A stretch of 64,000 bases of DNA, from the NCBI GenBank assembly GCA_964344555.1, contig CAYFNK010000004.1, positions 494 to 64,493 on the forward strand, given 5' to 3'. The stretch is from Candidatus Woesearchaeota archaeon (GTDB lineage: Archaea > Nanobdellota > Nanobdellia > SCGC-AAA011-G17 > PNOQ01). The position numbers were made by a program, and so were the translations under genes. This document shows positions 1-64,000 of this stretch, in pieces. Within the stretch, counting starts at the first letter, position 1, and each line of letters opens with the position of its first letter. The notes below the pieces were generated by a model that was given only the letters and a program-made list of their open reading frames with translations, did no database searches and was not told where the DNA came from.

Positions 1-1173
1 GATCTGGAAGGTTCTGTTTTTAGATCAACCGACTCCATTCCAGTTACAAATATGGAGGTTAATATTTTTGTTGATGAGATTGATGCAAATTTAGTACTTA
101 ATACTGAGAATTTTGAATATGAAACTGCATTATCTAATAAAATAGCTTCTAACTACCATGATTTGATAGTTACTGCCGAAGATGCCTATGGTAATGTTGG
201 AAACAATAGTATTAGCTTTTACATAACTCCCGTCCCTCAATGGATGGAAATTAAAACAAATAATGGAACCGAGTTTATGCCTGCCGAAGATGTAATTTTT
301 ACTATTGATGTATTTGATCAGGCCGGTACAAAAATGCCAAAGGATGTTGAGTTTAAGATTATAAATCCAAATGGAAAAAAAGTTTTAAAAGATAATTTAA
401 TAGGTGGCCAAGAGTTTATTTATTCCTTAGAGGAGTATGAACTTCCAGGTGAGTGGATCATTGAAGGTGAATCTGAAGATCTTGAAGCTGAATTATTCTT
501 TTACGTTCCAGAAATAAAAGAATTGGATGTTTCTATTGAAGATTATAACTTGATTATAAAAAATATAGGTAATGTTTATTATGATGATAATTTTGTTATG
601 ACTTCTCAAGATGGAGGAGATAAAAGAACTGTTTCTAGAAGAACAAATCTTGCCCCTGGAGAAGAAATGATTCTTGAAATGTATACTATCTTTAATACAG
701 GTAGGCAAACTTTATATATATCTAACACAGGAGATGAAATTGAGGTTTTAATTGAAGATCCTAGATCTCTTTTTAGTAAGGTTGGAGGATTCTTTTCAGA
801 ATTAACTGGTCAGGCAATTATGAGTTCTGGTAGTAGGACTTCCAATGTTCCAACTATTGTAATGATTGCATTGTTTGTTGTTGGTCTGATAGTGTTCAGT
901 TACAGGATGAAACATGAGAGAACATCTAGTACTAAAAAAAGAAAGTTTAAGTTTCCAAATTTTAAGAGAAAAAAATCTAAAGATGATGTTGATGATTTGA
1001 AAGATAGAATATTAAGAGATATTGAAAACTCTAAAGAGAAAAAAGAAGAAGTTAAGAAAGAGTCCTCTCCAGTCATGCCATCTATTTTTGATAAGGATTT
1101 TAGTAAGGTGAAAGAGCCAAAAAGTAAACCTTCTAGGGTTGAGTTTGATAAACCTTTTGGGAGTAAAGAATGA
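1..1173 (+). CDS. Surface protein with C-terminal TM anchor and Lys-rich tail; 5' end cut by the window edge
   Basis: The frame of ORF 52..1173 stays open back to nt 1 (DLEGSVFRSTDSIPVTN precedes the listed Met). A hydrophobic helix VPTIVMIALFVVGLIVFSY is followed by KKRKFKFPNFKRKKSK. No catalytic motif recognised. Confidence 0.5.
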   Translation, partial: DLEGSVFRSTDSIPVTNMEVNIFVDEIDANLVLNTENFEYETALSNKIASNYHDLIVTAEDAYGNVGNNSISFYITPVPQWMEIKTNNGTEFMPAEDVIFTIDVFDQAGTKMPKDVEFKIINPNGKKVLKDNLIGGQEFIYSLEEYELPGEWIIEGESEDLEAELFFYVPEIKELDVSIEDYNLIIKNIGNVYYDDNFVMTSQDGGDKRTVSRRTNLAPGEEMILEMYTIFNTGRQTLYISNTGDEIEVLIEDPRSLFSKVGGFFSELTGQAIMSSGSRTSNVPTIVMIALFVVGLIVFSYRMKHERTSSTKKRKFKFPNFKRKKSKDDVDDLKDRILRDIENSKEKKEEVKKESSPVMPSIFDKDFSKVKEPKSKPSRVEFDKPFGSKE

Positions 1174-1355
1174 ATAGTGTAAATTTACTTACTGCAATAT
1201 TAACTAGCTTTGCTTCACTTATACATTTGTATAGAGTAGTTACCCAAAGTTCATTAGTTCTGGGTGCTTGGAATGTTCCGATGTGGTTAAGTTGGTTTTT
1301 ATTTATTGCTGCTGGATTTTTAGCAGTGCACTTTTGGAAAAATGTCAATGAATGA
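1170..1355 (+). CDS. Small two-TM membrane protein (hypothetical)
   Basis: 61-aa ORF with a 4-nt ATGA overlap with the upstream stop and two hydrophobic segments. Confidence 0.35.
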   Translation: MNSVNLLTAILTSFASLIHLYRVVTQSSLVLGAWNVPMWLSWFLFIAAGFLAVHFWKNVNE

Positions 1356-1521
1356 ATTAAACTTTTATCAACTTTTAAGTATTGATGGAGTAAAAGAAGG
1401 CGGTAATGAGAACTTAGAAGGAGTTCAGGAAGATAAAGCTGTTAAGAGATTCTATAAGAAGTGGTGGTTCTGGTTACTTATTGTTTTGGTAATCGGTTTT
1501 ATTGTTTTTAACTATCTGTGA
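1348..1521 (+). CDS. Unlisted 57-aa tail-anchored ORF (hypothetical)
   Basis: ATG at 1348 overlaps the stop of the previous ORF. Translation is MNELNFYQLLSIDGVKEGG...KKWWFWLLIVLVIGFIVFNYL, with a C-terminal TM. Below the size cutoff of the ORF track. Confidence 0.25.
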   Translation: MNELNFYQLLSIDGVKEGGNENLEGVQEDKAVKRFYKKWWFWLLIVLVIGFIVFNYL

Positions 1522-2002
1522 ATTTAGTATTTTTTAGTTTCTCTAGTTCTTCTTTTGAAACGATATTATCTTGATTAGTGTCTGCATCTCTTCCTATTTG
1601 TTTTAGAAAGTCTTCAATATATTGAGTATAGTGTTCTAAATGGTGTTTTTTCTTATGTTCTGGCCAAAATTCTTCAAAACCTATATATTTCATAAAAAGG
1701 TCTTCTATTATCGGGACGTATGAAGTTTTTGTCCATTTGTCCCCCATAAATGGGACTACAAAATCATAATTTTCATAATCATTTGGACCTAATTCTCTTT
1801 CTGCAAGTATTTCTTGATCTTTAATATTGTACCACTTTTTTAGTAAAGAATTATTATATTTTGGTTTGTAATCTTTTTCTAATTGTTCTGCTGAAGAGTA
1901 AACAAATTCTTTTGTATTTTGCAATCTTTTTAGTATATCTTCTTTTTCACAACCTGTTAATACAAGTGTTGAGAGAACAATTGGATATATTTTTTTAATC
2001 AT
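1508..2002 (-). CDS. Putative lipoprotein (hypothetical)
   Basis: N-terminus MIKKIYPIVLSTLVLTGCEKE is a signal peptide plus lipobox-like LTGC. There is a 4-nt overlap with the upstream gene. Confidence 0.5.
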   Translation of the reverse strand: MIKKIYPIVLSTLVLTGCEKEDILKRLQNTKEFVYSSAEQLEKDYKPKYNNSLLKKWYNIKDQEILAERELGPNDYENYDFVVPFMGDKWTKTSYVPIIEDLFMKYIGFEEFWPEHKKKHHLEHYTQYIEDFLKQIGRDADTNQDNIVSKEELEKLKNTKFTDS

Positions 2003-2520
2003 TCTACCTCTGGATAAAGAGTACGTGTAATGTCTATTACCATTTTTGTTGCTTCGTACTTATCTTTATTTCCTTCTTCTTCGTATTCTTTTAATTTTGT
2101 CTCTAGTAAGTTTCTAAGTTTCAACATCTTAACTCTTGGAGACATATTTTCAAATTCAGTTCTTATTAGATCATCAACTTTGTCCTCTGAATATCCTGCA
2201 AGTGTTAAGCTTCTTGATGTAACTTTTTTGTATTCTTCTGAACTGCATTTTTCTAGAATTGTGTTATCTATTTCTTTTTCGTAATTTCCTTGAATTTCTG
2301 AGGCATCTTTAATCTCCTTTTTTATTGGATCGTCATAAGGTTTAGATTCTAAATATTCTGGTTCAATTTTATCTTCAATATTGTCGCTTTCAAAATCAGA
2401 AGTTTCAAAACTAGTTGATATGATGTAACCTTCTTCTATCTTGTCTTCATATCTATGACGTAAAAACTTAGGAACTTCTTTTTTCCTTAAATCCTTTAAA
2501 TATATTTTTTTTATTGCCAT
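1999..2520 (-). CDS. Acidic hypothetical protein
   Basis: 173-aa Glu/Asp/Lys-rich ORF, chained with its neighbours on the minus strand. Confidence 0.45.
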   Translation of the reverse strand: MAIKKIYLKDLRKKEVPKFLRHRYEDKIEEGYIISTSFETSDFESDNIEDKIEPEYLESKPYDDPIKKEIKDASEIQGNYEKEIDNTILEKCSSEEYKKVTSRSLTLAGYSEDKVDDLIRTEFENMSPRVKMLKLRNLLETKLKEYEEEGNKDKYEATKMVIDITRTLYPEVE

Positions 2521-2521
2521 C

Positions 2522-2974
2522 TTAAAATAATTTGAAGTAATATCCTGAGTTTTTTCCTACCCCAGTTTCTCCATTTTTGTTTATGTCCTTTAGATAAACT
2601 TTTCCTGATCTTTTTGGATTATTGTTTAATGAACGATTAAGGTTGAAAGTTTCATTTATTAGAGAATCAACCACTTTTTTATGTGGCAAACTCGCTATGT
2701 GTGAAAATTTATATCTTGCATCTTTTAATTCTTCAATTATACAATCTTCGTAGAAATCTTTTTCGTATGCTATTTTTGGAAATTTGATTCTTGAAATTGG
2801 GGCTTCGTAAAAATTGTTGAAAACTTCTGAAACTGTGTTAAGATTTGAAGGTTTAGTGTGGCTATCTATGATTGATAAGCTGCCCATTGCAGATAATAAT
2901 AATCCGGTTAATTTTAGTGATTTCATGAGTGTTGAGAAAGTAAAATTTGATTTATAAGTCTTTTTATTTATCAC
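2522..2974 (-). CDS. Hypothetical signal-anchored protein
   Basis: 150-aa ORF with an N-terminal hydrophobic segment LKLTGLLLSAMGSLSII. First gene of a three-gene minus-strand string. Confidence 0.45.
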   Translation of the reverse strand: MINKKTYKSNFTFSTLMKSLKLTGLLLSAMGSLSIIDSHTKPSNLNTVSEVFNNFYEAPISRIKFPKIAYEKDFYEDCIIEELKDARYKFSHIASLPHKKVVDSLINETFNLNRSLNNNPKRSGKVYLKDINKNGETGVGKNSGYYFKLF

Positions 2975-3043
2975 TACTTAATAATGGTTATTATCTAATT
3001 CATTTAGGTAATTTTTTATAGTTAAGGTTATTCTACTAAAACA

Positions 3044-3241
3044 ATGATAGAAAATAATAAATATAATCTTGATAAGATAATTAAAAAAACTGATTCTATT
3101 AATTCATTGGATTTGTACTTAAAAAATTCTCCAGAATTAAGAAGTTCCTTAAAACAATTTGTTATAAAATATTCAAATGATATGAAATTGGGTAGCGAGA
3201 TAAGAAAATTATATTATGAGGTTAGCGATAATAAAAATTAA
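3044..3241 (+). CDS. Small hypothetical protein
   Basis: 65-aa ORF with no motif. Confidence 0.25.
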   Translation: MIENNKYNLDKIIKKTDSINSLDLYLKNSPELRSSLKQFVIKYSNDMKLGSEIRKLYYEVSDNKN

Positions 3242-3694
3242 TTATTGTTTGTAAAATATAAAATCTTTCTCTTCTTCAAATTTTTTGAAATCTTTTAGTT
3301 CTTTTTCTATTATTTTGAAGTTTTTTGCTCTTTTGAAAACTGAAATTGCTATTTTGTTTTTTGCTACTCTTTTCATTTCACTTATTCCTTTTATTGGATC
3401 TTTGAAATTATGGATTGCACTTATTGAGATAACTGTATCAAAAGAATTATCTTTGAAGGGTAAACTTTCTCCGCTTCCTTGAATTACATTTGCCTTTGAT
3501 TGTTCTAACATTTCTTTGCTTGGATCTATCCCTGTGTAATCTTTGAATAAATTTGAATAGAAAGCAGTTCCGCAGCCAACGTCTAGAACTTTTTCATTTT
3601 TTATGTTTAGTAGTTTTATAATTAATTTTACTTTGTTTAATTGTTCTTCTTTATGTAATTCGTTGTAACTTTTAGCTATTGTTTTGTAGTCCAT
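3242..3694 (-). CDS. Class I SAM-dependent methyltransferase (small, Methyltransf_11-like)
   Basis: SAM motif I VLDVGCGTAFYS, followed by GIDPSKEMLEQS and FDTVISISAIHNF. Confidence 0.75.
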   Translation of the reverse strand: MDYKTIAKSYNELHKEEQLNKVKLIIKLLNIKNEKVLDVGCGTAFYSNLFKDYTGIDPSKEMLEQSKANVIQGSGESLPFKDNSFDTVISISAIHNFKDPIKGISEMKRVAKNKIAISVFKRAKNFKIIEKELKDFKKFEEEKDFIFYKQ

Positions 3695-3714
3695 ATTTTT
3701 TTCTTATTGGTAAA

Positions 3715-3725
3715 TTATTTAAATA
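3715..3725 (+). promoter_or_regulatory. TATA box for tRNA-Gly
   Basis: TTATTTAAATA ends about 24 nt upstream of the mature tRNA 5' end at 3749. Confidence 0.45.
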
Positions 3726-3748
3726 GTTCTTTGTTTAAAATTTTTTAA

Positions 3749-3840
3749 GCGTCAGTAGGATAGTGGTAGTCCTCAACGTTGCCAATAAATTATTTTGAAG
3801 CAAAAACGTTGGAGCCCGGGTTCAATCCCCGGCTGACGCA
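3749..3840 (+). tRNA. tRNA-Gly(GCC) with a 21-nt canonical 37/38 intron (3785..3805)
   Basis: Acceptor GCGTCAG/CTGACGC plus A73, anticodon stem CAACG/CGTTG, loop TTGCCA|A, T arm CCGGG-TTCAATC-CCCGG. BHB: TTGC pairs with GCAA, flanked by 3-nt bulges CAA and AAA. Confidence 0.88.
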
Positions 3841-4547
3841 TTGTTTTCTTTTATTTGAAAAACCTATTTTTTTATTATATTTTTGAAATTCTCTTCTTGG
3901 AATATATAATTCATATTGGTCTTTCCAATTTTCTTTTGTTTTCCTGAAATACGTTTTACTGTTTATTTTAAATTTATTTTTTAATATCTCTGAAATTTGA
4001 TCTATTAATTTTTTAGAAGTAAGGCATAGAACAAGTCTGCCATCTTTTTTATGGTGTCCATCTGTGTCAAATAAACCTCTTACAAATGATGCTAAGAATT
4101 TATCTGAATGATTTATTGAAATTAGATGAATGTTATGAGTTTTAATAGGAAATATGTTTAGATATTCTTTAATCATTAAGTAAATATCTTTTGAATAAAC
4201 TTTCAGAGTTAATGAATTGTTACGAATGTATTTCATTGGTTTTTTGTTGAATTTATTTTTCAATAATAGTGAAATATATTCTGCGTATTCTTTGTCGTCT
4301 ATTGCATGAAGATGTATGGATATTCTATAATGATATCTTTTTTTATCAAAAAAAATCCCCCATCTCCCGAAAATACTCCCAAAAATTCTCCAAGTATGCT
4401 ATCTTCTTTTGGAATTACTGTCTTTTTATATTTTGGTCCCTTTATCTTTTTATAGTGGTGATGTACTGTGGATTTTGAAACGTTGAGTTTTTTTGAAATT
4501 TTTGGAATTGAATTATTATTTTTGATTAATCTAACTATTTCTTCCAT
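3790..4547 (-). pseudogene. Two-motif LAGLIDADG homing endonuclease split by a frameshift (ORFs 4299..4547 and 3790..4263)
   Basis: The N-terminal ORF has an HTH (IPKISKKLNVSKSTVHHHYKK) and motif 1 LGEFLGVFSGDGGF. The C-terminal ORF, in a different frame, has motif 2 FVRGLFDTDGHH. The C-terminal frame stays open upstream past the stop of ORF 1. T7 and A8 runs at 4338..4355 are candidate slip sites. The last 17 codons are antisense to tRNA-Gly. Confidence 0.6.
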
Positions 4548-4681
4548 ATAGTATATTTAGTAAATTGATTTATAATAGTCTCTTCGGTCTTTGACAAGAT
4601 GTCAAGAAACCTGTTCGCGCATTCTGTAATTTTTAATGTTGTAGCGAAATACTTAAATATATATAAAAGAAAGAACTTTAC

Positions 4682-4891
4682 ATGGTTAAATGGTCACCAA
4701 TTTTACATAGGATTGCTTATGTCTCTGGAATATTTGGAGTTTTGATGTTGATTGGAGCATGGGCTGCTACATCTCAGGGAAGTTTTTTAGGAATGAGTGA
4801 AGAACATCTTTTTAATGATGCGAAGAGTTTATTACTTGTTTCAATTGCTTTTGGGATAGGTACATTAATACATCACAATGAGGAAAAATAA
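4682..4891 (+). CDS. Small two-TM membrane protein (hypothetical)
   Basis: 69-aa ORF with two hydrophobic helices. A TATA-like ATATATATAAAAG lies about 20 nt upstream. Confidence 0.4.
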   Translation: MVKWSPILHRIAYVSGIFGVLMLIGAWAATSQGSFLGMSEEHLFNDAKSLLLVSIAFGIGTLIHHNEEK

Positions 4892-4894
4892 TTT

Positions 4895-5407
4895 TTAGTT
4901 TACTTTACTAAAACTCAAGCCGTCTTTTATATCGATTATTTTTGTTTTTAATTTTGGATGATTTAGAATTCTTTCCTTAAAATCTTTACAACCTTCAAAA
5001 CTAATATTATCTGCTATTATGTATTTTCCTAGCCTTATGCAATCCTCTAAAATTTCTATATATTTTTTCTTTGCAAAATCTATAAAGATTAAATCAAAGT
5101 TTTCATCTAATCTTTTTATTTCTTCTACTCCGTCTCCAGGTATTATTTTTGCATTAATATTGAATTTCTCAAAATTGGATTTTGCTTCTTCCGCTATTTT
5201 TGAATCTAATTCTATTGTAGTAAGCTCTGCTCCTTCTGAACCAAGAATTATTCCACTGTAACCATTTGCTGTTCCAAGTTCTAAAATTTTCTTTGGTTTC
5301 AATTCTAAAATTTTATTATAAAGCCAAGTTCCCTTTTCTGAACCTATAATTGGGATTCCTCTAGAAATACTCTCTTTTTCTAATTCTTTTAACTTAGAAA
5401 TAATCAT
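4895..5407 (-). CDS. Class I SAM-dependent O-methyltransferase (family 3 / YrrM-like)
   Basis: ILELGTANGYSGIILG (motif I), TTIELDSKIAEEAKSNF, FDLIFIDFAKKKY. Confidence 0.75.
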   Translation of the reverse strand: MIISKLKELEKESISRGIPIIGSEKGTWLYNKILELKPKKILELGTANGYSGIILGSEGAELTTIELDSKIAEEAKSNFEKFNINAKIIPGDGVEEIKRLDENFDLIFIDFAKKKYIEILEDCIRLGKYIIADNISFEGCKDFKERILNHPKLKTKIIDIKDGLSFSKVN

Positions 5408-5408
5408 T

Positions 5409-5618
5409 CTATATTATACTTAGTCTTCTGAGAGCAAATCCTAACCATAAAACAAGAACTAGATATAATGCACTCCAGCCTTTTGATGCAGGAAATATAT
5501 TAGAAGTTTTTTTGTACTTTTTTTTGTACCATTTAGAAAAGAACCAAGTCATAAGATTTGCCCCTAAACTATCTATGAGAATAATGTACCATAGAATTGC
5601 TTCAATGTTCCATGTCAT
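5409..5618 (-). CDS. Small membrane protein (hypothetical)
   Basis: 69-aa ORF with two hydrophobic helices, adjacent to the next membrane ORF. Confidence 0.35.
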   Translation of the reverse strand: MTWNIEAILWYIILIDSLGANLMTWFFSKWYKKKYKKTSNIFPASKGWSALYLVLVLWLGFALRRLSII

Positions 5619-5620
5619 AT

Positions 5621-5983
5621 TTACTTTTTATTTTTAGAATATAAAAAGTTTTGTATTGGAAAGTAGAATCCAATTAGAGAACCAATCAGTGGAAATGCTA
5701 GTTGAATGAATCCTATTGCCGGAGTGATTAATATTAGTATAACTCCTAATCCAGAACCTATTGCAGTTCCTATAAATTTAGAAAAATATTCTTTTTTGTT
5801 GAATTCTTTTGTTAGTTTAGCCGATAATGCTCCAACGCCCCATACTCCTAATGTAAGCCAAAATGGCCAAATAATAAGTTCCCAGCCGTTACCTATTCCT
5901 AAAGCGTAAGTTCCTGAGAATGCTAGAATATGTCCAACTATTGATTGTATTGGTATTGTAATTATTGTTTGAAGTATTCTCAT
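5621..5983 (-). CDS. Integral membrane protein (hypothetical)
   Basis: 120 aa, about 4 predicted TM helices, Gly-rich helices. Confidence 0.45.
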   Translation of the reverse strand: MRILQTIITIPIQSIVGHILAFSGTYALGIGNGWELIIWPFWLTLGVWGVGALSAKLTKEFNKKEYFSKFIGTAIGSGLGVILILITPAIGFIQLAFPLIGSLIGFYFPIQNFLYSKNKK

Positions 5984-6192
5984 TTCTTTACTATTTGAAA
6001 TTTTTTATTTTTTTTAACTTTTTTTAATTCAAAAGATTTAATTCCATTTTCTGCAGCATATTTGTTTGCAGCTTCTTCAGTTTTGAAAGTTTTTGCACCT
6101 TTTTTCTTATGAAGATTTGGAAGTTTTTTACCATAAGTTCCGTGAGTAGATAAACCAAATTTCTTTTTTGCTCTTGTATGTATTTTTACCAT
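5980..6192 (-). CDS. Small very basic Lys-rich protein (hypothetical, possible nucleic-acid binder)
   Basis: 70 aa, about one third Lys. 4-nt overlap with the downstream gene. Confidence 0.4.
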   Translation of the reverse strand: MVKIHTRAKKKFGLSTHGTYGKKLPNLHKKKGAKTFKTEEAANKYAAENGIKSFELKKVKKNKKFQIVKK

Positions 6193-6262
6193 GTTTTTGT
6201 TTATTTGTTAGTAATATAAAAAATTAACTAAATTCATTTATGATATTTTATAAAATTTATAC

Positions 6263-6658
6263 TTAACTTAATTTTTTATTTTTTCTTTGTTGTTGATGAT
6301 ACAAATTTTCTTGAATCTTGGAGACTTCTCTTAGTGGTTTGTAAATCATAGGAAAAACTTCGAAATTATTTCTATAATGATTCATTAATTCTTCTTTAAT
6401 TTCTTTATCATTGGTGTATCCATATGGTGTATTGGCCAAGGTAGATCTAACTGGAGTTTCATAAAAAGTTTTGCCTTCTTCAAGAGTATATACTCTAATT
6501 TTTGTAAATGGGATCTTTATTGATTTATTATTTTCTTTTATTCTTAGAATAATAAATTCATCTTTACTGGGGTCATCATGAACACTCAGATTTCTTCCTT
6601 TTTTATTTAAATTGTTTACAATATCCTCTAAAACTTGGATATGCTTTTTGTCTTTCAT
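6263..6658 (-). CDS. Hypothetical protein
   Basis: 131-aa ORF with no motif recognised. Confidence 0.4.
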   Translation of the reverse strand: MKDKKHIQVLEDIVNNLNKKGRNLSVHDDPSKDEFIILRIKENNKSIKIPFTKIRVYTLEEGKTFYETPVRSTLANTPYGYTNDKEIKEELMNHYRNNFEVFPMIYKPLREVSKIQENLYHQQQRKNKKLS

Positions 6659-6677
6659 TTTTTATAATATTTATATA

Positions 6678-6766
6678 AGCCTCAGGAGAGATTCGAACTC
6701 TCAACCTGCTGCTATCTTTGGATTAACCCATACAAGGCAGCTGCTCTACCGTTGAGCCACTGAGGC
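6678..6766 (-). tRNA. tRNA-Thr(TGT) with a 17-nt intron at 37/38 (6714..6730)
   Basis: Minus-strand read: GCCTCAG TG GCTC AACGGTA GAGC A GCTGC CTTGTA[TGGGTTAATCCAAAGAT]A GCAGC AGGTT GAGAG TTCGAAT CTCTC CTGAGGC T. Confidence 0.85.
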
Positions 6767-6787
6767 AATAATCTTTTCAGTTCAAAG

Positions 6788-6799
6788 TTTATTTAAAAA
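6788..6799 (-). promoter_or_regulatory. TATA box for tRNA-Thr
   Basis: Minus-strand TTTTTAAATAAA lies about 22 nt upstream of the tRNA 5' end at 6766. Confidence 0.45.
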
Positions 6800-6852
6800 G
6801 ATTTCTAATAGATTAAGGATATTCTTATAAAGAAGTTAAGTAAAATTTAGTT

Positions 6853-7317
6853 ATGGAAAGAAGAGGAATATCTCCGTTGATAGCAACTATATTATTAGTT
6901 GGAATAACAATTATTGTTTCTGTTATTGTTTTTACTTTTGTTAGAACTATCGCTGAAGAGAAAGTAAGTGAAACCGAAGCTCATACAAATATTGCTTTAG
7001 CTTGTTCTCAAAATGTTAAATTAGAATATGATGATCCTTTTCCTTGTGGGATTAATAATTCTTTGAATATTTCTGTTTGGAATAAAGGACCTCTCGATAT
7101 TATTGATTTAAAAATACAAGTTTTAGGTGGAAGTAATTCTTATTTGCATCCTATTGATGGTTTAGAATCCTATTATAAGGATCTTTATAATCTGAATATT
7201 GGTTTTGGTGTTGAATATATTGATAAAATAAATTTGATACCAACTATAGAAATTAATGAAGTAAATGGCTCTTGTAGTCCTACTGTGATTGAAATTAGTT
7301 CTATTTCGGAATGCTAG
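6853..7317 (+). CDS. Archaeal type IV pilin-like protein (class III signal peptide)
   Basis: N-terminus MERRGISPLIATILLVGITIIVSVIVF matches the archaeal prepilin/archaellin-type signal: a basic residue-Gly cleavage site followed by a hydrophobic helix. Confidence 0.7.
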   Translation: MERRGISPLIATILLVGITIIVSVIVFTFVRTIAEEKVSETEAHTNIALACSQNVKLEYDDPFPCGINNSLNISVWNKGPLDIIDLKIQVLGGSNSYLHPIDGLESYYKDLYNLNIGFGVEYIDKINLIPTIEINEVNGSCSPTVIEISSISEC

Positions 7318-7350
7318 GGAAGTATGCAAACTGAGTGAAGTTTAGAAGTT

Positions 7351-7358
7351 TTTATAAA
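7351..7358 (+). promoter_or_regulatory. TATA box upstream of the 1274-aa Cys-rich gene
   Basis: TTTATAAA ends 24 nt before ATG 7382, implying a leaderless or very short leader. Confidence 0.45.
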
Positions 7359-7381
7359 GTAATTAATATTTAATTAAAACA

Positions 7382-10300
7382 ATGGATTTCAAAAAAAGAG
7401 GTTTGTTTATTTTTGTAATTTTGTCTGTTTTATTTATTTCTAGTTGTGAAGATTTACAACTTTCTCCTGAAGAAGCAGAAAAACTTGAAAAGGCTTTAAG
7501 AAGTGAAAGGACTATTTGTACTGAAGAAGTTCTAGAATATTGTAGTGATTGTGGAGAATTTAGCAATCTTGTTGAAATAACTTGTTGGGAAGAAGACGTA
7601 GGTTGTTCTTCTCACTCTGAATGTGGTCAAGGAGAATATTGTCATAGTACGGGAGAATGTGTAACTTATAGCGATAATTATTGTATCAACAATGATTGTT
7701 TCTTGGGAGATGGCGACTGTGATCCTAATCAGTGTAATACTGGAGTATGTAGTCAAACTTTAGATAATTGTAATTTTGGTAATGGTATAACTAATGATGC
7801 CGATTGTTGTGTAAGTTGTTTGCCAACTGGTAATGAGTGTAATAGTGATTCAGAGTGTTGTAATAATAATTGTAATAATAATGGATTTTGTGCTGTAGGC
7901 GGAGGGGGAGGAGGAGAGCCAGACATTCCTGTTTCAGAACTTTTACATTCTCCAAGGGTTAGAGATGGACCTAGAGATACAGTTGTTATAGAAAAAGAAT
8001 TGTTCCAAAAGTTGGAGAGAAATTATAGAGATCTTGGTCTTTTAACTCCAGTTGATAGGAGAAGAGTTAGAACTACAACAGAATGTAGATATAATCCTTT
8101 ATGTAGAGATAGTTGTAGTGATGGTTTGGCAGGAGGAAGAAGTAATCTTATAGATGGCGATTCTCCTGAGTGCCAGAGTAGAGTTGAGAGACAGATCAGT
8201 ATTTGTAAACATATCTTTAATAGTGAAGGACATCCATTATATTCTGGTGCCCAAGGTTATGGTAGATGTTCTGGAGAGCAAGGACATACTGGAAATATTC
8301 AAAACCCCCAAGTTGTAGATGATGAAGGTTACGGATATCAAACTCTTTATTATGTTGAAGTAACTAGTTATTATGATAGTACATGTAGTAATTTTTTGAA
8401 TTCTAATGCACCTTGTGGTAGTCAAACTTGTTATTTAGCTAAAGATTCCTATATTTATAATTTAACTTATGATGGGAGCGCAGGTTTTAATAATGTTATA
8501 GGGGATTGTAATAATATTGTTTACAAAGGAGATCTTTATTGTCAAGGTTTTGCTGATGGATTAAACTATGTAGAGTGTGATCCTGCAGTTGATGATGATT
8601 GTGTTGCAGGAGACTATACTCCTTATTATGGTGCTGATTCTATCTCAGGATATTGGACTCCTGCTGATCCTTTAGATGGGTGGACTTTTGAGGAAGTTGA
8701 AACTTATTATAATACCGTTTTCCCAGTTCTTAATGAGAATGGGGAAGATGTAGGAAGTCATTATGATTGTGGGTTAGGTCCTCTTTCTTGTAATTATTCT
8801 ATTCCTGAGTCTCAAACAGTAACTTGTGAACTTGGAGATATATTGGGAGGAGAGCCTATATACTGGTTGAATTCTACTTTAGATGGATCTACTCCTGGAT
8901 GTAGTTATGGGAATCGTACTAGGGAATGTGCATCTGATTTCTTGTATCATGATACTTGGAGCGAGTGTACAGGTAATGCCCCTTTAAGTGAATATTGTAA
9001 TGATGGAATAGATAACGATTGTGATGGTTATGCAGATGATCAAGATACTTCATTTAATAGTGATTATTATGAAAGTAATGATTTTACTGCTGATTGTGGG
9101 GCGTGTGTTAATGAAAGTATAGATGAACAATCTTGTGGCCCTGGTGTGAATTATGAAGGGGTTGGTCTTTGTAATTCTGGTGTTGAAACACGAACTTGTG
9201 GATATGATTGGGGAAATGATTTGTGGGTTTATGGAGAGTGGGAAGGATGTAATGCAACTTTTCCAGTATCTGAATCTGGTGAAAGATGTAATGACGGAGA
9301 TGATAATGATTGTGATGGTGAGGTTGATTCTTATGATAGTGATTGTGGAATTTGTTTAGATGGAGAAGAAGAAAGTGGTACTTGTGGTGAGACTGATGAG
9401 GGATTATGTGAGTATGGTACTCATAAAAGGTCTTGCGAATTTTTTTCTGATATAGGCAATTGGAGTTGGGGAGAATGGTATAATCCAGATACAGGTGTTG
9501 TTGATGATTTTAATACTGCAGATGTAGATGAGAGCTGTGGAGGAGATTATGTTGCTCCAGAGCCAGAAGCTGCAGATCCAGGATATAATGCTCCTTGTAA
9601 TGATGAAGATGATAATGACTGTGATGGTCTTGCTGATTCGACAGACGATGAATGTCAAAATCCTTTACTTACATGTACAGAAGGTGCACAGGAAAGCCAA
9701 TATTGTGAATATCCAGAAGGGCTTGGAGAGTGTTCTACTGGAGGTCAATTCACTGCAAACTGTATTTTTGATTTAAGTGAAGGTTGGTGGGAATATGAAG
9801 AATGGACCTTTGATGGAGATTCAGATGGTTCAGAGTGTTCTGGGGCTACATGGTCGGAAGAAGAGATATGTTTTAACGGATTAGATGATGATTGTGATGG
9901 CGATACTGATGAGGGATGTTCTTCTGAAGATTTTGTTTCTTATTATGTTAAAAATCATTATTTCATAAGCGGTGCTCCTCCTTTGACAAATAATGTTAGA
10001 AATGGTATAGAGAATTCCCTGGAAGTAGGTGGAGATGGAGCTGCTCAAATTGTTTATTGGGACGAAGTTTCAGAATCTGGTCAACATTTGGCTCATGCTA
10101 AGTATGTTGGAGTGGGTGGAAATTGTGGATATGAAGGTTCTCCAAGTAATCCTCAAGTTGTAAATAATCTTTATTGTGAATTTATAGATGTTGGAGATGG
10201 TGGAGCAGTTCTTATTGAACAAGAAAATGATTTAGTTTTAGATGATAATAATAATGCGCATGTAGTTTATATGAAAACTGATTGGAATAACCATCCTTTC

Positions 10301-11206
10301 TTTAGCTTAAATTATGCTGAATATGTTGGAACTGGAGGAAATTGTGGATATGATTCTAATTTATCCAATTTAGCGCATACTCCTACAGAAAGTATTAATC
10401 AGAAATGGAATTGTAATTCTTTGGTTGAGGGAGATATGATGTATAGTCCTAATTTAATGATTGTAAGTGGTACTCCTTATTTTACTTACCTTATTGGAAC
10501 TAATTTAGAAGTTGGTAACTTTGTTTCAGAAAGTTATAGTTCTCTTGGCTCTTATGATTTAGGTCACGATACTTCTTTTGGCAATTTGGCTAGCCATTAT
10601 GAAGGAGAAATTTTATACAACTTAATTTTAACTAACAATTTCAAAATAATTTATGTTGAATATGATATTTCTTCAGGAACGTTTACTAGTATAACTGTAA
10701 GTGAACAAATAAATCCTGCCGGAGTTATAGGTTTAACTGAAATAGATTTGAATGTAGATTCAAGTGGTACTGTCCATATAGTTTATCCTTCTGATTATTC
10801 TGAAGAGATAGAGGGAGAAACATTAGAAAAAATGAAGTTAGTGCATAAGATTAAATCTGGATCTTCTTTTGTAGATTATTCTCCTACATCTAGTGTGTTT
10901 GATATGGATTCAGGTTTTGATGCTCAGATTGAATTTACTTTGGATAATCTTCCAGTTATAGCTTATGAAACTGGGTTGTATAATCCAATAGACCCTGATG
11001 CACCGGTTTATTCAAGACTACAATCTGATGAAATAAATTGGGAACATAGTTCAATAGAAGATAGTGGAGTTAAGTCAGGACATTATATTGAAATAGATTT
11101 GGATAGCCAGAATAAAATACATTCTGCCTTTGTAAGGGTGAGAAGCTCCCAAGATTCTGAGTATTTAGACTTCCTTACTTATTCAGTGATGATCCCTACG
11201 GCATAA
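7382..11206 (+). CDS. Giant secreted cysteine-rich lipoprotein (1274 aa): knottin-like N-terminal cassette, four CxDGxDNDCDG modules, repeat-rich C-terminal domain
   Basis: Signal plus lipobox FISSC. Cys-dense N-terminal module followed by a Gly6 linker. Motifs CNDGIDNDCDG, CNDGDDNDCDG, CNDEDDNDCDG and CFNGLDDDCDG. The C-terminal part repeats YVG(V/T)GGNCGY. Confidence 0.85.
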   Translation: MDFKKRGLFIFVILSVLFISSCEDLQLSPEEAEKLEKALRSERTICTEEVLEYCSDCGEFSNLVEITCWEEDVGCSSHSECGQGEYCHSTGECVTYSDNYCINNDCFLGDGDCDPNQCNTGVCSQTLDNCNFGNGITNDADCCVSCLPTGNECNSDSECCNNNCNNNGFCAVGGGGGGEPDIPVSELLHSPRVRDGPRDTVVIEKELFQKLERNYRDLGLLTPVDRRRVRTTTECRYNPLCRDSCSDGLAGGRSNLIDGDSPECQSRVERQISICKHIFNSEGHPLYSGAQGYGRCSGEQGHTGNIQNPQVVDDEGYGYQTLYYVEVTSYYDSTCSNFLNSNAPCGSQTCYLAKDSYIYNLTYDGSAGFNNVIGDCNNIVYKGDLYCQGFADGLNYVECDPAVDDDCVAGDYTPYYGADSISGYWTPADPLDGWTFEEVETYYNTVFPVLNENGEDVGSHYDCGLGPLSCNYSIPESQTVTCELGDILGGEPIYWLNSTLDGSTPGCSYGNRTRECASDFLYHDTWSECTGNAPLSEYCNDGIDNDCDGYADDQDTSFNSDYYESNDFTADCGACVNESIDEQSCGPGVNYEGVGLCNSGVETRTCGYDWGNDLWVYGEWEGCNATFPVSESGERCNDGDDNDCDGEVDSYDSDCGICLDGEEESGTCGETDEGLCEYGTHKRSCEFFSDIGNWSWGEWYNPDTGVVDDFNTADVDESCGGDYVAPEPEAADPGYNAPCNDEDDNDCDGLADSTDDECQNPLLTCTEGAQESQYCEYPEGLGECSTGGQFTANCIFDLSEGWWEYEEWTFDGDSDGSECSGATWSEEEICFNGLDDDCDGDTDEGCSSEDFVSYYVKNHYFISGAPPLTNNVRNGIENSLEVGGDGAAQIVYWDEVSESGQHLAHAKYVGVGGNCGYEGSPSNPQVVNNLYCEFIDVGDGGAVLIEQENDLVLDDNNNAHVVYMKTDWNNHPFFSLNYAEYVGTGGNCGYDSNLSNLAHTPTESINQKWNCNSLVEGDMMYSPNLMIVSGTPYFTYLIGTNLEVGNFVSESYSSLGSYDLGHDTSFGNLASHYEGEILYNLILTNNFKIIYVEYDISSGTFTSITVSEQINPAGVIGLTEIDLNVDSSGTVHIVYPSDYSEEIEGETLEKMKLVHKIKSGSSFVDYSPTSSVFDMDSGFDAQIEFTLDNLPVIAYETGLYNPIDPDAPVYSRLQSDEINWEHSSIEDSGVKSGHYIEIDLDSQNKIHSAFVRVRSSQDSEYLDFLTYSVMIPTA
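7601..7953. repeat. Copy 1 of a 353-bp near-identical cassette (partner at 11427..11779)
   Basis: Manual alignment gives 3 mismatches in 353 nt (7650 g/t, 7676 a/g, 7690 c/t, approximate positions). Flanks diverge abruptly on both sides. Confidence 0.9.
8996..9901 (+). repeat. Four roughly 91-103-aa intragenic modules, each ending in C-x-[DN]-[GE]-x-D-[DN]-D-C-D-G
   Basis: Motif starts at 8996, 9287, 9596 and 9869. It resembles the Myxococcus-type Cys-rich repeat / MopE-like putative metal-binding motif (from memory, not searched). Confidence 0.7.
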
Positions 11207-11219
11207 TTTAGTAATTTTC

Positions 11220-13055
11220 ATGGTTAATAATAAAAGTTTAAAGTTTTTAGTATTGTTTTTATTAGTTATTTTTATTTCTTCTTGTGTTCAAGAAGATAGC
11301 CCTAGAGCACCAATAAATGTAGATAATCGTCAATGGATTGATGATGGTTGTCGTTATGGTGATTGGGAAGACCCTGAAGATTATTGTAAGCCTGGGGAGA
11401 TGTTTCAGATTTTGGTAGAGGATGAAGGTTGTTCTTCTCACTCTGAATGTGGTCAAGGAGAATATTGTCATAGTACTGGAGAATGTGTAACTTATAGCGA
11501 TGATTATTGTATCAATAATGATTGTTTCTTGGGAGATGGCGACTGTGATCCTAATCAGTGTAATACTGGAGTATGTAGTCAAACTTTAGATAATTGTAAT
11601 TTTGGTAATGGTATAACTAATGATGCCGATTGTTGTGTAAGTTGTTTGCCAACTGGTAATGAGTGTAATAGTGATTCAGAGTGTTGTAATAATAATTGTA
11701 ATAATAATGGATTTTGTGCTGTAGGCGGAGGGGGAGGAGGAGAGCCAGACATTCCTGTTTCAGAACTTTTACATTCTCCTGGTGTTGGAAGAAATACAAA
11801 AAACGATATGAATAATAGAGATTTTAATTGGTTTTTGAAAAAAATTAGATTACGAGAAAAAGAAAGTATTTTTAGTTATAGGGAAGACAATATGCAGTGT
11901 ATTCCGCATCCTGCTTGTTCAACTTGTGTAGATTTGCATGCCAATAATTATGATGAAAATATTGATTTATTGTCTTATGGTTGCGATTATTATGCAGATG
12001 AAAGAGATTTGTCCATTAGAACAGATTCATTTTGTAAACGAACATTCCACTTCTCTACAGGTCCATTTTTCCTTTCTGAAGGAAATGGAGCATGCGAAAG
12101 CGAGCAACATCCTGGAGAAGGATGTTCTGCAGTAGGAGAAGGATATGCAGTAAGTAATGTGGCATATACAAGACAATTTGATGGATCGGATTGGATTTCT
12201 AATGAAAATCTTTGTATAAGTGAAGGTGATAATTGTTGCATACTTCCTGGAACAGATGCTTATAATCCATTTGGCATACTTAGTCTTGATGATGCTTCTG
12301 ATCCAAATGCTTATTTGGAAGGATGGGCCTGTTGCGAATTGAATGAGGATTTATCAAATGATCCAAATTGGGGAAGTAATAGCCTAAGTTTCTTTAGATA
12401 CTGCGGAGATAATTTGTGTCAAGGATGGTTAGATTCTCAGAATCCTTCTCAAGTGTGTAGGGGACCAAATAATGATTTCCCAAGTAGTTATCCTGGTAGT
12501 GTTGATTGTATTCCTGATCCTGATTGGGAGAATGAGTATAGGGAAACATATGAGTCTTGTGTTTATAATACAAATGAACAAGAATTTAGAGATTGTGCTG
12601 ATTGTGTGTGGGTTGATGAAAATGGAGATCATAACTATGACTGTGATCCGGTGACAGAAACTATATATTTTGATTGTAGAACCGATACTTCTTGTGATTC
12701 GGGAGAGCAAGAGATATCTGGATTTTATTTAAGTAATCCGACTAATGGTCACGTGAGTACTAGTTATTCTAGTGATTATGACTGGAGAATATGTTGTAAT
12801 CCTGAACAGTTTACTGTTTCTACAGAAAGTGAAACTCAATTTTTGAGTTTGTCCTCAAATGATAATGCTCATGTTGCGCAGCCTGATACTTCTGGATATA
12901 CAAATTATGGAATAAGCGATCTTAGTAGTTGTAATATTGTAAGTGGAGGTTGTTCCGAAGAACAATTTTGTGTTTTGTCTATGAGTTCATTGAATAATGC
13001 ACACGCTGCATCATGCAATCAAGAAAATTATCCTTACAAGGTATGCTGTAGTTAG
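11220..13055 (+). CDS. Secreted cysteine-rich lipoprotein (611 aa) sharing the N-terminal cassette with the upstream gene and carrying a different C-terminus
   Basis: Signal plus lipobox FISSC. Residues about 70-187 are nearly identical to the 7382 gene product. The C-terminal part is divergent, with three N-[AG]-H...CC repeats. Confidence 0.85.
   Translation: MVNNKSLKFLVLFLLVIFISSCVQEDSPRAPINVDNRQWIDDGCRYGDWEDPEDYCKPGEMFQILVEDEGCSSHSECGQGEYCHSTGECVTYSDDYCINNDCFLGDGDCDPNQCNTGVCSQTLDNCNFGNGITNDADCCVSCLPTGNECNSDSECCNNNCNNNGFCAVGGGGGGEPDIPVSELLHSPGVGRNTKNDMNNRDFNWFLKKIRLREKESIFSYREDNMQCIPHPACSTCVDLHANNYDENIDLLSYGCDYYADERDLSIRTDSFCKRTFHFSTGPFFLSEGNGACESEQHPGEGCSAVGEGYAVSNVAYTRQFDGSDWISNENLCISEGDNCCILPGTDAYNPFGILSLDDASDPNAYLEGWACCELNEDLSNDPNWGSNSLSFFRYCGDNLCQGWLDSQNPSQVCRGPNNDFPSSYPGSVDCIPDPDWENEYRETYESCVYNTNEQEFRDCADCVWVDENGDHNYDCDPVTETIYFDCRTDTSCDSGEQEISGFYLSNPTNGHVSTSYSSDYDWRICCNPEQFTVSTESETQFLSLSSNDNAHVAQPDTSGYTNYGISDLSSCNIVSGGCSEEQFCVLSMSSLNNAHAASCNQENYPYKVCCS
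11427..11779. repeat. Copy 2 of the 353-bp near-identical cassette
   Basis: See copy 1. Same reading frame and same position relative to the lipobox in both genes. Confidence 0.9.
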
Positions 13056-13082
13056 AAAACTATTTAAATAAAATAAAATAAA

Positions 13083-14231
13083 ATGAAGTATATGAAAAAA
13101 AGAGGTATATCTCCATTAATAGCAACTATTCTTTTAGTAGGATTAGTTATAGTTATTGCTTTAATTGTTTTTAACTGGATTACTTTTCTTGCACAGTATA
13201 AATTAGATGAAACTGGAGAGACTATTGATATTTATTCTTCTAGCTTAGACTTTGATTTTGAATGTACAAATGATGTTGATAATGGAAAGTTTAAGGTTTT
13301 GTTCCATAATGAATATGACGGACCAATAACATCTTTTGTTATTGTTTTTGATGATGGAAGTATACGGGAAGTGGGAAAAGATGAGGTTTATCTAAATTCT
13401 TTTGAATCTAAACTTGAAATATATGGGGGAGATGATTATTTGAGTACCAATAATTTAAGAGTTATTCCTCAAATCCAAATCGGTGATGAGTTGAAGACTT
13501 TGAATTATAAAGAAGTAACCAAAAGTTGCGAAGGGGAAATTATTGATGAAGGAGATAACGGAGAAAGTCATACTACCCCAATTACTAGTTGTGAAGTTAT
13601 TGATTTTCCTGGAAACTATGAAATAACAGTTGATCTTGAGATAGAAAATCAGAAAGATTGCATTGTAATAGACTCTGATGATGTTACACTTACTTGTTCT
13701 GAAGGACGTAATATAAGTGCTGAAACATTGGGGGGACAATCTCAAGAGTTTAGGGCATCTGGTATAAAAGTAGAAAATTCAGATAATGTTATATTGGATT
13801 TAGGAGATTGTATAATTTCGAATTTTTATTATGGTCTTTGGATTGTTGATTCCGAAGGAACCCAAATTAATGAAGGAGTAATTGGAAATACTGCTCAACA
13901 TGGACTAATTATTGGAAATTATGAATTTGGACCTGATAGAGGCAGCCCTAATACTATCATTAACGGATTATCTAGAACAGAAACTATGAATCTTCAATCT
14001 GGCTTAAATATTATAAGTGTAGAAATTGGATCTCTTAATACTGAAGTAAACGATTTAGATCTTTGTGGATTTGTTTTGTATTGCTCTCAAGTTGAAGGAG
14101 CAGAAGGAACTCTGAGTGTATCAGGTTCAAATAATACTCTTGCATATGTTGAAGAGAATTCAGATTATGAAGACTGTGAGGATGTCAATTTAACTGAAGA
14201 ATGTTCGCTTGGAGGGTGTTTGACATGCTAA
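13083..14231 (+). CDS. Pilin-like N-terminus fused to a beta-helix-like, Cys-containing extracellular domain
   Basis: MKYMKKRGISPLIATILLVGLVIVIALIVF is a class III signal; the RGISPLIATILLVG stretch is identical to that of the 6853 gene. The C-terminal region has repeated G-x-x-I/V-x-N-S patterns (IKVENSDNVILDLGDCIISN, GLWIVDSEGTQINEGVIGN, HGLIIGN) typical of right-handed beta-helix proteins. Confidence 0.7.
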   Translation: MKYMKKRGISPLIATILLVGLVIVIALIVFNWITFLAQYKLDETGETIDIYSSSLDFDFECTNDVDNGKFKVLFHNEYDGPITSFVIVFDDGSIREVGKDEVYLNSFESKLEIYGGDDYLSTNNLRVIPQIQIGDELKTLNYKEVTKSCEGEIIDEGDNGESHTTPITSCEVIDFPGNYEITVDLEIENQKDCIVIDSDDVTLTCSEGRNISAETLGGQSQEFRASGIKVENSDNVILDLGDCIISNFYYGLWIVDSEGTQINEGVIGNTAQHGLIIGNYEFGPDRGSPNTIINGLSRTETMNLQSGLNIISVEIGSLNTEVNDLDLCGFVLYCSQVEGAEGTLSVSGSNNTLAYVEENSDYEDCEDVNLTEECSLGGCLTC

Positions 14232-14262
14232 CTTATTTAAATAATTCTTTATCCTTTTAATT

Positions 14263-15168
14263 ATGAAAAATATTCCTGAGTTTAAAGAAAAATTTATTGA
14301 AAGATATTCTAAACTAACAAACTTCAAAAAATTTAAAGAATATTCTCTAAAAAAACAAGATAAATCTATTCGTGTAAACACATTAAAAATAAAATCCTTA
14401 AAATTAAAAGATTTCAAATTAAAACAAATTCCTTGGCATAAAGATGGTTTTTTCATCTCTGGAAAGAGAACAGACTTAGGAAACTTACCAGAACATGGCC
14501 TAGGTTATTTTTATATCCAAGAAGCTTCATCAATGATTCCACCTTTAGTTTTAAACCCAAAAGAAAATGATTTTGTTTTAGATATGGCTGCAGCACCTGG
14601 TTCAAAAACAACCCAAATGGCAGCAATGATGAGAAATAAAGGCTTAATATTAGCTAATGATGTAGATCACAAAAGAATAATATCTCTAAACTCAAACTTA
14701 CAAAGATGTGGAGTTACAAATACAGTTACTACAATTCTAGAAGGAAGATTTTTCAAGAATTATCAATTTGATAAAATATTATTAGATGCTCCTTGTTCTG
14801 GAACGGGAACATTAAGAAAGTCACCAAATACAATTCAGGATTGGAGTCAAAATATTATTAATAGATTGTGCGGAATACAGAGACAATTAATAAGAACTGC
14901 TTTTGAAAATTTAAAAGAAGGAGGAACTCTAGTTTATTCCACTTGTACCTTAGAACCTCAAGAAGATGAGGGTATAGTTTCTTATTTATTAGATCAATAC
15001 GATAATGCTAAATTAGAAAAAATAAATATAAAGAATATAAAATCAAGTAGTCCTGTTCTAGAGTTTGAAGGAAATAAATATAGCAAAGAAGTAAAAAATT
15101 GCTTAAGAATTTGGCCACAGGATAATGATACTGATGGTTTTTTTGTTGCTAAAATAAAAAAAATCTAA
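14263..15168 (+). CDS. NOL1/NOP2/Sun-family RNA cytosine-C5 methyltransferase
   Basis: YIQEASS, DMAAAPGSKTT, DAPCSGTGTLRKSP and LVYSTCTLEPQEDE, including both catalytic Cys motifs. Confidence 0.9.
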   Translation: MKNIPEFKEKFIERYSKLTNFKKFKEYSLKKQDKSIRVNTLKIKSLKLKDFKLKQIPWHKDGFFISGKRTDLGNLPEHGLGYFYIQEASSMIPPLVLNPKENDFVLDMAAAPGSKTTQMAAMMRNKGLILANDVDHKRIISLNSNLQRCGVTNTVTTILEGRFFKNYQFDKILLDAPCSGTGTLRKSPNTIQDWSQNIINRLCGIQRQLIRTAFENLKEGGTLVYSTCTLEPQEDEGIVSYLLDQYDNAKLEKINIKNIKSSSPVLEFEGNKYSKEVKNCLRIWPQDNDTDGFFVAKIKKI

Positions 15169-16124
15169 TGTCCGTTTTCTAAATTATAAATATCTGTTTC
15201 TGAGTCAATATCTTCTTCTATTTCTTTTGAATATATTTCTATTAATTTAAAATTAGTATCAAATATCTTAGATAGTTTCGATTCAACATCATCTATTGAA
15301 AGATTTTTCTTTCTGTACTTTTTAACTTCTGGACTAATATATTTGTAAAGGGTCCATATGTTTTTTGGAATTAATAATTTTCTAGAGTTGTAAGCTATGT
15401 CTATAAATTCCTTTTTACCTATTTCATTTGGATTTGCATAAATCATATTTCCTATTCTAAATCCTCTTCTTCCATGTTTGTCATAAATCTTATCTGGTTC
15501 ATGTTTGTCATCTATCAATTTTAATGGAGGTCTTTTCTTGTTAGTAATTCCAGTTTCCCATCCTATAATTGGAAAGTATGCATCATATTCCCCATCACAT
15601 CTTTTCAAAAAATCTCTTATAGAGAAAGGAGTAATCTTAGGAATATCTGATGCTAAAAATAATGAATGTTTTCTAGCGTTACTTGCTTCATAACCAATTA
15701 ATGCGTTTTCTAAGATGCTTCCTTCTTGTTGTACAGTATTAATTTGTTTGGAATATTTCTTTTTTTCTAGAAATCTATCTAGTCTATCTTTTTCCCCAAC
15801 TATAGTTATATCGTCTATGATTGGACTTTGTTCTAGTGCAGATAAAACATAATATATTAATGGTTGTTTTTTTGAACCTCTTTTTAGTCTTACTTTCTTT
15901 AATGGTTTGTATCCCTTGCCTAGAAGATATTTATCTTTGTAATATTTATCAGTTAGTTTCTTTTCTAAATCACTTAGATTCTTCTTAATCTTTCCTCCAG
16001 CCATAACTATTACTTTTACCATTATAATTCTTATTTTTGGACAAATATTTGCTTTAAATATATTTCTTTTTAAGTGCATTGTTGCGTTATCGGGACTTAT
16101 AACCCTTAAATCTCTCAACCCCAA
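15165..16124 (-). CDS. MobA-like (GT-A fold) NTP transferase with a C-terminal extension; likely real start at 16022
   Basis: MVKVIVMAGGKIKK (the Gly-rich NTP loop) begins at the internal Met (16022). LFLASDIPKITPFSIRDFL resembles the MobA/CofC-type D-x-P region. The first 34 codons of the listed ORF look like read-through. Confidence 0.6.
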   Translation of the reverse strand: MGLRDLRVISPDNATMHLKRNIFKANICPKIRIIMVKVIVMAGGKIKKNLSDLEKKLTDKYYKDKYLLGKGYKPLKKVRLKRGSKKQPLIYYVLSALEQSPIIDDITIVGEKDRLDRFLEKKKYSKQINTVQQEGSILENALIGYEASNARKHSLFLASDIPKITPFSIRDFLKRCDGEYDAYFPIIGWETGITNKKRPPLKLIDDKHEPDKIYDKHGRRGFRIGNMIYANPNEIGKKEFIDIAYNSRKLLIPKNIWTLYKYISPEVKKYRKKNLSIDDVESKLSKIFDTNFKLIEIYSKEIEEDIDSETDIYNLENGH

Positions 16125-16287
16125 AATCTTTCAGTTATAACTATAAAATAGTAAAACTTAAAAACAACTTAGATCTAATAAAGTTATAAAAATAACCTCA
16201 GAAAAAGAAAGAAAAAGGCATTACTCTAAGGTATATGAAGGAATAAGATTTATTGATTGGAATAAATTCTTTGATGCTACACATAGC

Positions 16288-16968
16288 TTGGAGGAAATAG
16301 TCTTAGAATGCTTTCCAGAAGATAAACCATTTATGAAGCTAGTTGGTTCTTCATCTACTGGAACGATGAGAAAAGGCCATGAAGATTTAGATTATGCAGT
16401 TGCTTTTCAAAATCGCCTTGACAACAACGAATTTTTAGATAAAATAAAAGATATAAATTTGAATATCACTAAGATTAAACAAAATAAACATTATGGATAT
16501 ATTAAAATCAGTGGTGAATTCTCAGGAATGAAATTCGTTCTTGTTCCAATGATTCATCCAAACGGAAAAATTGAGACTTACGAACATGACGCATTTTATC
16601 ATTCTGAATTGATCAATAAACTAAAAAGAGAAGATCATCCTTTTAATTCGATCTTAGCAAAAGAATTTTTCTCTCAGCTAGGCGTATACAAGGAGGTCAA
16701 GGGCATTTCCATTGAATTGTTAATTTTAAAATACAGAGATTTTGATGAAATGTTAAAGGCATTTGTAGAAAATGATTCTTTAAGAGTTAACTTTAGCCAA
16801 AATAATTTACGTTATTCTACAAGCCCACTTGTAGTAGATTATCCTTATTTTGGGGGTCGTTCGTTTACCGAAAAAGTCAATCGTGAGACCTATTCACGTA
16901 TTCAGGAATCTGCGATTAAAGTTTTAAACGACCCAAAATATTTAATTGGGAGCAAAAATGACAAATGA
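16288..16968 (+). CDS. Pol-beta superfamily nucleotidyltransferase resembling only the head and neck of the archaeal CCA-adding enzyme
   Basis: GSSSTGTMRKGHEDLDYAV is the G[SG]...D-x-D motif. LGVYKEVKGISIELLILKYRDF parallels NGVYGAESYIKGFSGYVLEVLIIHYGSF in the true cca gene at 23560. The listed start is TTG, and the frame is open upstream to 16162 without an ATG. Confidence 0.6.
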   Translation: MEEIVLECFPEDKPFMKLVGSSSTGTMRKGHEDLDYAVAFQNRLDNNEFLDKIKDINLNITKIKQNKHYGYIKISGEFSGMKFVLVPMIHPNGKIETYEHDAFYHSELINKLKREDHPFNSILAKEFFSQLGVYKEVKGISIELLILKYRDFDEMLKAFVENDSLRVNFSQNNLRYSTSPLVVDYPYFGGRSFTEKVNRETYSRIQESAIKVLNDPKYLIGSKNDK

Positions 16969-17548
16969 AAGGATAATCCTTATTGATTTTTGGGGTACTA
17001 TCGTTGAAAGTGAAAAAAGAAATAAATTGTGGGGTCTAGTTTTAAAAGATTTTGAGAATCTAATCCTAGACAAGAAAGATATATTTGGTTATTGGAAAGA
17101 AAGATGGTTTAAGTCTGATATAAATAAAGGAGAATTCATTCAAGAATTAATCAAAAGGTTTGAATTAGGGAGTAAAACAACATCTCATATAGAGGATATT
17201 TTAAATTATAAAAACTTCACTCCAATAAATGGAAGAATAGATTCTTTATCAAAGTTAATGAGAGAAGGTTATGAAATTCACTTAGTGTCTGACTGCGGAT
17301 ATGATACAAAAGAATTTGTTGAAAATTCTGCCTTAAACAATATTTTATCTAAACGATTTTATTCTTTTGTGTACAAAACAACAAAAGAAGAAAATTTGTA
17401 TGGGTTAGTCGCGGAAGAAATAGGAACTAGTTGTATAATGATAGGGGACGATTATAAGAGAGACTATAAGATTCCTAAGGAATATGGATTTTCCTCTGCA
17501 CTTATAAGAAAAATAGATATTTTAGAGGATATAATATGCAAGAGTTAG
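16946..17548 (+). CDS. HAD-superfamily hydrolase-like protein with atypical motif I
   Basis: Motif I is IILIDFWGTIV (D-x-W-x-T instead of D-x-D-x-T), motif II is HLVSDCG, motif IV is IMIGDDYKRD. The likely start is ATG 16958. Confidence 0.6.
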   Translation: MGAKMTNERIILIDFWGTIVESEKRNKLWGLVLKDFENLILDKKDIFGYWKERWFKSDINKGEFIQELIKRFELGSKTTSHIEDILNYKNFTPINGRIDSLSKLMREGYEIHLVSDCGYDTKEFVENSALNNILSKRFYSFVYKTTKEENLYGLVAEEIGTSCIMIGDDYKRDYKIPKEYGFSSALIRKIDILEDIICKS

Positions 17549-18564
17549 AATACCTATTAGAAAAAGTTGAAAGAGAAAAATTAATGAAAATCTCTCATAG
17601 AGATAATTTTACTGATATTTATGAAGAGTACGCTAATATATTCTTAAATAAAAGCAGTCTTAAAAAGGATGTGTTAAATCGAAAATTGATTGAACCCCTA
17701 GATAAAGGTATCTTTTTAGTGGAACATGATGATATGAAGCTTTATGATGGAATGTTGTGGATGTCTAGAGAGGTAGATTATATTGGAAAAATGGACTATC
17801 TTTTTACAGTTCCAATGTGGGATTGGTGGATAAATCCCTTGTTCAGCAGAAAAACTCATAGGGATAAAAATAAATCTATTTTAGTCATTGATAAATTTGA
17901 AGAGAATGAAAAAGAATGTAAGAAAATGATAGCTTCGGAGGGTTTTATTACTACAGAATCTTACGACTTGAAACATCCGACTCTTGAATTAACCCAGTTT
18001 TATAGGTATTTAGATTTATTACTTCCAATAAATTTTGCCAGAGAATTAAAGAGAATGAGCAAATTTATAGATGAATTTAATCCTGATAAAATCAATTTTG
18101 TATTAAGAGGGGGATATTTCTTAAAGGAATTTTTTGATTTTTTTAAAGGGAAGGTGGATTTATTGAACCCAAGAGATAACGGCTATCAACCAAATCCAAA
18201 TGAGCTTTACATTGATGATTGTATTGGTTCAACGAGGACTTTCAGTTCCCTTGGATTTTCTGGCAGAGAAACATTTAATTTTTGCTGTTTAAATAGCACA
18301 CTTCCAGGCAGAGTTTATCAGGAATACTTTCCAAATGTAAATTTTAATTTGCCATCAGATCTATTAAATGTTTATTCTTGTAGACTCTTTGAAAAAAATC
18401 CTCGTATTATAGGACTTGATTATTCGAAAAGGGGGTTGCATTTTTATAATAATCCTGTTAGGGAGAATCTTATATCTAAAGTAAAAAATTTTCTTAAAAC
18501 TCCTAATATAGAAGATAAAACTTATAAATTTGCAATGGAGTTAATTAATCATGGTAAAAAATAA
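17536..18564 (+). CDS. Hypothetical protein with a C-terminal type I phosphoribosyltransferase-like region
   Basis: INFVLRGGYFLKEFFDFF resembles the HPRT VLKGG..F..DL segment. ELYIDDCIGSTRTF resembles the PRPP loop (hhhhDD...[ST]G.T) with G replaced. The N-terminal 170 aa have no motif. Confidence 0.4.
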   Translation: MQELEYLLEKVEREKLMKISHRDNFTDIYEEYANIFLNKSSLKKDVLNRKLIEPLDKGIFLVEHDDMKLYDGMLWMSREVDYIGKMDYLFTVPMWDWWINPLFSRKTHRDKNKSILVIDKFEENEKECKKMIASEGFITTESYDLKHPTLELTQFYRYLDLLLPINFARELKRMSKFIDEFNPDKINFVLRGGYFLKEFFDFFKGKVDLLNPRDNGYQPNPNELYIDDCIGSTRTFSSLGFSGRETFNFCCLNSTLPGRVYQEYFPNVNFNLPSDLLNVYSCRLFEKNPRIIGLDYSKRGLHFYNNPVRENLISKVKNFLKTPNIEDKTYKFAMELINHGKK

Positions 18565-19378
18565 AATTATTTTAGATACCGATATTGGTTCTGATATTGA
18601 TGATGCCTATGCTTTAGTCTTTGCCTTAAACTCACCTGAAATAGAAATAAAGGCAATTATAACAAATAACTCGGAAGTGGAAAGAAAAGCCAGGATAGCC
18701 CGAGCGTTTACAAAAGAAATCCCTATTTTTACTGGAATTGAAGTTGATAAAGGGGTTTTAACTACAACAATAAGAGATGGAGATTATGAGCCAAGACCTC
18801 TTCAAAATAATCTTAATTTTTTTAAGGATAAAGACTTAATTTATGTATCTATTGGGGCACTATCAAATTTAGCCTTTTTCTTGGAAAGGGGCATCAAATT
18901 CAAAAAAATAATAATCATGGGGGGTTCTTTAGATATTGATTACAAAGGAAGAAATAAAAAAATCCCAGAGTGGAATTTGAATTGTGATTTAGAAGCAACT
19001 AAAAAAATCTTTGACTGTGATTTAAATATTCTACTTGTTCCTTTGGATGCTACATGGAATTTGGAATTGAGTGACAAACAAATAAAAGAAATAGACCAAA
19101 ATAATAAACAAACCTCAATTTTATTAAAGAAGCATCTTCGAGAAATGAGAGAATTTCTTTTTAAAAAATTTGATATAATTTCCAAAAAACCTGTTTTACA
19201 CGATCCTTTAGCAGTTTATGCTTCATTTGGAAATAAATTTTTTTCGTCAACTAATATGAAAATAGCTATAAATGATAAAGGTTTGCTTAATAAAGATGAA
19301 AATGGAAAAGAAATGAAAGTAATTAATATTTCAAAAAAAGAGTTTATTAATTTCTTTTTGGAGAGAATTTTAAAATGA
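18551..19378 (+). CDS. Inosine-uridine preferring nucleoside hydrolase family protein
   Basis: N-terminal fingerprint IILDTDIGSDIDDAYAL (DxDxxxDD), followed by IMGG and a VLHDPLAV-type segment. Confidence 0.85.
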   Translation: MVKNKIILDTDIGSDIDDAYALVFALNSPEIEIKAIITNNSEVERKARIARAFTKEIPIFTGIEVDKGVLTTTIRDGDYEPRPLQNNLNFFKDKDLIYVSIGALSNLAFFLERGIKFKKIIIMGGSLDIDYKGRNKKIPEWNLNCDLEATKKIFDCDLNILLVPLDATWNLELSDKQIKEIDQNNKQTSILLKKHLREMREFLFKKFDIISKKPVLHDPLAVYASFGNKFFSSTNMKIAINDKGLLNKDENGKEMKVINISKKEFINFFLERILK

Positions 19379-20802
19379 ATAATAATTTAGACTATGAAGA
19401 ATGCCTTAGAGAATTTAAAAAGTCTCTTGTAGATGGAAGCGAATTTGATATTTTGATAGAAGGAATTATTAAAAATATATCAACAAATAGAATAAGATGG
19501 TTTGATGTTGGAATAGGCGATGGACATTATTTAAAGAAGATAGTAACAACTTTAGAAAACAAAGGGTTTGTGGTAGAAGTAACGGGAATTGATAATGATG
19601 AAAAGTCTGTAAGAAAAGCTAAATCTCTCTTTCCAGATGGGAAAATTCTTCAAGGAGACTTCCTTAAAATAGATTTAGAAGGAAAATTCGACGTTTTTAG
19701 TTTTAATCAATCTATATATTATTTTTATAACAAAAATTCAGTTATTGAAAAGTGCTTAGAAAATCTCGCGGAAGGAGGTTTATTAATCTGTGTTTGTTGG
19801 TCTGAAAAAGACAAAATATTCCAATTCCATAAATCCGTATTTGGCAAATGGACATTGGGGGCTTTTACTTCCGAGAATTTTAAAGAATTAATTTCAAAAA
19901 AGAACAAACTGAATTTAGTCTGTGATAATCTGTTTAAAGGAAAAGTAAATTTTAAACTTTGGAAAGATAAAAATAATTTAGAAAAAAATCTTTATGTAAT
20001 CTCTCGAATCCCTGTTTTAGAAGGGATTTCTGAAGTAAATCTAGAAATAGCTGAAACACTAATTAATGAACAAAAAGATAATGAAACAAGAGTAAATGGG
20101 GTGATTATCGCAAAAAAATTGTATGACATTCCTAATTTCACAAGAGAAAAAATAGAATTTCTCTTGAAAGAAAGGTTTCCTAATTATAATAAAAAAGTTT
20201 CCCAAATAAAAGGAGATTTAGAAGCTCTCTTTATGGGTTCTTGGGAAAAAGAAACTGAATATTTATCTGATTATATAGCCTCGGGCAGAGTACTTGAAAT
20301 TTGTTGTGCTGCAGGGTTAAAAAGTATTATTTTGGCAAAGAAACACAAAGTAGTTGCTATTGATATAAACGAAGATAGGTTAAATGCAGCAAGAGATAAT
20401 GCTGTTCTTTTCGAAGTTAATCAAAATACTGAATTTAAGAATGTTAATGCTAAAAAATTTAATGAATTAAAAAAATTGGGAAAATTTGATGTTATTTATG
20501 TTGATGTTGATTGGAGAGAAAATTTGTCTCATCCAATCAAGAAACAAAATATAGATCCGTTCAAAACGTGTCCTAGAACTGATAAACTATATTTAAATCT
20601 TAGAAAACTACACCCAAAAACCCCAATCATATTTAAGATTTCCCCTTTTGTGAGGGTTAAAAATTTAACCAAACTAGATCTGTGCATAATTGAAGAGCTT
20701 TATATAGATGGAAAATTTTTATCATATAATGTTTATTTTGATCCCAAAATCAAAAAGTCACGATGGCAGGCAATTCATCTTTTTAACAATGAGGTAATTT
20801 GA
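19375..20802 (+). CDS. Fusion of two class I SAM-dependent methyltransferase domains; the C-terminal one is RNA cap guanine-N2 (TGS1/Methyltransf_15)-like
   Basis: N-terminal domain WFDVGIGDGHY...FDVFSFNQSIYYF. C-terminal domain VLEICCAAGLKSIILA...VVAIDINEDRLNAARDNA...FDVIYVDVDW. Confidence 0.6.
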   Translation: MNNNLDYEECLREFKKSLVDGSEFDILIEGIIKNISTNRIRWFDVGIGDGHYLKKIVTTLENKGFVVEVTGIDNDEKSVRKAKSLFPDGKILQGDFLKIDLEGKFDVFSFNQSIYYFYNKNSVIEKCLENLAEGGLLICVCWSEKDKIFQFHKSVFGKWTLGAFTSENFKELISKKNKLNLVCDNLFKGKVNFKLWKDKNNLEKNLYVISRIPVLEGISEVNLEIAETLINEQKDNETRVNGVIIAKKLYDIPNFTREKIEFLLKERFPNYNKKVSQIKGDLEALFMGSWEKETEYLSDYIASGRVLEICCAAGLKSIILAKKHKVVAIDINEDRLNAARDNAVLFEVNQNTEFKNVNAKKFNELKKLGKFDVIYVDVDWRENLSHPIKKQNIDPFKTCPRTDKLYLNLRKLHPKTPIIFKISPFVRVKNLTKLDLCIIEELYIDGKFLSYNVYFDPKIKKSRWQAIHLFNNEVI

Positions 20803-21308
20803 AAATGAAAACTTATATAATGGTAGATATTGAAGCAAATGGTCCGATACCAGGAGACTATTCTATGACCTCTTTAGGGGCGGTAGTAGTAGATGAAAAA
20901 TTAGATAAGACTTTCAAGGTTAATATTAAGCCAATATCTAAAAAGTTTGATCCAAGGAGGAGACAATTTGTAGATGAAAGAAATGTAGTTGATGCAAAAG
21001 AAGCTATGCAAAAATTTAAAGAATGGATTCTGAAAAATTCTTCTGGCGAACCGGTTTTTATTTCAGATAATAACGGTTTTGATTGGATGTTTGTATGCTG
21101 GTATTTCTGGCATTTTTTAGAAGAGAATCCCTTAGGATATAACTCTCAAAATTTAAACTCATTAAATAAAGGTTTAAATAAAGATTTACGAGCTAAGATT
21201 GATTTATTGAGAGAAAGAAACCTTACTCATGATGCTTTAGAAGATGCCAAAGACAATGCAAAAATATTTTTTGAATTAAAAAAAAATTTTTTTAAGAAAG
21301 ACATTTAA
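20799..21308 (+). CDS. DEDDh 3'-5' exonuclease (DnaQ/Rv2179c-like)
   Basis: Exo I is MVDIEANGP, Exo II is FISDNNGFDWMF, Exo III is HDALEDAKDNA. Confidence 0.7.
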   Translation: MKMKTYIMVDIEANGPIPGDYSMTSLGAVVVDEKLDKTFKVNIKPISKKFDPRRRQFVDERNVVDAKEAMQKFKEWILKNSSGEPVFISDNNGFDWMFVCWYFWHFLEENPLGYNSQNLNSLNKGLNKDLRAKIDLLRERNLTHDALEDAKDNAKIFFELKKNFFKKDI

Positions 21309-22354
21309 GTGGTTAAACTTATAACTTGCTCATCTTTATCAAATCAAGCCATCTGTTCTTACCTAACTCTAATTTAGGAATAGCTAATTCATAAGGACGA
21401 CAGCCTATTCCTTGATGTTTTCTTATGAAGTTATAATAGATTTCATAACCTTTCATGATCGCAGAAGCAGATTCTATACAACCATGAAAGCCACGCATGA
21501 CTTTTGTTCTTTCCCTAATGGAATTATGTAATCTCTCGATAGGATGGTTAAACCCTCTTTCAGAAGCTATTACAACATTATGAATGATTGGACTTTTGTG
21601 ATTCCAATGGGTTTTCAGACCAAAACTTTTCTTTAGCATTCTTGGGTAGCCCTTAAGTCCATCAGTTGTTATAACCTTAACTTGGCTTCCTGTTGCAAAC
21701 TTACCTCTTTTTAGAACTTTAACCATGTTATCTATTGTTCTGCTTCTCATATAACCAGAAGAAACCATGAATCTCGTTGTTGTATCCATTACATCAACAA
21801 ACCAGTTTTGTTCTCTGCCTTTCTGATATTTGCTTATTCTTCTGTGATACTCCATTTCATCAGATTGTAATTCAACTCCAGATTTGACTTGTAAGCTGTC
21901 TGTTAAATTGCTTATCATAACTGCATATTTTACAATCAAGCGATAAGCAGTAGAATAATGACAATTCTTGGGATAGAACGTTTTAAGATGCTCTTGTATC
22001 TTCCTAAAACTCATTCCATTGTAATACAAATCCATACAGAGAGTGATTTTCTTTTCGTGATTTTTCATCTTATAAAAACCCTCATCAATAGAAAATCTTT
22101 TGCCACAATCTTTGCAACCAAATCTTTGAACCTTGCCTCTGTGTTCGGTTTTTCTTATTCCTCTTTTGATTACCTTGTTAGAACTACAAAAAATACAAGA
22201 AACTTTTTTATACTTCTGTTCTATTATTTCTTTGGATTTCATTTGTTTAGAGACGTTTGGAATCTAGAGGGTGTTAACGCACCCTCTTACTTTATTTAGT
22301 ATAACTATACAAAGTAATACTTCTATATAAACCTTTCGGAGTTAAGTAACCACT
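21308..22354 (-). mobile_element. IS6-like insertion sequence (about 1.05 kb)
   Basis: A single transposase ORF is flanked by imperfect terminal inverted repeats: left AGTGGTTAAACTTATAACT (21308-) and the reverse complement of the right end, AGTGGTTACTTAACTCC (ends at 22354). The first 8 nt are identical, with gapped matches beyond. No target duplication seen. Confidence 0.55.
21319..22242 (-). CDS. DDE transposase, IS6-family-like, with an N-terminal zinc finger
   Basis: CIFCSSNKV...CKDCGKRF zinc finger. Candidate DDE segments are SDEMEY...WFVDVMDTTT, VITTDGLKGYP and IERLHNSIRERTKVMRGFH. Confidence 0.75.
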   Translation of the reverse strand: MKSKEIIEQKYKKVSCIFCSSNKVIKRGIRKTEHRGKVQRFGCKDCGKRFSIDEGFYKMKNHEKKITLCMDLYYNGMSFRKIQEHLKTFYPKNCHYSTAYRLIVKYAVMISNLTDSLQVKSGVELQSDEMEYHRRISKYQKGREQNWFVDVMDTTTRFMVSSGYMRSRTIDNMVKVLKRGKFATGSQVKVITTDGLKGYPRMLKKSFGLKTHWNHKSPIIHNVVIASERGFNHPIERLHNSIRERTKVMRGFHGCIESASAIMKGYEIYYNFIRKHQGIGCRPYELAIPKLELGKNRWLDLIKMSKL

Positions 22355-22410
22355 AACAAAGTATAACTATATTTAGTAAGATTTATATAGTTTGATTATT
22401 AATTTATCTT

Positions 22411-22557
22411 ATGCCAGAAATAGAGATTAAAGTCAAAGGATACAAATGTAATAATTGTGGAAATGAATGGCTTCCTCGTTCAAAAAAAGAAAAGCCATTA
22501 ATTTGTCCCAAATGCAAATCTGCAAGATGGGATAAACCACCAAGAAAGAAAACTTAA
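22411..22557 (+). CDS. Unlisted 48-aa zinc-ribbon protein
   Basis: MPEIEIKVKGYKCNNCGNEWLPRSKKEKPLICPKCKSARWDKPPRKKT, with a CxxC...CPxC pattern also present in ORF 32751. Confidence 0.4.
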   Translation: MPEIEIKVKGYKCNNCGNEWLPRSKKEKPLICPKCKSARWDKPPRKKT

Positions 22558-22604
22558 TTTTTTTACTTATCTAAGTCCCGCAGATGCAACAATACACTTT
22601 TTAA

Positions 22605-22618
22605 GAAAGCTTTATAAT
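22605..22618 (+). promoter_or_regulatory. BRE/TATA element
   Basis: GAAAGCTTTATAAT ends 22 nt before ATG 22641. Confidence 0.45.
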
Positions 22619-22640
22619 ATAATTATCATATTTTTATAAC

Positions 22641-23558
22641 ATGAAAAAGAGGGAATTATCTATACTTTTAGTTGTAGCTTTATTTTCTGTAGTTTTAATT
22701 TCTTGGCCTGAAGAAGTTTCTGATTATATTACTGGTGCACAGATTGTTTCTAAAGGAGAAGATAAAAAATTTGAAAAAGAATCTGATATTTTTGTTCCTA
22801 GTGAAGAATTGTTGGCAGAAAGAGAAGAAGAATATGCTGAAATCAGTCTTTCTAAATCTGGAATTTCTTCAGAATATAATAGAATCTTAGAAAGAGGAAT
22901 AAAAGTAAGTTATTCTCCAAGAGAAGATAAAGTGATAAGAGTTTATAATCCAAATGGAGAACTTGTTAAGGAGATTAAGGCAGATAAAGAGATAGATACA
23001 ATAAGATTAGAAGAAGATAATTTAGTAATTGGTGTTTTTGAAATTAAAGAAGAAACAATCCAAGGAGAAGAATTATCCAAGGATTATTTTTTAGTAGAAT
23101 CCTCTGAAAAAGAAATTAGTAAAGAAAAAATTGAGAAAATTTATGATATTAAAGAAGAAGATCTTCTTGAAATCTATGGAATAGATAAAGAAGTTTCTGC
23201 TATTTTGCTTGGTAAATTGGCAAAGGCGAATATAATAGAGGAGACTTCTAAAGATGATGTTGCGAGATTTAGAGAAATTCTTAAATTAAATAGACATCAA
23301 AAAGAAGTATTGGACATTGCAAGCAAACTTGATAAGGAAACAAATGTTTTCTTCGCTCCAGTTAAAAAAGTACGTAATACAGTCGTTAGAAAGATTGATT
23401 ATGACCCTTCTGAAGCCATTTTATCTCCTCAAGATAGTTTGTTAAGATTTGGAATATATTTGTCTAATGAAAAAGGTGAGATTATTGAGGAGGAAGAATT
23501 TGATGTTCTAGATATTTTTGTTAGAAATAATGTACCAGGGATTAACTTAAAATTTTAA
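22641..23558 (+). CDS. Signal-anchored acidic hypothetical protein
   Basis: N-terminal hydrophobic segment LSILLVVALFSVVLISW. The remainder is Glu/Lys/Ile-rich. Confidence 0.45.
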   Translation: MKKRELSILLVVALFSVVLISWPEEVSDYITGAQIVSKGEDKKFEKESDIFVPSEELLAEREEEYAEISLSKSGISSEYNRILERGIKVSYSPREDKVIRVYNPNGELVKEIKADKEIDTIRLEEDNLVIGVFEIKEETIQGEELSKDYFLVESSEKEISKEKIEKIYDIKEEDLLEIYGIDKEVSAILLGKLAKANIIEETSKDDVARFREILKLNRHQKEVLDIASKLDKETNVFFAPVKKVRNTVVRKIDYDPSEAILSPQDSLLRFGIYLSNEKGEIIEEEEFDVLDIFVRNNVPGINLKF

Positions 23559-23559
23559 A

Positions 23560-24771
23560 ATGAAAAAGGTTCTTGAAAATATTTTACCTAAAACTGAAGA
23601 AAAAAGTGTGTTGAAGAAGTATATTGAAGAGATTATTAACAAATTTAAATCTTTAAAAAACGTTAAATTTGTAATTGGGGGTTCTTATGCTAAGGGAACT
23701 TGGTTGTCTGAAAATAAAGAAGCAGACATTTTTGCCAAATTTAATTATGAAAAATACAGAGATAAAGATATTTCTAAAGAGTTGAAGAAATTATTAGATA
23801 AGAAAAAAATCAAAGTTGAAATCGTTCATGGTTCTAGAGATTATTATCATTTTATGGAAGAAGGAGTTCTATTTGAGATAATTCCTGTTTTAGATATAAG
23901 AGATTATAGAAAAGCATTGAACGTTACTGACGTTTCTCCGTTACATGTTAATTATGTTAAGAAAAATACAGATAAAAAATTGAAAAATGAGATAAGATTG
24001 TTAAAGCAATTTTGTAAGTCTAATGGTGTTTATGGTGCTGAAAGTTACATCAAGGGATTTTCCGGTTACGTTCTTGAAGTTTTAATTATTCACTATGGAT
24101 CTTTTAAGAAATTATTGAATGCTGCTAAGAAATGGAAGGATAAGGAAGTATTAGACCCTGCTAAACACTATAAGACTAAAAATGAAGCTTTGCTAAATTT
24201 GGATTCTTCTAAGAAAGTTTCTCCATTAATAATCATAGATCCTGTTCAAAAGAATAGGAATGTTGCTGCAGCATTAAATAAAAAAAGTTTTAATGAATTT
24301 ATTAGCCTGTCTAAACTTTATGATGGATCTGAATCTTTTTTCATGAAGAAAGAGATTAGTTTGAACAAATTAAAGGGATACAATATTTTTAAGATAACTC
24401 CTTTAGAAGGAAAGAAAGACATTGTTGGTGCTAAGTTGTTAAAGGCATTAGAAAAAACTAAGAATTCTATTGAAAGGGAAGGATTGAAAGTTTATGACTA
24501 TGGATGGAAATGGGAAGAATATGCTTATTTCTGGTTTAAAACTGATAAAACTTTACCAAGTAGAATTAAACATTATGGTCCAAAGACCAGTATGAAGAAA
24601 CATGGGGAAGCATTTAGGAAAAAATGGAAAGGAAAGAAATTAAAAAAAGAAAAAGGGAAATATTATGTTGTAATTAAAAGAGGAAAGATATATTCTAAAG
24701 ATATAATACAAGATATTTTAAAAAGAAGCGATGTAAAATCTAATTTTAGATACCAAAAAATTTATAAATAA
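23560..24771 (+). CDS. cca: CCA-adding enzyme (archaeal class I tRNA nucleotidyltransferase)
   Basis: GGSYAKGTWLSENKEADIFAKF, RLLKQFCKSNGVYGAESYIKGFSGYVLEVLIIHYGSF. Full length of 403 aa including body and tail. Confidence 0.9.
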   Translation: MKKVLENILPKTEEKSVLKKYIEEIINKFKSLKNVKFVIGGSYAKGTWLSENKEADIFAKFNYEKYRDKDISKELKKLLDKKKIKVEIVHGSRDYYHFMEEGVLFEIIPVLDIRDYRKALNVTDVSPLHVNYVKKNTDKKLKNEIRLLKQFCKSNGVYGAESYIKGFSGYVLEVLIIHYGSFKKLLNAAKKWKDKEVLDPAKHYKTKNEALLNLDSSKKVSPLIIIDPVQKNRNVAAALNKKSFNEFISLSKLYDGSESFFMKKEISLNKLKGYNIFKITPLEGKKDIVGAKLLKALEKTKNSIEREGLKVYDYGWKWEEYAYFWFKTDKTLPSRIKHYGPKTSMKKHGEAFRKKWKGKKLKKEKGKYYVVIKRGKIYSKDIIQDILKRSDVKSNFRYQKIYK

Positions 24772-24817
24772 AGTAAGATGTATAGAAAACAAGAAGTTCT
24801 AAAAAAAGGTTGTTTAA

Positions 24818-25453
24818 ATGGAAGATAAAAAACTTCATACTGGCACTACAACAGTTGGTGTCGTCTGTAAAGATGGCGTCGTTCTTGCTGCGGATAAAAG
24901 AGCTAGCGCAGGTTACTTTGTAGCTAGTAAAGATATGAATAAGATACAGAACATAACTGGCGATATGGCAGTTACTATGGCAGGATTAGTTTCTGACGCA
25001 CAATTGATAGTTAAGTTAATTGCAGCTGAGCTTAGATTAAGAAGAATGAGAATTGGTGAAGAATCTACAACTAAAGAATCTGCAAATCTTTTATCAGGAA
25101 TATTATATCAAAATATAAGAAAAATGTCAATGGTTCCAGGAATAGTTAGTTTTTTACTTGCTGGACATGATGCACGTGGAAATCATCTTTATGAACTTGG
25201 TGTTGATGGTTCTTTAACTCACATCAAAAACTTTTGCTCTACTGGTTCAGGCAGTATGTTAGCTTATGGTGTATTAGAGAGTTCATATACTGAAGGTTTA
25301 ACTGTTAAGGAAGGAATGGATTTAGCTTTGAAAGCAGTTAATACAGCTATAAATAGAGATTTGGCCACCGGTGATGGAATAGATATCTTTGTTGTGAATT
25401 CAAAAGGGGCACATAGAGTATCTTCTAGAAAGGTAGAAAAAGTAATCCAATAA
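24818..25453 (+). CDS. psmB: Proteasome beta subunit
   Basis: Propeptide followed by TTTVGVVCKDGVVLAADKRAS, with the Thr1 nucleophile after G|T. Confidence 0.95.
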   Translation: MEDKKLHTGTTTVGVVCKDGVVLAADKRASAGYFVASKDMNKIQNITGDMAVTMAGLVSDAQLIVKLIAAELRLRRMRIGEESTTKESANLLSGILYQNIRKMSMVPGIVSFLLAGHDARGNHLYELGVDGSLTHIKNFCSTGSGSMLAYGVLESSYTEGLTVKEGMDLALKAVNTAINRDLATGDGIDIFVVNSKGAHRVSSRKVEKVIQ

Positions 25454-25498
25454 AAATAGTTTTCTCTTAAAATTTGGAGAATTTTTGAATAATTGTAA

Positions 25499-27400
25499 AT
25501 GGTAGTAAAAATATTAGAAGAAATTAAGGAACTGCTTCCTTCGAATGCTAAAATATCTAGCGTTCTTTTTGAAGGTGCAAATATTGTATTGTATACTAAG
25601 AATAGGAATTTCTTTTTAGATAGTGGAGACACTATTAAGACTATAGTTGGAAATATTAAGAAAAGAGTTGAATTAAGACCAGATCCTTCTCTTTGTATGA
25701 ATGTTGAGAAAGCTGAGGAAACAATAAAAAAAATAATTCCTAAGGAAGCTGGTAAGATCGACTTGAATTTTGATATACCTAGATCAGTAGTAGTTATTGA
25801 GGCCGAAAAACCTGGTTTGGCAATTGGAAAATCTGGAGAAATATTAAAAGAGATTAAGAAAAAAACATTTTTTGTTCCTATAGTCCAAAGAATACCGTCA
25901 ATAAATTCTAAAATAGTTGAGAATATTAGGAGAGTTCTTTATGAAAGTAGTGATGAGAGAAAGAAATTCTTGAATACTGTTGGAGAAAGAATATATGGTC
26001 CTAGAAAGAGAGATAGACCTACTAAATGGGTAAGATTAGTTTTCTTAGGTGCTTCAAGACAGGTTGGAAGATCTTGTTTCTTATTACAAACTGAAGAATC
26101 AAATGTTCTTTTAGATTGTGGAATTAATGTAGCTGCTAGTGGGGATGATGCTCATCCTTTCTTTAGTGCTCCAGAATTTAAAATAAATGAGTTAGATGCT
26201 GTTATAATATCTCATTCACATTTAGATCATGTTGGATTGTTACCTTTGTTATTCAAATATGGATATAGAGGACCAGTTTATATGACTGCACCAACTAGAG
26301 ATGTAAGTTCTTTGCTTTTGTTAGATCTAATTAGTGTTGGACAAAAAGATGCAAAAGACGCGTTGTTTTCATCCACAGATATTAAGGAAATGGTAAAGCA
26401 TGTAATAACTTTAGGTTATGATGAGGTTACTGACGTTACTCCAGATGTTAGATTAACTTTCTATAATGCAGGACATATTCTGGGAAGTGCAATGTGTCAT
26501 CTACATATTGGTGAAGGATTACATAATTTACTTTATACTGGAGATATGAATTATGAGTTGACTAATTTATTGGCTCCTGCTGTAACTAAATTCCCAAGAT
26601 TGGAAACTGTTATGATTGAAACTACTTATGGTGGAAAAGATAATGTTTTAGCCTCTAGAACTGAGTGTGAAGATTATTTAATTGGAGTTATTAATAATAC
26701 AATAAAAAGGGGTGGAAAAGTTTTACTACCTGTGTTAGGAGTAGGAAGAGCTCAAGAAATACAAATTATTTTAGAAAAAGCCATGAGAGAAGGGAGAATA
26801 GAAAAAGTACCTTTCTTTTTACAAGGTATGGTTGGAGACGTAACTGCAATCCATACTGCTTATCCTGATTTTTTCAATAATAGAATAAAACAAGCGGTTT
26901 TCCATAAAGGAGAGAATCCATTTTTGTCTGAAATATTTAAACAAGTTGGATCTAGAAAAGAAATGATGCAAGTTGTTGAGGAAACCGGTCCCTGCATTAT
27001 AATGGCTACTTCTGGAATGATGACTGGAGGAGCTTCTGTGGATTATTTTAAACATTTGGCAAACGATTCTAAGAATTCGATGGTATTAACTTGTTATCAG
27101 GGCCCAGGATCACTAGGTAAAAGATTACAAGATGGGGAGAAAGAAGTAATGTTTCAAGAAGGGAATAAACAAGTTCCAATTAAAGTTGGGATGGACATTC
27201 ATTCTATTCATGGATTTACAGGGCATTCAGATAGAAAACAATTAGTTAACTTTATTGGTAAATTAAATCCTAAACCTAAGAAATTGATTGCTATTCATGG
27301 TGAACAATCTAGATCTTTAGATTTTGCTAGTTCTATTCATAAGATGTTTAGAATGGAAACTACAGTTCCAAAAGCAATGGAGTCTATTAGATTAAGATAG
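25499..27400 (+). CDS. aCPSF1: KH-domain / metallo-beta-lactamase / beta-CASP ribonuclease
   Basis: N-terminal KH-like region, then HSHLDHVG, YNAGHILGS and a C-terminal HGE motif. The 633-aa length matches archaeal CPSF1. Confidence 0.9.
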   Translation: MVVKILEEIKELLPSNAKISSVLFEGANIVLYTKNRNFFLDSGDTIKTIVGNIKKRVELRPDPSLCMNVEKAEETIKKIIPKEAGKIDLNFDIPRSVVVIEAEKPGLAIGKSGEILKEIKKKTFFVPIVQRIPSINSKIVENIRRVLYESSDERKKFLNTVGERIYGPRKRDRPTKWVRLVFLGASRQVGRSCFLLQTEESNVLLDCGINVAASGDDAHPFFSAPEFKINELDAVIISHSHLDHVGLLPLLFKYGYRGPVYMTAPTRDVSSLLLLDLISVGQKDAKDALFSSTDIKEMVKHVITLGYDEVTDVTPDVRLTFYNAGHILGSAMCHLHIGEGLHNLLYTGDMNYELTNLLAPAVTKFPRLETVMIETTYGGKDNVLASRTECEDYLIGVINNTIKRGGKVLLPVLGVGRAQEIQIILEKAMREGRIEKVPFFLQGMVGDVTAIHTAYPDFFNNRIKQAVFHKGENPFLSEIFKQVGSRKEMMQVVEETGPCIIMATSGMMTGGASVDYFKHLANDSKNSMVLTCYQGPGSLGKRLQDGEKEVMFQEGNKQVPIKVGMDIHSIHGFTGHSDRKQLVNFIGKLNPKPKKLIAIHGEQSRSLDFASSIHKMFRMETTVPKAMESIRLR

Positions 27401-27468
27401 TTGTTTCTTTTAAGTAGTAACAAATAGTAAGACTTATAAACCTAGATTTTTCTATATTTTTAACAAAA

Positions 27469-27699
27469 ATGAAAGATTTGGTCCAAGAAATAAGTCATGA
27501 AGGAGAAAAGATCTCTAGGGGGTTTGATATGCTTAGAGAGGATGATTCAATGGATGATTCTGATATTGATAATCATTATTCTTCAGGAAAAGATAGTGAA
27601 TTAAGCTATTTGGAGATGCATTTCTTAGACAAACATTACAACTTAGATACTAAAAAAAGATATTGTGAACATAGTAGGTGTAATTATATTATAAAATGA
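27469..27699 (+). CDS. Small acidic hypothetical protein
   Basis: 76-aa ORF with a 4-nt overlap with the next gene. Confidence 0.3.
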   Translation: MKDLVQEISHEGEKISRGFDMLREDDSMDDSDIDNHYSSGKDSELSYLEMHFLDKHYNLDTKKRYCEHSRCNYIIK

Positions 27700-28178
27700 A
27701 AGATTTAATTAAAATATTGTTAATAACTTTAGTATTTATGCTTGGATGGACTTCAAGTTATGTTTATAGTGGAACCTCTCTTGAAAATCCTTCAAGTTTT
27801 GTTTCAGATGAATTAATTTCACCTCAAAGTAGAATTAGTGAGGATGATGTTTATATTTTTGGAGATCATATTTTAATTGAAATTAGTGATGCTTCAGGTG
27901 CTATTTATGCAGATACTAATTCAATGGATCCAGTTTTGGATGATGGTGCAATTGGTTTAGAAATAGTTCCTAGTTCAGAAGATAGTATTCATATTGGAGA
28001 TATAGTTAGTTTTAGAACATATTGGAGTAATAGTTTGATTGTTCATAGAGTTATTATGATTGGAGAAGATGATCAAGGTTGGTATTGTATAACTAAAGGA
28101 GATAATAGTGCTTTTACTGATCCTGGTAAATTAAGATTTGAAGATATTGAATATGTTTTAATTGGAGTTTTATACTAA
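27696..28178 (+). CDS. Signal peptidase I (archaeal/eukaryal S26B type)
   Basis: N-terminal TM, NSMDPVL (Ser box), HRVI (His box), KGDNS. Confidence 0.7.
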   Translation: MKDLIKILLITLVFMLGWTSSYVYSGTSLENPSSFVSDELISPQSRISEDDVYIFGDHILIEISDASGAIYADTNSMDPVLDDGAIGLEIVPSSEDSIHIGDIVSFRTYWSNSLIVHRVIMIGEDDQGWYCITKGDNSAFTDPGKLRFEDIEYVLIGVLY

Positions 28179-29000
28179 TAATCCTATTAAATAACCTAAA
28201 AATATTCCTGCCCCTATAAACGGCATTGCAGGATAGAACTTATTTTTTTTACTGAATACTAAAAGTCCTAAAAGGGCCAGAGCTGAGAATATTGCAACTA
28301 AAGAAGCGTCTAAAAATCCTGTTTCTTTTAAGACAACACCTGCAAATAACATAGGGAAACCAATATCTCCCCCCCCAAGTATTGCTGTTTTTGTAAATGC
28401 TTTTACTTTCTTCTTTGTTTTTTTATCTGTGATTGTTTTTCTTGCATAAGGTATTGCTAAACCTGCAAACACTTTTGCTTTTGCTTGGAATTTAGCTAGT
28501 TTTATCATGTGTTTTGTTTTCCAAACCGCTATAGCGTCGTAGGCCATTATTAATAATAAAAGTATACTTATTGATAAAACACTTAGTATTGGGACAAATA
28601 GTGCTGCTATTCCTGCGTAAACAAATAGTTCTACAAAATTGTGAGAAATTATGCTTGGTCTGAGATATCTTAAGGAGGTAAATAAAACTGCTCCACTTAA
28701 AGCTATTCCTTGAGTTACAAATGCTCCGAAAGCGATTGTTAGTAAATATAATGATGCTAAGAAGAACCAAATCTTCCATATTCTTTCTGCTCCAAGTTTA
28801 ATCAATAATAATGCTAAACCTGTTGCTATTACTACTGCAAATATTAATGGGATGTAACTAACTTCTTCTTGAAATTCTGGTCTTTCTATTCCAAAAGGTA
28901 GTTCTTGAACTGAGTATAAATCTACTATATATAATCCTATAAACTGTGCTGCTAAAAATAATCCTACAATAATTAAAGAAACTTTTATGTTGTGTTTCAT
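28170..29000 (-). CDS. Presenilin/signal-peptide-peptidase homologue (A22 aspartyl intramembrane protease)
   Basis: Polytopic protein with MAYDAIAV (YD), LGGGDIGFP (GxGD) and YPAMPFI (PAL-like) motifs. Confidence 0.75.
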   Translation of the reverse strand: MKHNIKVSLIIVGLFLAAQFIGLYIVDLYSVQELPFGIERPEFQEEVSYIPLIFAVVIATGLALLLIKLGAERIWKIWFFLASLYLLTIAFGAFVTQGIALSGAVLFTSLRYLRPSIISHNFVELFVYAGIAALFVPILSVLSISILLLLIMAYDAIAVWKTKHMIKLAKFQAKAKVFAGLAIPYARKTITDKKTKKKVKAFTKTAILGGGDIGFPMLFAGVVLKETGFLDASLVAIFSALALLGLLVFSKKNKFYPAMPFIGAGIFLGYLIGLLV

Positions 29001-29054
29001 ATTGTTCTTTTAATAAGTTTGTTTAAAAGTTTTTTTATATTTTAAAGATAAAAA

Positions 29055-29066
29055 GTTATTTAAATC
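29055..29066 (+). promoter_or_regulatory. TATA box for tRNA-Trp
   Basis: GTTATTTAAATC ends 25 nt upstream of 29091. Confidence 0.45.
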
Positions 29067-29090
29067 AATGATTTGTATGTTTTTTATCAA

Positions 29091-29181
29091 GGGGCTATAG
29101 TTCAACAGCAGAATACCGGTCTCCAGAATATTTAAAAAATGGAGTAAACCGGCGATGGGAGTGCAAATCTCTCTGGCCCCA
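29091..29181 (+). tRNA. tRNA-Trp(CCA) with a 20-nt canonical intron (29127..29146)
   Basis: GGGGCTA TA GTTC AACAGCA GAAT A CCGGT CTCCAG[AATATTTAAAAAATGGAGTA]A ACCGG CGAT GGGAG TGCAAAT CTCTC TGGCCCC A. BHB: CTCC pairs with GGAG, bulges AGA and TAA. Confidence 0.85.
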
Positions 29182-29234
29182 TATAGTTAATTTTAAATAT
29201 TTAATATCATCAAGAATTCTTAATATATTCCGAG

Positions 29235-29558
29235 GTGAAATTAATGTATATGAACGAAGACGTTGCTTATGAGAAAAAAAGAAATTCTAAAACAAAGTTA
29301 CATACTGCAGATTTAAGAAAAGTTAAGTTGTATACTCATTTGGGAGATGCTGTTTCTAATGGGGATTGGAATAATGCTGAAAGATATTTTGATAAAATAA
29401 AAGATCCTAAAAGAGAGAAATATAGGCACTTACCTGGAGTTAATGCATCTGAACAAACGAGATTGATTGGAGAACTAGAAGCTATTATTGATTCCAAAGA
29501 AAAGACTGCTGTGATTTTCTTTTTAGATGAAGAAGGTAATTTAAAGTATAATATTTAG
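29235..29558 (+). CDS. Hypothetical protein
   Basis: 107-aa ORF with a GTG start in the track; ATGs lie at codons 4 and 6. Confidence 0.35.
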   Translation: MKLMYMNEDVAYEKKRNSKTKLHTADLRKVKLYTHLGDAVSNGDWNNAERYFDKIKDPKREKYRHLPGVNASEQTRLIGELEAIIDSKEKTAVIFFLDEEGNLKYNI

Positions 29559-29559
29559 A

Positions 29560-30183
29560 ATGAAAAAACTAATTACTTCTTTACTTACTTCATTTTATTT
29601 ACTTTCTCCATTGAATTCACAAGATAGTATAAAACTTAGTTCTGATAAATGGATATTGCCGGATTTTGAAATTACTTATGTTAGAGATAAAAATCAAAGT
29701 GCTCTTGAAGGTAAATTAAATGATATAATTAGTTTTGAATACATTGAAAACAAATATCCTTCTGGAGATCTGCATATCTATGAAAGATTTAATGATTTGT
29801 ATACTAATTATTTTTTTAGAAGGGGAAATCCTTCTGTTAATGTAGATTTTGAGAATGATAGAGGTGAAACTGGACTTATTAAAGAAGATGTTTCTGCTAC
29901 TACTGTTAATACTACTATTGATAAATTTTTAGATGGAAATGCTAAAGAAGACGAATACAAAATTATGGCTGGTGAAGGATTTTATGATATAGTTGTTAAT
30001 AAACTTGAAGATACTGATTCTTCTGTTGTTTATCAAGTTCCGCTTGGTTATAAACCATTAAATATTGAAAATGCTATAGTTCATTTTAAGAAAGATTCCG
30101 GTAAGTTAACTCCTGAGAAAGTTTTTATTGATTTTCCTTGGTATTTATCATTTTTAGATTATAAATTGGAGAGAAGAGAGTAA
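29560..30183 (+). CDS. Secreted hypothetical protein
   Basis: Signal-like MKKLITSLLTSFYLLSPLNSQD. Confidence 0.45.
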   Translation: MKKLITSLLTSFYLLSPLNSQDSIKLSSDKWILPDFEITYVRDKNQSALEGKLNDIISFEYIENKYPSGDLHIYERFNDLYTNYFFRRGNPSVNVDFENDRGETGLIKEDVSATTVNTTIDKFLDGNAKEDEYKIMAGEGFYDIVVNKLEDTDSSVVYQVPLGYKPLNIENAIVHFKKDSGKLTPEKVFIDFPWYLSFLDYKLERRE

Positions 30184-30283
30184 AATATATAACCAATGGT
30201 TGGTTATGGATTAGGGCTGGTGTTTTCTTTTTTTAGGAATTTCTTTAGAAATCTTTAAATAACTAAAATTTAGAATTTATTCT

Positions 30284-31351
30284 ATGAAAGTTACACCTTA
30301 TGAAGTAAAGGGAGAAGTCAACTATGATAAAGTTGTAAAGGAGTTTGGAGCAACTCTTATAGAAAGTAAACTAAAAGATAAATTAAAAGGAATAAGACTA
30401 GTTGATAAAAATATATTTTTTGCTCATAGGGATTTAGATAAAATATTAAAAAAAGATTTTGCAATTGTTTCTGGACGTGGACCTTCTCAAAAAATGACGT
30501 TAGCTCATTTATTTATTTTTAAATTTGTTAAAGAAATGCAAGATAAATTTGGATGTAGAGTTTTTATCCCTTTCTCAGATGATGAGAAGTTCTTATTTAA
30601 TCAAAAATTAAATTTTGAAGATTCTAGAAAATTTGCTCATGATAATTTATTAGATATAATTGCTTTAGGTTTTGATCCTAAGAAAACAGAAATTATAGTT
30701 GATTTTGAAAATATGGACCAAGAATTATATAATCTAGCAATAAGATGTTCCAAAACTATAACAAATAGTACTGTAAAATCTGCTTTTGGATTTAAAGATA
30801 GCAAAAATGTGGGGATTAATTTTTATCCAGCTATGCAGGCAGCACATATATTGTATCCTACTGTTAAGCATAATCTTCCTTCTTTAGTTGTTGTAGGAAT
30901 TGACCAAGATGTATTTATTAAACTATCAAGAGATGTTGCGCATAAGTTAAAATTAAATAAGCCTGGAGATATATTGTCTAAGTTTTTACCGAGTCTATTG
31001 GGTAAGTCTAAAATGTCTGCTTCTGATCCTAATTCTGCTATTTATACAACAGATTCAATGAAAGATGTTGGAAAGAAAATAAAAAAAGCATTTTCCGGTG
31101 GAAGAGATACTGTTGAAGAGCATAGAAAAAAAGGAGGAAATCCAGATATTGATGTTTGTTGTCAATATTTGAATTTATTTTTAGAAGATGATGAAAAAAA
31201 ATTAAAAGAAATATATGATAACTATAAATCGGGAGAGTTATTAACTGGAGAATTAAAAAAATATACTATTGAAAAATTACAAAAATTCTTGAAAGAACAT
31301 CAAAAAAATAGAGAAAAAGCTAAATCTCAAATAAAGAAGTTTTTAGTCTAA
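30284..31351 (+). CDS. trpS: Tryptophanyl-tRNA synthetase (archaeal/eukaryotic type)
   Basis: VSGRGPS...TLAHL (variant HIGH), KMSASDPNSAIY, AFSGGRDTVEEHRKKGGNPDIDV and LTGELKK closely parallel eukaryotic/archaeal TrpRS. Confidence 0.93.
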   Translation: MKVTPYEVKGEVNYDKVVKEFGATLIESKLKDKLKGIRLVDKNIFFAHRDLDKILKKDFAIVSGRGPSQKMTLAHLFIFKFVKEMQDKFGCRVFIPFSDDEKFLFNQKLNFEDSRKFAHDNLLDIIALGFDPKKTEIIVDFENMDQELYNLAIRCSKTITNSTVKSAFGFKDSKNVGINFYPAMQAAHILYPTVKHNLPSLVVVGIDQDVFIKLSRDVAHKLKLNKPGDILSKFLPSLLGKSKMSASDPNSAIYTTDSMKDVGKKIKKAFSGGRDTVEEHRKKGGNPDIDVCCQYLNLFLEDDEKKLKEIYDNYKSGELLTGELKKYTIEKLQKFLKEHQKNREKAKSQIKKFLV

Positions 31352-31385
31352 TTTTTACCACCAATTGATAATAAAAATAGTAAAG

Positions 31386-31394
31386 CTTATAAAA
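31386..31394 (+). promoter_or_regulatory. TATA box
   Basis: CTTATAAAA ends 23 nt before ATG 31418. Confidence 0.45.
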
Positions 31395-31417
31395 GGTTCA
31401 GGTTCTATTATATTAAA

Positions 31418-31741
31418 ATGGAAGATAAAACTTTAGTTGGATTAGGTATGAATAAGTCAATTGGAAATAAGATAATTAGAAGAATGAATTTAAATAGAGA
31501 TAATTTTTCTGGAGAGGAATGTACAGAATATTTTAATTTAAGATCTAATGATTTAAGAGATAGAATGAATAAAATTTTTCCAGGAGAATATAAATTTATG
31601 GATTTTGGAAATGAACATATATTCGAAACTCTAGGAGATAGATACTTTGTCCATTATATGATTGATAATGATGATTTATTTAAGGTTACTGAGGCAGTTC
31701 CTAAGTATGGCTTAATTAATAAGATAGAAAATGATCGTTGA
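31418..31741 (+). CDS. Hypothetical protein
   Basis: 107-aa ORF overlapping the TrmB-like gene start by 11 nt. Confidence 0.4.
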   Translation: MEDKTLVGLGMNKSIGNKIIRRMNLNRDNFSGEECTEYFNLRSNDLRDRMNKIFPGEYKFMDFGNEHIFETLGDRYFVHYMIDNDDLFKVTEAVPKYGLINKIENDR

Positions 31742-32501
31742 TAAAGATTTATTGAAAAAACTAAGATCTTCTTTTGATCTTAATGAGTATGAAGTTAAAA
31801 TTTGGACAGCTTTGCTTTCTAAAGGGGTAGCTACTGCTGGAGAACTTGCTGAGATAAGTAACGTTCCAAGATCAAGAAGTTATGATGTTCTAGAATCTTT
31901 AGAGAAGAGAGGATTTATTATAGTTAAATTAGGTAAACCAATTAAATATATTGCTGTTAGTCCTGATGATGTTCTAACTAGAGTTAAGAAAGAAGTCTTA
32001 ACTAATGCTGAATCTCAAGTTAAATACATTTCAAAAGTTGGAGATGAGGAATTTTTTAATGAAATAAATTTACTTTATAAGAACGGGATAGATCACGTTG
32101 ATCCTTCTACTTTATCTGGTTTGGTTCAAGGTAGAAAAAATATTTATAATCAAATAGAATCAATGATTAAAAATGCTAAAGAAAGTGTTATAATTTCTAC
32201 TAGTAAAACAGGATTGAAAAGAAAGTTGGATTTATTTAGCACTATCTTAGATAAACTTTCTAAGAAAGGAGTTAATATTAAAATTGCTTCTCCTGAAATT
32301 GAAGGTTTTGATACTAGTGCTGAGTTAAAATCATTTGAAAACTTTGATGCAAGATTTATTTTAGTAGATGGTAAGGAATTATTGTTTATGTTAAATGGTG
32401 ATGAAGCAAGAGATATGGCAGATATGGGAGTTTGGATTAATAGTCCTTATTTCGTTAATGCAATGTCAAGTATGTTTGATGCAGCTTGGAAACAAAAATA
32501 A
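31731..32501 (+). CDS. trmB: TrmB-family transcriptional regulator
   Basis: N-terminal wHTH LNEYEVKIWTALLSKGVATAGELAEISNVPRSRSYDVLESLEKRGFI, plus a C-terminal TrmB-type domain. Confidence 0.8.
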   Translation: MIVDKDLLKKLRSSFDLNEYEVKIWTALLSKGVATAGELAEISNVPRSRSYDVLESLEKRGFIIVKLGKPIKYIAVSPDDVLTRVKKEVLTNAESQVKYISKVGDEEFFNEINLLYKNGIDHVDPSTLSGLVQGRKNIYNQIESMIKNAKESVIISTSKTGLKRKLDLFSTILDKLSKKGVNIKIASPEIEGFDTSAELKSFENFDARFILVDGKELLFMLNGDEARDMADMGVWINSPYFVNAMSSMFDAAWKQK

Positions 32502-32529
32502 TTTAAATGATTAAAGGTTATATAAAAAG

Positions 32530-32712
32530 ATGTATAATACAAATTTAGAATATCAAAATACGCCTCAAGATTATAATGTTTCTATGAGTTTGTATAAGAG
32601 TCTTGATAATTTAATTGGTAATTATTCTACTGAAACTAAATCAAGTGGTGTTCTTTCTGAATTTGCTACTCATGAACCTTTTACTTGCGGTTGTGACTAT
32701 CATAATCACTAA
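32530..32712 (+). CDS. Small hypothetical protein
   Basis: 60-aa ORF with no motif. Confidence 0.25.
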   Translation: MYNTNLEYQNTPQDYNVSMSLYKSLDNLIGNYSTETKSSGVLSEFATHEPFTCGCDYHNH

Positions 32713-32750
32713 ACGTAACTTATTTATATTTTCTATAAACTAATTATTAC

Positions 32751-33002
32751 ATGGCTGAAGGAGATCAATATCGTTGTGACTGGTGTACTTTCTCTTGGAG
32801 AACTAAAAGCGATTCCAATCCAATAAGGTGTCCTAGTTGTGGACATGGTAATATAATTAATGAAGCAGAGAGTTTTAGAAAAATATTAGGTAAAGAAAAT
32901 ATTCTTGATGTAGATAAGAAACTTAAAAAGAAACCTGAAGTTGTTGAAGAAGAAGTTGAAGAAGAAAAAGGTTTTTTCTCTAAAATATTTAAGAAAAAAT
33001 GA
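32751..33002 (+). CDS. Zinc-ribbon protein with an acidic/basic tail
   Basis: YRCDWCTFSWRTKSDSNPIRCPSCGHG has the same pattern as the 22411 ORF. Confidence 0.45.
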   Translation: MAEGDQYRCDWCTFSWRTKSDSNPIRCPSCGHGNIINEAESFRKILGKENILDVDKKLKKKPEVVEEEVEEEKGFFSKIFKKK

Positions 33003-33074
33003 AGGAAGTTTTTGTGTTCTTTTTTCACCCTTAGCTTTATGCATAAGTCAAAAAGTGTGGTTGAAACTTCCTAA

Positions 33075-33194
33075 TCCCACCACCAGGATTCGAACCTGGG
33101 ACCCCCCGGGTACGGCTGACCATCTTTCATCTAAGGTTTATACCTAATCGGATAGCATCTACAGCCGAGTGCTCTACCGCTGAGCTATAGTGGG
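33075..33194 (-). tRNA. tRNA-Tyr(GTA) with an intron of about 48 nt (about 33111..33158)
   Basis: Minus-strand read: CCCACTA TA GCTC AGCGGTA GAGC A CTCGG CTGTAG[...48 nt...]C CCGGG GGGTC CCAGG TTCGAAT CCTGG TGGTGGG A. The C1-G72 pair and A73 are the archaeal/eukaryal Tyr identity set. Confidence 0.85.
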
Positions 33195-33216
33195 ATGATA
33201 AGAACAAAATCTTTTA

Positions 33217-33226
33217 TTTTATAAAT
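33217..33226 (-). promoter_or_regulatory. TATA box for tRNA-Tyr
   Basis: Minus-strand TTTATAAAAT lies about 23 nt upstream of 33194. Confidence 0.45.
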
Positions 33227-33230
33227 CTAA

Positions 33231-33536
33231 CTAATCTAGTTTAGTTTCTAAAAGGAGTTTATCTAAGTTTTGATCAATATAATTATTTCTTTCTCTACTT
33301 AATTCGTTAAATTTTCCTACTGGAAACTTTTTGAAGGCATCAATATATAAATCTATAACTGCTCCTCTTTTTTCTGTTTTTGATAATATTTTTTCTTTAT
33401 TTCCAAAATCGCTTATTCTTATATGGTAGAGGTTGTTATCTTTAGCCATAACTTCTCCCTTCATATTATATAGTTGAACTTCTTCTCCTAATCCATAATT
33501 ATTATTTAACCTTATTTCTAAGATTTCATATCTCAT
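33231..33536 (-). CDS. Hypothetical protein
   Basis: 101-aa ORF with a 4-nt overlap with the upstream gene. Confidence 0.4.
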   Translation of the reverse strand: MRYEILEIRLNNNYGLGEEVQLYNMKGEVMAKDNNLYHIRISDFGNKEKILSKTEKRGAVIDLYIDAFKKFPVGKFNELSRERNNYIDQNLDKLLLETKLD

Positions 33537-34933
33537 TTTCCTGAAAATGGCCTCAACATGTTTGAGTATATTAACTTTCTTTTTCCAAGTTTTAAATATT
33601 TTGCTACTGCCCTTGGTATAATTAAATTCTTTATCTTATTGTGTTTTGTTTTTACGTTATATGAAACAACAAAGTTTGATCTTCCTTTTAATTTTGGAAT
33701 TATCCACAACATTTTAGTATTCCCTTCTGATCTTATCATCTTAGGTTCTCTGCTTCCAAAATGAGATGGTTCGTCTACCATATGGCTTATTGTATCTAGT
33801 AGTTTTAGATTTTTTAAATTTCTTCTTGATTTGTTTTTTAAACTCACTACTATATCCATACTTAGAATGCCGTCTTTTGATTGTTTTATTGAAAGTACAT
33901 CTTTTGTTATAATTAAATCTCTTTTTCTATAACTATAGAATAAACCTATTATGATTACTATTCCAATAAGATAAATTATTGGTTTTCTATAATCTTTTTC
34001 TATAGTTATTGTCTTGGTTTCGCCCGGATTTAAATCAAATTCCCAAGTTAAAATATATTTATTGTTTTCTTTCAATATTGAATCTGGTTCTGGTGAAGTA
34101 CTTGTTATAAAATTTTCAAAACTTGTTAGTTCTTTTGTATAGATCTCATGTAGAATTGAATTTCCGTTATTTGTCTTTACTATTGTTTCTGAACTGAATA
34201 AGAAGTTTTCTTCAGGGGTTTCAGATCCCTCTAAATTAGGAAAGTCTCCTATGTTCATTTGATATTCTTTTTCTAGTGCTAGCTTATTTAAGGAGTATAA
34301 TTTTACTTTCACAGGATGATCTCCTTTTTCAATATTGCCAGTAAAACTTACTAAAAAGTCTTCTGTCTTTTCTTCAGAATGAGATAAATTTAATTCTCTT
34401 GATATTAAGAAGAATTCACTTTCTAGTACTATCTCAAGGTGGTTTAAGATAAGATTATGATTATTTTTTATATCTAGCTTGAATAAACTTTCTTCGTTTG
34501 GGTTTATGTTATCTGGGCTCCTAAGAGAAAGGTTTATCGCTTCTTCGTAAGAAGTTATGTTAACTGTTAATTCTTCCTCTAAGATTAGGGAATCATTTAT
34601 GGTTGATAATATTCTAAATGGAATTGTATACTCTTTTGGTTCTAATAGTTCTATTGGTTTGATTCTAAGAGTAAATTCTTCTTGTTTATTTTGTTTTACA
34701 TCTAATTGTTGAGGATATAATTCTATTGCCCAAGACCAGTATTCTTCTGGGAAGGAAAGTTTGAATCTATCGTCTTCATCTTGATTATTGTCTATTTTTA
34801 ATTTGAATATTGCTTGATTTGAATTTCCTACTATTAAATTATTTGTTGGATTAATATCTGATGATGCAAGTTCTGCATTTGCATATGAAATTGTTAAAAA
34901 TAATGCTATAAAGAAAATTATATTTTTGTCCAT
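33533..34933 (-). CDS. Secreted, membrane-anchored surface protein (hypothetical)
   Basis: Signal MDKNIIFFIALFLTISYANA, an internal TM IIYLIGIVIIIGLFY near residue 320, and beta-rich repeats. Confidence 0.5.
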   Translation of the reverse strand: MDKNIIFFIALFLTISYANAELASSDINPTNNLIVGNSNQAIFKLKIDNNQDEDDRFKLSFPEEYWSWAIELYPQQLDVKQNKQEEFTLRIKPIELLEPKEYTIPFRILSTINDSLILEEELTVNITSYEEAINLSLRSPDNINPNEESLFKLDIKNNHNLILNHLEIVLESEFFLISRELNLSHSEEKTEDFLVSFTGNIEKGDHPVKVKLYSLNKLALEKEYQMNIGDFPNLEGSETPEENFLFSSETIVKTNNGNSILHEIYTKELTSFENFITSTSPEPDSILKENNKYILTWEFDLNPGETKTITIEKDYRKPIIYLIGIVIIIGLFYSYRKRDLIITKDVLSIKQSKDGILSMDIVVSLKNKSRRNLKNLKLLDTISHMVDEPSHFGSREPKMIRSEGNTKMLWIIPKLKGRSNFVVSYNVKTKHNKIKNLIIPRAVAKYLKLGKRKLIYSNMLRPFSGK

Positions 34934-34967
34934 AATGGTTTTAGGTAGTCTTGGTAAATATATAAAA

Positions 34968-35522
34968 TTATCTTCCCACTATTGATGGTGTATCTTTGAT
35001 TAGGTTTAGTATTGCAGAAGGAGATTTTTTGATATATCCTGATTCTATTATTATTATTTTTTTTATTAACTTTCTGGATAACTGATTTGTGCTTGGAATA
35101 TTTTTTAATTTATTTTTAATTTCTATGCTTGTTATTGGTATTCCAACTTTCTTTATAAGATTATGAAATTTATGGTTGGGAATTTTAATTCTTACTTCTT
35201 TATTTTTTGAACAAAATTTCTTTGCTAGTGTTTTTTTCTTTGCTTCTAAGATAAATGTAAATGGTCCTGGTAATTTTTTAATGTAGTTTTTGTTTTTAAT
35301 TTTGAAATTTTTGTAGATCCATTCTTTTGATGGTGCAACAATTGATAATTGAGAAGTCTTGTCAGTACTTATCTTCTTTGTTAATTCTATGCTAGATATA
35401 TTTAGTGCTCCACACCCTAAGCAGTATCCGGTATCAGTAGGATATACAAAAGGATTTCCTGATTTTATAATCTTTTTAATCTCTTTTATTGTTAAATTTT
35501 GTAAGTTAATTGTATTTTGCAT
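34968..35522 (-). CDS. YrdC/Sua5-family threonylcarbamoyl-AMP synthase (short form)
   Basis: FVYPTDTGYCLGCGA (cf. PTDTVYGLG) and LPGPFTFIL. Confidence 0.75.
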   Translation of the reverse strand: MQNTINLQNLTIKEIKKIIKSGNPFVYPTDTGYCLGCGALNISSIELTKKISTDKTSQLSIVAPSKEWIYKNFKIKNKNYIKKLPGPFTFILEAKKKTLAKKFCSKNKEVRIKIPNHKFHNLIKKVGIPITSIEIKNKLKNIPSTNQLSRKLIKKIIIIESGYIKKSPSAILNLIKDTPSIVGR

Positions 35523-35691
35523 TAAGATTTAGAGAAGAGTTTAAAAATATAAACTTAATGTATCTACTTCTCACCAAAAGTTTTATAAACAATCTACTTT
35601 CCCTCAAGGTATACCTTTCAGGTTCTCATATACATCAAAAATGGCCATAATATTTTAGATTTCATTTATTGATTTTAGTGAGAACTATCTT

Positions 35692-35763
35692 GCCTTGGTG
35701 GTGTAGTGGTTATCATAAGGCCCTGTCGCGGCCTTGACCCGGGTTCGATCCCCGGCCAGGGCG
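35692..35763 (+). tRNA. tRNA-Asp(GTC), no intron
   Basis: GCCTTGG...AGGCC CTGTCGC GGCCT TGAC CCGGG TTCGATC CCCGG CCAGGGC G. Confidence 0.9.
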
Positions 35764-35777
35764 TGTATATGGGCGAA

Positions 35778-35882
35778 GGACTGGTAGCTCAGCTTGGTAG
35801 AGCACTTGGCTTTTAACCAAGGGGTCGCGGGTTCAAATGTGAAGGTCTTTGTTGACTTTCATTGAAATTCCCGTCCGGTCCA
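35778..35882 (+). tRNA. tRNA-Lys(TTT) with a 31-nt non-canonical intron in the T-loop (position 59/60)
   Basis: GGACTGG TA GCTC AGCTTGGTA GAGC A CTTGG CTTTTAA CCAAG GGGTC GCGGG TTCAAA[31 nt]T CCCGT CCGGTCC A. It lies 14 nt after tRNA-Asp. Confidence 0.85.
35838..35868 (+). other. tRNA-Lys T-loop intron with a canonical 3-4-3 bulge-helix-bulge
   Basis: Central helix TTCA/TGAA, 5' bulge AAT, 3' bulge ATT, and a 9-bp inner helix GTGAAGGTC/GACTTTCAT with loop TTTGTT. Cleavage after the second bulge nucleotide restores the T-loop TTCAAAT. Confidence 0.8.
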
Positions 35883-35904
35883 TATACTTCAAACTCAGAA
35901 AAAA

Positions 35905-36144
35905 ATGGTAGATTTCGATATTACAAAACACAGTCTTGTTCCTAAACATGTAAAACTTAGCGAAGAAGAAAAACAAGAGCTGTTAAAAAAACATGGTTTA
36001 GACTTGAGTCAGTTACCTATGATCCTTTTGAGTGATGCAGCAATACAAGATCTTAGACCAGAAGTTGGTAATGTTATTAAAATTATAAGAGATAGTCCTA
36101 CTGATGTTGAAAGTATTTTTTATAGGGTGGTAGTTCATGGTTAA
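35905..36144 (+). CDS. rpoH: RNA polymerase subunit H (Rpo5)
   Basis: HSLVPKHVKLSEEEKQELLKKHGL...LPMILLSDAAIQ...YRVVV. Confidence 0.9.
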   Translation: MVDFDITKHSLVPKHVKLSEEEKQELLKKHGLDLSQLPMILLSDAAIQDLRPEVGNVIKIIRDSPTDVESIFYRVVVHG

Positions 36145-37621
36145 AGGTTACAAAGATTTGATATCAAATCATTTCGAAAATCATTCTTTTGTAGAACAAG
36201 ATATAAACTCTTTTAATGAATTTTTAGAGAGAGGTTTACAAAAAATTGTTGATGATGTTGGAGATATAGTTCCAACAATTATCCCCCAAGAATATGAAAA
36301 TTTTAAAATCAAATTAGGTAAGGTTCAGGTTGGTAAGCCAGAGATAACTGAAGCTGATGGTTCTAAACGTCCCATTTATCCTATGGAATCTAGATTGAGA
36401 CAATTAACTTATTCTGCGCCTATTTATTTAGAAGTTAGTGCCCATATTAATGATGTTCAAAGAGAATCTTTTACTTCACAAATCTGTAAAATACCAATTA
36501 TGCTTAAATCTAATAACTGTCATCTTAATGGATTGAAAAAAAAAGACTTGATCAAACATGGAGAAGATTCTGATGATCACGGAGGATATTTTGTTATTAA
36601 TGGTAATGAAAGAACTTTCATCATAGTTGAGGATCTAGCTTCTAATAAATTATTTGTTAAAAAATCTTCTACTGGTCCAAGCAAGTATATTGGGAAATTA
36701 TTCTCTGAAAAAGGGAATTATAGAATTCCCCATACGGTAGAACAGATGAAAGATGGAGTTATATATTTTAGTTTTAGTAGATTTAAAAGAATACCAATTA
36801 TCGCAGTTATTAAAGCACTAGGTTTGACTTCTGATAAGGAGGTAATGAGTTTAATTTCTTTAGAAGGTGGACAAGATGATGTTTTGGTTAATTTATACAA
36901 TAGCGTTGAATTGAAGAATCAAAATGATGCTTTGGATTTCTTAGCTAAACAGGCAGGAATATTACAAAAAGAATTTAAACATGAAAAAATATTAGAACAA
37001 CTTGATAAGTATTTGTTACCTCATCTAGGATCTACTTCTAAAAGTAGAACTACTAAAGCACACAATCTTTGTAAACTAATTAAAAAATATTTGATGATTT
37101 CTTCTGAAGGAGTTAAGTCTCAAAGTCAAGATCATTATACAAATAAGAGACTAAAATTATCTGGAGATCTTTTAACAGATTTATTTAGAGTAAATGTTAA
37201 TTCACTTGTACAAGATATTTTGTATAATTTCCAAAGACTTGTTAAAAGAGGAAAATTCAGTTCTATTAGAATAATTATAAGGGATCAATTATTAACTCAA
37301 AGAATAAAGAGCGCTATAGCCACTGGTACGTGGCCCGCTGGTAGAAAAGGTATAAGTCAAAATATGGCTAGAACTAATTTTATAGATAATATTTCACATC
37401 TTCAAAGAGTAGTTAGTTTGTTAACTTCTACTCAAGAAAATTTTGAGGCAAGAGCTTTACATAGTACCCATTGGGGAAGACTTTGTCCAGTTGAAACTCC
37501 GGAAGGAACACCTATAGGTTTGAGAAAAAATCTTTCTTTGTTGTCTAAAATAACTACGAAGGATTATTCTGAGGAAAAAGTAAAAAAAATTTTGGAGGGG
37601 TCTGGACTTAAATCTGTTTAA
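36137..37621 (+). CDS. rpoB2: RNA polymerase subunit B'' (N-terminal half of Rpo2)
   Basis: HQIDSFN-like FVEQDINSFNEFL, and a C-terminal HWGRLCPVETPEGTPIGLRKNL. Confidence 0.95.
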   Translation: MVKGYKDLISNHFENHSFVEQDINSFNEFLERGLQKIVDDVGDIVPTIIPQEYENFKIKLGKVQVGKPEITEADGSKRPIYPMESRLRQLTYSAPIYLEVSAHINDVQRESFTSQICKIPIMLKSNNCHLNGLKKKDLIKHGEDSDDHGGYFVINGNERTFIIVEDLASNKLFVKKSSTGPSKYIGKLFSEKGNYRIPHTVEQMKDGVIYFSFSRFKRIPIIAVIKALGLTSDKEVMSLISLEGGQDDVLVNLYNSVELKNQNDALDFLAKQAGILQKEFKHEKILEQLDKYLLPHLGSTSKSRTTKAHNLCKLIKKYLMISSEGVKSQSQDHYTNKRLKLSGDLLTDLFRVNVNSLVQDILYNFQRLVKRGKFSSIRIIIRDQLLTQRIKSAIATGTWPAGRKGISQNMARTNFIDNISHLQRVVSLLTSTQENFEARALHSTHWGRLCPVETPEGTPIGLRKNLSLLSKITTKDYSEEKVKKILEGSGLKSV

Positions 37622-37622
37622 A

Positions 37623-39425
37623 ATGGTTGATGTTTATTTAGATGAAAAGTTTATAGGTACCGTTGCCGATAAAGATAGTTTTATCAATGATTTTAAGATT
37701 AAAAGAAGAAAGGGGGATATTCCAGATTCTATAAATTTAAATTATGACGAAGAATTTAATGAAATTTATGTTGATTCTAAAAGGGGAAGATGTAGAAGGC
37801 CTCTAATCTTGGTTAAAGATGGAGAATCTAAGTTAACTAAAGAACACATTGAAGCTGTTGAGAAAAGCGATATTAAATGGAATGATCTTATAGAAAAAGG
37901 TATAATAGAATATGTTGATGCAGGTGAAGAAGAAAATTGTTTTGTTGCATTGTCTGAAGATGAATTGACAAAAGAGCATACACATTTAGAGATAAGTCCA
38001 GTTGTTATACTTGGAATTTGTACTTCTCTTGTCCCATTTTCTAATTTTGGATCTTCTTCCAGATTAATCAGAGGTTCTAAAATTCAAAAGCAGTCATTAG
38101 GATTATATGCTTCTAATTATCCATTAAGATTTGATACCGATGCTAGTTTATTGCACTATCCTCAAAGACCAATAGTTAAATCCTTTATGCATGATGTTTT
38201 CAAGTATGATGAACACCCTTGTGGACAAAATTTTACAATAGCAGTTATGAGTTATGAAGGATATAACATGCAGGATGCTATCATATTAAATAAGGGTAGT
38301 GTTCAAAGGGGAATTGCTAGATCACAATTCTTTAGACCATATTCTATGGTTGAACTTAGGTATTCTGGAGGCCTGACGGACGAGATAGGAATCCCAGATA
38401 AGGAAGTTAAAGGATATAGAGCAGAAACTGATTATAAAAACTTGGAAGATGATGGAATAGTTTTCAGTGGCGCAAATATGGACACAGATGATGTAATTAT
38501 TGGTAGAACTAGTCCTCCAAGATTTTTAGGTAATTTTGAGAAATTTAATATTGCTGCAAGTACTAGAAGAGAAAGTTCAACAGTTATTAGAGAAGGAATT
38601 AAAGGTACTGTTGATGATGTAATGCTTTCTGAAAATGAAGAAGGTAATAGACTTGTTAGGGTAAGATTGAGAGAACATAGAATTCCAGAAATAGGGGATA
38701 AATTTGCTTCTAGACATGGTCAAAAGGGAGTTATTGGTTTACTTGTTCCTCATGAAGATATGCCATTTAGTTCAAGAGGAATAACACCAGATATAATTTT
38801 CTCACCACATAGTATTCCTTCAAGAATGACTGTTTCTCATCTTTTAGAAGCATTAGCTGGTAAGACTGGAGCATTATCTGGTTCTCAAATAGATGCTACT
38901 ACTTTTGATGCTCCTTCTGAAGAAGAATTAAGAGGCACACTTTTAGATTATGGATTTAAGGAAGATGGGACAGAGAGATTTTATAATCCTATAAATGGCA
39001 AGATGTTCAAAGCTAGAATTTATGTTGGAAATATGTATTATTTGAAACTTAAACATATGGTTTCAAATAAATTACATGCAAGAGCTTCAGGTAGAATACA
39101 ATTATTAACAAGACAGCCCGTAGAGGGAAGGGTTATGGGTGGAGGATTAAGACTTGGGGAGATGGAGAAAGATTGTTTAGTAGCTCATGGTGCATCTACA
39201 TTATTAAAAGAAAGATTTGATTCAGATAAAACAATGTTTTACGTCTGTGAAGATTGTGGAATGTTTGCTGTGTATGATGGATATAAAAATAAGGCACATT
39301 GTTTAAGATGTGGATCAAATACAAATATCCACACTATAGAATTAAGTTATGCTTTCAAGTTGTTATTGGATGAGATGAAATCGTTAATGATAGACCCAAA
39401 AATGAAATTAAGGGATAAGTTTTGA
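37623..39425 (+). CDS. rpoB1: RNA polymerase subunit B' (C-terminal half of Rpo2)
   Basis: GDKFASRHGQKGV, GGLRLGEMEKDCL and a C-terminal Zn ribbon CEDCG...CLRCG. Confidence 0.95.
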   Translation: MVDVYLDEKFIGTVADKDSFINDFKIKRRKGDIPDSINLNYDEEFNEIYVDSKRGRCRRPLILVKDGESKLTKEHIEAVEKSDIKWNDLIEKGIIEYVDAGEEENCFVALSEDELTKEHTHLEISPVVILGICTSLVPFSNFGSSSRLIRGSKIQKQSLGLYASNYPLRFDTDASLLHYPQRPIVKSFMHDVFKYDEHPCGQNFTIAVMSYEGYNMQDAIILNKGSVQRGIARSQFFRPYSMVELRYSGGLTDEIGIPDKEVKGYRAETDYKNLEDDGIVFSGANMDTDDVIIGRTSPPRFLGNFEKFNIAASTRRESSTVIREGIKGTVDDVMLSENEEGNRLVRVRLREHRIPEIGDKFASRHGQKGVIGLLVPHEDMPFSSRGITPDIIFSPHSIPSRMTVSHLLEALAGKTGALSGSQIDATTFDAPSEEELRGTLLDYGFKEDGTERFYNPINGKMFKARIYVGNMYYLKLKHMVSNKLHARASGRIQLLTRQPVEGRVMGGGLRLGEMEKDCLVAHGASTLLKERFDSDKTMFYVCEDCGMFAVYDGYKNKAHCLRCGSNTNIHTIELSYAFKLLLDEMKSLMIDPKMKLRDKF

Positions 39426-42001
39426 AAATGAATAATGTAGCAACAAAAAGATTGGATTCAATAAGTTTTGGATTACTTTCTCAAGAAGAAATTAAAAAGA
39501 TGTCGGTTGCTAAAGTGGTAACTCCTGAATTATATGATGTAGAAGGATATCCTGTAGATGGTGGACTTATGGATGTTAGAATGGGAGTTATAGATCCAGG
39601 TTTAAGATGTAAGACTTGTGGTGGCAAATTGAAAGAATGTATTGGTCATTTTGGACATATGGATTTGGCAAGGTCAATACTACATATTGAATATATTGAT
39701 GTTATTATTAATTTGTTAAAGGTATCTTGTAGAGAGTGTGCTAGAGTTTTGGCAGATGATAAAAAAATTGCTAAACATAAAGATAAAATAGATAATTTGA
39801 AAAGAGAAGGAAGAAAAAAAGAAGTTTCTAAAGAAAATTCTTCATTTATAACTTCTCTTAAAAATATTAAAGCATGTCCTCATTGTAAATCTAAGCAAAA
39901 AAAGATTACATTGGAAAAACCCTATACAGTTTTAGAAGATAATAAAAGATTGACGCCTATTGAAATAAAATCAAGATTTGAGGTTATTCTTGAGGAGGAT
40001 TTGATAATTCTTGGAATAAATCCTGAAAATGCAAGACCTGAAAGGATGATAATAACTATCTTTCCAGTTCCACCTGTAACTATTAGACCTAGTATTACTT
40101 TGGAAAGCGGTGAGAGAAGCGAAGACGATCTTACCCATAAATTAAGCGACATAGTTAGAATTAATCAAAGACTGTTTGAGAATATTAATGCTGGAGCTCC
40201 AGAGATTATCATAGAAGATCTTTGGGATTTATTACAATATCATGTAACTACTTTCTTAGATAATGATATTGCACAATTACCTGTTGCAAGGCATAGATCT
40301 GGTCAACCTCTGAAAACTTTAGCAGAAAGAATAAAGAGTAAGGAAGGAAGATTTAGACATAATCTTGCAGGTAAAAGAGTTAATTATTCTGCTAGAACAG
40401 TTATAAGTCCAGATCCTAAAATTAAATTTAATGAAGTAGGAGTTCCTGAAGTTGTAGCTAAAGAGTTGACTATTCCTGAGAGAGTTACAGAATGGAATAA
40501 AGAATGGTTAAGAGATTTTATCAAAGTAGGGCCTGAAGGATATCCTGGTGCAAATTATGTAGTTAGGCCAGATGGTAGAAAGAAAAAAATAACTGAAGAA
40601 ACAAGAGAAACTCTTCTTGAAGAACTTGATTATGGCTATGTTGTTGAAAGACATTTAATGGATGGAGATGTTTCTATATTTAATAGACAACCAAGTTTGC
40701 ACAGAATGAGTATAATGTGTCATAAGATAAGAATTCTTCCTGGTAAAAGCTTTAGATTGAATCCTGCTGTATGTACTCCTTATAATGCAGATTTTGATGG
40801 AGACGAAATGAACCTACATATTCCTCAAACTGAGGAAGCTAGATCTGAGGCAGAAATATTAATGAGTGTTCAAAGACATATAATTACTCCTAAGAATGGA
40901 CTTAATGTTATAGGATCAATTGAAGATGCTATCTCTGGTATGTATTTATTGACTAAAGATTTCAGACTTAACAAAACAAATGCAGTTAATCTTCTGATGT
41001 CTGCAGGAATTGATGATTTGGATAAAATGTCTAAATTTGGAGATAAAGTTAATGGTAAAGAGATATTTAGTGTTATTCTTCCAGAAGATTTAGACTATGT
41101 TGGAGAATCTAAGTCTGGAGATACTGTATTAGTTAAAAAAGGAAAACTAATTGAAGGAACTATTGATAGAGGGTCAATTGGTGAAGAAAAAGGTGGACTA
41201 ACAAGAGCTATTTATGCTAAATATGGTGAGGAAGTAGGAATTGAGTTCATGAGTAAGGTATTTAGATTGGGAATTTCAAGTTTGTTAGATATAGGATTTA
41301 CAATTTCAATATCTGATACAGATATTCCTGAGGCAACTTCAAAGAAAAATGAGGAATTAATAGAAGAAGCTAAGAAAAGAGTTTATGGAATTATTAAGAA
41401 CTATCGTGAAGATAAATTGGAAGCATTACCTGGTAATACTATTGAAGAAACTTTAGAATTAAAGATTTCTGAAGTCCTTAATAAAGTTAGAGATAAAGTC
41501 GGAGATCATGTATCTTCTGTAATAAATGAAGATAATAATATTATGATTATGGCAGGTTCTGGAGCCAAAGGTAATCTTCTTAATCTTGCGATGATGTCTT
41601 CGGTTGTTGGACAACAGGCTATTGGTGGTAAGAGAGTAGAAGGTGGATATTCTGGAAGGGCCTTAAGTATATTTAAAAAAGGAGATTTAAGTCCTGAGGC
41701 AAGGGGGTTTGTAGATAAAGGTTATAAAAAAGGGATGTCTCCTCACGAATATTTCTTCAGCGCAATGACTGGAAGAGATGCTTTAATGGATACAGCACTT
41801 AGAACTCCTAAGTCGGGTTATTTGTATAGGAGATTATCTAATGCTCTGCAAGATATAAGAGTAGAATATGATAGTACTGTAAGAGATGCTAGAAAAAGAA
41901 TTATACAATTTAAATATGGAGACGATAGTATTGATGTTTCTAAAAGTTATGGTGGTTCAATTAACTTCAAAGGTATTGTAAAACAGGTTAAAGGAAAATG
42001 A
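39422..42001 (+). CDS. rpoA1: RNA polymerase subunit A'
   Basis: Zn motifs CKTCGG..C.GHFGH, catalytic NADFDGDEMNLH and RQPSLHRMS. Confidence 0.95.
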   Translation: MKMNNVATKRLDSISFGLLSQEEIKKMSVAKVVTPELYDVEGYPVDGGLMDVRMGVIDPGLRCKTCGGKLKECIGHFGHMDLARSILHIEYIDVIINLLKVSCRECARVLADDKKIAKHKDKIDNLKREGRKKEVSKENSSFITSLKNIKACPHCKSKQKKITLEKPYTVLEDNKRLTPIEIKSRFEVILEEDLIILGINPENARPERMIITIFPVPPVTIRPSITLESGERSEDDLTHKLSDIVRINQRLFENINAGAPEIIIEDLWDLLQYHVTTFLDNDIAQLPVARHRSGQPLKTLAERIKSKEGRFRHNLAGKRVNYSARTVISPDPKIKFNEVGVPEVVAKELTIPERVTEWNKEWLRDFIKVGPEGYPGANYVVRPDGRKKKITEETRETLLEELDYGYVVERHLMDGDVSIFNRQPSLHRMSIMCHKIRILPGKSFRLNPAVCTPYNADFDGDEMNLHIPQTEEARSEAEILMSVQRHIITPKNGLNVIGSIEDAISGMYLLTKDFRLNKTNAVNLLMSAGIDDLDKMSKFGDKVNGKEIFSVILPEDLDYVGESKSGDTVLVKKGKLIEGTIDRGSIGEEKGGLTRAIYAKYGEEVGIEFMSKVFRLGISSLLDIGFTISISDTDIPEATSKKNEELIEEAKKRVYGIIKNYREDKLEALPGNTIEETLELKISEVLNKVRDKVGDHVSSVINEDNNIMIMAGSGAKGNLLNLAMMSSVVGQQAIGGKRVEGGYSGRALSIFKKGDLSPEARGFVDKGYKKGMSPHEYFFSAMTGRDALMDTALRTPKSGYLYRRLSNALQDIRVEYDSTVRDARKRIIQFKYGDDSIDVSKSYGGSINFKGIVKQVKGK

Positions 42002-43146
42002 CAGACTTATATAAAAAATATGAAGGAAAACTGCCTAGAAGAGTGTTAGAAAATATAAAGTTAGAATCTGAAAAACAAAAATTAAGTTCTACTCAAATTG
42101 GCAAGGCCTTAGATATGGCTAGCAAAGAATATCAAAGTTCTTTAATTACTCCTGGAGAATCTATAGGAATTGTTACTGCTGAAAGTTTTGGTGAACCTGG
42201 TACTCAAATGACTCTTAATGTTTTCCATATGGCAGGAGTAGCAGAGATGCAGGTTACAAGAGGTTTGCCCAGGTTAATTGAAATTTTTGATGCTAGAAAA
42301 GTTCCTTCTACTCCTTCCATGAGTGTATATTTGAAACCAGATTATGTCAAAGATGAGAAAACAATAAGAAAAGTATCTAGTTTTATTAAAGAAATTACAT
42401 TAAAGGAAATAAGTTCTTCATTTTCATTGAATATGCTGAGAGGGTGTGTTGAAGTTATGCTTGATCAAAAGAGAATGAGAGATTATGGATTTACTCACAA
42501 ACAAGTTATTGATTACTTAACTGAAAAATTAAAAGGAATAAACGTTAAAGAAATTAAAAATGGAGTTTTATTAAGAGAGTCAGATGAAGAAAGTGATTTA
42601 TCTGGTTTATTTAAGTTGAGAGAGAAATCAAAAGATACTATAATAAGAGGAGTTAAAGGAATCACTCAAGTTTTACCTACTAAAAAAGATGGAAAATTTG
42701 TGGTTTTGTGTGCTGGAACTAATTTGAAAGAAGTTCTTGATATGAAAGAAGTAGATAGTAAGAGCGTAACATCTAACGATTTATATGAAGTTGCTTCAGT
42801 TTTAGGGATTGAAGCTGCAAGGCAAGTTATAATTAATGAGGCAGTTTCAGTTATTGAAAATCAAGGTTTAGATGTTGATATAAGACATGTTATGCTTTTG
42901 GCAGACATTATGACTAATATTGGAGAGATTAAAGGTATTACTAGAGGTGGAATCGGTGGAGAAAAAGAATCAGTGCTTGCTAGGGCAAGTTTTGAAACAC
43001 CTATGAAACACATAAGGAATGCTAGTCTTATTGGAGAAGTAGATAATCTTAGAAGCGTAATAGAAAACGTTATTATAAACCAACCAGTTCCATTAGGTAC
43101 TGGTTTACCTGGATTAATTGTTAAAGAAAATAAGAAGAAAAAATGA
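41998..43146 (+). CDS. rpoA2: RNA polymerase subunit A''
   Basis: GESIGIVTAESFGEPGTQMTLNVFH (trigger loop) and GLPGLI at the C-terminus. Confidence 0.95.
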   Translation: MTDLYKKYEGKLPRRVLENIKLESEKQKLSSTQIGKALDMASKEYQSSLITPGESIGIVTAESFGEPGTQMTLNVFHMAGVAEMQVTRGLPRLIEIFDARKVPSTPSMSVYLKPDYVKDEKTIRKVSSFIKEITLKEISSSFSLNMLRGCVEVMLDQKRMRDYGFTHKQVIDYLTEKLKGINVKEIKNGVLLRESDEESDLSGLFKLREKSKDTIIRGVKGITQVLPTKKDGKFVVLCAGTNLKEVLDMKEVDSKSVTSNDLYEVASVLGIEAARQVIINEAVSVIENQGLDVDIRHVMLLADIMTNIGEIKGITRGGIGGEKESVLARASFETPMKHIRNASLIGEVDNLRSVIENVIINQPVPLGTGLPGLIVKENKKKK

Positions 43147-43388
43147 GTTTAGCAGATGCATTGAAGAAGGAAAAACTTGTAATTGGGACTGAATCTACTT
43201 TGAAAGCCCTGAAAAAAGGCAAGGCTAAGGAAGTTTTCTTGGCTAAAAACTGTCCTGAAAATCTTAGAGAACAAATTAAGAAATATTGTGAAATCTCTGG
43301 TGCAAAATTGAATGAATTAGACCAAACTAATGAAGAATTAGGTGCTACTTGCAAAAAATCTTTTTCTATAAATTCTTGTTATTATTAA
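43143..43388 (+). CDS. rpl30e: Ribosomal protein eL30 (L30e), short form
   Basis: LVIGTESTLKALKKGKAKEVFLAKNCP...ELGATCKK pattern, in the conserved position after rpoA2. Confidence 0.8.
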   Translation: MSLADALKKEKLVIGTESTLKALKKGKAKEVFLAKNCPENLREQIKKYCEISGAKLNELDQTNEELGATCKKSFSINSCYY

Positions 43389-43389
43389 A

Positions 43390-43797
43390 ATGAAGTTAAA
43401 TTTAGAATTAATTCAATACATAAATCTTTTTGAGAAAATTACTAGGACTAAAGTTAAGAATTGTTTTTATCATAAGGATAAATTAGTTTTTGTTGTTGAA
43501 GAAGGCCAGGGCCGTAAGGCTGTTGGAAAAAAAGCTTACAATGTACAGAAAATTACTAAACTAATTAATAAAAAAATAAAAATTGTTGAGTATAATAAGG
43601 ACCCAGTTAAATTTATAAATAGCTTCGTTTCACCGATAGATATAGAGCGTACAGATCTTTCCGATAATGTTATAAACTTAAAGGTCAAAACTGCAAAAGA
43701 TAAAGGCCTTCTAATCGGTAGAAATGGTCAAAATCTTGAGAATATCAAGAAGATAATGGATTATTATTTTAAAATAAAAGACGTTAAAATTTTGTAA
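43390..43797 (+). CDS. nusA: Archaeal NusA-like protein (two KH domains)
   Basis: 135 aa with GRKAVGKKAYNVQKI and GLLIGRNGQNLENI (GxxG KH loops), in conserved synteny. Confidence 0.8.
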   Translation: MKLNLELIQYINLFEKITRTKVKNCFYHKDKLVFVVEEGQGRKAVGKKAYNVQKITKLINKKIKIVEYNKDPVKFINSFVSPIDIERTDLSDNVINLKVKTAKDKGLLIGRNGQNLENIKKIMDYYFKIKDVKIL

Positions 43798-43798
43798 T

Positions 43799-44236
43799 AT
43801 GGCAAAAAAATCAAAAGGACTTGGATCAGGAAGAAAACTGAAAAGGGCTAGAAAGAAGTTTAAGTGGAGTGATCAATATTTTACAAAAAGAGCTTTAGAT
43901 CTAAAAAAGGAGTCAGACCCTCTTAGTGCTAGTCATCAAGCTAATGCAATAGTTCTTGAAAAAGTTCAAATTGAAGCTAAGCAGCCAAATTCAGCTTTAA
44001 GAAAATGTATAAAATGTCAATTAGTTAAAAATGGAAGAAAAATAACTGCTTTCGTTCCAGGAGATAATGCTATCAAATTTATAGATGAACACGATAATGT
44101 AATTGTCGAGTGCATTGGTGGAGCTAAGGGGAGATCTAAAGGAGATCTTTCAGGAATTAGATGGCAAGTGTTAAAAGTTAATGATCAGTCTTTGAAAGCA
44201 TTGCTTTCTGGTAAAATAGAGAAAGGTAGAAGATGA
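43799..44236 (+). CDS. rps12: Ribosomal protein uS12
   Basis: EAKQPNSALRKCIKCQLVKNGRKITAFVPGDNAI. Confidence 0.95.
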   Translation: MAKKSKGLGSGRKLKRARKKFKWSDQYFTKRALDLKKESDPLSASHQANAIVLEKVQIEAKQPNSALRKCIKCQLVKNGRKITAFVPGDNAIKFIDEHDNVIVECIGGAKGRSKGDLSGIRWQVLKVNDQSLKALLSGKIEKGRR

Positions 44237-44832
44237 AATTATTTAATAAATGGGAAACGGAAGGTATTAAAGTTGAAGAAGAAGCTCTTAGACCTTATAT
44301 TTATTTACCAGATATTCTTGTTCCTAGAACTGGCGGAAAGAATGCTAGAGGTCAAAGAGTATGGGCTCAGAAAACTCACCTTGTTGAAAGATTAATGAAT
44401 AAGTTAATGGTTCCTGGACATGCTAAAAAACACAAACATAAAAGAACTTCTGGAAGAAATACTGGAAAGGCATTGAATGTTCAGAATATTGTTTTAGATG
44501 CCTTTGAGAAAATTGAAAAGAAAACAAGTAAAAATCCAGTTGAAGTTTTTGTTAAAGCTGTAGAAAATGCTTGTCCTAGGGAAGAAGTTACAGGTATTGA
44601 ATATGGTGGTGCAAGATATTCTAAAGCTGTGGAAATTTCTCCTTTGAGGAGAGTGGATCTTGCTTTGAGATTTATGGTTTGGGGATCTTATGCTAAGTCA
44701 TTTAATTCTAAGGCTAAAATTGCAGATACTTTGGCTGCCGAAATATTGGGGGCTTATCAATTGGATACTAATTCTAGTAATGCTTTGTCTAAGAAGTTAG
44801 AACTAGAAAGACAGGCTGACGCTTCTAGATAA
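44233..44832 (+). CDS. rps7: Ribosomal protein uS7
   Basis: LVERLMNKLM...KALNVQNIVLDAFEKI...ELERQADAS. Confidence 0.95.
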   Translation: MKLFNKWETEGIKVEEEALRPYIYLPDILVPRTGGKNARGQRVWAQKTHLVERLMNKLMVPGHAKKHKHKRTSGRNTGKALNVQNIVLDAFEKIEKKTSKNPVEVFVKAVENACPREEVTGIEYGGARYSKAVEISPLRRVDLALRFMVWGSYAKSFNSKAKIADTLAAEILGAYQLDTNSSNALSKKLELERQADASR

Positions 44833-44835
44833 TTC

Positions 44836-45510
44836 TTAAAATCCAGTTACTTTTATTGTTAATATAAGAATTGCAACTGCTATTCCCATTGTTAAGAAAT
44901 AAATTTGTTTACTCCAATTCAAAACTTTCTTTCCATCTAGATTCCAGACTGGGATTAAATTGAAAACTGCTAACCATGCATTGATTAAGGCACCATAGGT
45001 AAATAGACTAGATAATATGCTTGGTAAAGTTATCCCAAATGTTAAAAATGATAGTCCTAAGAAGACCAGTGCTAAAATTATATTTATTGCTGGACCAGCG
45101 ATGCTGATTCTACCATTTTTTTCTCTTGTTAAATATCCTTGAATCATTACTGCTCCAGGTGCAGCAAAAATTATTCCAAAGAAACTCATTGCTATGGCTA
45201 AGATTAACATAAAATCAAAGGATCTAAATTCTGCAAAACAATTATATTTTTGTGCGAAATATTTATGACCCAACTCATGAAGTAAAAAACCACTTCCAAC
45301 TGCAATTATTGAGATAATAAACATTGCTCCAAATTCTGGAGAAAAAATTCTTCCTCCAGATAATAAAATAGCGAAAGCTAAGGAAACTGCTAGTCCTCCT
45401 TTCATCAAATGTTCTATTTCCGTATGGCTGAAATGCATTTTAGTAAATTTATTACCCAAAAGTTTATAAATAATATCTTTTCTCGTCAATCCTATGGCTG
45501 ATAAGACCAC
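44836..45510 (-). CDS. M50-family (site-2 protease-like) intramembrane metalloprotease; probable start at 45438
   Basis: LLHELGHKYFA (HExxH) and NLIPVWNLDGKKV (NxxPxxxxDG). The listed start would overlap the EF-2 start divergently; the internal Met25 (MHFSHTEIEHL) removes the overlap. Confidence 0.8.
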   Translation of the reverse strand: MVLSAIGLTRKDIIYKLLGNKFTKMHFSHTEIEHLMKGGLAVSLAFAILLSGGRIFSPEFGAMFIISIIAVGSGFLLHELGHKYFAQKYNCFAEFRSFDFMLILAIAMSFFGIIFAAPGAVMIQGYLTREKNGRISIAGPAINIILALVFLGLSFLTFGITLPSILSSLFTYGALINAWLAVFNLIPVWNLDGKKVLNWSKQIYFLTMGIAVAILILTIKVTGF

Positions 45511-47659
45511 TGAAAAAATTAAAGAGATTATGAAGACTCCTGAAAAAATTAGAAATATTGCTATCTGTGCTCACATTGATCACGGTAAAACTACTTTTTC
45601 TGACAATTTACTTTCTGGAGCAGGTATGATTTCTGAAGAATTAGCAGGTAAACAATTAGCTTTAGATTTTCATGCTGATGAATCTGAAAGAGGAATTACT
45701 ATTGATTCTGCTAATGTAAGTATGGTTCACAAGGTTAATGATCAAGAGCATCTTATTAATTTAATTGATACTCCTGGACACGTTGATTTTGGGGGAGATG
45801 TTACAAGAGCTATGAGGGCCGTTGATGGTGCAATAGTTCTTTGTGATGCTGTTGAAGGTATAATGCCTCAGACAGAAATTGTTCTTAAACAAGCCTTGAA
45901 AGAATATGTTAAGCCAATTTTATTTATTAACAAAGTTGATAGATTAATCAGAGAAGTTAAATTAACTCCTGAAGAAATGCAAGCAAGATTTGTTAAAATA
46001 ATTAATCATATTAATAAATTAATCAGATCAATGGCCCCTGATAAATTTAAGGAAGAATGGACTGTTAATGTTCAGGATGGAAGTGTATGTTTTGGTTCTG
46101 CCTTTCATAATTGGGCACTAAGTTTACCTTACATGCAAAAAAAAGAGATGGGTTTCAAAGATATTATTGATGCTTATGAAGGTGATGAATGGAAAGGATT
46201 GATTAAAAGAGCTCCAATTCATGAAGTTGTTTTAGATTCGGTTGTTAAACATCACCCTAACCCTACAGAAGCTCAACCTTATAGAATACCAAATATTTGG
46301 CATGGTGATTTGGAAGATAGTGTTGGTAAGTCTTTGCTTGCTGGAGATCCTAATGGTCCTGTTGCTTTTGTTGTTACTAAAATTGTTATAGACAAACACG
46401 CTGGAGAGATATCTGCAGGAAGATTATTTTCTGGCACAGTTAAACAAGGTCAAGAATTATATTTGAATGCAGGTAAACGAAAAGTTAGGGTGCAACAAGT
46501 TTCAGTCTATAAAGGTTCACAAAGAGTTGCATTTGATGAAATCTCTTCTGGTAATATTATTGGTATTGTTGGATTGAAAGATACTTTTGCTGGAGAAACC
46601 ATATCTACAGAACCAATGGAACCCTTTGAAGCTATTAAACATGTTTTTGAACCTGTTATTACTAAGTCTATTGAAGCTAAGAAAGCTTCTGATTTGGCAA
46701 AATTAATTGAAATATTGAAACAAATTGGTAAGGAAGATCCTAGCATTAAAGTTGAAATTAATGAAGAAACTGGAGAGAATTTAATGCACGGAATGGGAGA
46801 ATTACATTTAGAAATTATTGAAAACAGAATTAAAAGTGAGAAAGGATTAGATGTTCAAACTTCTCCACCTATTGTTGTCTATAGAGAGTCTGTTAATAAG
46901 TTAGGTCCAGAAGTTGAAGGTAAAAGCCCAAATAAACATAATAAGTTTTTTATTACTGTTGAACCTTTGGAAGAAAAATATGCTAATGCTATGAAGGAGG
47001 GTAAACTTCCTGAAACTAGAATTAAGAAAAAAGATAAATCTGTTGTTGAAACTTTAGTTAGTTTAGGAATGGATAATAAGCAAGCTAAAAAAGTTAGAGA
47101 ATTGTATAAAGGAAATATGCTAATTGATGATACTAGGGGTATTGTTTATATTGGTGAAGTTATAGAAATGATAATGGATGCTGTTGAGCAGGTTATAGAT
47201 GCAGGTCCTTTAGCTAGAGAACCATGTTCAAACTTATTAATTAGAATTAAGGATCTTAAGTTGCACGAAGATGCAATTCATAGAGGTCCTGCTCAAGTAT
47301 ATCCTGCAGTTAGAGAAGCTATAAAGGCATCTATGGATGGTGCTTCTGCATTTATATTAGAACCAGTTCAAATAATTCAAATAGAAAGTCCTGCTGAGTT
47401 TTTGGGAGATTTGTCTGCTTTAGTTCAAAATAAAAGAGGACAATTACTTAATGTTGATCAAGAAGGAGATCATATTACTGCTAAAGCCAAAATGCCAGTG
47501 GCAGAAATGTTTGGATTAGCTTCAGATATAAGATCTGCAACTTCAGGTAGAGGAAGTCAGTTTTTAGTTGATCAAATGTTTGAAAAACTACCTACAAATT
47601 TACAAAGTAAAGTTGTTCAACAAATAAGGTCAAGAAAGGGCCTTAGTGAAAACGCATAA
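45494..47659 (+). CDS. fusA: Elongation factor 2 (aEF-2)
   Basis: IRNIAICAHIDHGKTT, DTPGHVDFGG, NKVDR, and a diphthamide-region HRGPAQV. Confidence 0.95.
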   Translation: MADKTTEKIKEIMKTPEKIRNIAICAHIDHGKTTFSDNLLSGAGMISEELAGKQLALDFHADESERGITIDSANVSMVHKVNDQEHLINLIDTPGHVDFGGDVTRAMRAVDGAIVLCDAVEGIMPQTEIVLKQALKEYVKPILFINKVDRLIREVKLTPEEMQARFVKIINHINKLIRSMAPDKFKEEWTVNVQDGSVCFGSAFHNWALSLPYMQKKEMGFKDIIDAYEGDEWKGLIKRAPIHEVVLDSVVKHHPNPTEAQPYRIPNIWHGDLEDSVGKSLLAGDPNGPVAFVVTKIVIDKHAGEISAGRLFSGTVKQGQELYLNAGKRKVRVQQVSVYKGSQRVAFDEISSGNIIGIVGLKDTFAGETISTEPMEPFEAIKHVFEPVITKSIEAKKASDLAKLIEILKQIGKEDPSIKVEINEETGENLMHGMGELHLEIIENRIKSEKGLDVQTSPPIVVYRESVNKLGPEVEGKSPNKHNKFFITVEPLEEKYANAMKEGKLPETRIKKKDKSVVETLVSLGMDNKQAKKVRELYKGNMLIDDTRGIVYIGEVIEMIMDAVEQVIDAGPLAREPCSNLLIRIKDLKLHEDAIHRGPAQVYPAVREAIKASMDGASAFILEPVQIIQIESPAEFLGDLSALVQNKRGQLLNVDQEGDHITAKAKMPVAEMFGLASDIRSATSGRGSQFLVDQMFEKLPTNLQSKVVQQIRSRKGLSENA

Positions 47660-47716
47660 TTCAACGAAAGCTTTTTAAAGTGCACAAATTTCAAAATTCT
47701 ATTATAATTATTATTT

Positions 47717-47721
47717 GGAGG
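47717..47721 (+). promoter_or_regulatory. Shine-Dalgarno-like GGAGG upstream of tuf
   Basis: GGAGG ends 7 nt before ATG 47729. Most other genes in the window lack such a leader. Confidence 0.4.
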
Positions 47722-47728
47722 AAATATA

Positions 47729-49015
47729 ATGGCAAAGGAAAAACCACACGTAAATATTGTTTTCATTGGTCATGTAGACGCTGGTAAGTCTACTTCAGTC
47801 GGTAGATTGATGTTTGATTCAGGAAACATAGATGAACAAGCAATGAGAAAGCTAAAAGATAAGGCTCAAGAATTAGGTAAGGCCGGTTTTGAGTTCGCTT
47901 TCGTTATGGATAATTTGAAGGAAGAGCAAGAAAGAGGAGTTACTATTGATCTTTCTCACAAGAAATTCAATACTAATAAGTTTGAATATACTATAATTGA
48001 TGCTCCTGGACACAAAGATTTTATTAAAAATATGATCACAGGTGCAAGTCAGGCAGATACTGCTATTTTAGTTGTTGCTGCTACTGATGAAGATGTTCAA
48101 CCACAAACTAAAGAACATTTGTTCTTGTCTAAAACTTTAGGTGTAAGTCAGTTGTGTATCATGGTTAATAAAATGGATGCAGTTGATTACGCTGAAGATA
48201 AATTCAACAAGACAAAAGAAAGAATGACTACTTTACTTCAACAAATAGGATTTAATCCTGAAGAAGTACCATTTATTCCCGCAAGTTCTTTACAAGGAGA
48301 TAATGTTGCTAAGAAGTCAGAAAAAATGTCTTGGTATACTGGTCCAACTTTACTTGAACAATTGGACGTTTTCAAAGAACCAGAAAGACCAACTGATTTA
48401 CCATTAAGGCTTCCTTTACAAGATGTTTATAGCATTAAAGGTATTGGAACTGTTCCTGTTGGTAGAGTTGAAACTGGTACAATGAAAATTGGCGATAAAG
48501 TTACAGTTATGCCAGCTAGAGATGGTAAAGGTGTAAATGGTGAAGTTAAAACTATAGAAATGCATCATGAAGAAATTAAAGAAGCTATTCCTGGTGACAA
48601 TTGTGGATTTGTTGTTAGGGGAATAGAAAAGAAAGATATTGCTAGAGGAGATGTTTTGGGACATTCAAGTGATCCTCCAACATTAGCTAGTGAATTTACT
48701 GCACAAATAGTTGTATTAAATCATCCTTCGGTTCTTACAGTTGGTTATACTCCTGTTTTCCACATGCACACTAATCAAACTGCATGTAAGATTACAGAAT
48801 TAGTTAAGACTGTAGATCCTGCAAGCGGTGAAACTGTTAAGGAAAATCCAGATATGCTAAAAAATGGTGAAGTAGCAATTGTTAAAGTTGTTCCAACTAA
48901 ACCTTTAGTATTAGAAAAAAATTCAGACATTCCTCAAATGGCAAGATTCGCTATTAGAGATGCAGGTCAAACTGTAGCTGCTGGAATGTGTACTGATTTA
49001 GTAAAGAAGGCTTAA
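47729..49015 (+). CDS. tuf: Elongation factor 1-alpha (aEF-1alpha)
   Basis: [26 protein letters not shown], and a typical domain II/III. Confidence 0.95.
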
Positions 49016-49028
49016 AGCCTCTTTTTTT
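49008..49028 (+). terminator. Hairpin plus T7 tract after tuf
   Basis: AGGCT-TAA-AGCCT stem-loop (the loop is the stop codon) followed by C and TTTTTTT. Oligo-T is the archaeal termination signal. Confidence 0.45.
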
Positions 49029-49080
49029 ATTTCTACAGAAAACCTTATAAGTTGTTGATTGTCGCTTAGGTTTATACAAA

Positions 49081-49602
49081 ATGCCTGAAATAATGCCTTT
49101 TGGCAAATACAAGGGAAGATCAGTTGAACAAATTGTTTTAAAAGATTACAAATATTTTGATTATGTTATGAATAATATGTCTTTACATTCTTTTTCTTTG
49201 AATGAAAGATTTGATCATGTTGATAAAGTTGTAAATAATTTTGTTTCTGAAGTCAATTGTGCTACTTGTAATGAACTTCCTGCAGAAAAAATAAGTATAT
49301 ATCAGGGTTTTGATAGTTATAGGGTTTCTGATTTGAGTCATGTTTATTGTTCTTATGATTGTTATTATGAAGATCCTGTAATTTCTCATAAAGCAATTCT
49401 TCAAGATTTAAAGTTTAATAATGCATTGTCTGATACTAAGTCTGATACTAATGGATTAGTAAAAGTAATGGCAGAATGTATGGGATTAAAGAGAGGAAGA
49501 AAAGATAAAAATTATCTTGAAAGTTTTTTTAATAAAGTTAAATTAAGAAGTGATGCAGAGTGTGACGTAGAAGTGGGTGAACAAATAAAATTTTGGGAGT
49601 AA
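49081..49602 (+). CDS. Hypothetical Cys-containing protein with an MPFGKYKG (DUF3820-like) N-terminus
   Basis: MPFGKYKGRSVEQIVLKDYKYFDYV resembles a motif I recall from phage/plasmid-associated small proteins. Also CATCNE...CSYDCYYED. Confidence 0.45.
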   Translation: MPEIMPFGKYKGRSVEQIVLKDYKYFDYVMNNMSLHSFSLNERFDHVDKVVNNFVSEVNCATCNELPAEKISIYQGFDSYRVSDLSHVYCSYDCYYEDPVISHKAILQDLKFNNALSDTKSDTNGLVKVMAECMGLKRGRKDKNYLESFFNKVKLRSDAECDVEVGEQIKFWE

Positions 49603-49811
49603 AAATGGAAAAACAATATTTTGAAAGATGTGTATACGATGTAAAATATGAATCTTTTGATGGAATTCATATGTGTGAAGCTGAAAAATGTATTTACAAA
49701 GAAAATTATAAGACTAAAGATAATTTTTGTATGATGGGTGGACTAATAAGTATTCTTGAAAAAGATGCTAATGGTAAAAGTCCCCACGTTGGTATTGCTG
49801 GTAAGAAGTAG
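49593..49811 (+). CDS. Small Cys-rich hypothetical protein
   Basis: 72-aa ORF overlapping the previous stop, with 4 Cys. The real start is probably ATG 49605 (MEKQYFERC). Confidence 0.3.
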   Translation: MGVKMEKQYFERCVYDVKYESFDGIHMCEAEKCIYKENYKTKDNFCMMGGLISILEKDANGKSPHVGIAGKK

Positions 49812-49816
49812 ATAAT

Positions 49817-49826
49817 TTTATAAAGA
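49817..49826 (+). promoter_or_regulatory. TATA box upstream of rps10
   Basis: TTTTATAAAG ends 24 nt before ATG 49850. Confidence 0.45.
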
Positions 49827-49849
49827 GTTCAAATCTGCAAAATAGTATA

Positions 49850-50158
49850 ATGAAGAAAGCAAGAGTAAACTTAGCGAGTACTGAAATAGATAAACTCAAT
49901 CAGATCTCTGATTCTATTATAGACATTGCTAAGAAAACAAAAGTTAAAGTTAATGGTCCAATACCTTTACCAACTAAAAAGTTGAAGCTCACTACTAGAA
50001 AAAGTCCTGATGGAGAAGGAAAGGCTTCTTGGGAAAGATATGAAATGAGAATTCATAAGAGGTTGATAGATTTAGGTGTTGATGAAAGAGCTCTAAGATT
50101 AGTTATGAGAGTTCCAATTCCTGAAGGTGTTAATATAGAAATTGACCTGTTAGAATGA
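49850..50158 (+). CDS. rps10: Ribosomal protein uS10
   Basis: GPIPLPTKKLKLTTRKSPDGEGKASWERYEMRIHKRLIDL. Confidence 0.9.
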   Translation: MKKARVNLASTEIDKLNQISDSIIDIAKKTKVKVNGPIPLPTKKLKLTTRKSPDGEGKASWERYEMRIHKRLIDLGVDERALRLVMRVPIPEGVNIEIDLLE

Positions 50159-50337
50159 AAGAACTATCTAAATGGATGAAAGAAGATCTTGAAAAACTTC
50201 TTGAACATGAAAAAACTTGTTCTTATAGGGAGAGTATTTGTGAAGAATACATGTATAATTTGAGTAAAAGAGGATATGATGTTAAAGAGTATAAGAACAG
50301 ATATTACAAAATTCTGATTGAAAAGGTTGAAAGATAA
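50155..50337 (+). CDS. Small hypothetical protein
   Basis: 60-aa ORF with a 4-nt overlap with the rps10 stop. Confidence 0.3.
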   Translation: MKELSKWMKEDLEKLLEHEKTCSYRESICEEYMYNLSKRGYDVKEYKNRYYKILIEKVER

Positions 50338-50414
50338 TTATTCTACTGTTACTAAAAATTTCTTTAAGTCCTTTTTTATTTGTTTTCCGAACTTTGTAAG
50401 GTCTCCCTTACCAT

Positions 50415-50843
50415 TTAAAATTCTATTTTTTTTAACTGACCAATTAACCAATTAGAAGTCTTTTTGTTTTTTCCTAATAAATACTTTGCACAGCCAGTTT
50501 GTCCAAGTCTTTGTTGTAATCTTTTTCTTCTTTTTGGATAATATCTAAATAATTTATCTTTTAAGAAAGAAATGTTCTTAATAATTTCTATGGAACCAAT
50601 TCTTATATATGCACTATTTTTTATTTCTTTGTATCCTATATGTTTGAATTTTAGAACTCTAAATATCTCTTTTAATATGCTAATTTCCTTTTTATTTGTT
50701 GAAATAACAATGTGTCCTCTTGATTTTGCACTTGGAGCTCCATCTCCTTCAAGAATTCCACAAATAAACTCAAGGGCTAATTCCTTATTTTTATCTCTTT
50801 TTATTTGATTTATTAGAAAGTTTAAGAGGTTGTTATAATACAT
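50415..50843 (-). CDS. Single-motif LAGLIDADG homing endonuclease-like protein
   Basis: ELALEFICGILEGDGAPSA (LAGLIDADG motif), then HIVISTNKKEISILKEIFRVLKF. The frame is open a further 38 codons or so upstream (to about 50960) without an ATG. Confidence 0.6.
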   Translation of the reverse strand: MYYNNLLNFLINQIKRDKNKELALEFICGILEGDGAPSAKSRGHIVISTNKKEISILKEIFRVLKFKHIGYKEIKNSAYIRIGSIEIIKNISFLKDKLFRYYPKRRKRLQQRLGQTGCAKYLLGKNKKTSNWLIGQLKKIEF

Positions 50844-51014
50844 AAGTACAAGTTGTCTATGTTCTCTAATGGATAATGCATCGTTTTTGTTTCTATTCTG
50901 TGCATTTTTTGTCTTAGATTTAATAATCCATATTTTTTGTTTAGGAATATTTAATGAGGTTTCTTTCAGTCAAAAGTTGTATAGTTTAGGAAACAGATAA
51001 ATTTAGTGGTTCAT

Positions 51015-52838
51015 CTACTCAACACTTACGCACTTCGCTAGGTTTCTTGGTTTGTCTACGTCGCATCCCCTCATTACTGCAATATGATACGCTAGTAGCT
51101 GTGTTGGTATTGAAGCTAGAATTGAAGTTAGATATTCTGAGGTTTTAGGAATATAAATTATTTCGTCTACTAATTGTTCTAATTGATTATTTTCTTTTGT
51201 AGTTATAGCTATGATTTTTCCGTTTCTACTTTTTACTTCTTCAATATTACTTAATATTTTTTGATATAATCTTCCATTTGGAGCTATGAATATTGTTGGC
51301 ATATTATGATCAATTAATGCTATTGGTCCATGTTTCATTTCTGCTGCAGGATAGCCTTCTGCATGAATGTAAGAAATTTCTTTTAGTTTTAGTGCTCCCT
51401 CTAATGCTATTGGGAAGTTGTAATTCCTTCCTAAGTATAAAGCGTTTGATTTGTTGAAGTATTTTGTTGCTATTTTTCTTATGTGATTGTTTTCTTTATA
51501 TGTTTCTTCTATTAATTTTGGTAGAGATTCTAGGTCTTTCATCATCTCTATAGCTTGTTTTCTACCAATTGTTTTCTTGATTCTTCCCAAGTAAATTGCT
51601 AGTAAATATAGTATTGTTAAATGTGATGTGAAAGTTTTTGTTGAAGCTACTCCTATTTCTTGTCCAGAGTGTAAGTAGATTCCCCCATCTACTAATCTTG
51701 AAATTGTTGATCCAACTGTATTTACTAATCCAATGGTCTTTATGTTATATTTTTGTGCTTCTTTTAGTGCGGCTGTTGTATCTGCTGTTTCTCCACTTTG
51801 AGATAAAGCTATTACTAGGTTATTTTTGTTTAAAACTGGATTTCTATATCTAAATTCTGAAGCGTATTCTGTTGTTGTTGGTATTCTTGCTATGTCTTCA
51901 AATAATTGTTTTCCTATCAAACCTGCGTGCCATGAGGTTCCGCAACCTACTATAATTATATTATCTATGTTCTCTATTTCCCTTTTAGATATGTTTAATC
52001 CCCCAAATTTTGAGGTTGCATTTTTGTAATCTATTCTTCCCTTGAATGCATTTTTTACTGTGGTGGATTGCTCGTATATTTCTTTAAGCATGAAGTGTGG
52101 AAATTCCCCTTTTGATATCTCAGAGATGTTCATCTTTAGTTTTGTAATTTTTCTATCTACGGGTATGTTTTCTAGATTTCTTATAGTGTAATCTCTTTGT
52201 TCTAAAATTGCTATGTCTCCATCTTGTAAATATATTATGTTATTTGTATATTTTAAAATTGGAACAACGTCTGATGCTACTAGCGTTTCATTATCTCCGA
52301 TGCCTAGAACTAGCGGGCTAGATTTTCTTGCTACAAATATTTTATTTAGATTATTTTTATGTAACATAACAATAGAGTATGCACCTTCTAAGAGATTTAG
52401 TGTTTCTGTGAATGCTTCTTCTATTGTTTTGTTTTTTTGTAGAAAATCTTCTATTAGGTGTGCTATAACTTCAGTATCTGTGTTAGATTTGAAGTTATGA
52501 TTTTTTAGGAGGTGTTTTAATTCTTGGTGATTTTCTATTATTCCGTTGTGAACTATTGAGATTGAGTTTTTGCAGTCATAATGTGGATGTGCGTTTGAAA
52601 AAGAAGGTTTACCATGTGTGCTCCAACGTGTGTGTGCAATTCCTATTTTTGAAGGTGAATGGTTTGCTGCTTTTTCTAGAACTTCTACTTTACCGACTAC
52701 TTTTTTTGAGCTTATTTTTTTATTTTCTATTAGAGATAGTCCACAAGAGTCGTATCCTCTGTATTCTAGTTTTTTTAATCCATTTATGAGAACAGGTGTC
52801 GCCTCTTTTTCTCCAATATAACCAATTATACCACACAT
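51015..52838 (-). CDS. glmS: Glutamine--fructose-6-phosphate aminotransferase
   Basis: MCGIIGYIG (Cys1 Ntn), two SIS domains, and a C-terminal KPRNLAKCVSVE. Confidence 0.95.
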   Translation of the reverse strand: MCGIIGYIGEKEATPVLINGLKKLEYRGYDSCGLSLIENKKISSKKVVGKVEVLEKAANHSPSKIGIAHTRWSTHGKPSFSNAHPHYDCKNSISIVHNGIIENHQELKHLLKNHNFKSNTDTEVIAHLIEDFLQKNKTIEEAFTETLNLLEGAYSIVMLHKNNLNKIFVARKSSPLVLGIGDNETLVASDVVPILKYTNNIIYLQDGDIAILEQRDYTIRNLENIPVDRKITKLKMNISEISKGEFPHFMLKEIYEQSTTVKNAFKGRIDYKNATSKFGGLNISKREIENIDNIIIVGCGTSWHAGLIGKQLFEDIARIPTTTEYASEFRYRNPVLNKNNLVIALSQSGETADTTAALKEAQKYNIKTIGLVNTVGSTISRLVDGGIYLHSGQEIGVASTKTFTSHLTILYLLAIYLGRIKKTIGRKQAIEMMKDLESLPKLIEETYKENNHIRKIATKYFNKSNALYLGRNYNFPIALEGALKLKEISYIHAEGYPAAEMKHGPIALIDHNMPTIFIAPNGRLYQKILSNIEEVKSRNGKIIAITTKENNQLEQLVDEIIYIPKTSEYLTSILASIPTQLLAYHIAVMRGCDVDKPRNLAKCVSVE

Positions 52839-52900
52839 AGTAATTTTTTATTTTTGTCTTTTTTAAACTATTATGAATGACTGTTCTATTCGTGTAAAGT

Positions 52901-52908
52901 TTTATAAA
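52901..52908 (+). promoter_or_regulatory. TATA box for tRNA-Ser
   Basis: GTAAAG TTTATAAA ends 24 nt upstream of 52933. Confidence 0.5.
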
Positions 52909-52932
52909 GTATTGATTTTTGTTTTTTCTTAT

Positions 52933-53067
52933 GCCGCGATCGCATAATCTGGTATTGCACAGAATCTTATAACTTTAGGTATAAGGTGTGTAAGCCTGGA
53001 AAAATCCAGAAAGATACCAGTTAGCCTGACCCGCAAGGGTGTCTGGGTTCAAATCCCAGTCGCGGCG
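52933..53067 (+). tRNA. Class II tRNA-Ser(GGA) with two introns: 31 nt at 29/30 (52963..52993) and 21 nt at 37/38 (53002..53022)
   Basis: The spliced model is GCCGCGA TC GCA TAATCTGGTAT TGC A CAGGC CTGGAAA GCCTG ACCCGCAAGGGTGT CTGGG TTCAAAT CCCAG TCGCGGC G. It has a perfect anticodon stem, a long variable arm with a GCAA loop, and G73. Both introns sit in 3-4-3 BHB-like folds. Confidence 0.75.
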
Positions 53068-53073
53068 CTCTTT

Positions 53074-53310
53074 TTATTTAGTTTTTTTGTTGTAATCGTG
53101 AATTCTTAATTTCTTTTCAGCGTATTCTGTAGCTTTTCTCCAAAACTCTATAGGATCAGATCTGTATAATTCTATTTCTTTTTTCTGAAATTCATTGTAA
53201 TAAATGCATTTTAAACGATCATATTCGTTGACAGGAATATCAAGTTTTTCTTCTTCTATTTTTTCCTCTAAACTTTCTTTTTTTTGGTTTTTTTTCTTTA
53301 AAAACTTCAT
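53074..53310 (-). CDS. Small Lys/Glu-rich hypothetical protein
   Basis: 78-aa ORF. Confidence 0.35.
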   Translation of the reverse strand: MKFLKKKNQKKESLEEKIEEEKLDIPVNEYDRLKCIYYNEFQKKEIELYRSDPIEFWRKATEYAEKKLRIHDYNKKTK

Positions 53311-53438
53311 AGTCTTGATAATTTTATAGAGGTGTAATTATTAAATCTTGTTAATATGATATTAATTTGTTGCTTTTAGTTAACTTTATATAGTAGCTAT
53401 TCGGGCTAATTCTATCAATCAAAAGGAGTACAAAATAA

Positions 53439-53732
53439 ATGAAAGGAAAAGTTAAATTTTTCAATGCAACTAAAGGTTTTGGTTTCGTTGCTGCTGAAGA
53501 TGGAAAAGAATACTTTGTACACATCTCCGGATTAAAAGAAGGAGAAAAATTGTATGAAGATGACGCTGTTACCTTCGATGTTGAAGAAGGTGAAAGAGGT
53601 CCTAAGGCAGTTAATGTTGCAAAAGATGATTCTGGTGAAGAGTCTGCTGCAGAAGAACCGATGGAAGAAGCTGCTGAAGAAGAATCCGAAGAAGCTAGTG
53701 AAGAACCTGCTGAAGAAGAATCCGAAGAATAA
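53439..53732 (+). CDS. csp: Cold-shock domain protein with a 35-aa polyacidic C-terminal tail
   Basis: [16 protein letters not shown] (RNP1) and EYFVHISGL (RNP2-like). Tail [40 protein letters not shown] lies 10 nt upstream of the ATG. Confidence 0.85.
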
Positions 53733-53925
53733 TTAATATCACAAAATCATATTAATTTCTCAAATTTTTTTTATTTTTTATATAATGTTGGAAGTTTTTG
53801 TCTCTTTTTTCACACCTATCTTATGTATAAGTCTAAAAGCGTCCAGAAACTTCCAAGTTTGGAATTATTTCTTAATTTAAAATATTTATGAAAAAAATTA
53901 TAAAGGATTAAATAATAATAATCTT

Positions 53926-54132
53926 ATGAGAGAAAAGAGGTCTAGAAGTTTATTAAAAGGTGTTAGTTATAGGGCCCTGGCTATAATTGCTAGCATGTTG
54001 TTTGTTTATTTCTTAACTGAGAGCTATCAAATTGCTATTGCTCTTGGTATTTTTGAAACGGTGTTTAAGATATTTTTGTATTATATGCACGAAAGAGCTT
54101 GGAATCTTGTTATGTGGGGGAAGAGTAAATGA
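53926..54132 (+). CDS. DUF2061-like small membrane protein
   Basis: RSLLKGVSYRALAIIASMLFVYFLT...ETVFKIFLYYMHERAWN. Confidence 0.55.
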   Translation: MREKRSRSLLKGVSYRALAIIASMLFVYFLTESYQIAIALGIFETVFKIFLYYMHERAWNLVMWGKSK

Positions 54133-54290
54133 AAATCTTAGATAAGCTACCTAAAGATTATACATATGATCTTCCTTTGGAAGAATTAGATAATGAAAAT
54201 TTGAATGCTAAGATTATGATTGATGTATTTAAGGAATTAAGTTATAGGCTTGAAAGAAATCCAGGAAGATGCCCTTGGTGTAAACATTAG
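54129..54290 (+). CDS. Unlisted 53-aa ORF (hypothetical)
   Basis: ATGA overlap with the previous stop. MKILDKLPKDYTYDLPLEELDNENLNAKIMIDVFKELSYRLERNPGRCPWCKH. Confidence 0.3.
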   Translation: MKILDKLPKDYTYDLPLEELDNENLNAKIMIDVFKELSYRLERNPGRCPWCKH

Positions 54291-54327
54291 TTAGCTTTTT
54301 ATATTAATTATATTTGTTAAATCTAAA

Positions 54328-54888
54328 ATGGAATACAAAGCAGAAAATTATGATAATTTATTAGGTTTGGAAGGTTTTAGTGATGATTTGTTGAATAATC
54401 ATTTTACACTGTATCAAGGATATGTAACAAATACAAATAATGTTCTTAAATTGTTAAAAAAAGCTGATGTTTATGAATATGGTGAGCTCAAAAGAAGATT
54501 TGGCTGGGAATTTAATGGGATGAGGTTACATGAGTTGTATTTTGATAACCTGAGTAAAAATTCTAGTTCTTTGGATAAGAGTTCTGAGTTGTATAAAAAA
54601 ATAGTTAGTGATTTTGGTTCTTTTGAGAACTGGAAAAAAGATTTCAAATCTTCGGGGGGAATGAGGGGAATTGGATGGGTTGTTTTAGCTTATGATAAAG
54701 ATGCTGATAAGTTGTTTAATATTTGGATTAATGAACATGATATTGGACATTTGATAGGTGCCTCTCCTTTATTAGTTATGGATGTTTTTGAACATGCCTT
54801 TATGATGGATTATGGATTGAAGAAGGCAGAATATATTGAAGCGTTCTTTAAAGCTATTGATTGGAATGTAGTTTCTGAAAGACTCTAG
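54328..54888 (+). CDS. sod: Fe/Mn-family superoxide dismutase-like protein
   Basis: FNGMRLHELYF (cf. FNGGGHxNHSxFW), GWVVLAYD, and PLLVMDVFEHAFMMDY (cf. DVWEHAYY). The N-terminal His cluster is atypical (NNHFTLYQGYV). Confidence 0.75.
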   Translation: MEYKAENYDNLLGLEGFSDDLLNNHFTLYQGYVTNTNNVLKLLKKADVYEYGELKRRFGWEFNGMRLHELYFDNLSKNSSSLDKSSELYKKIVSDFGSFENWKKDFKSSGGMRGIGWVVLAYDKDADKLFNIWINEHDIGHLIGASPLLVMDVFEHAFMMDYGLKKAEYIEAFFKAIDWNVVSERL

Positions 54889-55925
54889 AAATCTAAAACA
54901 ATATTCAGTCTTTCTTTTACTCTTTTTTCTATTTCTTCTAATTTATTGTTTTTCTTTTTCTTTATTTTACCTGTTCTTCTTCTTTCTTTTAATAAATGTC
55001 CTGAAGTTGTGAAGAATTCGTCTAATAATAAATCTTCTAGTGTGTAAAGTTGTACTTCTATTATTGGGTCTAGGGGATAATTTAATGTTCTTAGATAATG
55101 TTTTATGTGATTTATATTTGTATTATTTTCTGCAGTATAATCTATCTTTTTTACTGAAATCCATTCTGTTGCTCTTTTAGAATTTTTTTCTAGTTGTCCT
55201 TCATATGTAACTAAGTCATTTAGTTTGGACCTCATATTTTTGTCTAATTTTGGTACACATATTCTAATTCCAAACAAATCTCTTAAATTGTAATTTATTC
55301 TGTAGAAATTTTTTGGATATATACTTGTAGTTTCTAAATCTGATATTGTTTTACTTGTTAGTTTTTCTATTATCGATTCTTTTGATTTTTGTCTTTGAAA
55401 TATTGAATGAAAATTGTAGTGTTGATTTGGATTGTTTTGTACTAGGAAATCACATTTAGAAAAATTTATTCTTTCTAACATATTGTAAAAATGTTTATCT
55501 TCCTTTGAATCTTTTTTTTCTATCTTTTGTCTCCAATTGTGAGTATAGAGACATAATTCTATGTATTTATTGTCTTTTTCTGTTCTTACTAGTGGGTGTT
55601 TTCTGTTATGAGTTTGTTCTCCTTTGTGATATATTCTATAGAATTTTTTTAATTTATTAATCATATTTGTTGGTCTTTTTCTCATTAAGTTGTCTAATAA
55701 ATCATATCTATTTTCTATTTTAACCGCTGTTAGTCTTGATCCATAATTTCTTGCTAAAACGTGAGTTTGGAATTTATTTAATAATTCATAACCAACTTCA
55801 AATCTTTCTTCTAAATGTTTGTTAATTTCTTTTAATTCCCTTTTAAGAAGCTTATAAGAATTATATGGATCGATAGCATAGTTTAGAATTCTTCCTGTTT
55901 CTAACATTTCTATGTCTAACTTCAT
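54885..55925 (-). CDS. Divergent RelA/SpoT-domain (small alarmone synthetase-like) nucleotidyltransferase
   Basis: RQKSKESIIEKLTSK (cf. RxKSxxSIxEKxxRK), LRDLFGIRICVP (cf. DxxGxRxI), KIDYTAENN, and IIEVQLYTLEDLLLDEF (cf. EIQIRTxxMxxWA). Confidence 0.55.
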   Translation of the reverse strand: MKLDIEMLETGRILNYAIDPYNSYKLLKRELKEINKHLEERFEVGYELLNKFQTHVLARNYGSRLTAVKIENRYDLLDNLMRKRPTNMINKLKKFYRIYHKGEQTHNRKHPLVRTEKDNKYIELCLYTHNWRQKIEKKDSKEDKHFYNMLERINFSKCDFLVQNNPNQHYNFHSIFQRQKSKESIIEKLTSKTISDLETTSIYPKNFYRINYNLRDLFGIRICVPKLDKNMRSKLNDLVTYEGQLEKNSKRATEWISVKKIDYTAENNTNINHIKHYLRTLNYPLDPIIEVQLYTLEDLLLDEFFTTSGHLLKERRRTGKIKKKKNNKLEEIEKRVKERLNIVLDF

Positions 55926-55957
55926 AAATAATCGACTTAGATGGAGCTTATAAAACT

Positions 55958-56426
55958 TTATTTCAGAACTTTATTTGTTTCTAAGTACCAAATGTAAAGA
56001 TCTAGCTCTGCCATAGAAAGATTTGTTTTTTCACAGAATGAATTTAGTTTAGATTCTATCTTTTTGTAGTTGTTTTTATTTAGTGTTTTTGGTATTTCTT
56101 TTATTAGTTTATTTTCTTTCATTGATCTTAGAATATGTCTGTCTAGTATTGCTAGATTTTTGTATCCTACGTTTCTTAGGAAATGTGAGGCTTCTTTGTA
56201 TCCAAAACCTTTAATGTTGTTTACTAGCCAATTTCTTGCTTTTTTTCTTCTTTGTTTTTTATTATTTTTTTTATTTTATTTTGTTTTCTTGCTTCAACTA
56301 TGTATTTGGCTTTGTTGTTATGAAATCATTGTTTTTGTCGTGAAATGATTCGAATTCCTTTATTCTTGTATTTATCTTTTCTTTAGTTTTTGAGTTTATG
56401 TTGTTTATTTGTTGGATTAGGTTCAT
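55958..56426 (-). pseudogene. ogg: Decayed archaeal Ogg-type N-glycosylase/DNA lyase (HhH-GPD): internal deletion plus homopolymer frameshift
   Basis: Three frame fragments are present. (1) [42 protein letters not shown]. (2) ...AKYIVEARKQNKIKKIIKNKEEKK. (3) ARNWLVNNIKGFGYKEASHFLRNVGYKNLAILDRHILRSM...MAELDLYIWYLETNKVLK*. The shift between fragments 2 and 3 falls in the T7 run at 56240..56246. Confidence 0.75.
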
Positions 56427-57070
56427 CTTGAAGTTTTCACTTTAATTTTTTTGCATTCTTTGTAAACTGGACATCTACTACAAAAAGGAGAAAGTGGTGT
56501 GCACGTATTTTGACCAAATGCTACTAATATTGAGTTTATACTTTTCCAATATTCTTTTGGAAGTTTTTTTCTTAATCTCATTTCTGTTTCATGAGGAGTT
56601 TTTGTTTTTATGTATCCCAATCTATTCATAATTCTGTGAACGTGCGTGTCTACACAAATTGCATGTTTATCAAAGGCTACTGCAACTACAAGATTTGCTG
56701 TTTTTCTTCCTACTCCAGGAAGTTTAATTAATTCTTCAACAGTTTCTGGAATCTTATTATTGAATTCTTTTAATGCTTTAGGTAATAATTTTAGATTTTT
56801 AGCCTTAGTTTTGTAAAAACCAACAGGATAAATTAGTTTTTCAAGTTCTTTTTTAGATATTTTTTCTAAATCTTTTATTTTCTCTACTTCAGTAAATAAT
56901 TTTTTTGCAGCTAAGTGCGTAACTTCATCTTTAGTTCTTGCAGATAATATTGTTGTAAGTAAAACTTTGAAAGAATTTTTTGTTTGAACTTGAATTATAT
57001 CTACTACCGGAACATCATAATTTACTACTTCTTTCTTTAAAATTTTGTAGACTTTGTCTATATTTGTCAT
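56423..57070 (-). CDS. nth: Endonuclease III
   Basis: Hh[13 protein letters not shown], catalytic K/D region VDTHVHRI, and Fe-S cluster [17 protein letters not shown]. Confidence 0.9.
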
Positions 57071-57528
57071 TATAAACTTTTTATAAATTCTAGAACTTCG
57101 TTAGAGTGTGTTAATGGTTTTACCTTATCGTATATTTTAATTATTTTTTTACTTTTATTTAAAATGAATGTGGTTCTTGATATTCCCATGAATTTTCTTC
57201 CCATGAAAGATTTTTCACCATAAACTCCGTATTTATCTGAAACTTTGTAATCTGTGTCTGATAATAATGTAAATTCTAAGTTGTGAGTATCACAGAATTT
57301 AGTTTTTGATTTTTCATCTCCTCCAGAAATTCCAATTATAGTGGTATTTAGTTTTTTGAAGTGTTTTAAGTATTTGTTAAATTCATTAGCTTCTATTGTG
57401 CAACCAGGAGTATTATCTCTTGGATAAAAATAAATTATAGTATACTTTGATTTTATATCTTTTAGAGAATGGATTTTACAGTCTTTGTCTTTCAATGAGA
57501 ATTCTGGTGCCTTATTTCCAAGTTTCAT
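57070..57528 (-). CDS. bcp: Peroxiredoxin (Bcp type)
   Basis: [18 protein letters not shown]. Its stop shares 1 nt with the nth start. Confidence 0.85.
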
Positions 57529-57593
57529 ATGTATTTTACTATAATCTTCTTTATAAAATTTTGTTTATCTATTTTTGTTGGGATAGTTGAAAA

Positions 57594-57905
57594 ATGTCAG
57601 ATAGAAGATATATAGATAGATTGAGAGAATGGATAGAGTCTCTAAGTGATATTAGTTATTATAGAGATGAATATGATAACGTTTGTTATGGTAATTCTAA
57701 GCAGAAACATATAGTTCATTTGCATGCCTATAATTTACACGCAGATATTGAAGTGAATGATTCTGATAAATTTAAAGAATATTTAGAGAAGTATGAACTT
57801 AGGTCTCATGAATGGAATCCAGATAAGTGGTTGATTGTTGATGTTGATGATTGGAAAAAATATGATGTTGCTAAGGAAATAATACATCATGTTTATGATA
57901 GTTAG
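57594..57905 (+). CDS. Hypothetical protein
   Basis: 103-aa acidic ORF. Confidence 0.35.
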   Translation: MSDRRYIDRLREWIESLSDISYYRDEYDNVCYGNSKQKHIVHLHAYNLHADIEVNDSDKFKEYLEKYELRSHEWNPDKWLIVDVDDWKKYDVAKEIIHHVYDS

Positions 57906-57938
57906 ATTTTTATATTCTAATTTTTAGAAAAAAATAGG

Positions 57939-58148
57939 ATGAAACGTAATAAATATTATCCTAGCCATTATATTGATGGAGTTAGAAAAAGAAATTGTGT
58001 TAAAAAGAGAGTGACGAGGGATAAAGAAATAAGAGATTGTAGTTTAACTGAAATTCTTGAGGGTTTGGAATATATTGATGATAAAAACTTAGTACATAAT
58101 TATTTGAGAAGTTATTATAATCCTCAAACTTATTTTAAGAATTTTTGA
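57939..58148 (+). CDS. Small basic hypothetical protein
   Basis: 69-aa ORF. Confidence 0.3.
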   Translation: MKRNKYYPSHYIDGVRKRNCVKKRVTRDKEIRDCSLTEILEGLEYIDDKNLVHNYLRSYYNPQTYFKNF

Positions 58149-59117
58149 TTATCTTTCCTGAAGAGTATTTCCATTAAGATTATTGTTTAATCTATATGTT
58201 AAATAGAATCTTGCTCTTGCTCCTTGATCTTTAGTTAAAAATTCTCTGTCTCCATATCTACTCATTAGGTTATCTAGTGGTGGCGTATAATCTGGCCCAC
58301 ATTCTTCGTATTCACTTTGTTCTTCTCCAGGTTTCTGTGTTTGAAAGATATAGCTGCATTCTAATGCTTCTTCACAAAAAGTATAACAATCATATGAAGT
58401 ATCACATATATAGTCTCCAATTTTGTAACATTCTTCTGCTGAGTTTGCCCAGTTCGGAGGACCACTAACAGGATAGTCGTCTGTTTCTACAGGAGTTAAG
58501 CCTTCTATGCTGTCTCTTGGAGGTGCCTGACTATCTTTGTGTGTATGTCTAAGTCCTAGGGCATGGCCAAGTTCATGAGAAGGGATAAAACTAGTTTCTA
58601 AAGTTGTTGCCCTAACTGTTGTTAAATGATATTCTGAATTTGTCCAAGGATAATGACTATAAGCCCCCCAGCCGTCTGTGACTAAAACTATGTTTAGATT
58701 AGTAGGATTGTAATTGTTTTTGAATTCTTCTCCTAAATCAGACACTGAAACTCCATCTCCATATTCTATTGTTGTTTCTCCTGCTGTGTTTTCTGTTTCT
58801 CCAAGTTCTGGAAATTGAGAGTTTACGTATATTGCTTCTTCTAGTTCAAAGTTTATTCCATGGGAGTTGTAAACAGTGTTTATTAGATCTATCCCTTTTT
58901 GTATTGATTCTTCATTAGATATGTATTGATTATTGTCTTTGTAAACGAAAAAAGTTAAACCTATTGTTTTTGAAGGTCCGTTTAAACAGTTTAAGCCAGG
59001 ATATGGAAACTCTTCGGATGTTTCTTCCCAGTATTCATATTCATTACAGTAATCTGTTTCTTGTGAACAACTACTTATTAGAATTAGGGTTAGGATTATA
59101 ATTATCTCTTTTTTCAT
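58149..59117 (-). CDS. Secreted zinc metalloprotease lipoprotein (metzincin/M43-like)
   Basis: Signal plus lipobox LILISSC. HELGHALGLRHTH is the HExxHxxGxxH zinc site. Multiple Cys in the C-terminal part. Confidence 0.75.
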   Translation of the reverse strand: MKKEIIIILTLILISSCSQETDYCNEYEYWEETSEEFPYPGLNCLNGPSKTIGLTFFVYKDNNQYISNEESIQKGIDLINTVYNSHGINFELEEAIYVNSQFPELGETENTAGETTIEYGDGVSVSDLGEEFKNNYNPTNLNIVLVTDGWGAYSHYPWTNSEYHLTTVRATTLETSFIPSHELGHALGLRHTHKDSQAPPRDSIEGLTPVETDDYPVSGPPNWANSAEECYKIGDYICDTSYDCYTFCEEALECSYIFQTQKPGEEQSEYEECGPDYTPPLDNLMSRYGDREFLTKDQGARARFYLTYRLNNNLNGNTLQER

Positions 59118-59182
59118 TATTTTATCTTGAATTTGTTATTTTAAAAAGTTAATCTTTTATACTAAGTTATTAAATCATAACT

Positions 59183-59314
59183 ATGAGAGTATATTATACT
59201 CCAAGATGTAGTAAGTGTAGAATTGCTAAAGCCTTTTTAGGAAAAAATAATCTTAAATTTGAAATTGCATCATATATTACCTATCATAATTTATTTTTTA
59301 AAATAGATTTCTAA
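59183..59314 (+). pseudogene. Possible N-terminal fragment of an ArsC/Spx/YffB-family thioredoxin-fold protein
   Basis: The 43-aa ORF MRVYYTPRCSKCRIAKAFLGKNNLKFEIASY... resembles the first beta-alpha-beta of the family (about 115 aa expected) and then terminates. Confidence 0.3.
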
Positions 59315-59401
59315 GTTTTGAGTATGAAAAGAATTTACCTTTTATACTGAGATAGTTTTTTATAATAAGTATTAATTCTGAGGAAAAATAGTAATATTTA
59401 A

Positions 59402-59680
59402 ATGGTAAGATATTCTTACTTTATTAAAATGGAAGTAACTAAAATAAGCTCAAAGGGACAGATTGTAATTCCTGAAGAAATAAGAGAAGATATTGAAGTT
59501 GGTACTGCCTTTGTTGTTTCAAAACATAATAATATGATTATATTGAAAAAAGTTGAAGGTCTTTCTGAAAAGGAAATTAAGGAATTAAAAGAACTTAATA
59601 ATATATGGAAAGATATCGATGCAGGTAAGTGTGAATCTTATAGTGAAAAAAAATTCTTTGAAAAGTTAAAAGAATGGTAA
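59402..59680 (+). CDS. AbrB/SpoVT-domain antitoxin (probable start at 59429)
   Basis: MEVTKISSKGQIVIPEEIRE is the swapped-hairpin AbrB/MazE signature. Overlaps the toxin gene by 7 nt. Confidence 0.75.
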   Translation: MVRYSYFIKMEVTKISSKGQIVIPEEIREDIEVGTAFVVSKHNNMIILKKVEGLSEKEIKELKELNNIWKDIDAGKCESYSEKKFFEKLKEW

Positions 59681-59913
59681 GAATTATACCTTCTAAGAAA
59701 TCTTTTAAAGATGTAAAAAAGCTAGATAATGTTTTGAGAGAAAAATTAGAAAAACAAATTAAAAAAATTATAGAAACTCCTCAACTGGGTAAACCTCTGA
59801 GATATAAACGTGGAGAACGTTCTTTGTATGTCAAACCTTTTAGATTGATATATGCGGTTAGAGGCGGTGATTTAATTCTTTTAAAGTTTGATCACAGAAA
59901 AGAAGTTTATTAG
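59674..59913 (+). CDS. RelE/ParE-family toxin
   Basis: 79 aa, with GKPLRYKRGERSLYVKPFRLIYAVRGGDLILLKFDHRKEVY typical of the RelE/YoeB-like fold. Confidence 0.75.
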   Translation: MVRIIPSKKSFKDVKKLDNVLREKLEKQIKKIIETPQLGKPLRYKRGERSLYVKPFRLIYAVRGGDLILLKFDHRKEVY

Positions 59914-59946
59914 TTAGGTTTTTATAATAATACCTAACTCTAATTT

Positions 59947-62403
59947 TTGATGAAAAAGAATTTGATTTTGGTTTTGTTATTGGTAGTTTCTTCTGTTTGT
60001 GCTGAAGAAGAATATTCTTTTGAGAAAGCTGAAGAATTAAAACCTTTAATTGAGTGGAGAGATTATAGTTCTGAAGCATTTCAGGAAGCATTGGATGAAA
60101 ATAAGCCTGTTTTTCTTTTGTTGACTGCCCCTTCTTGGTGTTATTGGTGTCAAGTATATGAAAGTGAAGATTATTTGTTTAATTCTAGAGTTGTTGAACT
60201 TCTAAATGAGGAATTTATTCCGGTTTATGTTGATGCAGATAAGAGGCAAGATTTAACTAGACAGTATCTTGAAGGGGGTTGGCCTTCTACTACAGTAATG
60301 ACTCCTTCTGGTGAAAGAATATATGGTTATTCTGGACCAAGGGCTGTAGATAATATGCTTGCCAATTTGGATCAGGCTGTTAACTATGTTAAGACTTCAT
60401 CCTCTAATCTTGTTATTAATTATAACTATGAAAAAAAAGAACAAGTAATACCTACTGAAGACCAATTGAACAATCTAATAAATAATTATCAATATACTCT
60501 ATTAGGTTCTTATGATTATGTTTATGGTGGGTTTGGTTCTGGTCAAAAATTTCCTCAAGGCAGAAGTTTAGATTATTCTTTGGAATTATACGAAAAAACT
60601 GAAGATGAACAATGGTTGAATTTAGTAAAAAATACTTTAGAAAATCAGTATACTAGTATTGGAGATTTGGATACTAATTATAATTTATTTGATCCTGTTG
60701 AAGGTGGATTTCACAGGTATGGTACTGAACGAGATTGGACCCCTCCGCATTATGAAAAAATGTTGTATGATAATGTAAGATTGCTGAAAACTTATTATCA
60801 TTTAAGGCAAATTGAAGATTATCCTTTAGTTAATGAAGTTGTTGATAAGACTTTAGAGTATATTGAATTAAATTATTATGATTCTAATGGTGGGTTTTAT
60901 GGTAATACAGATGTTAATGGTGAAGATGCTTATTATGGTAAGATTGAAAGAGGAGAGAAAGCGAGAGTAGAAAAAACAAAGTATACTGATTGGAATTCTG
61001 AGGCGATTTTGACTTATCTTTATTTATATGATGTTAATGGAGATTCTAAGTATAAAGAAATGGCTTCTAAATCTTTGGACTTTTTTGCTGATGAAATGAT
61101 TGAGGAAGGTGCCTATCATTATTTTGATGGTGAAAAAGGAGTTAGAGGTAATTTACTAGACAATTCTTACTTAATGTTAGCTTTTGTTGAAGGTTATGAA
61201 GTTTTGAATAATGAAAGATATTTATTTATGGCTAAAAGATTAGCTGATTATAGTTTAGATAATTTATATGATTGGAACTCTGGTGGATTTTTTGAAAGAA
61301 ATAGTCCTGATGTTGGCATCTATGCTTTAGGAGACAATGTTTTGTTATCTAAACCTAGTCAAGAGAATGGAGTTATTACTTATGCTTTGCTTAAACTTTA
61401 TTCTGTTGAAAATGATGTTATATATTTAGGTTCTGCTATTAGAACATTAGGGATAAACGAAATTAGTAGTTTGGATAGAGGATACTATTCTGTTAAATCT
61501 GCTGAATATATCTTAGAAAATGATTTGTTAGAGCTTGATTTGTCTGAATTTAATGATATTGAAGACTTAGAACTAGAAAGTTTTTGGTTAAGTGATTTGC
61601 TAGAGGATAAACTTACTAATTTTGTCGTTTCTAATGAAGGTTTAGAAGTTTTAGATGGATCCTTAATTATATTGATATTGATTGCTTTGTTTGCAGGTTT
61701 GATTTCCTTTGCTTCACCATGCAGTTTGCCAATAATTCCTGCTTATGTTGCTTATGCTTTTAATTCTTCAAAGAAAAATATTAAGGGAATGACTTTGAGC
61801 TTCTTTTTAGGTTTAAGTCTGGTTTTTATTTTGTTAGGAATGACTTCTACTTTTATTGGGCAATTTTTGAAGTCTAATATTTTGTTGTTCTCTAAATTTG
61901 CTGGTTTAGTTTTAATTTTCTTTGGTTTGTATATTTTGTCAGAAAGAGGTTTCTCAGGTTTTAGTGTTAAAAGAAATAAACCTAAATCTTATTTTGGATC
62001 TTTTTTATTTGGTGCTATGTTTAGTTTATCTTGGACTCCGTGTGTCGGCCCTATTTTAGTTGCTATTCTGTTGTTGGCTTCTACAGTAGGCTCTGTTTTG
62101 AATGGTGGTGTTTTATTATTGTTTTATTCTATTGGTTTGGCACTACCTTTGGTTTTAATATCTTTATATTTAGATAAAGTTGATAAGAGCTCTAAATTGT
62201 GGAGATTTATTGAGGGTAAGGAGTTGAAAATTGGTAGACTTAAAATCCATAGGAATACTTTGATTTCTGGTTTGTTATTTGTTATTTTGGGTTATTTGAT
62301 TTATTCTGGAGTTCTTTATAGTTTTAATCAATATATTACTTCTAGCTTCTTGCAGGAATTTATATTTGATGTTGAAGATAGGTTATTAAGTCTTATTAGA
62401 TAG
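59947..62403 (+). CDS. Fusion protein: signal peptide, thioredoxin-like DUF255/YyaL domain with (alpha/alpha)6-like region, and a C-terminal CcdA/DsbD transmembrane thiol-disulfide transporter
   Basis: KPVFLLLTAPSWCYWCQVYESE...YVDADKRQDLTRQY (DUF255 with CxxC), GGFGSGQKFPQ, then FASPCSLPIIPAYVAY and SWTPCVGPIL (CcdA motifs). The ATG at 59950 is the likely start. Confidence 0.75.
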   Translation: MMKKNLILVLLLVVSSVCAEEEYSFEKAEELKPLIEWRDYSSEAFQEALDENKPVFLLLTAPSWCYWCQVYESEDYLFNSRVVELLNEEFIPVYVDADKRQDLTRQYLEGGWPSTTVMTPSGERIYGYSGPRAVDNMLANLDQAVNYVKTSSSNLVINYNYEKKEQVIPTEDQLNNLINNYQYTLLGSYDYVYGGFGSGQKFPQGRSLDYSLELYEKTEDEQWLNLVKNTLENQYTSIGDLDTNYNLFDPVEGGFHRYGTERDWTPPHYEKMLYDNVRLLKTYYHLRQIEDYPLVNEVVDKTLEYIELNYYDSNGGFYGNTDVNGEDAYYGKIERGEKARVEKTKYTDWNSEAILTYLYLYDVNGDSKYKEMASKSLDFFADEMIEEGAYHYFDGEKGVRGNLLDNSYLMLAFVEGYEVLNNERYLFMAKRLADYSLDNLYDWNSGGFFERNSPDVGIYALGDNVLLSKPSQENGVITYALLKLYSVENDVIYLGSAIRTLGINEISSLDRGYYSVKSAEYILENDLLELDLSEFNDIEDLELESFWLSDLLEDKLTNFVVSNEGLEVLDGSLIILILIALFAGLISFASPCSLPIIPAYVAYAFNSSKKNIKGMTLSFFLGLSLVFILLGMTSTFIGQFLKSNILLFSKFAGLVLIFFGLYILSERGFSGFSVKRNKPKSYFGSFLFGAMFSLSWTPCVGPILVAILLLASTVGSVLNGGVLLLFYSIGLALPLVLISLYLDKVDKSSKLWRFIEGKELKIGRLKIHRNTLISGLLFVILGYLIYSGVLYSFNQYITSSFLQEFIFDVEDRLLSLIR

Positions 62404-62428
62404 GTTTTTAAATTGTTCTTAATCTTTT

Positions 62429-62905
62429 TTGTTTATGAAAAATAAAATTGTAGGATATATGGTTATAGGAATTTCTTTAGTCATAGGTTTCATAATTTAT
62501 TCTTTTAATAAAGCATTAAGTAATATTGTTAGTACTACTTGTTCTCATGGTCCAGATTGTGCGATGTGGCAATCTATAGATTTTCAAACTAACACTAGTA
62601 TAATCTTAATGATTGCAGTTATTTGTGTAGGATTTTATTTAGTGTTTTTTACCGAAGATAAGAAGAAATCTGTGAATAAGATAAAATATTCTGAACTATG
62701 CAAAAGATTAAACAAAGATGAGAATATTGTCTTAAATAAAATTGTAGAAGCAAATGGGACAATATTTCAATCAGAGATAGTAGAAAAAACAGGATTCAAC
62801 AAAGTTAAGGTTACTAGACTCTTAGATTCTCTTGAAGGTAAGAGAATTATTACAAGAAGAAGAAGAGGAATGACAAATGTGGTTATTCTGAATAAAGAAT
62901 CTTGA
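62429..62905 (+). CDS. Membrane-anchored winged-HTH regulator with an extracytoplasmic Cys pair
   Basis: Two TM helices flank CSHGPDCAMW. The C-terminal wHTH is IFQSEIVEKTGFNKVKVTRLLDSLEGKRIITRRRRG. Likely start at ATG 62435. Confidence 0.6.
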   Translation: MFMKNKIVGYMVIGISLVIGFIIYSFNKALSNIVSTTCSHGPDCAMWQSIDFQTNTSIILMIAVICVGFYLVFFTEDKKKSVNKIKYSELCKRLNKDENIVLNKIVEANGTIFQSEIVEKTGFNKVKVTRLLDSLEGKRIITRRRRGMTNVVILNKES

Positions 62906-62959
62906 GTGAGACTAGTTTCTTACAACCTATTATAAGGAGTTTCACCCATAAAACTCACT

Positions 62960-64000
62960 ATGAAAGATTTAACTATTCACATTTCAGGTATGACTTGTGG
63001 AAGTTGTGAAAAGATACTTGAAAGTTCTCTAGATGTTACTGGAGTAAGAAGAGTAAAGGCAGATTATGAAAAAAGTGCTCTAAGAATTAAATTTGATGAG
63101 AATAAGATTTCTAAAGAAGAGATATTTAATATAATTACAGAAAATGGATACACTCCTAATGATAAGAAGCCAAAGGGGTCTAAATTATATTTGTCCATTG
63201 CATTAGGACTAGGATTTCTTTTATTTGGAGCTTATTTAATAACTAAAAATACTATTGGATTAGATTTCTTTCCCGATTTAACTCAAAAAACATCTTTATT
63301 ATTATTATTCTTTCTGGGATTATTAACTGGATTTCATTGTATAAGTATGTGTGGTGGTTTTGTAGTTTCTTATGCTGCTAAAGCTAAATCAAAAGTAAGA
63401 GCACATATAGAATATGGGGTTGGAAAAACCGCAGGTTATGCTTTCTTTGGAGGGATGTTTGGTTTATTTGGATCTTTTATAGCATTCACTCCTAAAATAA
63501 GGGGATATGCGGCAATATTTGCAGGATTGTTTCTTATAATTTTTGGACTTAATATGTTAAATCTCTCCCCTTGGTTAAGAAAAATCAGAATAAAACCTCC
63601 AAAGTTCTTGAATAAATATACTGCTAGTGCACATAAATCTAAGAGTCCATTAAAGATTGGATTGTTAAATAGTTTGTTGATTGCATGCGGTCCTTTACAG
63701 GCAATGTATATTTATGCTGCTGCAACAGGAGATTTCTTTCAAGGGGCACTAAGTTTGGCAGTCTTTGGTTTAGGAACATTACCTGTTCTTTTGGGATTTG
63801 GAATGGTAGCTTCTATGATTAGTGCAGGTTCTACTAAAAAAATATTGAAAATCTCTGCAATAGTTGTTATTTTATTAGGTACTGTTATGTTAAATAGAGG
63901 ATTAGCTCTTACTGGAAGTGGTTATGATGTTAATAGTTTAGTTATTGGTGCAAGTGTTGGAAGCAATTATGATGATCTTCCCTCAAATGAAGTTGCAGCA
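62960..64000 (+). CDS. Heavy-metal-associated (HMA) domain fused to a DsbD_2/TauE-like polytopic membrane domain; 3' end cut by the window edge
   Basis: MKDLTIHISGMTCGSCEKILESSL (GMTCxxC), then TM helices with LTGFHCISMCGGF. The frame is open to nt 64000. Not in the ORF track because no stop is reached. Confidence 0.7.
   Translation, partial: MKDLTIHISGMTCGSCEKILESSLDVTGVRRVKADYEKSALRIKFDENKISKEEIFNIITENGYTPNDKKPKGSKLYLSIALGLGFLLFGAYLITKNTIGLDFFPDLTQKTSLLLLFFLGLLTGFHCISMCGGFVVSYAAKAKSKVRAHIEYGVGKTAGYAFFGGMFGLFGSFIAFTPKIRGYAAIFAGLFLIIFGLNMLNLSPWLRKIRIKPPKFLNKYTASAHKSKSPLKIGLLNSLLIACGPLQAMYIYAAATGDFFQGALSLAVFGLGTLPVLLGFGMVASMISAGSTKKILKISAIVVILLGTVMLNRGLALTGSGYDVNSLVIGASVGSNYDDLPSNEVAA

Follow-up and report, generated by a model that had tools for sequence, protein, structure and literature searches.

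Two pilin-like proteins and two cysteine-rich predicted lipoproteins encoded by a four-gene cluster in a Woesearchaeota archaeon

The cluster described here lies in a stretch of 64,000 nucleotides (the window) from a Woesearchaeota (DPANN) archaeon. Four co-oriented open reading frames, here called A, B, C, and D, occupy positions 6853-14231 on the + strand, where a first-pass annotation had already placed a four-gene unit; the intergenic gaps A/B, B/C, and C/D measure 64, 13, and 27 nt, respectively. The genes and their features are as follows.

6853-7317, + strand: gene A, a small type IV pilin-like protein of 154 aa with 4 Cys (PF07790 and TIGR02537 scores, orthologues).
7382-11206, + strand: gene B, a predicted lipoprotein of 1274 aa, acidic (pI 4.05) and Cys-rich (ORF, composition).
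B aa 1-22: signal and ISSC lipobox (lipobox pattern).
7585-7953, + strand: B aa 68-190, cassette copy 1, Cys-rich, with Gly6 linker (identity to 11411-11779).
8060-8995, + strand: B, about aa 227-538, core domain common to C (B/C alignment).
8996-9931, + strand: B aa 539-850, four MopE-like CxxGxDxDCDG units alternating with Cys-rich spacers (motif positions).
9932-11203, + strand: B aa 851-1274, C-terminal repeat domain, putatively propeller-like (internal repeats).
11220-13055, + strand: gene C, a predicted lipoprotein of 611 aa, Cys-rich, with an ISSC lipobox, paralogue of B (ORF, homology).
11411-11779, + strand: cassette copy 2 in C, derived from B (alignment with orthologues).
C aa 221-495: C core (homology to B).
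12705-13052, + strand: C aa 496-611, C-terminal triple 'NAH' repeat domain (conservation in orthologues).
13083-14231, likely start 13092, + strand: gene D, a bimodular pilin of 382 aa (TIGR02537, homology to A).
13092-13547, + strand: D aa 4-155, pilin module (alignment to A).
13548-14228, + strand: D aa 156-382, all-beta C-terminal module (alignment to D orthologues).

A and D are a paralogue pair, in which the first 155 aa of D are homologous to the entire A protein (31% identity, E=5e-15). The true start of D is probably 13092, where the sequence MKKRG matches that of its orthologues. Both N-termini have the make-up of the class III signals of archaeal type IV pilins, i.e., a short basic leader, Gly/Ala at -1, and a hydrophobic helix some 20 residues long. 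The leader is MERRG in A, with cleavage predicted between G and ISPLIATILLVG, and MKKRG in D, and in both proteins it is followed by ISPLIAT. The first-pass annotation had pointed to an identical 14-residue stretch in the two proteins, which was found (RGISPLIATILLVG), and its assignment of both N-termini to class III agrees with the curated TIGR02537 model of archaellin and type IV pilin N-termini, for which A scored 32.7 bits and D 28.1 bits (cut-off 20). With Pilin_N (PF07790; gathering score 25.2), A scored 30.8 bits and D, under the gathering score, 18.4 bits. In addition, a pilin-family profile had weak PDB matches to the archaeal pilin filaments 8fj5, 8fk7, and 3j1r. The orthologues of A in L002, L008, and L011 are 50-79% identical to it, and A is a candidate filament subunit.

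D joins a full pilin module to a separate globular module in one polypeptide and is, in this respect, a modular pilin. Its AlphaFold model contained a helix at residues 11-43 followed by beta strands, with a mean pLDDT of only 47. D had been described as a pilin signal fused to a beta-helix-like domain; the pilin signal is upheld by the TIGR02537 score, whereas the evidence for a beta-helix comes from orthologues (D_8, D_11, P0004-6). PF13229 (Beta_helix) was matched by two of the six D-family members (best 6e-12) and NosD by one of six, and the C-terminal part of D aligns to the beta-helix part of D_8 (residues 180-297; E=3e-5), but D itself had no Pfam beta-helix match at E<=1. In the related pilin P0007, a LamG/pentraxin-type module takes the place of the beta-helix-type module.

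B, which had been called giant and at 1274 aa is merely large, contains 73 Cys (5.7% of residues) and is built, in order, of the signal and lipobox, the cassette, the core, the four MopE-like units, and the C-terminal repeat domain. The CxDGxDNDCDG-type repeats reported earlier were located by pattern search as four CxxGxDxDCDG motifs at aa 539, 636, 739, and 830, and aa 539-850 form a putative metal (Ca2+)-binding spacer region. The PF11617 score of B, 16.6 bits, falls short of the cut-off (27), and the family was matched by two of five B orthologues scanned against Pfam at E<=0.01 (best 5.3e-8). The C-terminal domain has the motif YA.YVG.GGNCGY and internal repeats (hhalign self-comparison probabilities of 95% and 72%), and repeat-only proteins related to it were found (P0022, P0029, P0032). 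The terms knottin-like and propeller-like, applied to these proteins at the outset, are backed only by the Cys-spacing pattern and by the internal repeats (hhalign 95%), respectively, and not by a fold; the two AlphaFold models, that of D with pLDDT 47 and the other with 30, gave none. Full-length homologues of B are P0002 (82%), P0008, P0013, and L004 B, the last only 25% identical.

C contains 51 Cys (8.3% of residues) and is alignable with B over about 460 aa (E=8e-95), which identifies the two as paralogues; L004 B and L004 C show the same relationship (E=1e-29). The orthologues of C are P0054 (73%), L008 C, L011 C, and L004 C. The core common to B and C has the conserved motif G-D-x-x-C-Q-G-[WF], and that of B had no Pfam or PDB match. 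The C-terminal domain of C consists of three units of about 40 aa with an invariant N-x-H and a terminal CC. This domain is kept in 5/5 C orthologues, also occurs in two unrelated surface proteins (L016:7899-8936 and L018:1179-4373), had no Pfam or PDB match, and is a candidate binding (lectin-like) module. More generally, B and C had no Pfam or PDB match over most of their length. Searches of Pfam, NCBIfam, PHROGs, PADLOC, and PDB gave no enzymatic homologue for them, and no viral or defence homologue either. The B/C paralogy is absent from the first account, as is the stretch of near-identical nucleotides in the two genes.

The two paralogues carry a 369-nt cassette pair (7585-7953 in B and 11411-11779 in C) with 97.8% nucleotide identity, in which all 8 mismatches lie in the first 106 nt and the last 263 nt are identical. 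The encoded Cys-rich module includes the pattern C-x6-C-x5-CC-x3-C-x5-C and the Gly6 linker, and Gly6 linkers are indeed present in both proteins, as had been noted. The B cassette is an insertion relative to P0008, P0013, and L004 B, and the alignment shows that the C orthologues in L002, L008, and L011 carry a different cassette type from C. A recent gene conversion from B to C replaced the ancestral cassette of C. The copy-specific cassette junctions are present on the independent contigs L001 and L007. The same module was found in other lipoproteins (P0009, P0016, P0018, and P0020), with both cassette types in tandem in P0016, and a segment of L002 B has been replaced.

In both B and C, the variable modules are N-terminal and internal, and the C-terminal domains are the conserved parts. 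This layout bears on the earlier suggestion of a secreted effector or toxin delivery surface. In such a system, polymorphic toxins B and C would leave the cell with the help of a pilin-like pseudopilus. Only the modular variation and the knottin-like Cys spacing would speak for such a function; the variable modules are not C-terminal toxin tips, and no toxin, immunity, or secretion-ATPase domains were found. We found nothing in support of toxin delivery and regard it as extremely improbable.

The claim of a signal plus lipobox on B and C is sound, as both signal peptides end in ISSC (residues 19-22), which fits the consensus [LVI][ASTVI][GAS]C. An ISSC or ISGC lipobox is also present in the orthologues B_2, B_8, B_11, C_2, and C_8, and an ISSC lipobox in the lipoproteins P0009 and P0016. 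Once the lipobox Cys is removed, the Cys count is even in 18/18 orthologues; odd totals are confined to lipobox-bearing orthologues, and all others have even totals. This parity is compatible with complete disulfide pairing and a single cysteine for the lipid anchor, and we infer that the +1 cysteine of B and C would be lipidated. Lipoproteins and the lipidation enzyme AliA are known from DPANN (PMC12462473). B_4, C_4, and C_11 (L004 B, L004 C, and L011 C) have no lipobox; its absence from the most distant orthologues qualifies the earlier description.

Gene order in relatives, a check proposed in the first-pass annotation, is kept. The order A-B-C-D is found in the window and in three other Woesearchaeota lineages (L002, L008, and L011), and B-C-D, with gene A absent, in a more distant archaeon (L004/L015) in which every neighbour is different (seryl-tRNA synthetase, topoisomerase, Cdc48). 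Synteny extends to the flanking genes in the window, L008, and L011, with an O-methyltransferase upstream and an RsmF-type methyltransferase, CCA-adding enzyme, proteasome subunit, and FttA (termination factor) downstream. Between lineages, A-D are only 27-54% identical vs. 68-91% for the four downstream proteins. The overall dN/dS is 0.24-0.35, and no point-mutation signal of positive selection was detected. As close relatives share the whole region, the order could be uninformative and the four genes neighbours by descent only, with no joint function. However, B-C-D stay together in L004/L015 despite the different surroundings and a B of such low identity, and the short gaps and common orientation, the elevated rate common to all four genes, and their composition of two paralogue pairs also argue against mere descent, which makes this explanation very improbable. 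The comparisons indicate that the four genes are passed on together, evolve far more quickly than the genes around them, and vary by exchanging modules.

Relatives of B and C are extremely rare, with 46 matches among 1.84 billion cluster representatives and 5 loci in 185,579 species genomes, and the module is confined to a small number of lineages of Woesearchaeota. This distribution argues against a general Woesearchaeota coat, and with it against the view that B and C are the main, S-layer-like envelope coat of the clade, with A and D as pilin-like anchoring or accessory subunits, in a structural and not an adhesive role. Such a coat would suit the large, very acidic, secreted, and predictedly lipid-anchored B and C, their single-copy state, the constant place that they occupy between housekeeping genes of related genomes, and their fast divergence, which is likewise typical of S-layer proteins; moreover, archaeal pilus loci have been linked to S-layer-like proteins (PMC4858521). 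However, no S-layer domain was found in the cluster proteins, and N-glycosylation sequons are depleted instead of enriched in both C (1 vs. 8.6±2.5 expected from shuffles) and B (8 vs. 13.4±3.4). The multi-module architecture with exchangeable cassettes is also more adhesin-like, and we consider the coat unlikely, though of appreciable probability.

Genes for a prepilin peptidase, a pilus ATPase, or a platform protein were found neither in the 64-kb window or about 9 kb past its end nor, in relatives (L003-L006, L008-L009, and L011-L013), up to about 10 kb from the cluster. The first of these searches also gave no Peptidase_A24-type ORF, and the only intramembrane aspartyl protease of the window is a presenilin-type SPP (28170-29000). 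That dedicated pilus machinery does not adjoin the genes is compatible with a complex for polymer capture or degradation, similar to the Sulfolobales bindosome, in which A and D would make up a short stalk anchored in the membrane, the D beta-helix would cleave or bind polysaccharide, and B and C would bind substrate for nutrient scavenging. In the bindosome, too, pilin-type N-termini are found on proteins with non-pilin domains, and its assembly genes lie elsewhere in the genome, as they would here; a wider occurrence of such non-pilus class III signal proteins has been proposed (bioRxiv 10.64898/2026.04.22.720090), and the Beta_helix and NosD-type matches of D orthologues also agree with this view. 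Unlike the bindosome, however, the present cluster has no ABC transporter or solute-binding fold, its partners are Cys-rich lipoproteins, and no ABC transporter or glycoside hydrolase/lyase family was matched in or beside it. Furthermore, no catalytic site is suggested by the residues other than Cys that are invariant in the B/C core (D, F, G, E, P, Q, and W), and rapid divergence with cassette swapping would be unexpected for a chemically constant nutrient. A complex of this type is therefore unlikely, with a rather low probability.

The first-pass annotation knew of no archaeal system that pairs pilins with Cys-rich lipoproteins. This is too strong, since type IV pilus loci of archaea have been described that include large, secreted proteins rich in cysteine, putatively adhesins or S-layer-like (Makarova, Koonin & Albers 2016, PMC4858521), and the best reading of the cluster is as a variation on such loci. 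In both cases (PMC4858521; TFF census, bioRxiv 10.64898/2026.04.22.720090), Pilin_N-type class III proteins lie beside large many-Cys proteins with signal peptides, and sequence evolution is fast and composition modular. The present module differs in its limitation to few Woesearchaeota lineages and in the lack of an ATPase, a TadC/ArlJ platform, and a peptidase at the locus; B and C, in turn, match no Pfam or NCBIfam family, carry a lipobox, and are without DUF2341 and PilY-like domains.

Modular pilins that act as adhesins are also known, such as PilB of Streptococcus sanguinis (PMC8179133). Similarly, D is a complete pilin module with an extra globular module, possibly displayed on a filament, but D is archaeal and of Pilin_N type, and its grafted module is of beta-helix type, not vWA or lectin. 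By analogy only, B recalls the bacterial PilY1/PilC adhesins: it is a non-pilin protein in the range of about 1100-1300 aa, encoded beside pilin genes, and bears a signal peptide, acidic motifs of metal-binding type, and C-terminal propeller-like repeats. However, it is predicted to be lipid-anchored, is extremely Cys-rich, and matches neither the PilY1/PilC propeller family nor DUF2341 in sequence; the Pfam scan behind this result covered B and C at E<=1 and five B orthologues at E<=0.01. MopE-like proteins with PF11617 repeats (as in P0010, P0012, and P0014) share with B the CxxGxDxDCDG units with Cys-rich spacers; in B, these four units form one segment, below the Pfam cut-off, and the rest of the protein has no counterpart there.

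The reading that we favour, and to which we give about an even chance, is that A-D are the extracellular parts of a type-IV-pilin-based surface adhesion structure. A, a plain pilin, would be the filament or stalk subunit, and D would join an A-type pilin module to a module of right-handed beta-helix type, a fold that mostly serves to bind or cut carbohydrates. The paralogous, acidic, multidomain B and C would be exported by a Sec-type route, fully disulfide-bonded and, in this lineage, kept at the membrane through a lipid attached to the lipobox cysteine. They would display binding-type modules, i.e., the propeller-like repeats of B, the triple 'NAH' repeats of C, and the exchangeable Cys-rich cassette near both N-termini. 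Genes for the prepilin peptidase, ATPase, and platform protein would lie at other sites of the genome. Proteins exposed to a partner cell, a virus, or a changing substrate would be expected to diverge fast and to swap modules. Against this reading stand the negative searches for machinery genes in the regions covered, the low pLDDT of the models, the missing beta-helix match of D itself, the absence of A from the L004 cluster and of the lipobox from L004 B, L004 C, and L011 C, and the dN/dS values. None of the refuting conditions named in the first-pass annotation was fulfilled in the searches described here, and its interpretation is partly supported. Gene content, class III and lipobox motifs, paralogy, synteny, the rate contrast, the cassette conversion, and the cysteine parity are observed in the sequences; that A and D form filaments, that the lipobox cysteine carries a lipid, that the four proteins associate physically, and that they attach to a host is inferred. 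A role in host contact is plausible.

A bolder hypothesis is that the cluster is a self-contained surface recognition device with variable exposed tips, in which A and D would scaffold B and C and cassette gene conversion among B, C, and other lipoprotein genes would reprogram specificity. This seems quite unlikely. If true, it would constitute a mechanism of antigenic variation or host-range switching so far undescribed in archaea, and B, C, and D would be the first candidate host-recognition proteins of Woesearchaeota.

The window also encodes a thioredoxin-DsbD fusion, which was counted toward the surface-adhesion reading, and an M12 protease that likewise carries an ISSC lipobox.

The four genes at 6853–14231, called here A to D, form a real surface gene module that is conserved, evolves fast, and consists of new protein families. 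The first-pass annotation had proposed four co-oriented ORFs in this interval, and all of them are present:

6853–7317, + strand: A, 154-aa ORF, pilin-like
7382–11206, + strand: B, 1274-aa ORF, Cys-rich
11220–13055, + strand: C, 611-aa ORF, Cys-rich
13083–14231, + strand: D, 382-aa ORF, pilin module plus an extra module

The intergenic gaps measure 64, 13, and 27 nt, and we infer from spacing and orientation, the sole basis for it, that A–D form an operon. A tRNA-Tyr gene lies upstream on the opposite strand, and an RsmF-type methyltransferase gene follows 31 nt downstream. The window is archaeal, with intron-containing tRNAs, split RNA polymerase subunits, EF2, EF1A, and the termination factor FttA, and its GC content is about 30%; because of this low GC, the TATA-like strings found 5′ of A and B are uninformative.

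The order of the genes, which had been read as a unit, is conserved among relatives. A-B-C-D, followed by the methyltransferase gene, is found in two loci (L008 and L011, the latter from a ‘Candidatus Woesearchaeota archaeon’ assembly), and A-B-C is present on a short contig (L002) whose B is 82% identical. In L004/L015, B, C, and D are adjacent though B is only 25% identical and all the neighbors differ; there, an unrelated membrane protein takes the place of A and the proteins lack lipoboxes. The conserved core is therefore B-C-D, and gene order does not merely reflect shared regional ancestry. Comparison of the window with L008/L011 gives an identity of 68–91% for the flanking proteins and of 27–54% for A–D. 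Positive selection by point substitution is unsupported: dN/dS relative to L002 is 0.24–0.35, and the segments of high dN (B 562–759 and C 61–158) are both whole-module replacements.

A and D carry the identical N-terminal stretch that had been claimed for them (RGISPLIATILLVG), and both exceed the curated TIGR02537 cut-off, which upholds the reading of their N-termini as pilin-type. In addition, A exceeds the Pfam Pilin_N cut-off, and a profile of the A and D families weakly matches solved archaeal pilin filaments. Within the window, a class III pilin-type signal is found in these two proteins only. The whole of A is homologous to residues 4–155 of D, and D is therefore a pilin module followed by about 230 further residues. 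The beta-helix-like domain proposed for D remains a candidate: D itself has no beta-helix match, but PF13229 is matched by two of the six members of its family (6e-12) and NosD by one of the six, and the C-terminal part of D aligns to the beta-helix region of an orthologue (E = 3e-5). An AlphaFold2 model of D (4-sequence alignment, mean pLDDT 47) was too poor for a fold search. A CxDGxDNDxDG-type motif lies between the two modules in the D orthologues and is degenerate in the window’s D. In a related pilin (P0007), the same N-terminus is fused to a LamG/pentraxin-type module, which differs from that of D; this pilin scaffold therefore carries varied binding-type modules in these archaea. The reading of the cluster given below also agrees with the modular pilins of bacteria (PMC8179133).

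B and C are paralogous across some 460 residues. B consists of a lipobox, an exchangeable Cys cassette (aa 68–190), a core in common with C, four MopE-like units, and an internally repetitive C-terminal domain of about 420 aa. C consists of a lipobox, a cassette, the core, and a triple repeat (the NAH domain) with units of about 40 aa, each containing an invariant N-x-H. The triple repeat, an unnamed domain family, recurs in two further Woesearchaeota surface proteins, both from other archaeal MAGs: one of 345 aa that is anchored by a transmembrane segment at its C-terminus (L016:7899–8936), and one of 1064 aa that contains the repeat internally (L018:1179–4373). The cassette, the core, the B repeat domain, and the NAH domain are without match in Pfam, NCBIfam, or PDB: Pfam and NCBIfam gave nothing over most of B and C, and PDB searches with B, the B family, the C family, and the NAH domain gave nothing significant. 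Where other proteins carry the cassette or the propeller-like repeats, the only domains named by Pfam were unrelated partners (LRR, matrixin, MopE). An AlphaFold2 model of the core and NAH domain of C (8 sequences, pLDDT 30) was too poor for a fold search. Since this is true of both structure models, ‘beta-helix’, ‘propeller’, and ‘knottin’ are sequence-level labels; the last two, which the first-pass annotation had applied to B and C, hold in that sense, with no fold behind them.

The cassettes of B (7585–7953) and C (11411–11779) are 97.8% identical, with eight differences, all in the first 106 nt, and an identical last 263 nt. The C orthologues of L002, L008, and L011 share a different cassette at this site, and the window’s C therefore took the cassette of B recently. 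A misassembly or chimeric join behind the B/C repeat was ruled out: two independent assemblies end inside the repeat yet keep the copy-specific junctions. This conversion within one genome is direct evidence of surface-protein diversification by module exchange. The lipoprotein P0016 contains both cassette types in tandem, and the protein P0009 has several B-type copies beside leucine-rich repeats; cassettes are thus shuffled among the surface proteins of this group. An exhaustive search also recovered a matrixin-type (M10) metalloprotease (P0019, 536 aa) in which the central part of the B cassette (YCVNNYCGIGDGDCDPGQC) is repeated about five times in tandem; a portion of the cassette is thus a Cys/Asp-rich unit that is widely reused outside these archaea.

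B and C each begin with a signal peptide whose ISSC ending agrees with the lipobox consensus (quoted in PMC12462473); the same paper reports that predicted lipoproteins are abundant in DPANN and that the lipidation enzyme AliA is present there. An ISSC or ISGC ending is found in most B and C orthologues, and ISSC also in two unrelated lipoproteins (P0009 and P0016) and in the window’s M12-type metalloprotease. This reprolysin-like zinc enzyme (58149–59117, − strand) shares the LILISSC lipobox of B and C, and no further ORF of the window is of the lipobox type. Once the lipobox Cys is subtracted, the Cys count is even in 18 of 18 A–D orthologues, and odd totals (73, 51, 73, 43, 53, 41, 61) are confined to lipobox-bearing proteins. 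This parity is a direct test, at the sequence level, of both the putative disulfides and the putative lipobox. Elsewhere in the window, an 818-aa thioredoxin–DsbD fusion (59947–62403, + strand; Thioredox_DsbH and DsbD_TM) is separated by a DUF7343 gene from a second membrane protein of DsbD type, which includes a heavy-metal-associated domain (62960–64000, + strand, continuing beyond the window end; L020:4731–6158). These two may be extracytoplasmic disulfide machinery, relevant to Cys-rich secreted proteins.

N-x-S/T sequons are fewer than expected from shuffled sequences in C (1 vs. 8.6), B (8 vs. 13.4), the M12 protease (0 vs. 3.8), and the thioredoxin–DsbD fusion (1 vs. 5.7), the deficit being strong in C only (about 3 SD). 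This shortfall in secreted proteins suggests that N-glycosylation is avoided or absent, and it weakens one of the two main rival explanations, that the cluster encodes an envelope coat. Rarity weakens it as well. An exhaustive HMMER search with B among 1.84 billion cluster representatives gave 46 matches at E ≤ 1e-3, only 5 of them at E ≤ 1e-30, and word-index searches returned only the window’s own proteins, one relative at 73–82%, and cassette-sharing proteins. Five loci were found by a C-family scan of 185,579 species genomes, and a single one, of the same lineage as L004, by a metagenome scan. PHROGs and PADLOC gave no viral or defense assignment for the cluster, with only weak matches of A to function-unknown PHROGs families.

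The best-supported reading is that A–D would form an extracellular adhesion structure built on type IV pilin-like proteins. A would be a plain subunit, D a modular pilin presenting a carbohydrate-directed module, and B and C lipid-anchored, disulfide-rich adhesins with exchangeable tips. The cluster follows a pattern known in general for archaeal pilus loci, in which pilins occur together with large Cys-rich proteins of adhesin or S-layer-like type (PMC4858521), and this reading fits reports that surface and pilus proteins diversify fastest in DPANN (PMC6142677). For the other main rival, a bindosome-like complex for polymer capture, neither a transporter nor a hydrolase turned up as a partner. 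Genes for a pilus ATPase, a platform protein, or a prepilin peptidase are absent from the 64-kb window, from the ~9 kb read beyond it, and from the ~10 kb around the cluster in relatives. A presenilin-type signal-peptide peptidase (28170–29000, − strand; PF06550) is an intramembrane aspartyl protease outside the PibD/FlaK family.

To our knowledge, the means by which DPANN archaea recognize and hold partner cells are largely unknown, and we know of nothing for Woesearchaeota. The main value of this conserved, fast-evolving set of two candidate pilins and two predicted lipoproteins is as concrete candidates for Woesearchaeota cell–cell recognition; it also yields several uncharacterized domain families (the core common to B and C, the triple NAH repeat, and the exchangeable Cys cassette) and, as a second value, a case of surface protein genes exchanging cassettes in an archaeon. 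If the adhesion role is true, the four proteins are targets for co-culture, localization, and host-range studies; if false, they are ordinary lineage-specific envelope proteins.

Downstream of the cluster, a block of about 6 kb (16288–22242) is missing at the equivalent place in L008 and L011 and is probably an insertion. It contains nucleotidyltransferase-like, HAD-like, and RNase T-like genes, an unknown 342-aa ORF, a nucleoside hydrolase, a 475-aa methyltransferase, and a DDE transposase-like ORF (21319–22242, − strand). A 92-nt tRNA-Trp call (3749–3840, + strand), long enough for an intron, is overlapped on the other strand by a LAGLIDADG homing-endonuclease-like ORF (3790–4263, − strand). 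Finally, a MazE-antitoxin-like and ParE-toxin-like gene pair (59402–59913, + strand), annotated from precomputed Pfam matches on L020:9205–9716, lies between the metalloprotease and thioredoxin–DsbD genes.

Follow-up and report, generated by a model that had tools for sequence, protein, structure and literature searches.

Introduction

In the pilE/pilS system of Neisseria, vlsE of Borrelia and msp2 of Anaplasma, segments are copied unidirectionally into a surface-protein gene. These systems need arrays of silent donors, a single expression site and high-frequency switching. The EGF and LNR modules of eukaryotes are small, disulfide-rich extracellular modules that have been shuffled. Diversification of surface or binding proteins in ultra-small archaea has been documented for the DGRs of DPANN archaea and CPR bacteria, which operate through a template/variable repeat pair (PMC5758913, PMC6349945). 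The repeats of a DGR differ at template adenines only, and a reverse transcriptase is needed.

Non-reciprocal transfer between complete, expressed surface-protein paralogues produced the babA/babB/babC chimeras of Helicobacter pylori, which combine a near-identical part with a diverged remainder. The bab genes lie at dispersed loci, and their long homologous 5' and 3' regions drive RecA-dependent conversion (PMC4552749, PMC5483490). Among methanogenic archaea, interlocus conversion of tandem or nearby paralogues has been described for mtrA, where paralogues are more identical to each other than to their orthologues; the mtrA copies are whole-gene homologues of a core enzyme and have been kept alike over long times (PMC4632066).

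Here we analyse a 64-kb stretch of archaeal DNA (the window) in which two adjacent genes, A and B, share a near-identical cassette. The locus is a well-documented ectopic gene conversion, or domain swap, between the genes of two archaeal surface proteins, the mechanism itself being already known. A sequence-only reading of the window had noticed the cassette and likened its arrangement to polymorphic-toxin, adhesin or antigenic-variation loci.

Results

Genes A and B are separated by 13 nt, a spacer that is identical in contig L001, the comparison genome used below. The genes and their relevant parts are as follows:

6853..7317, + strand: pilin 1, archaeal type IV pilin-like, directly upstream of A (Pilin_N, TIGR02537), with an orthologue at the same position in L001
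7382..11206, + strand: gene A, a Cys-rich predicted lipoprotein of 1274 aa, donor lineage of the cassette (ORF, lipobox, orthologue A')
7382..7447, + strand: predicted signal peptide and lipobox of A, MDFKKRGLFIFVILSVLFISSC (translation, lipobox regular expression)
7604-7810, + strand: module M1, about 70 aa with 12 Cys and a GDGDCD core
7817-7891, + strand: module M2, Cys spacing C-x6-C-x5-CC-x3-C-x5-C
7895-7954, + strand: Gly6-EPDIPVSELLHSP linker, the 3' part of the cassette
9002..9541, + strand: hypervariable middle of A (aa 541-720), with repeats like the MopE motif C-x-D-x-DDNDCDG
11220..13055, + strand: gene B, a Cys-rich predicted lipoprotein of 611 aa, cassette recipient (ORF, orthologue B')
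11220..11285, + strand: predicted signal peptide and lipobox of B, MVNNKSLKFLVLFLLVIFISSC (translation, lipobox regular expression)
13083..14231, + strand: pilin-like gene 2, 382 aa, type IV pilin N-terminus with a C-terminal extension (TIGR02537)

Pilin 1 scores above the cutoffs of both Pfam Pilin_N (PF07790; 30.8 bits versus 25.2) and TIGR02537 (32.7 versus 20). Pilin-like gene 2 passes TIGR02537 (28.1 versus 20), with Pilin_N at 18.4 bits, below the cutoff. Positions 13076-13173 are 76.5% identical to 6838-6934. Downstream of B, the pilin-like gene is followed by an RsmB/F-family RNA methyltransferase (Pfam Methyltr_RsmB-F). The window is AT-rich (30% GC), and its split RpoB and RpoA, EF-2, EF-1alpha, FttA, proteasome subunit and intron-containing tRNAs identify the organism as an archaeon, presumably a DPANN-like one.

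Both proteins carry the lipobox FISSC, in which I-S-S-C occupies residues 19-22 and is preceded by a basic n-region and a hydrophobic h-region, in agreement with the pattern [LVI][ASTVI][GAS]C that we applied. The archaeal lipobox and its AliA/AliB-dependent pathway have been defined elsewhere (PMC12462473). A and B are accordingly termed predicted lipoproteins, as the sequence-only reading had proposed.

The translations agree with the proposal that the cassette encodes a Cys-rich module followed by the Gly6 linker. The module is a member of a rare, unclassified extracellular family: about 31 sequence clusters were found among 1.84 billion, and M1 had no match in Pfam, NCBIfam or the PDB. Its GDGDCD core may resemble LNR or Ca-binding motifs. 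Other carriers include P0003, with four to five M1 copies and LRRs, P0004, with M1 and M3, and a 2196-aa protein on L012 with M1. The only matches in GTDB representative genomes were to the 25-residue GDGDCD motif in Binatia and Thermodesulfobacteriota. JGI metagenomes yielded two distant M1 carriers (46% identity) and no relatives of B; the viral contigs searched gave no match, and an exact look-up of B (P0001) returned no database record, whereas A and the downstream genes led to further contigs of the locus.

The modules and both C-terminal bodies likewise gave nothing significant in the PDB, Pfam or NCBIfam. AlphaFold2 models of the cassette (pLDDT 57.5, from a 22-sequence module alignment) and of the C-terminal 430 aa of A (pLDDT 30) were too poor for fold comparison. 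In the hypervariable middle of A, identity to A' is 54-72% at the nucleotide level, omega is about 0.87 and the length differs by 34 aa; Pfam Cu-binding_MopE scores 16.6 bits against a gathering cutoff of 27 (E = 0.0096), a resemblance only.

The sequence-only reading had counted three differing positions in the 353-bp cassette, and exact alignment bore this out. By MAFFT and in-register comparison, 350 of the 353 bases match at an offset of 3826; two of the mismatches, at 7651 and 7690, are synonymous, and the third, at 7676, is Asn/Asp. Each copy is read in codon phase 0 of its ORF, and outside the cassette the identity of A and B in the same register falls to random on either side, again as had been read. 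Comparison with A' extends the tract slightly beyond the segment first noticed, to 356 identical bases of 363:

7601..7953, + strand: core of cassette copy 1; full tract ~7592-7954 (MAFFT/in-register and A' comparison)
11427..11779, + strand: core of cassette copy 2; full tract ~11418-11780
7691-7953 = 11517-11779, + strand: identical stretch of 263 bp, read as the youngest homogenised segment

The breakpoints of copy 2 lie within 11411-11418 (5') and 11780-11797 (3'); base-exact placement is impossible because B and B' align poorly for ~6 codons past the tract. The seven differences between A and B in the full tract are A/G, C/T, T/A, G/T, A/G, C/T and A/T, and a difference-free run of 263 bp has P = 0.0007 if seven differences are scattered over 363 nt. 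This uneven spread suggests repeated or ongoing later homogenisation. Self-BLASTN of the window recovered the cassette pair (369 bp at 97.8%, E = 0), and neither blastn nor tblastn found a third copy in the 64 kb.

The C-termini had been called unrelated. No relation was found by BLASTP, but just past the cassette a weak collinear match extends over ~154 columns (hhalign E = 6.6e-4, probability 27%), so that A and B may be very old paralogues over their first ~400 residues.

Could copy 2 derive from a collapsed or mis-joined repeat, or from a chimeric contig? The repeat is longer than typical k-mers, independent assemblies from three runs stop inside it or exactly at its 3' edge, and the window's own contig is the sole one to run through copy B. 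We judged the matter from assemblies, including heterogeneity, deletions and linkage through the repeat. Contig L007, from a different ENA assembly, is identical to window positions 5807-11603, B-specific variants included; it spans the A copy fully and covers the 5' junction of copy 2. The 3' junction is covered by three additional contigs, obtained with two assemblers from three runs: counted back from 11780, the first base specific to B, L013/L015 begin at exactly 127 nt and L014 and L016 at exactly 30 nt, and all then match the 3' part of B identically. Starts exactly k or k-1 bases ahead of the first unique base are the signature of a genuine two-exit repeat. Because L007 fully spans the A copy, the 5' part of B with the 3' part of B is the sole remaining pairing. 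At every overlap with the locus, the sequence assembled from runs ERR2281800, ERR2281804 and ERR2281805 is that of the window. Moreover, copy B has variants of its own that match ancestral A' states, and its in-frame junctions give a 611-aa ORF with flanks orthologous to B'. An artefact, against which the sequence-only reading had itself cautioned, is hardly credible on this evidence, and the repeat is genuine.

The gene order pilin-A'-B' of L001 is that of the window. A' (P0006, L001:538-4260) is 86.6% identical to A overall at the nucleotide level and carries the cassette. B' (P0002, L001:4274-5968) has 564 aa, 47 fewer than B; its flanks are 87-89% identical to those of B, whereas at the cassette position identity drops to ~52%, unalignable, and another, shorter Cys-rich module, M3, is found instead. 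Within the tract, A and B are 98.1% identical, A and A' 86.0% (312/363) and B and A' 87.3%; outside it, A-A' (86.6%) and B-B' (87-89%) remain at that level and A and B are unalignable. Paralogue identity thus exceeds orthologue identity inside the tract only, and the near-identical tract stands between diverged flanks, which is the pattern of ectopic gene conversion. Synonymous divergence tells the same: dS between A and B in the tract is 0.074, far below that between A and A' (0.59 in the tract, 0.39-0.41 gene-wide), in support of the earlier view of very recent copying or gene conversion against a diverged background. A tandem duplication of the whole gene was rejected as the origin of this identity, since the flanks are unalignable and B' is without the cassette.

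At six of the seven A/B differences, B has the A' state, and the whole tract of B is therefore of A-lineage descent. With the cassette in A' and M3 in B', the copy in B postdates the split of the two organisms. The transfer was non-reciprocal, if B' has the ancestral state, for the cassette was kept in A and A' and the M3 of B' is absent from B and from anywhere else in the window. We consider it probable that B acquired its cassette recently, by non-reciprocal, in-frame copying of ~363 bp from A or a somewhat older form of it, after the split from L001, and that the copy most probably replaced M3. The comparison covers one genome, L001, with no outgroup, and M3 is therefore a presumed ancestral state of B.

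The polarity of the differences bears on the donor. Six changes are derived in A and one in B, a skew unexpected for a plain A-to-B copy followed by clock-like divergence, which could point to another donor allele or to an unsampled third copy. B resembles an older A, and the copy search covered 64 kb of the genome, so that a third cassette copy, or an allele of A that came in from a different strain, might have served. However, the window holds no third copy, protein databases gave no close relatives other than A, B, A' and B', and a 6:1 split of seven changes is not statistically compelling. We hold a donor other than the resident A to be very improbable.

A longer history was also weighed, in which A and B both had M1 and M2 before the split and were kept alike by recurrent conversion, and the L001 lineage exchanged the cassette of B for M3. 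The differences cluster at the edges around a perfect core, as is typical of repeated conversion, and the possible old paralogy of A and B would fit. In addition, M3 modules that are 88% identical over 127 nt occur in B' and in a different lipoprotein gene, P0014 (L008/L009), so that M3 itself moved fairly recently; given this likeness, the replacement could have taken place in the L001 lineage. Nevertheless, such concerted evolution requires a minimum of two events, of which one would again be an illegitimate replacement, and even the edge positions of B show A'-like states. Homologous conversion of old paralogues should also leave diverged but alignable sequence beside the tract, where residual A/B similarity is at most 15 nt. 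We regard this history as rather unlikely.

Discussion

The reading that we prefer, a copy from the A lineage into B, calls for a route between genes with little in common. The 5' 750 nt of A share no nucleotide match longer than 10 nt with B', and the flanking homology at the tract ends that a classical mechanism would use is absent. At the protein level, the N-termini of A and B' are collinear, including the GGEP..P...E...SP linker; the shared layout would run from the lipobox through a short spacer and the Cys-rich module to the Gly-rich 'GGEP..P...E...SP' linker, and the copy from A would have overwritten M3 at the equivalent site of B. Because the donor and the presumed recipient lack DNA homology beyond a few breakpoint bases, an illegitimate route, either microhomology-mediated recombination or replicative template switching, most likely accounts for the first event; the two genes lie on one strand at a distance of 3.8 kb. 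Two identical repeats of ~360 bp would then be a substrate for ordinary homologous gene conversion, and such later conversion would explain a 263-bp identical core between slightly older differences. A plausible outcome is that the N-terminal surface module of A is now displayed by B on an unaltered body.

The locus resembles the bab chimeras of H. pylori in non-reciprocal transfer between complete surface-protein genes that are near-identical in one part and diverged in the rest. Unlike bab, the genes are adjacent, belong to an archaeon and have flanks without usable homology, and the module replaced was non-homologous. With mtrA, the locus shares interlocus conversion of nearby archaeal paralogues and an excess of paralogue over orthologue identity, but here one extracellular module is concerned, in otherwise unalignable genes, and the event is dated after a recent lineage split. 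The modules are comparable to EGF and LNR as autonomous Cys-rich units of ~25-70 aa that are reused in varied order and copy number. In contrast to those, no introns are involved, and shuffling must therefore proceed by in-frame DNA recombination.

A dedicated variation system could be one in which cassettes are exchanged for antigenic or phase variation, a locus akin to those of polymorphic toxins, or one that mutates its target through a DGR. The genes encode predicted surface proteins, relatives show module shuffling, and deletion or chimera formation could use the direct repeats. L007 ends at 11603, which puts the first base of its last 127-mer exactly on 11477, a variant site; this hints weakly at a variant in the population. 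Segmental unidirectional copying is shared with pilE/pilS, vlsE and msp2, but none of their silent arrays, single expression site or fast switching was seen: the window contains two cassette copies only, both in complete genes, and no silent or partial donor cassettes, so cassette-type antigenic variation was rejected. A polymorphic toxin/CDI/Rhs-like locus was likewise rejected, since Pfam and NCBIfam found no toxin or immunity domains in A and B, the downstream gene is pilin-like, and the window has no orphan C-terminal fragments or modules; toxin, immunity and recombinase domains were also absent from the adjoining genes. As to a DGR target, the differences affect all bases rather than adenines, and no reverse-transcriptase domain was found in ORFs of at least 150 aa up to 55.9 kb. 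Moreover, the event made two genes more alike, not more diverse. With silent cassettes, toxin/immunity genes and a DGR all missing from the searches, the analogy drawn in the sequence-only reading is unsupported, and we hold a dedicated variation system to be very improbable.

Module turnover is general in the lineage. At a second locus, between L008 and L010, flanks that are 82-85% identical and collinear enclose an exchanged mature lipoprotein part. The A/B locus is an unusually clean domain swap in an uncultivated archaeon, datable, polarised and mapped within a few bases, in which the donor, the recipient, the replaced module (via the orthologue) and what appears to be later homogenisation are all visible. 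It shows that, with neither introns nor mobile elements, the extracellular Cys-rich modules of archaeal lipoproteins are transferred in frame into contexts that are not homologous. Such a transfer also leaves behind direct repeats, here at a distance of 3.8 kb, on which further conversion or deletion can act.

We keep open a wider interpretation, which we consider doubtful, in view of the swap at L008/L010, the hypervariability in the middle of A, the presence in two genes of M3 modules that are 88% identical, and the two-step pattern of the cassette: the locus might be a snapshot of recurrent, selectively favoured module exchange, by which small-genome, DPANN-like archaea re-assort disulfide-rich modules among pilin-adjoining lipoproteins, presumably at the host-contact surface. 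If true, archaea would have in this exchange a counterpart to the surface-protein variation of bacteria, one based on recombination and needing neither silent cassettes nor DGRs. For research on DPANN-type archaea, the analysis brings a rare, unclassified Cys-rich module to notice, and the pilin-flanked pair of orphan lipoproteins may provide fast-evolving surface candidates for host interaction.

Two adjacent lipoprotein genes share a near-identical cassette

Genes A and B, both predicted to encode lipoproteins, are consecutive open reading frames with 13 nt between them, and each carries its copy of the cassette in codon phase 0.

Features of the A/B locus and composition of the cassette
7382-11206, +, gene A, ORF of 1274 aa
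11220-13055, +, gene B, ORF of 611 aa
7601-7953 and 11427-11779, +, cassette copies in A and B
9002-9541, +, middle of A (aa 541-720), repeats resembling the MopE motif C-x-D-x-DDNDCDG
Cassette part 1, module M1, ~70 aa, 12 cysteines, GDGDCD core
Cassette part 2, module M2, 25 aa, spacing C-x6-C-x5-CC-x3-C-x5-C
Cassette part 3, linker, Gly6-EPDIPVSELLHSP

Alignment with 100-bp flanks and base-by-base comparison at a fixed offset of 3826 found three mismatches between the copies (7651, 7676 and 7690) and 263 bp without any difference (7691-7953 = 11517-11779), with identity at chance level on both sides. The near-identical, in-frame 353-bp pair with diverged flanks described in the sequence-only reading was thus confirmed. 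The self-BLASTN of the window proposed there recovered the pair as well (369 bp, 97.8%, E = 0), together with only two other pairs, short and weak. Neither blastn nor tblastn found a third copy in the window. In both proteins a basic n-region leads into a hydrophobic stretch, and residues 19-22 are I-S-S-C, matching the lipobox definition of PMC12462473, which reports a prevalence of lipoproteins among DPANN archaea.

The repeat in independent assemblies

Exact protein look-ups led to contigs that had been assembled separately from closely related populations.

Contigs overlapping the repeat
L007, ENA ERZ930065, run ERR2281800, 6171 bp
L013/L015, ENA ERZ930069, run ERR2281804, 60 kb, start at window 11653
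L014, Logan, ERR2281800, start at window 11750
L016, Logan, ERR2281805, start at window 11750

Nine differences from the window near 5438-5806 show L007 to be a separate contig. It matches the window without a single difference from 5807 up to its last base at 11603, a span that takes in all of A, the spacer, the unique 5' part of B and the initial 177 bp of B's cassette copy, including the three B-specific bases. L013/L015 start exactly 127 nt before 11780, the first base specific to B's 3' side, and their contig names indicate k = 127; L014 and L016 start exactly 30 nt before that base, which is k-1 if they were built with k = 31. That contigs from several runs and assemblers break exactly at the repeat edge is what would be expected of a genuine repeat with two entries and two exits. 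Because L007 passes through A's copy into A's body, the sole pairing left is that of B's 5' part with B's 3' part, which keeps an open frame and the gene order of the related contig L001. B's 3' part is identical in L013/L015, L014 and L016, the first of two mismatches lying more than 6 kb downstream. An artefactual second copy, which the sequence-only reading had raised as a concern, is ruled against by the B-specific bases in L007 and the repeat-edge breaks in contigs of several runs. Judged from these independent assemblies, the cassette repeat is genuine.

The last 127-mer of L007 (11477-11603) begins exactly at the A/B-distinguishing site 11477. That sample could contain a copy-B variant with another base at 11477, i.e. 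a mosaic tract; the contig end at 11603 could equally be an assembler quirk.

Direction and timing of the copy

Among 5.8 billion proteins, the only full-length relatives were P0006 for A (termed A'; 82% identical, 1240 aa) and P0002 for B (termed B'; 73% identical, 564 aa). Both are encoded on a single Logan contig of 6 kb, L001 from run SRR31802809, where a pilin gene precedes A' and then B' and the 13-nt spacer is identical to that of the window. At the DNA level, overall identity between A and A' is 86.6%. A' too carries the cassette, with 312/363 positions identical to A over the full copied tract (~7592-7954 in A, ~11418-11780 in B). B and B' are 87-89% identical on either side of the cassette position, whereas across it they are unalignable (~52%). 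There B' bears a shorter, different Cys-rich module, M3 (CITDSDCTSPDEPYCENSWQPNVGTCVECLTDAHCPYPQQCTLSGNCYT), followed by a linker related to that of the cassette (GGEPCPPEICEVVKSPE).

Within the tract, A and B have a synonymous divergence of 0.074 as opposed to 0.59 for A and A', the gene-wide value between orthologues being 0.39-0.41. Of the seven A/B differences there, six have the A' base in B (7594, 7597, 7599, 7651, 7690 and 7954) and the remaining one has it in A (7676). Hence, B's cassette, edges included, descends from the A lineage. By this comparison the copy into B was made after the separation of the window and L001 lineages, and the event is a non-reciprocal copy, i.e. gene conversion in the broad sense. 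It is not what is left of a whole-gene duplication, given that the flanks are unalignable and B' lacks the cassette. From the shares of derived changes, the age of the copy is roughly estimated at one fifth to one quarter of that of the window/L001 split.

Alternatively, the cassette could be old in B and kept like that of A by conversion, with M3 brought in on the L001 lineage. Indeed, across 127 nt M3 of B' (L001:4454-4580) shares 88% identity with its counterpart (L008:10635-10761) in P0014, an unrelated lipoprotein gene found on L008 and on L009, a contig of the sister run SRR31802808, so M3 also moved not long ago, which suggests that it too was copied between genes. This scenario requires at least two events, while the tract has no flanking diverged paralogous sequence and its edges in B are also A'-like; judged from the window and L001, we regard it as unlikely. 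Whether the cassette replaced M3 or is old in B, its present version in B is a recent copy of A-lineage sequence.

Proposed mechanism of module replacement

If B' represents the ancestral state, ~75 codons (M3 and linker) would have been swapped in frame for ~122 codons (M1, M2 and linker), in agreement with B being 47 aa longer than B'. The A and B' proteins have a collinear N-terminal plan of signal peptide, Cys-containing spacer, Cys-rich module, Gly-rich stretch and GGEP..P...E...SP. Their DNA has no common stretch longer than 10 nt, and residual similarity between A and B outside the tract is 15 nt or less, making classical homologous recombination unlikely for the first copy. We infer an illegitimate first copy between two genes that share a strand and lie 3.8 kb from each other. 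Microhomology-mediated repair or template switching would have produced it, and selection would have retained an in-frame product with its boundaries at module boundaries.

Once present, two repeats of ~360 bp would be open to ordinary homologous conversion re-homogenising their interior. A deletion between the copies would fuse them into the chimera A(1-191)::B(188-611). The seven A/B differences are unevenly spread: six lie within the initial 99 nt of the tract and the seventh is its final base, with the 263 clean bases between (P = 0.0007, permutation). This pattern probably reflects later re-homogenisation and lends weak support to the ongoing gene conversion proposed in the sequence-only reading; alternatively, the donor may have been mosaic, or substitutions in A may have clustered by chance.

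Divergence of the gene bodies and probable module turnover

BLASTP of A against B minus the cassette found nothing significant, in line with the unrelated C-termini originally claimed, but a profile comparison of A/A' with B/B' revealed a collinear, though weak, match of 154 columns immediately downstream of the cassette (E = 6.6e-4, probability 27%). Motifs common to both profiles are C-x3-P-x-C-x2-C-x-D, S-x-CK-x2-F...G-x-G-x-C-x2-EQ and Y-x-GD-x2-CQG. On the basis of this match, A and B may, as far as their first ~400 residues go, be tandem paralogues of great age. B has nothing that corresponds to the other ~870 residues of A, which consist of the MopE-like repeats (under the Pfam cutoff) and a beta-rich C-terminal part. 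The middle of A is 54-72% identical in nucleotides to A', as opposed to 82-98% elsewhere in the gene, differs from it by 34 aa in length and has an omega of ~0.87; modules have probably turned over at this second site as well.

The modules and bodies of A and B had no match among Pfam, NCBIfam or PDB sequences, and structure predictions were of low confidence (pLDDT 57 for the cassette, 30 for the C-terminal part of A). A full HMMER scan of 1.84 billion cluster representatives found only 31 proteins with an M1-type module at E <= 1e-3.

Selected M1-type proteins
P0003, lipoprotein, 541 aa, four to five M1 copies and leucine-rich repeats
P0004/P0014, lipoprotein (P0014, 353 aa), M1 then M3
P0018, INSC lipobox-like signal peptide

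Several of the 31 have a related CG.GDGDCD..QC repeat beside metalloprotease-like regions, and M1 occurs twice in a 2196-aa giant surface protein on contig L012. This rarity and these surface-protein contexts mark M1, as judged from sequence, as a rare, unclassified extracellular module.

In two related archaeal contigs, P0014 (L008:9769-10830) and P0003 (L010:3735-5360) lie at equivalent positions by synteny. Their flanks are collinear at 82-85% identity as far as the signal peptide, and collinearity resumes at the stop codon; the mature lipoprotein in between is wholly different. Taken together with the diverged middle of A, this swap makes module turnover look like a general property of these lipoproteins.

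The same flanks include an Lgt-family/AliA-like gene (L008:7616-8344, L010:1557-2285) with a Pfam PF01790 (Lgt) match on record, ~1.5 kb from the lipobox lipoprotein; these contigs also bear RNase P p30 and DUF357. The gene may encode an AliA-type enzyme, a type described as only marginally Lgt-like (PMC12462473).

Genomic setting and putative function

The window is archaeal chromosome of 30% GC, bearing split RpoB, RpoA'/A'', EF-2, EF-1alpha, S7, FttA, a proteasome subunit, TrmB, an archaeal CCA-adding enzyme and intron-containing tRNAs, whose gene lengths of 89-120 nt imply the introns. ARAGORN and Rfam each miss some window tRNAs found by the other.

Intron-bearing tRNA genes
3749-3840
6678-6766
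29091-29181
33075-33194, -

Two type IV pilin-like genes bracket A and B, which are probably disulfide-rich, surface-anchored binding proteins and, given these neighbours, plausibly have a role in attachment. The 5' ends of the pilin-like genes are 76.5% identical over 98 bp (6838-6934 and 13076-13173), and the locus may stem from an old duplication of a pilin-plus-lipoprotein unit. Two more ORFs, 1508-2002 (-) and 58149-59117 (-), have lipobox-type signal peptides (LTGC and ISSC), and the cassette modules are absent from both. The ORF at 21319-22242 (-), ~8 kb from the locus, has a weak DDE_Tnp_IS240 match under the cutoff (E = 2e-4) and is a possible degenerate transposase. A 74-bp direct repeat with 79.7% identity (32998-33071 and 53784-53854), one copy of which abuts the tRNA gene at 33075-33194, could be an undetected tRNA or tRNA fragment.

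Relation to known systems

The sequence-only reading had likened the locus to polymorphic-toxin or antigenic-variation systems, whose defining features are lacking: the window holds no silent or orphan cassettes, and Pfam and NCBIfam scans found no toxin or immunity domains. Nor does the locus resemble a diversity-generating retroelement (DGR), as the mismatches are not adenine-specific and no reverse transcriptase was found among ORFs of at least 150 aa up to 55.9 kb. The closest parallel is offered by complete adhesin paralogues that undergo conversion, such as babA/babB of H. pylori (PMC4552749); its archaeal equivalent is the conversion seen between the duplicate copies of mtrA (PMC4632066).

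The feature is real and of recent origin. The description that fits it best is ectopic, non-reciprocal copying of a module from lipoprotein gene A into the adjacent gene B, probably followed by homogenisation. The event brought the N-terminal modules of A and B closer, which runs counter to diversification within the genome, even if it alters B relative to other strains. The copy is a well-resolved new case of a type of event already known, and its interest would be greater if such exchanges were frequent and segregating in the population.

What the first reader, a model, noticed from the sequence alone, without database searches (positions are those of the whole stretch)
15165..21308. Translationally coupled six-gene nucleotide/nucleoside/RNA-end enzyme operon of unknown function, next to an IS
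Genes 16288..21308 are chained by overlapping stops and starts: 23 nt (11 nt if ATG 16958 is the start), then 13, 14, 4 and 4 nt. In order they encode:
1. A pol-beta nucleotidyltransferase that looks like only the head and neck of the CCA-adding enzyme.
2. A HAD-fold protein.
3. A protein with an HPRT-like PRTase region.
4. An IUNH nucleoside hydrolase.
5. A double SAM-methyltransferase whose second domain is RNA cap guanine-N2 MTase-like.
6. A DEDDh 3'-5' exonuclease.

A MobA-like NTP transferase is divergently transcribed, and an IS6-like element abuts the 3' end.

I am not aware of a described pathway or defence system with this composition. Three readings are plausible, all inference:
- (a) A nucleic-acid scavenging/salvage line (exonuclease to NMP, to nucleoside, to base, to NMP) for a nucleotide-auxotrophic symbiont.
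- (b) An RNA 3'-end repair or modification system (exonuclease, CCA-like NTase, phosphatase, methyltransferases).
- (c) A nucleotide-signal or nucleotide-depletion immune system (pol-beta NTase plus nucleosidase/PRTase/exonuclease effectors).
Basis: inference. Interest (0 to 1): 0.8.

Follow-up and report, generated by a model that had tools for sequence, protein, structure and literature searches.

The report
Mobile nucleotide-modifying gene cluster in DPANN archaea
The six overlapping genes are a real, recurring and apparently undescribed gene cluster of tiny symbiotic (DPANN) archaea. It pairs a cut-down CCA-enzyme-like nucleotidyltransferase with a cap-methylase-like double methyltransferase, a CBASS-type exonuclease and nucleotide-recycling enzymes, and it probably makes or handles a methylated nucleotide, though its function is unproven.

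Summary

The set recurs in about 25 distinct loci, almost all in Woese-, Pace- and Nanoarchaeota. Gene order is shuffled but the content is kept, so the genes are functionally linked.

The cluster has two modules:
- **Module 1 (always present):** a head-and-neck-only class-I CCA-like NTase, always adjacent or fused to SAM methyltransferase(s). Here the methyltransferase has two domains and the second is TGS1-like. A Cap18-like DEDDh exonuclease usually follows.
- **Module 2 (movable):** a phosphohydrolase (an atypical HAD, or a YfbR-like HD that is often fused), a new PRTase-like protein, and sometimes an IUNH hydrolase.

Neighbouring genes are repeatedly nucleoside or nucleotide kinases and "house-cleaning" hydrolases.

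The family is tiny, patchy and decaying in some genomes. In two unrelated genomes it carries the same transposase as a co-diverged g5-g6-transposase block. It matches no known pathway or defence system.

My best reading, by inference only, is an accessory, mobile pathway that makes or handles a methylated, guanine-type nucleotide or oligonucleotide. General salvage, RNA 3'-end processing and CBASS-like signalling remain rivals. The divergent MobA-like gene is not part of the cluster.

The parts
16162..16968 (+). g1: truncated class-I CCA-enzyme-like pol-beta nucleotidyltransferase with head and neck only. The frame is open from 16162, and the conserved N-terminal part (about 33 codons, 16189-16287) lies upstream of the first canonical start, TTG 16288. 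ATA codons sit at 16186 and 16192 where homologues have Met.
   Evidence: - TIGR03671, E 4e-12, positions 43-256 of 410, 45.6 bits against a cut-off of 281.
- AlphaFold model pLDDT 93.8.
- Best Foldseek hits are the A. fulgidus CCA enzyme (TMq 0.75, E 2e-11), then NF90/NF45, CdnC, OAS1 and Cid1.
- GS...D33xD35, H105 and K125 are kept. The third carboxylate position is an invariant Val: FVLVP against FEIIP in the window's own CCA enzyme.
- Start-codon problem.
16958..17548 (+). g2: atypical HAD-fold hydrolase. Motif I is D-x-W-x-T and motifs II-IV are present. The alternative start is TTG 16946.
   Evidence: - Weak HAD hits: PF00702 at 16.9 bits, TIGR01549 at 23.5 against 23.3, and DREG-2 at 2e-5.
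- Alignment of six orthologues shows an invariant Trp at the Asp+2 position.
17536..18564 (+). g3: a new family. The N-terminal domain (about aa 1-180, invariant WDWWINP) is unassigned. The C-terminal domain (about aa 181-342) is type-I PRTase-like, with an RGG loop and an IDDCIGSTRT PRPP-type loop.
   Evidence: - No Pfam, NCBIfam, PADLOC or PHROG hit.
- Only 14 homologues in 5.8 billion proteins, four of them fused to a YfbR-like HD domain.
- Motifs.
- AlphaFold model pLDDT 82.8. Foldseek finds only PRTases, with probability up to 1.0 and E >= 6e-3.
18551..19378 (+). g4: IUNH-family ribonucleoside hydrolase, short form of 275 aa.
   Evidence: - PF01156, E 7e-31, 108 bits. RihC-like, E 1e-22.
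- The N-terminal DTDIGSDIDD cluster and the LHDPLA histidine are visible in the translation.
19375..20802 (+). g5: two-domain SAM methyltransferase. Domain 1 (about aa 27-165) is of the small-molecule methyltransferase type. Domain 2 (about aa 262-475) is TGS1/Methyltransf_15-like, with an invariant D-x-D-W-R where TGS1 has S-P-P-W.
   Evidence: - Pfam.
- Profile against PDB: human TGS1 3GDH, E 3e-8, aligned from the pre-Rossmann D.E..F..W.E motif to motif IV.
- Alignment of 22 homologues.
- PADLOC mad2, E 2e-27, of uncertain meaning.
20805..21308 (+). g6: Cap18-like DEDDh 3'-5' exonuclease. The alternative start is TTG 20799.
   Evidence: - PADLOC CBASS "Effector/Exonuclease" model, E 7e-34.
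- E. coli Cap18 (PDB 7T2S), E 7e-22. That 7T2S is Cap18 is stated in PMC11208441.
- DEDDh residues are conserved and the mean column identity among seven orthologues is 88%.
21319..22242 (-). DDE transposase with an N-terminal zinc ribbon, IS1/IS6-like. It converges on g6, 10 nt after the g6 stop. The element extends to about 22597-22617.
   Evidence: - NCBIfam IS1 7.7e-12 and IS6 1.3e-11, both below cut-off.
- The same gene (95.5% aa) sits at the same position after g6 in L038.
- Window 19366-22617 aligns contiguously with L038 at 83.8% nt identity.
- Third-codon-position identity is 0.64 (g5), 0.64 (g6) and 0.69 (transposase).

Best explanation
**Shown.** This is a functionally linked, accessory and mobile gene cluster made of two modules.

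- **Module 1** is a cut-down CCA-enzyme-like NTase that still has the NTP-binding residues and two of the three catalytic carboxylates. It is always adjacent or fused to SAM methyltransferase(s). In the window the methyltransferase has two domains, and the second is TGS1-like, the exocyclic-amine / guanine-N2 type. A Cap18-like exonuclease usually follows.
- **Module 2** is a phosphohydrolase (HAD or HD), a PRTase-like protein, and sometimes an IUNH nucleosidase.

**Inferred mechanism.**
1. The NTase binds an NTP. It either transfers the NMP to make a short phosphodiester-linked product, or it presents the nucleotide to its methyltransferase partner.
2. The methyltransferase methylates a purine (guanine-type) nucleotide or terminal residue, possibly twice.
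3. The Cap18-like exonuclease hydrolyses the small linked product or intermediate back to NMPs.
4. Module 2, with the neighbouring kinases and "house-cleaning" hydrolases, converts the non-canonical NMP to nucleoside, then to base, then back to NMP. This recycles it and keeps it out of the cell's own nucleic acids.

**Inferred role.** The cluster is a dispensable, horizontally moving trait. It is most likely conflict-related (defence, counter-defence or antagonism) rather than core nucleotide supply.
For: **Linkage**
- The same families co-occur in about 25 distinct loci in at least six different orders:
  - g1-[HAD-g3-IUNH]-g5-g6
  - g1-HD::g3-g5-g6
  - g1-g5-g6-[HAD-g3-IUNH]
  - g1..g5-g6-HD-g3
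  - [HAD-g3-IUNH]-g1-g5
  - g5..IUNH-HAD-g3-g1
  - Module 1 alone
- HAD and HD replace each other, and HD is either fused to g3 or a separate gene.
- An NTase::methyltransferase fusion family of about 10 cluster representatives exists. hhalign gives 99.9% probability that its NTase domain is homologous to g1.

**Nucleotide theme**
- Neighbours include a uridine-kinase-like gene in every type-B locus that retains its upstream flank (7 loci), Ham1/RdgB fused to a kinase, AdK-like and dTMPK-like kinases, a YjjG/CTE7-like HAD, NT5C, NUDIX, and MazG-like next to the bacterial g5 homologue.
- TGS1, the closest solved relative of g5 domain 2, acts on free m7G nucleotides as well as on caps. This last point is from my own knowledge.
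- CBASS Exo/Cap18 enzymes cut small 2'-5'-linked dinucleotides and showed no activity on the DNA and RNA substrates tested (bioRxiv 10.1101/2025.03.04.641389).

**Accessory and mobile**
- Only 7 loci in 6 genomes were found among 185,579 species representatives.
- Only 13 g1 cluster representatives reach E<=1e-30 among 1.84 billion.
- One MAG carries two cluster types.
- Decay is visible: the window g1 has lost its start, the L016 g1 is frameshifted, and L042 has a g1N::g5C deletion fusion.
- The g5-g6-transposase block is shared with unrelated flanks.
- A g5 homologue occurs in a gammaproteobacterium.
- TA, defence or mobile genes lie within 10 kb in most contexts.
Against: - No substrate is known for any of the proteins.
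- g1 lacks the third catalytic carboxylate. The position is an invariant Val, so g1 may not transfer nucleotides at all.
- g2 lacks the Asp+2 general acid that is typical of HAD phosphomonoesterases.
- The PRPP-type loop of g3 is degenerate in the HD-fused subfamily.
- The residue equivalent to the stacking Phe of the CBASS exonuclease is Leu in the window copy.
- Methyltransferase domain 1 is generic.
- No hit was found in IMG/VR. Only one locus looks viral.
- The TA/defence neighbourhood was not compared with a DPANN baseline.
- Kinases together with nucleotidases would also suit plain salvage.
Confidence: 0.35

Rival explanations
1. General nucleic-acid scavenging and house-cleaning line. 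The exonuclease releases NMPs. HAD or HD converts them to nucleosides. IUNH converts nucleosides to bases and ribose. g3 and the kinases rebuild NMPs. The NTase and methyltransferases serve an unrelated or regulatory purpose.
For: - The enzyme families of g2, g3, g4 and g6, plus the neighbouring uridine-kinase-like, PNP, AMP-phosphorylase-type (Glycos_transf_3), IMP cyclohydrolase, dCTP deaminase and NUDIX genes, are all salvage or sanitation families.
- DPANN archaea are generally regarded as nucleotide auxotrophs. This is from my own knowledge.
Against: - The invariant core is NTase plus methyltransferase, which salvage does not explain. Module 1 occurs without Module 2 (L015, L019, L023).
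- The cluster is very rare and patchy, and it is decaying in some genomes.
- g5 and g6 are far more conserved (82-91%) than expected for bulk catabolic enzymes.
- Transposase linkage.
Confidence: 0.25
2. RNA 3'-end (or 5'-end) tailing, trimming and methylation, or repair. The NTase adds nucleotides, the DEDDh exonuclease trims them, the methyltransferase marks the terminal residue, and HAD or HD heals phosphorylated ends. This would resemble HEN1 with TUTase and SDN, or Hen1-Pnkp.
For: - The nearest folds to g1 are the CCA enzyme and terminal uridylyl- and poly(A)-transferases.
- g6 falls in the Rv2179c-like exoribonuclease Pfam family.
- HAD and HD phosphatases heal RNA ends in T4 Pnkp and in class-II CCA enzymes. 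This is from my own knowledge.
- TGS1 acts on RNA termini.
Against: - g1 lacks the body and tail domains that hold tRNA, and it lacks the third carboxylate.
- The operon has no ligase or polynucleotide kinase.
- A normal CCA enzyme is encoded 2.3 kb away.
- The PRTase-like protein, IUNH, nucleoside kinases and NTP pyrophosphatases act on small molecules.
- The HD domain is of the YfbR 5'-deoxynucleotidase type.
Confidence: 0.2
3. CBASS-like nucleotide-signal immunity. g1 makes an oligonucleotide signal. The Cap18-like exonuclease sets the activation threshold. HD::g3 or HAD-g3-IUNH act as nucleotide-depleting effectors.
For: - g6 matches the CBASS exonuclease model (7e-34) and Cap18 (7e-22).
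- The g1 fold resembles CdnC and OAS1.
- Flanks are rich in TA, defence and mobile genes.
Against: - g1 hits no CD-NTase or SMODS model, whereas the window's true CCA enzyme does.
- g1 has an incomplete catalytic triad.
- No recognised effector or sensor domain is present.
- The always-present methyltransferase has no counterpart in CBASS.
- Cap18-like exonucleases also occur without CBASS in Borgs (PMC11208441).
Confidence: 0.1
4. Fortuitous packing of unrelated housekeeping genes in a compact genome.
For: Overlapping junctions are common in the window: 21% of same-strand pairs overlap.
Against: The set is kept through several rearrangements, fusions and replacements, and across unrelated flanks.
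Confidence: 0.02

Closest known systems
Archaeal class-I CCA-adding enzyme (TIGR03671; A. fulgidus structures 1R89, 4X4U)
   Same: - g1 shares the head and neck fold (TMq about 0.75).
- It keeps the GS...DxD motif and the His and Lys shared with the window's own CCA enzyme.
   Different: - g1 has no body or tail domains (about 260 aa against 400-450).
- The third carboxylate is replaced by Val.
- It scores 45.6 bits against a cut-off of 281.
- It is always paired or fused with a methyltransferase.
CBASS with the Cap18/Exo accessory exonuclease (PDB 7T2S; bioRxiv 10.1101/2025.03.04.641389)
   Same: - g6 is a clear sequence homologue of Cap18.
- It is encoded in the same operon as a pol-beta NTase.
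   Different: - The NTase is not a CD-NTase.
- There is no effector, and no HORMA/TRIP13 or E1/E2 genes.
- The obligatory methyltransferase and the nucleotide-recycling genes are foreign to CBASS.
Trimethylguanosine synthase TGS1 / Pfam Methyltransf_15
   Same: g5 domain 2 aligns with TGS1 from the pre-Rossmann motif through motif IV, and the stacking Trp is conserved.
   Different: - The motif is D-x-D-W-R instead of S-P-P-W-G-G.
- The domain is fused behind a second methyltransferase domain.
- The context is prokaryotic, where no m7G caps are known.
Nucleotide salvage and house-cleaning enzymes (type-I PRTases, IUNH, YfbR, YjjG, Ham1, MazG)
   Same: Module 2 and most neighbouring genes belong to these families.
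   Different: - g3 has an extra unassigned N-terminal domain and escapes the Pribosyltran models.
- g2 has D-x-W-x-T.
- These genes are tied to an NTase-methyltransferase core and to a transposase.
RNA-end systems: bacterial Hen1-Pnkp repair, and eukaryotic HEN1 with TUTase and SDN
   Same: The combination of enzyme classes is the same: nucleotidyltransferase, methyltransferase, 3'-5' exonuclease and phosphatase.
   Different: - There is no ligase or polynucleotide kinase and no Hen1-type methyltransferase.
- Small-molecule nucleoside enzymes are present.
Plant purine-alkaloid (caffeine) pathway
   Same: The logic is the same: nucleotidase, then N-methyltransferase, then nucleosidase, then N-methyltransferase.
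   Different: This is an analogy from my own knowledge only. There is no homology evidence, and that pathway has no NTase, exonuclease or PRTase-like step.

Membership tests
Class-I CCA-adding enzyme | Four-domain architecture (head, neck, body, tail) and a score above the TIGR03671 cut-off | tested here: not met
   g1 covers model positions 43-256 of 410 and scores 45.6 bits against 281.3. Homologues are 244-290 aa.
Class-I CCA-adding enzyme | Three catalytic carboxylates (E/D-x-D plus a third on a later strand) | tested here: not met
   D33 and D35 are present. The third position is an invariant Val: FVLVP against FEIIP in the window's CCA enzyme.
Class-I CCA-adding enzyme | Pol-beta head and helical neck fold | tested here: met
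   Foldseek top hits are 4X4U, 1UEU and 1R89, with TMq 0.72-0.76 and E about 1e-10 to 1e-11.
CBASS | CD-NTase (SMODS / CBASS cyclase models) | tested here: not met
   g1 has no PADLOC, Pfam SMODS or NCBIfam CBASS-cyclase hit at E<=0.1. The window's true CCA enzyme does hit them.
CBASS | Signal-activated effector protein | tested here: not met
   g2, g3 and g4 have no PADLOC hit. No recognised effector domain was found in any locus.
CBASS Exo / Cap18 clade | Sequence membership and DEDDh catalytic residues | tested here: met
   PADLOC PDLC00753, E 7e-34. PDB 7T2S, E 7e-22. D10, E12, D95, H144 and D149 are invariant in the seven orthologues.
CBASS Exo / Cap18 clade | 2'-5' linkage selectivity (stacking Phe from the partner protomer) | tested here: inconclusive
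   The equivalent residue is Leu in the window and in 3 orthologues, and Phe in 3 others. The activity cannot be tested here.
Type-I phosphoribosyltransferase | PRPP-binding loop (acidic pair followed by a small-residue/Thr loop) and a PPi loop | tested here: inconclusive
   RGG and IDDCIGSTRT are present in the window type. The HD-fused type has a degenerate DDCIVMxRN loop.
Type-I phosphoribosyltransferase | Recognition by family profiles, and fold | tested here: inconclusive
   No Pfam or NCBIfam hit. Foldseek finds only PRTases, with probability up to 1.0 but E >= 6e-3 over about 110-160 residues.
IUNH nucleoside hydrolase | PF01156 above the gathering score, the N-terminal Asp cluster and the catalytic His | tested here: met
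   108.4 bits against 34.2. DTDIGSDIDD and LHDPLA are visible in the translation.
HAD phosphatase | Motif I, DxDx(T/V), with the Asp+2 general acid | tested here: not met
   Motif I is D-x-W-x-T in all six orthologues. Motifs II-IV are present. Pfam HAD models score below their cut-offs.
TGS1 / Methyltransf_15 | Family profile match | tested here: met
   PF09445 scores 26.4 bits against 22. The profile matches TGS1 3GDH at E 3e-8.
TGS1 / Methyltransf_15 | S-P-P-W motif IV and an m7G substrate | tested here: inconclusive
   An invariant D-x-D-W-R keeps the Trp but not the S-P-P. The substrate cannot be tested here.
Hen1-Pnkp RNA repair | Polynucleotide kinase, RNA ligase and a Hen1 methyltransferase | tested here: not met
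   None of these domains appears in any cluster gene.
IS6 (or IS1) insertion sequence | Transposase above the family cut-off, and terminal inverted repeats | tested here: not met
   IS6 scores 44.6 against 125 and IS1 scores 45.6 against 100. No terminal inverted repeats were found.

The most novel reading that the evidence does not exclude
This would be a new class of nucleotide-based conflict system in DPANN archaea.
- A CCA-derived NTase and a TGS1-like double methyltransferase make a methylated, cap-like nucleotide or short oligonucleotide that acts as a signal or a toxic analogue.
- A Cap18-type exonuclease gates it.
- A built-in sanitation and recycling arm (HAD or HD, the PRTase-like protein and IUNH) protects the producer.
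- The whole unit moves between genomes as a transposase-linked cassette.
Probability: 0.2. Interest if true: 0.85.

Novelty: categorically new. Interest (0 to 1): 0.65.

Why it matters
- **New protein families.** If the core really methylates or conjugates free nucleotides, it would add a new chemistry (SAM-dependent nucleotide methylation coupled to a CCA-derived NTase) to the known repertoire of nucleotide-based immunity and antagonism. It would do so in DPANN archaea, where almost no such systems are characterised. The cluster defines three families that can be tested directly:
  - a head-and-neck-only NTase with two carboxylates;
  - a protein with a new N-terminal domain and a PRTase-like C-terminal domain;
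  - a D-x-W-x-T HAD.
- **Cap18 outside CBASS.** It shows a Cap18-type exonuclease working outside CBASS.
- **Gene mobility.** The co-diverged g5-g6-transposase block hints at cassette-like gene mobility in these reduced genomes.
- **If it proves to be specialised salvage.** It would still explain how some nucleotide-auxotrophic symbionts deal with modified nucleotides.

Tried and rejected
- **PDB sequence searches.** g1 alone found nothing. The g3 profile gave only noise.
- **PADLOC and PHROGs.** Nothing informative for g1-g4.
- **PADLOC mad2 hit of g5 (2e-27).** I followed this into the MADS preprint. Mad2 there is an N6-adenine DNA methyltransferase of a restriction-like system, and none of the other MADS genes is present. 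I treat the hit as methyltransferase-domain similarity, not membership.
- **IMG/VR scans with g1 and g5 profiles.** No relatives found, so a general viral origin is rejected. Only L023 looks viral.
- **BFVD fold search of g3.** Added nothing beyond PRTase-like hits.
- **IS ends.** No terminal inverted repeats were found, only a 12-nt direct repeat of doubtful meaning.
- **Literature searches.** Searches for the gene combination found nothing.
- **MobA-like g0.** Rejected as a member of the cluster. BLASTP found no homologue in any fetched locus (L001-L018 at E<=1e-5; L019-L043 at E<=1e-6).
- **Sigma-70 promoter scan.** Not run, because the organism is archaeal.
- **De novo nucleotide synthesis.** Its absence cannot be judged from 64 kb.

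Full report
**1. The observation**

The window has about 30% G+C. It encodes archaeal housekeeping genes: a full-length class-I CCA enzyme at 23560-24771, a proteasome beta subunit and an NSUN-type methyltransferase. Homologues of the cluster genes come from Woese-, Pace- and Nanoarchaeota MAGs, so the source is a DPANN archaeon.

The seven ORFs are where the finding puts them, and every domain call was reproduced:
- g0 is MobA-like, just below the Pfam cut-off.
- g1 matches only positions 43-256 of the 410-position archaeal CCA model.
- g2 is weakly HAD-IA.
- g3 has no profile hit.
- g4 is a solid IUNH (E 7e-31).
- g5 has two SAM-methyltransferase domains, the second Methyltransf_15-like.
- g6 is a DEDDh exonuclease.
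- The transposase is IS1/IS6-like but far below both cut-offs.

Minor corrections:
- g6 probably starts at ATG 20805, because its orthologues begin at MKTY. That gives a 2-nt spacer instead of a 4-nt overlap.
- g2 probably starts at ATG 16958.
- g1 has lost its canonical start. The conserved N-terminal part (about 33 codons, 16189-16287) is in frame upstream of TTG 16288, but the 42 open codons from 16162 hold no ATG, GTG or TTG, only ATA at 16186 and 16192.

Overlaps are common in this genome: 7 of 34 other same-strand pairs overlap. The run of tight junctions is therefore only mildly informative. Recurrence elsewhere is what matters.

**2. Recurrence and anatomy**

Searches with g3, g1 and g5, look-ups of their contigs, one scan of 185,579 species-representative genomes and one metagenome scan gave 44 loci. 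BLASTP mapping reduces these to about 25 distinct clusters.

The content is conserved while the order is not. Two modules emerge.

*Module 1* is g1 plus g5, usually with g6.
- It occurs alone in L015, L019/L032 and L023.
- g1 is never found apart from a methyltransferase. An exhaustive HMMER search of 1.84 billion representatives found only 13 close g1 clusters. The next relatives are about 10 clusters of 503-528-aa NTase::methyltransferase fusions, and only then come true CCA enzymes.
- hhalign gives 99.9% probability that the fusion's NTase domain is homologous to g1.

*Module 2* is a phosphohydrolase plus g3, sometimes with IUNH.
- The phosphohydrolase is either the g2-type HAD (with IUNH) or a YfbR-like HD domain. 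The HD domain is either fused to the N-terminus of g3 or a separate adjacent gene in L035 and L037.
- Module 2 sits between g1 and g5 (window, L004, all HD-type loci), after g6 (L036, L035, L037) or before g1 (L026, L018).
- Even loci with Module 1 alone can have an ordinary HAD nucleotidase-like gene next door. L032 has a YjjG/CTE7-like HAD.

This pattern of shuffling, fusion and non-orthologous replacement is strong evidence that the genes work together.

g0 (MobA-like) has no homologue in any other locus and is not part of the unit.

**3. The proteins**

*g1*
- The AlphaFold model has pLDDT 93.8. It superposes best on the head and neck of the A. fulgidus CCA enzyme (TMq about 0.75). The next matches are the pseudo-NTases NF90/NF45, then CdnC, OAS1 and Cid1.
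- GS...D33xD35 and the His105 and Lys125 shared with the window's real CCA enzyme are invariant. The third catalytic carboxylate position is an invariant Val.
- g1 is therefore either an unusual two-carboxylate transferase or a nucleotide-binding partner of the methyltransferase.

*g5*
- Domain 2 aligns with human TGS1 from the pre-Rossmann motif to motif IV (E 3e-8). An invariant D-x-D-W-R replaces S-P-P-W.
- Domain 1 resembles small-molecule N- and O-methyltransferases.

*g6*
- It is a sequence homologue of E. coli Cap18 (PDB 7T2S, E 7e-22; the identity of 7T2S is from PMC11208441). It also matches the PADLOC CBASS exonuclease model at 7e-34.
- A recent preprint reports that such exonucleases cut 2'-5'-linked dinucleotide intermediates and showed no detectable activity on the single- or double-stranded DNA and RNA substrates tested.
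- The stacking Phe described there is Leu in the window copy and Phe in three of seven orthologues.

*g3*
- The model has pLDDT 82.8. It has an unassigned alpha/beta N-terminal domain with an invariant WDWWINP motif, and a C-terminal domain that matches only type-I PRTases.
- The RGG and DDCIGSTRT loops are present, but the second loop is degenerate in the HD-fused subfamily.

*g2* has D-x-W-x-T in place of DxDxT in all six orthologues. It is therefore not a textbook phosphomonoesterase.

*g4* keeps the IUNH aspartate cluster and the catalytic His.

**4. Context**

Genes flanking the clusters are repeatedly nucleoside or nucleotide kinases and "house-cleaning" hydrolases for non-canonical nucleotides:
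- Kinases: a uridine-kinase-like gene, divergent, in every HD-type locus that retains its upstream flank (7 loci); an AdK-like gene in L026; a dTMPK-like gene in L001; and a kinase fused to Ham1/RdgB in L018.
- Hydrolases: NUDIX, NT5C and a YjjG-like HAD.

A g5 homologue with a third methyltransferase domain (41% identity) occurs in the gammaproteobacterial symbiont Ca. Kentron. It sits next to a MazG-like pyrophosphatase inside a toxin-antitoxin island and has no g1.

Many archaeal loci also lie near TA, restriction, Fic, AbiE-type or MNT-HEPN genes. One locus is in a virus-like contig with a terminase and DNA methylases. I could not compare this with a DPANN baseline, so it is only suggestive. 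IMG/VR holds no relatives.

**5. Rarity, decay and mobility**

- Only 7 loci in 6 of 185,579 species representatives carry g1. This is a lower bound, because the scan is pattern-based. One MAG carries both architectures (L012 and L016).
- Signs of decay: the lost start in the window, a frameshifted g1 in L016 and a g1N::g5C deletion fusion in L042.
- g5 and g6 of the window are 82-91% identical to those of HD-type loci. g1 is only about 60% identical and g3 about 30%.
- Window 19366-22617 (g5, g6 and the transposase element) aligns contiguously at 83.8% nt identity with L038. L038 is an HD-type cluster on a 155-kb contig with unrelated flanks, and the same transposase (95.5% aa) sits 10 nt after g6.
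- Third-codon-position identities are 0.64 (g5), 0.64 (g6) and 0.69 (transposase). The three genes have therefore diverged together as one block, with the transposase under the strongest constraint.
- The cluster is thus mosaic, and its 3' half travels with a transposase. The "IS next door" is part of the story.

**6. Interpretation**

Shown:
- The unit is functionally linked, modular, rare and mobile.
- It has an NTase-methyltransferase core, a Cap18-like exonuclease and a nucleotide-interconversion arm.

Inferred:
- The core makes or handles a methylated purine nucleotide or short oligonucleotide.
- The exonuclease hydrolyses the linked product or intermediate.
- Module 2 and the neighbouring genes recycle or sanitise the non-canonical nucleotide.
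- The trait is accessory and probably conflict-related.

I give this 0.35. The rivals are:
- Plain salvage and house-cleaning, 0.25. It does not explain the invariant NTase-methyltransferase core, the rarity or the mobility.
- RNA-end tailing, trimming and methylation, or repair, 0.2. The enzyme classes fit, but there is no ligase, no kinase and no tRNA-binding domain, and many enzymes act on small molecules.
- CBASS-like signalling, 0.1. The Cap18-like exonuclease fits, but there is no CD-NTase, no effector, and an unexplained methyltransferase.
- Chance juxtaposition is effectively excluded.

**7. Comparison and novelty**

Membership tests fail for the CCA-adding enzyme, CBASS, Hen1-Pnkp and canonical HAD phosphatases. 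They are met only at the level of single domains (IUNH, the Cap18-like exonuclease, the Methyltransf_15 profile). No paper in the searchable library describes this combination.

I therefore rate it as a previously undescribed kind of multi-gene system built from known folds. The caveat is that its chemistry and biological role are inferred, not shown.

Noticed in passing
window 21319-22617; L038 11943-13240: The transposase after g6 is conserved (95.5% aa) at the same position in an unrelated genome, and it has diverged in step with g5 and g6. This may be an IS6/IS26-style translocatable unit with g5-g6 as passengers. No terminal inverted repeats were found. A 12-nt direct repeat, TTTTTAAGAAAG, lies at 21289-21300 and 22598-22609.
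   Followed up: partly
window 16162-16290: The conserved N-terminal part of g1 (about 33 codons, 16189-16287; the frame is open for 42 codons from 16162) is in frame but has no ATG, GTG or TTG. ATA codons sit at 16186 and 16192. Either the start codon was lost or initiation is non-canonical. The public annotation starts the protein at an internal Met (211 aa).
   Followed up: partly
L016 583-1358; L042 4381-5094: Some genomes show decayed copies. In L016 g1 is split across two frames. In L042 a single ORF joins the g1 N-terminus to the g5 C-terminus, with Module 2 and most of g5 deleted.
   Followed up: no
L024 6684-9273 (Ca. Kentron, Gammaproteobacteria): This is a bacterial homologue of g5 (41% identity) with a third methyltransferase domain. 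It is followed by a MazG-like pyrophosphatase and sits in a toxin-antitoxin island. It suggests transfer between domains of life.
   Followed up: partly
L023 (whole contig): A g1-g5 pair sits at the start of a virus-like contig. The contig has many small same-strand ORFs, a ParB-N6/N4 methyltransferase, a C5 DNA methylase and a faint terminase hit.
   Followed up: no
window 23560-24771: A bona fide archaeal CCA-adding enzyme lies 2.3 kb downstream of the CCA-like g1. It scores 271.8 bits, just under the curated cut-off of 281.3. It also weakly hits CBASS cyclase and SMODS models, which g1 does not.
   Followed up: yes
window 6678-6766(-), 29091-29181(+), 33075-33194(-), 35692-35835(+): Rfam finds five tRNA hits. 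Three are unusually long (89-120 nt) and may contain introns. A weak 58-nt tRNA-like hit follows directly after the tRNA at 35692-35763.
   Followed up: no
window 7382-14231: Three consecutive large ORFs (1274, 611 and 382 aa) lie upstream of the cluster. The 611-aa and 382-aa products are Cys-rich and start with a hydrophobic N-terminal segment, so they are probably secreted or surface proteins. The 1274-aa product was not read.
   Followed up: no
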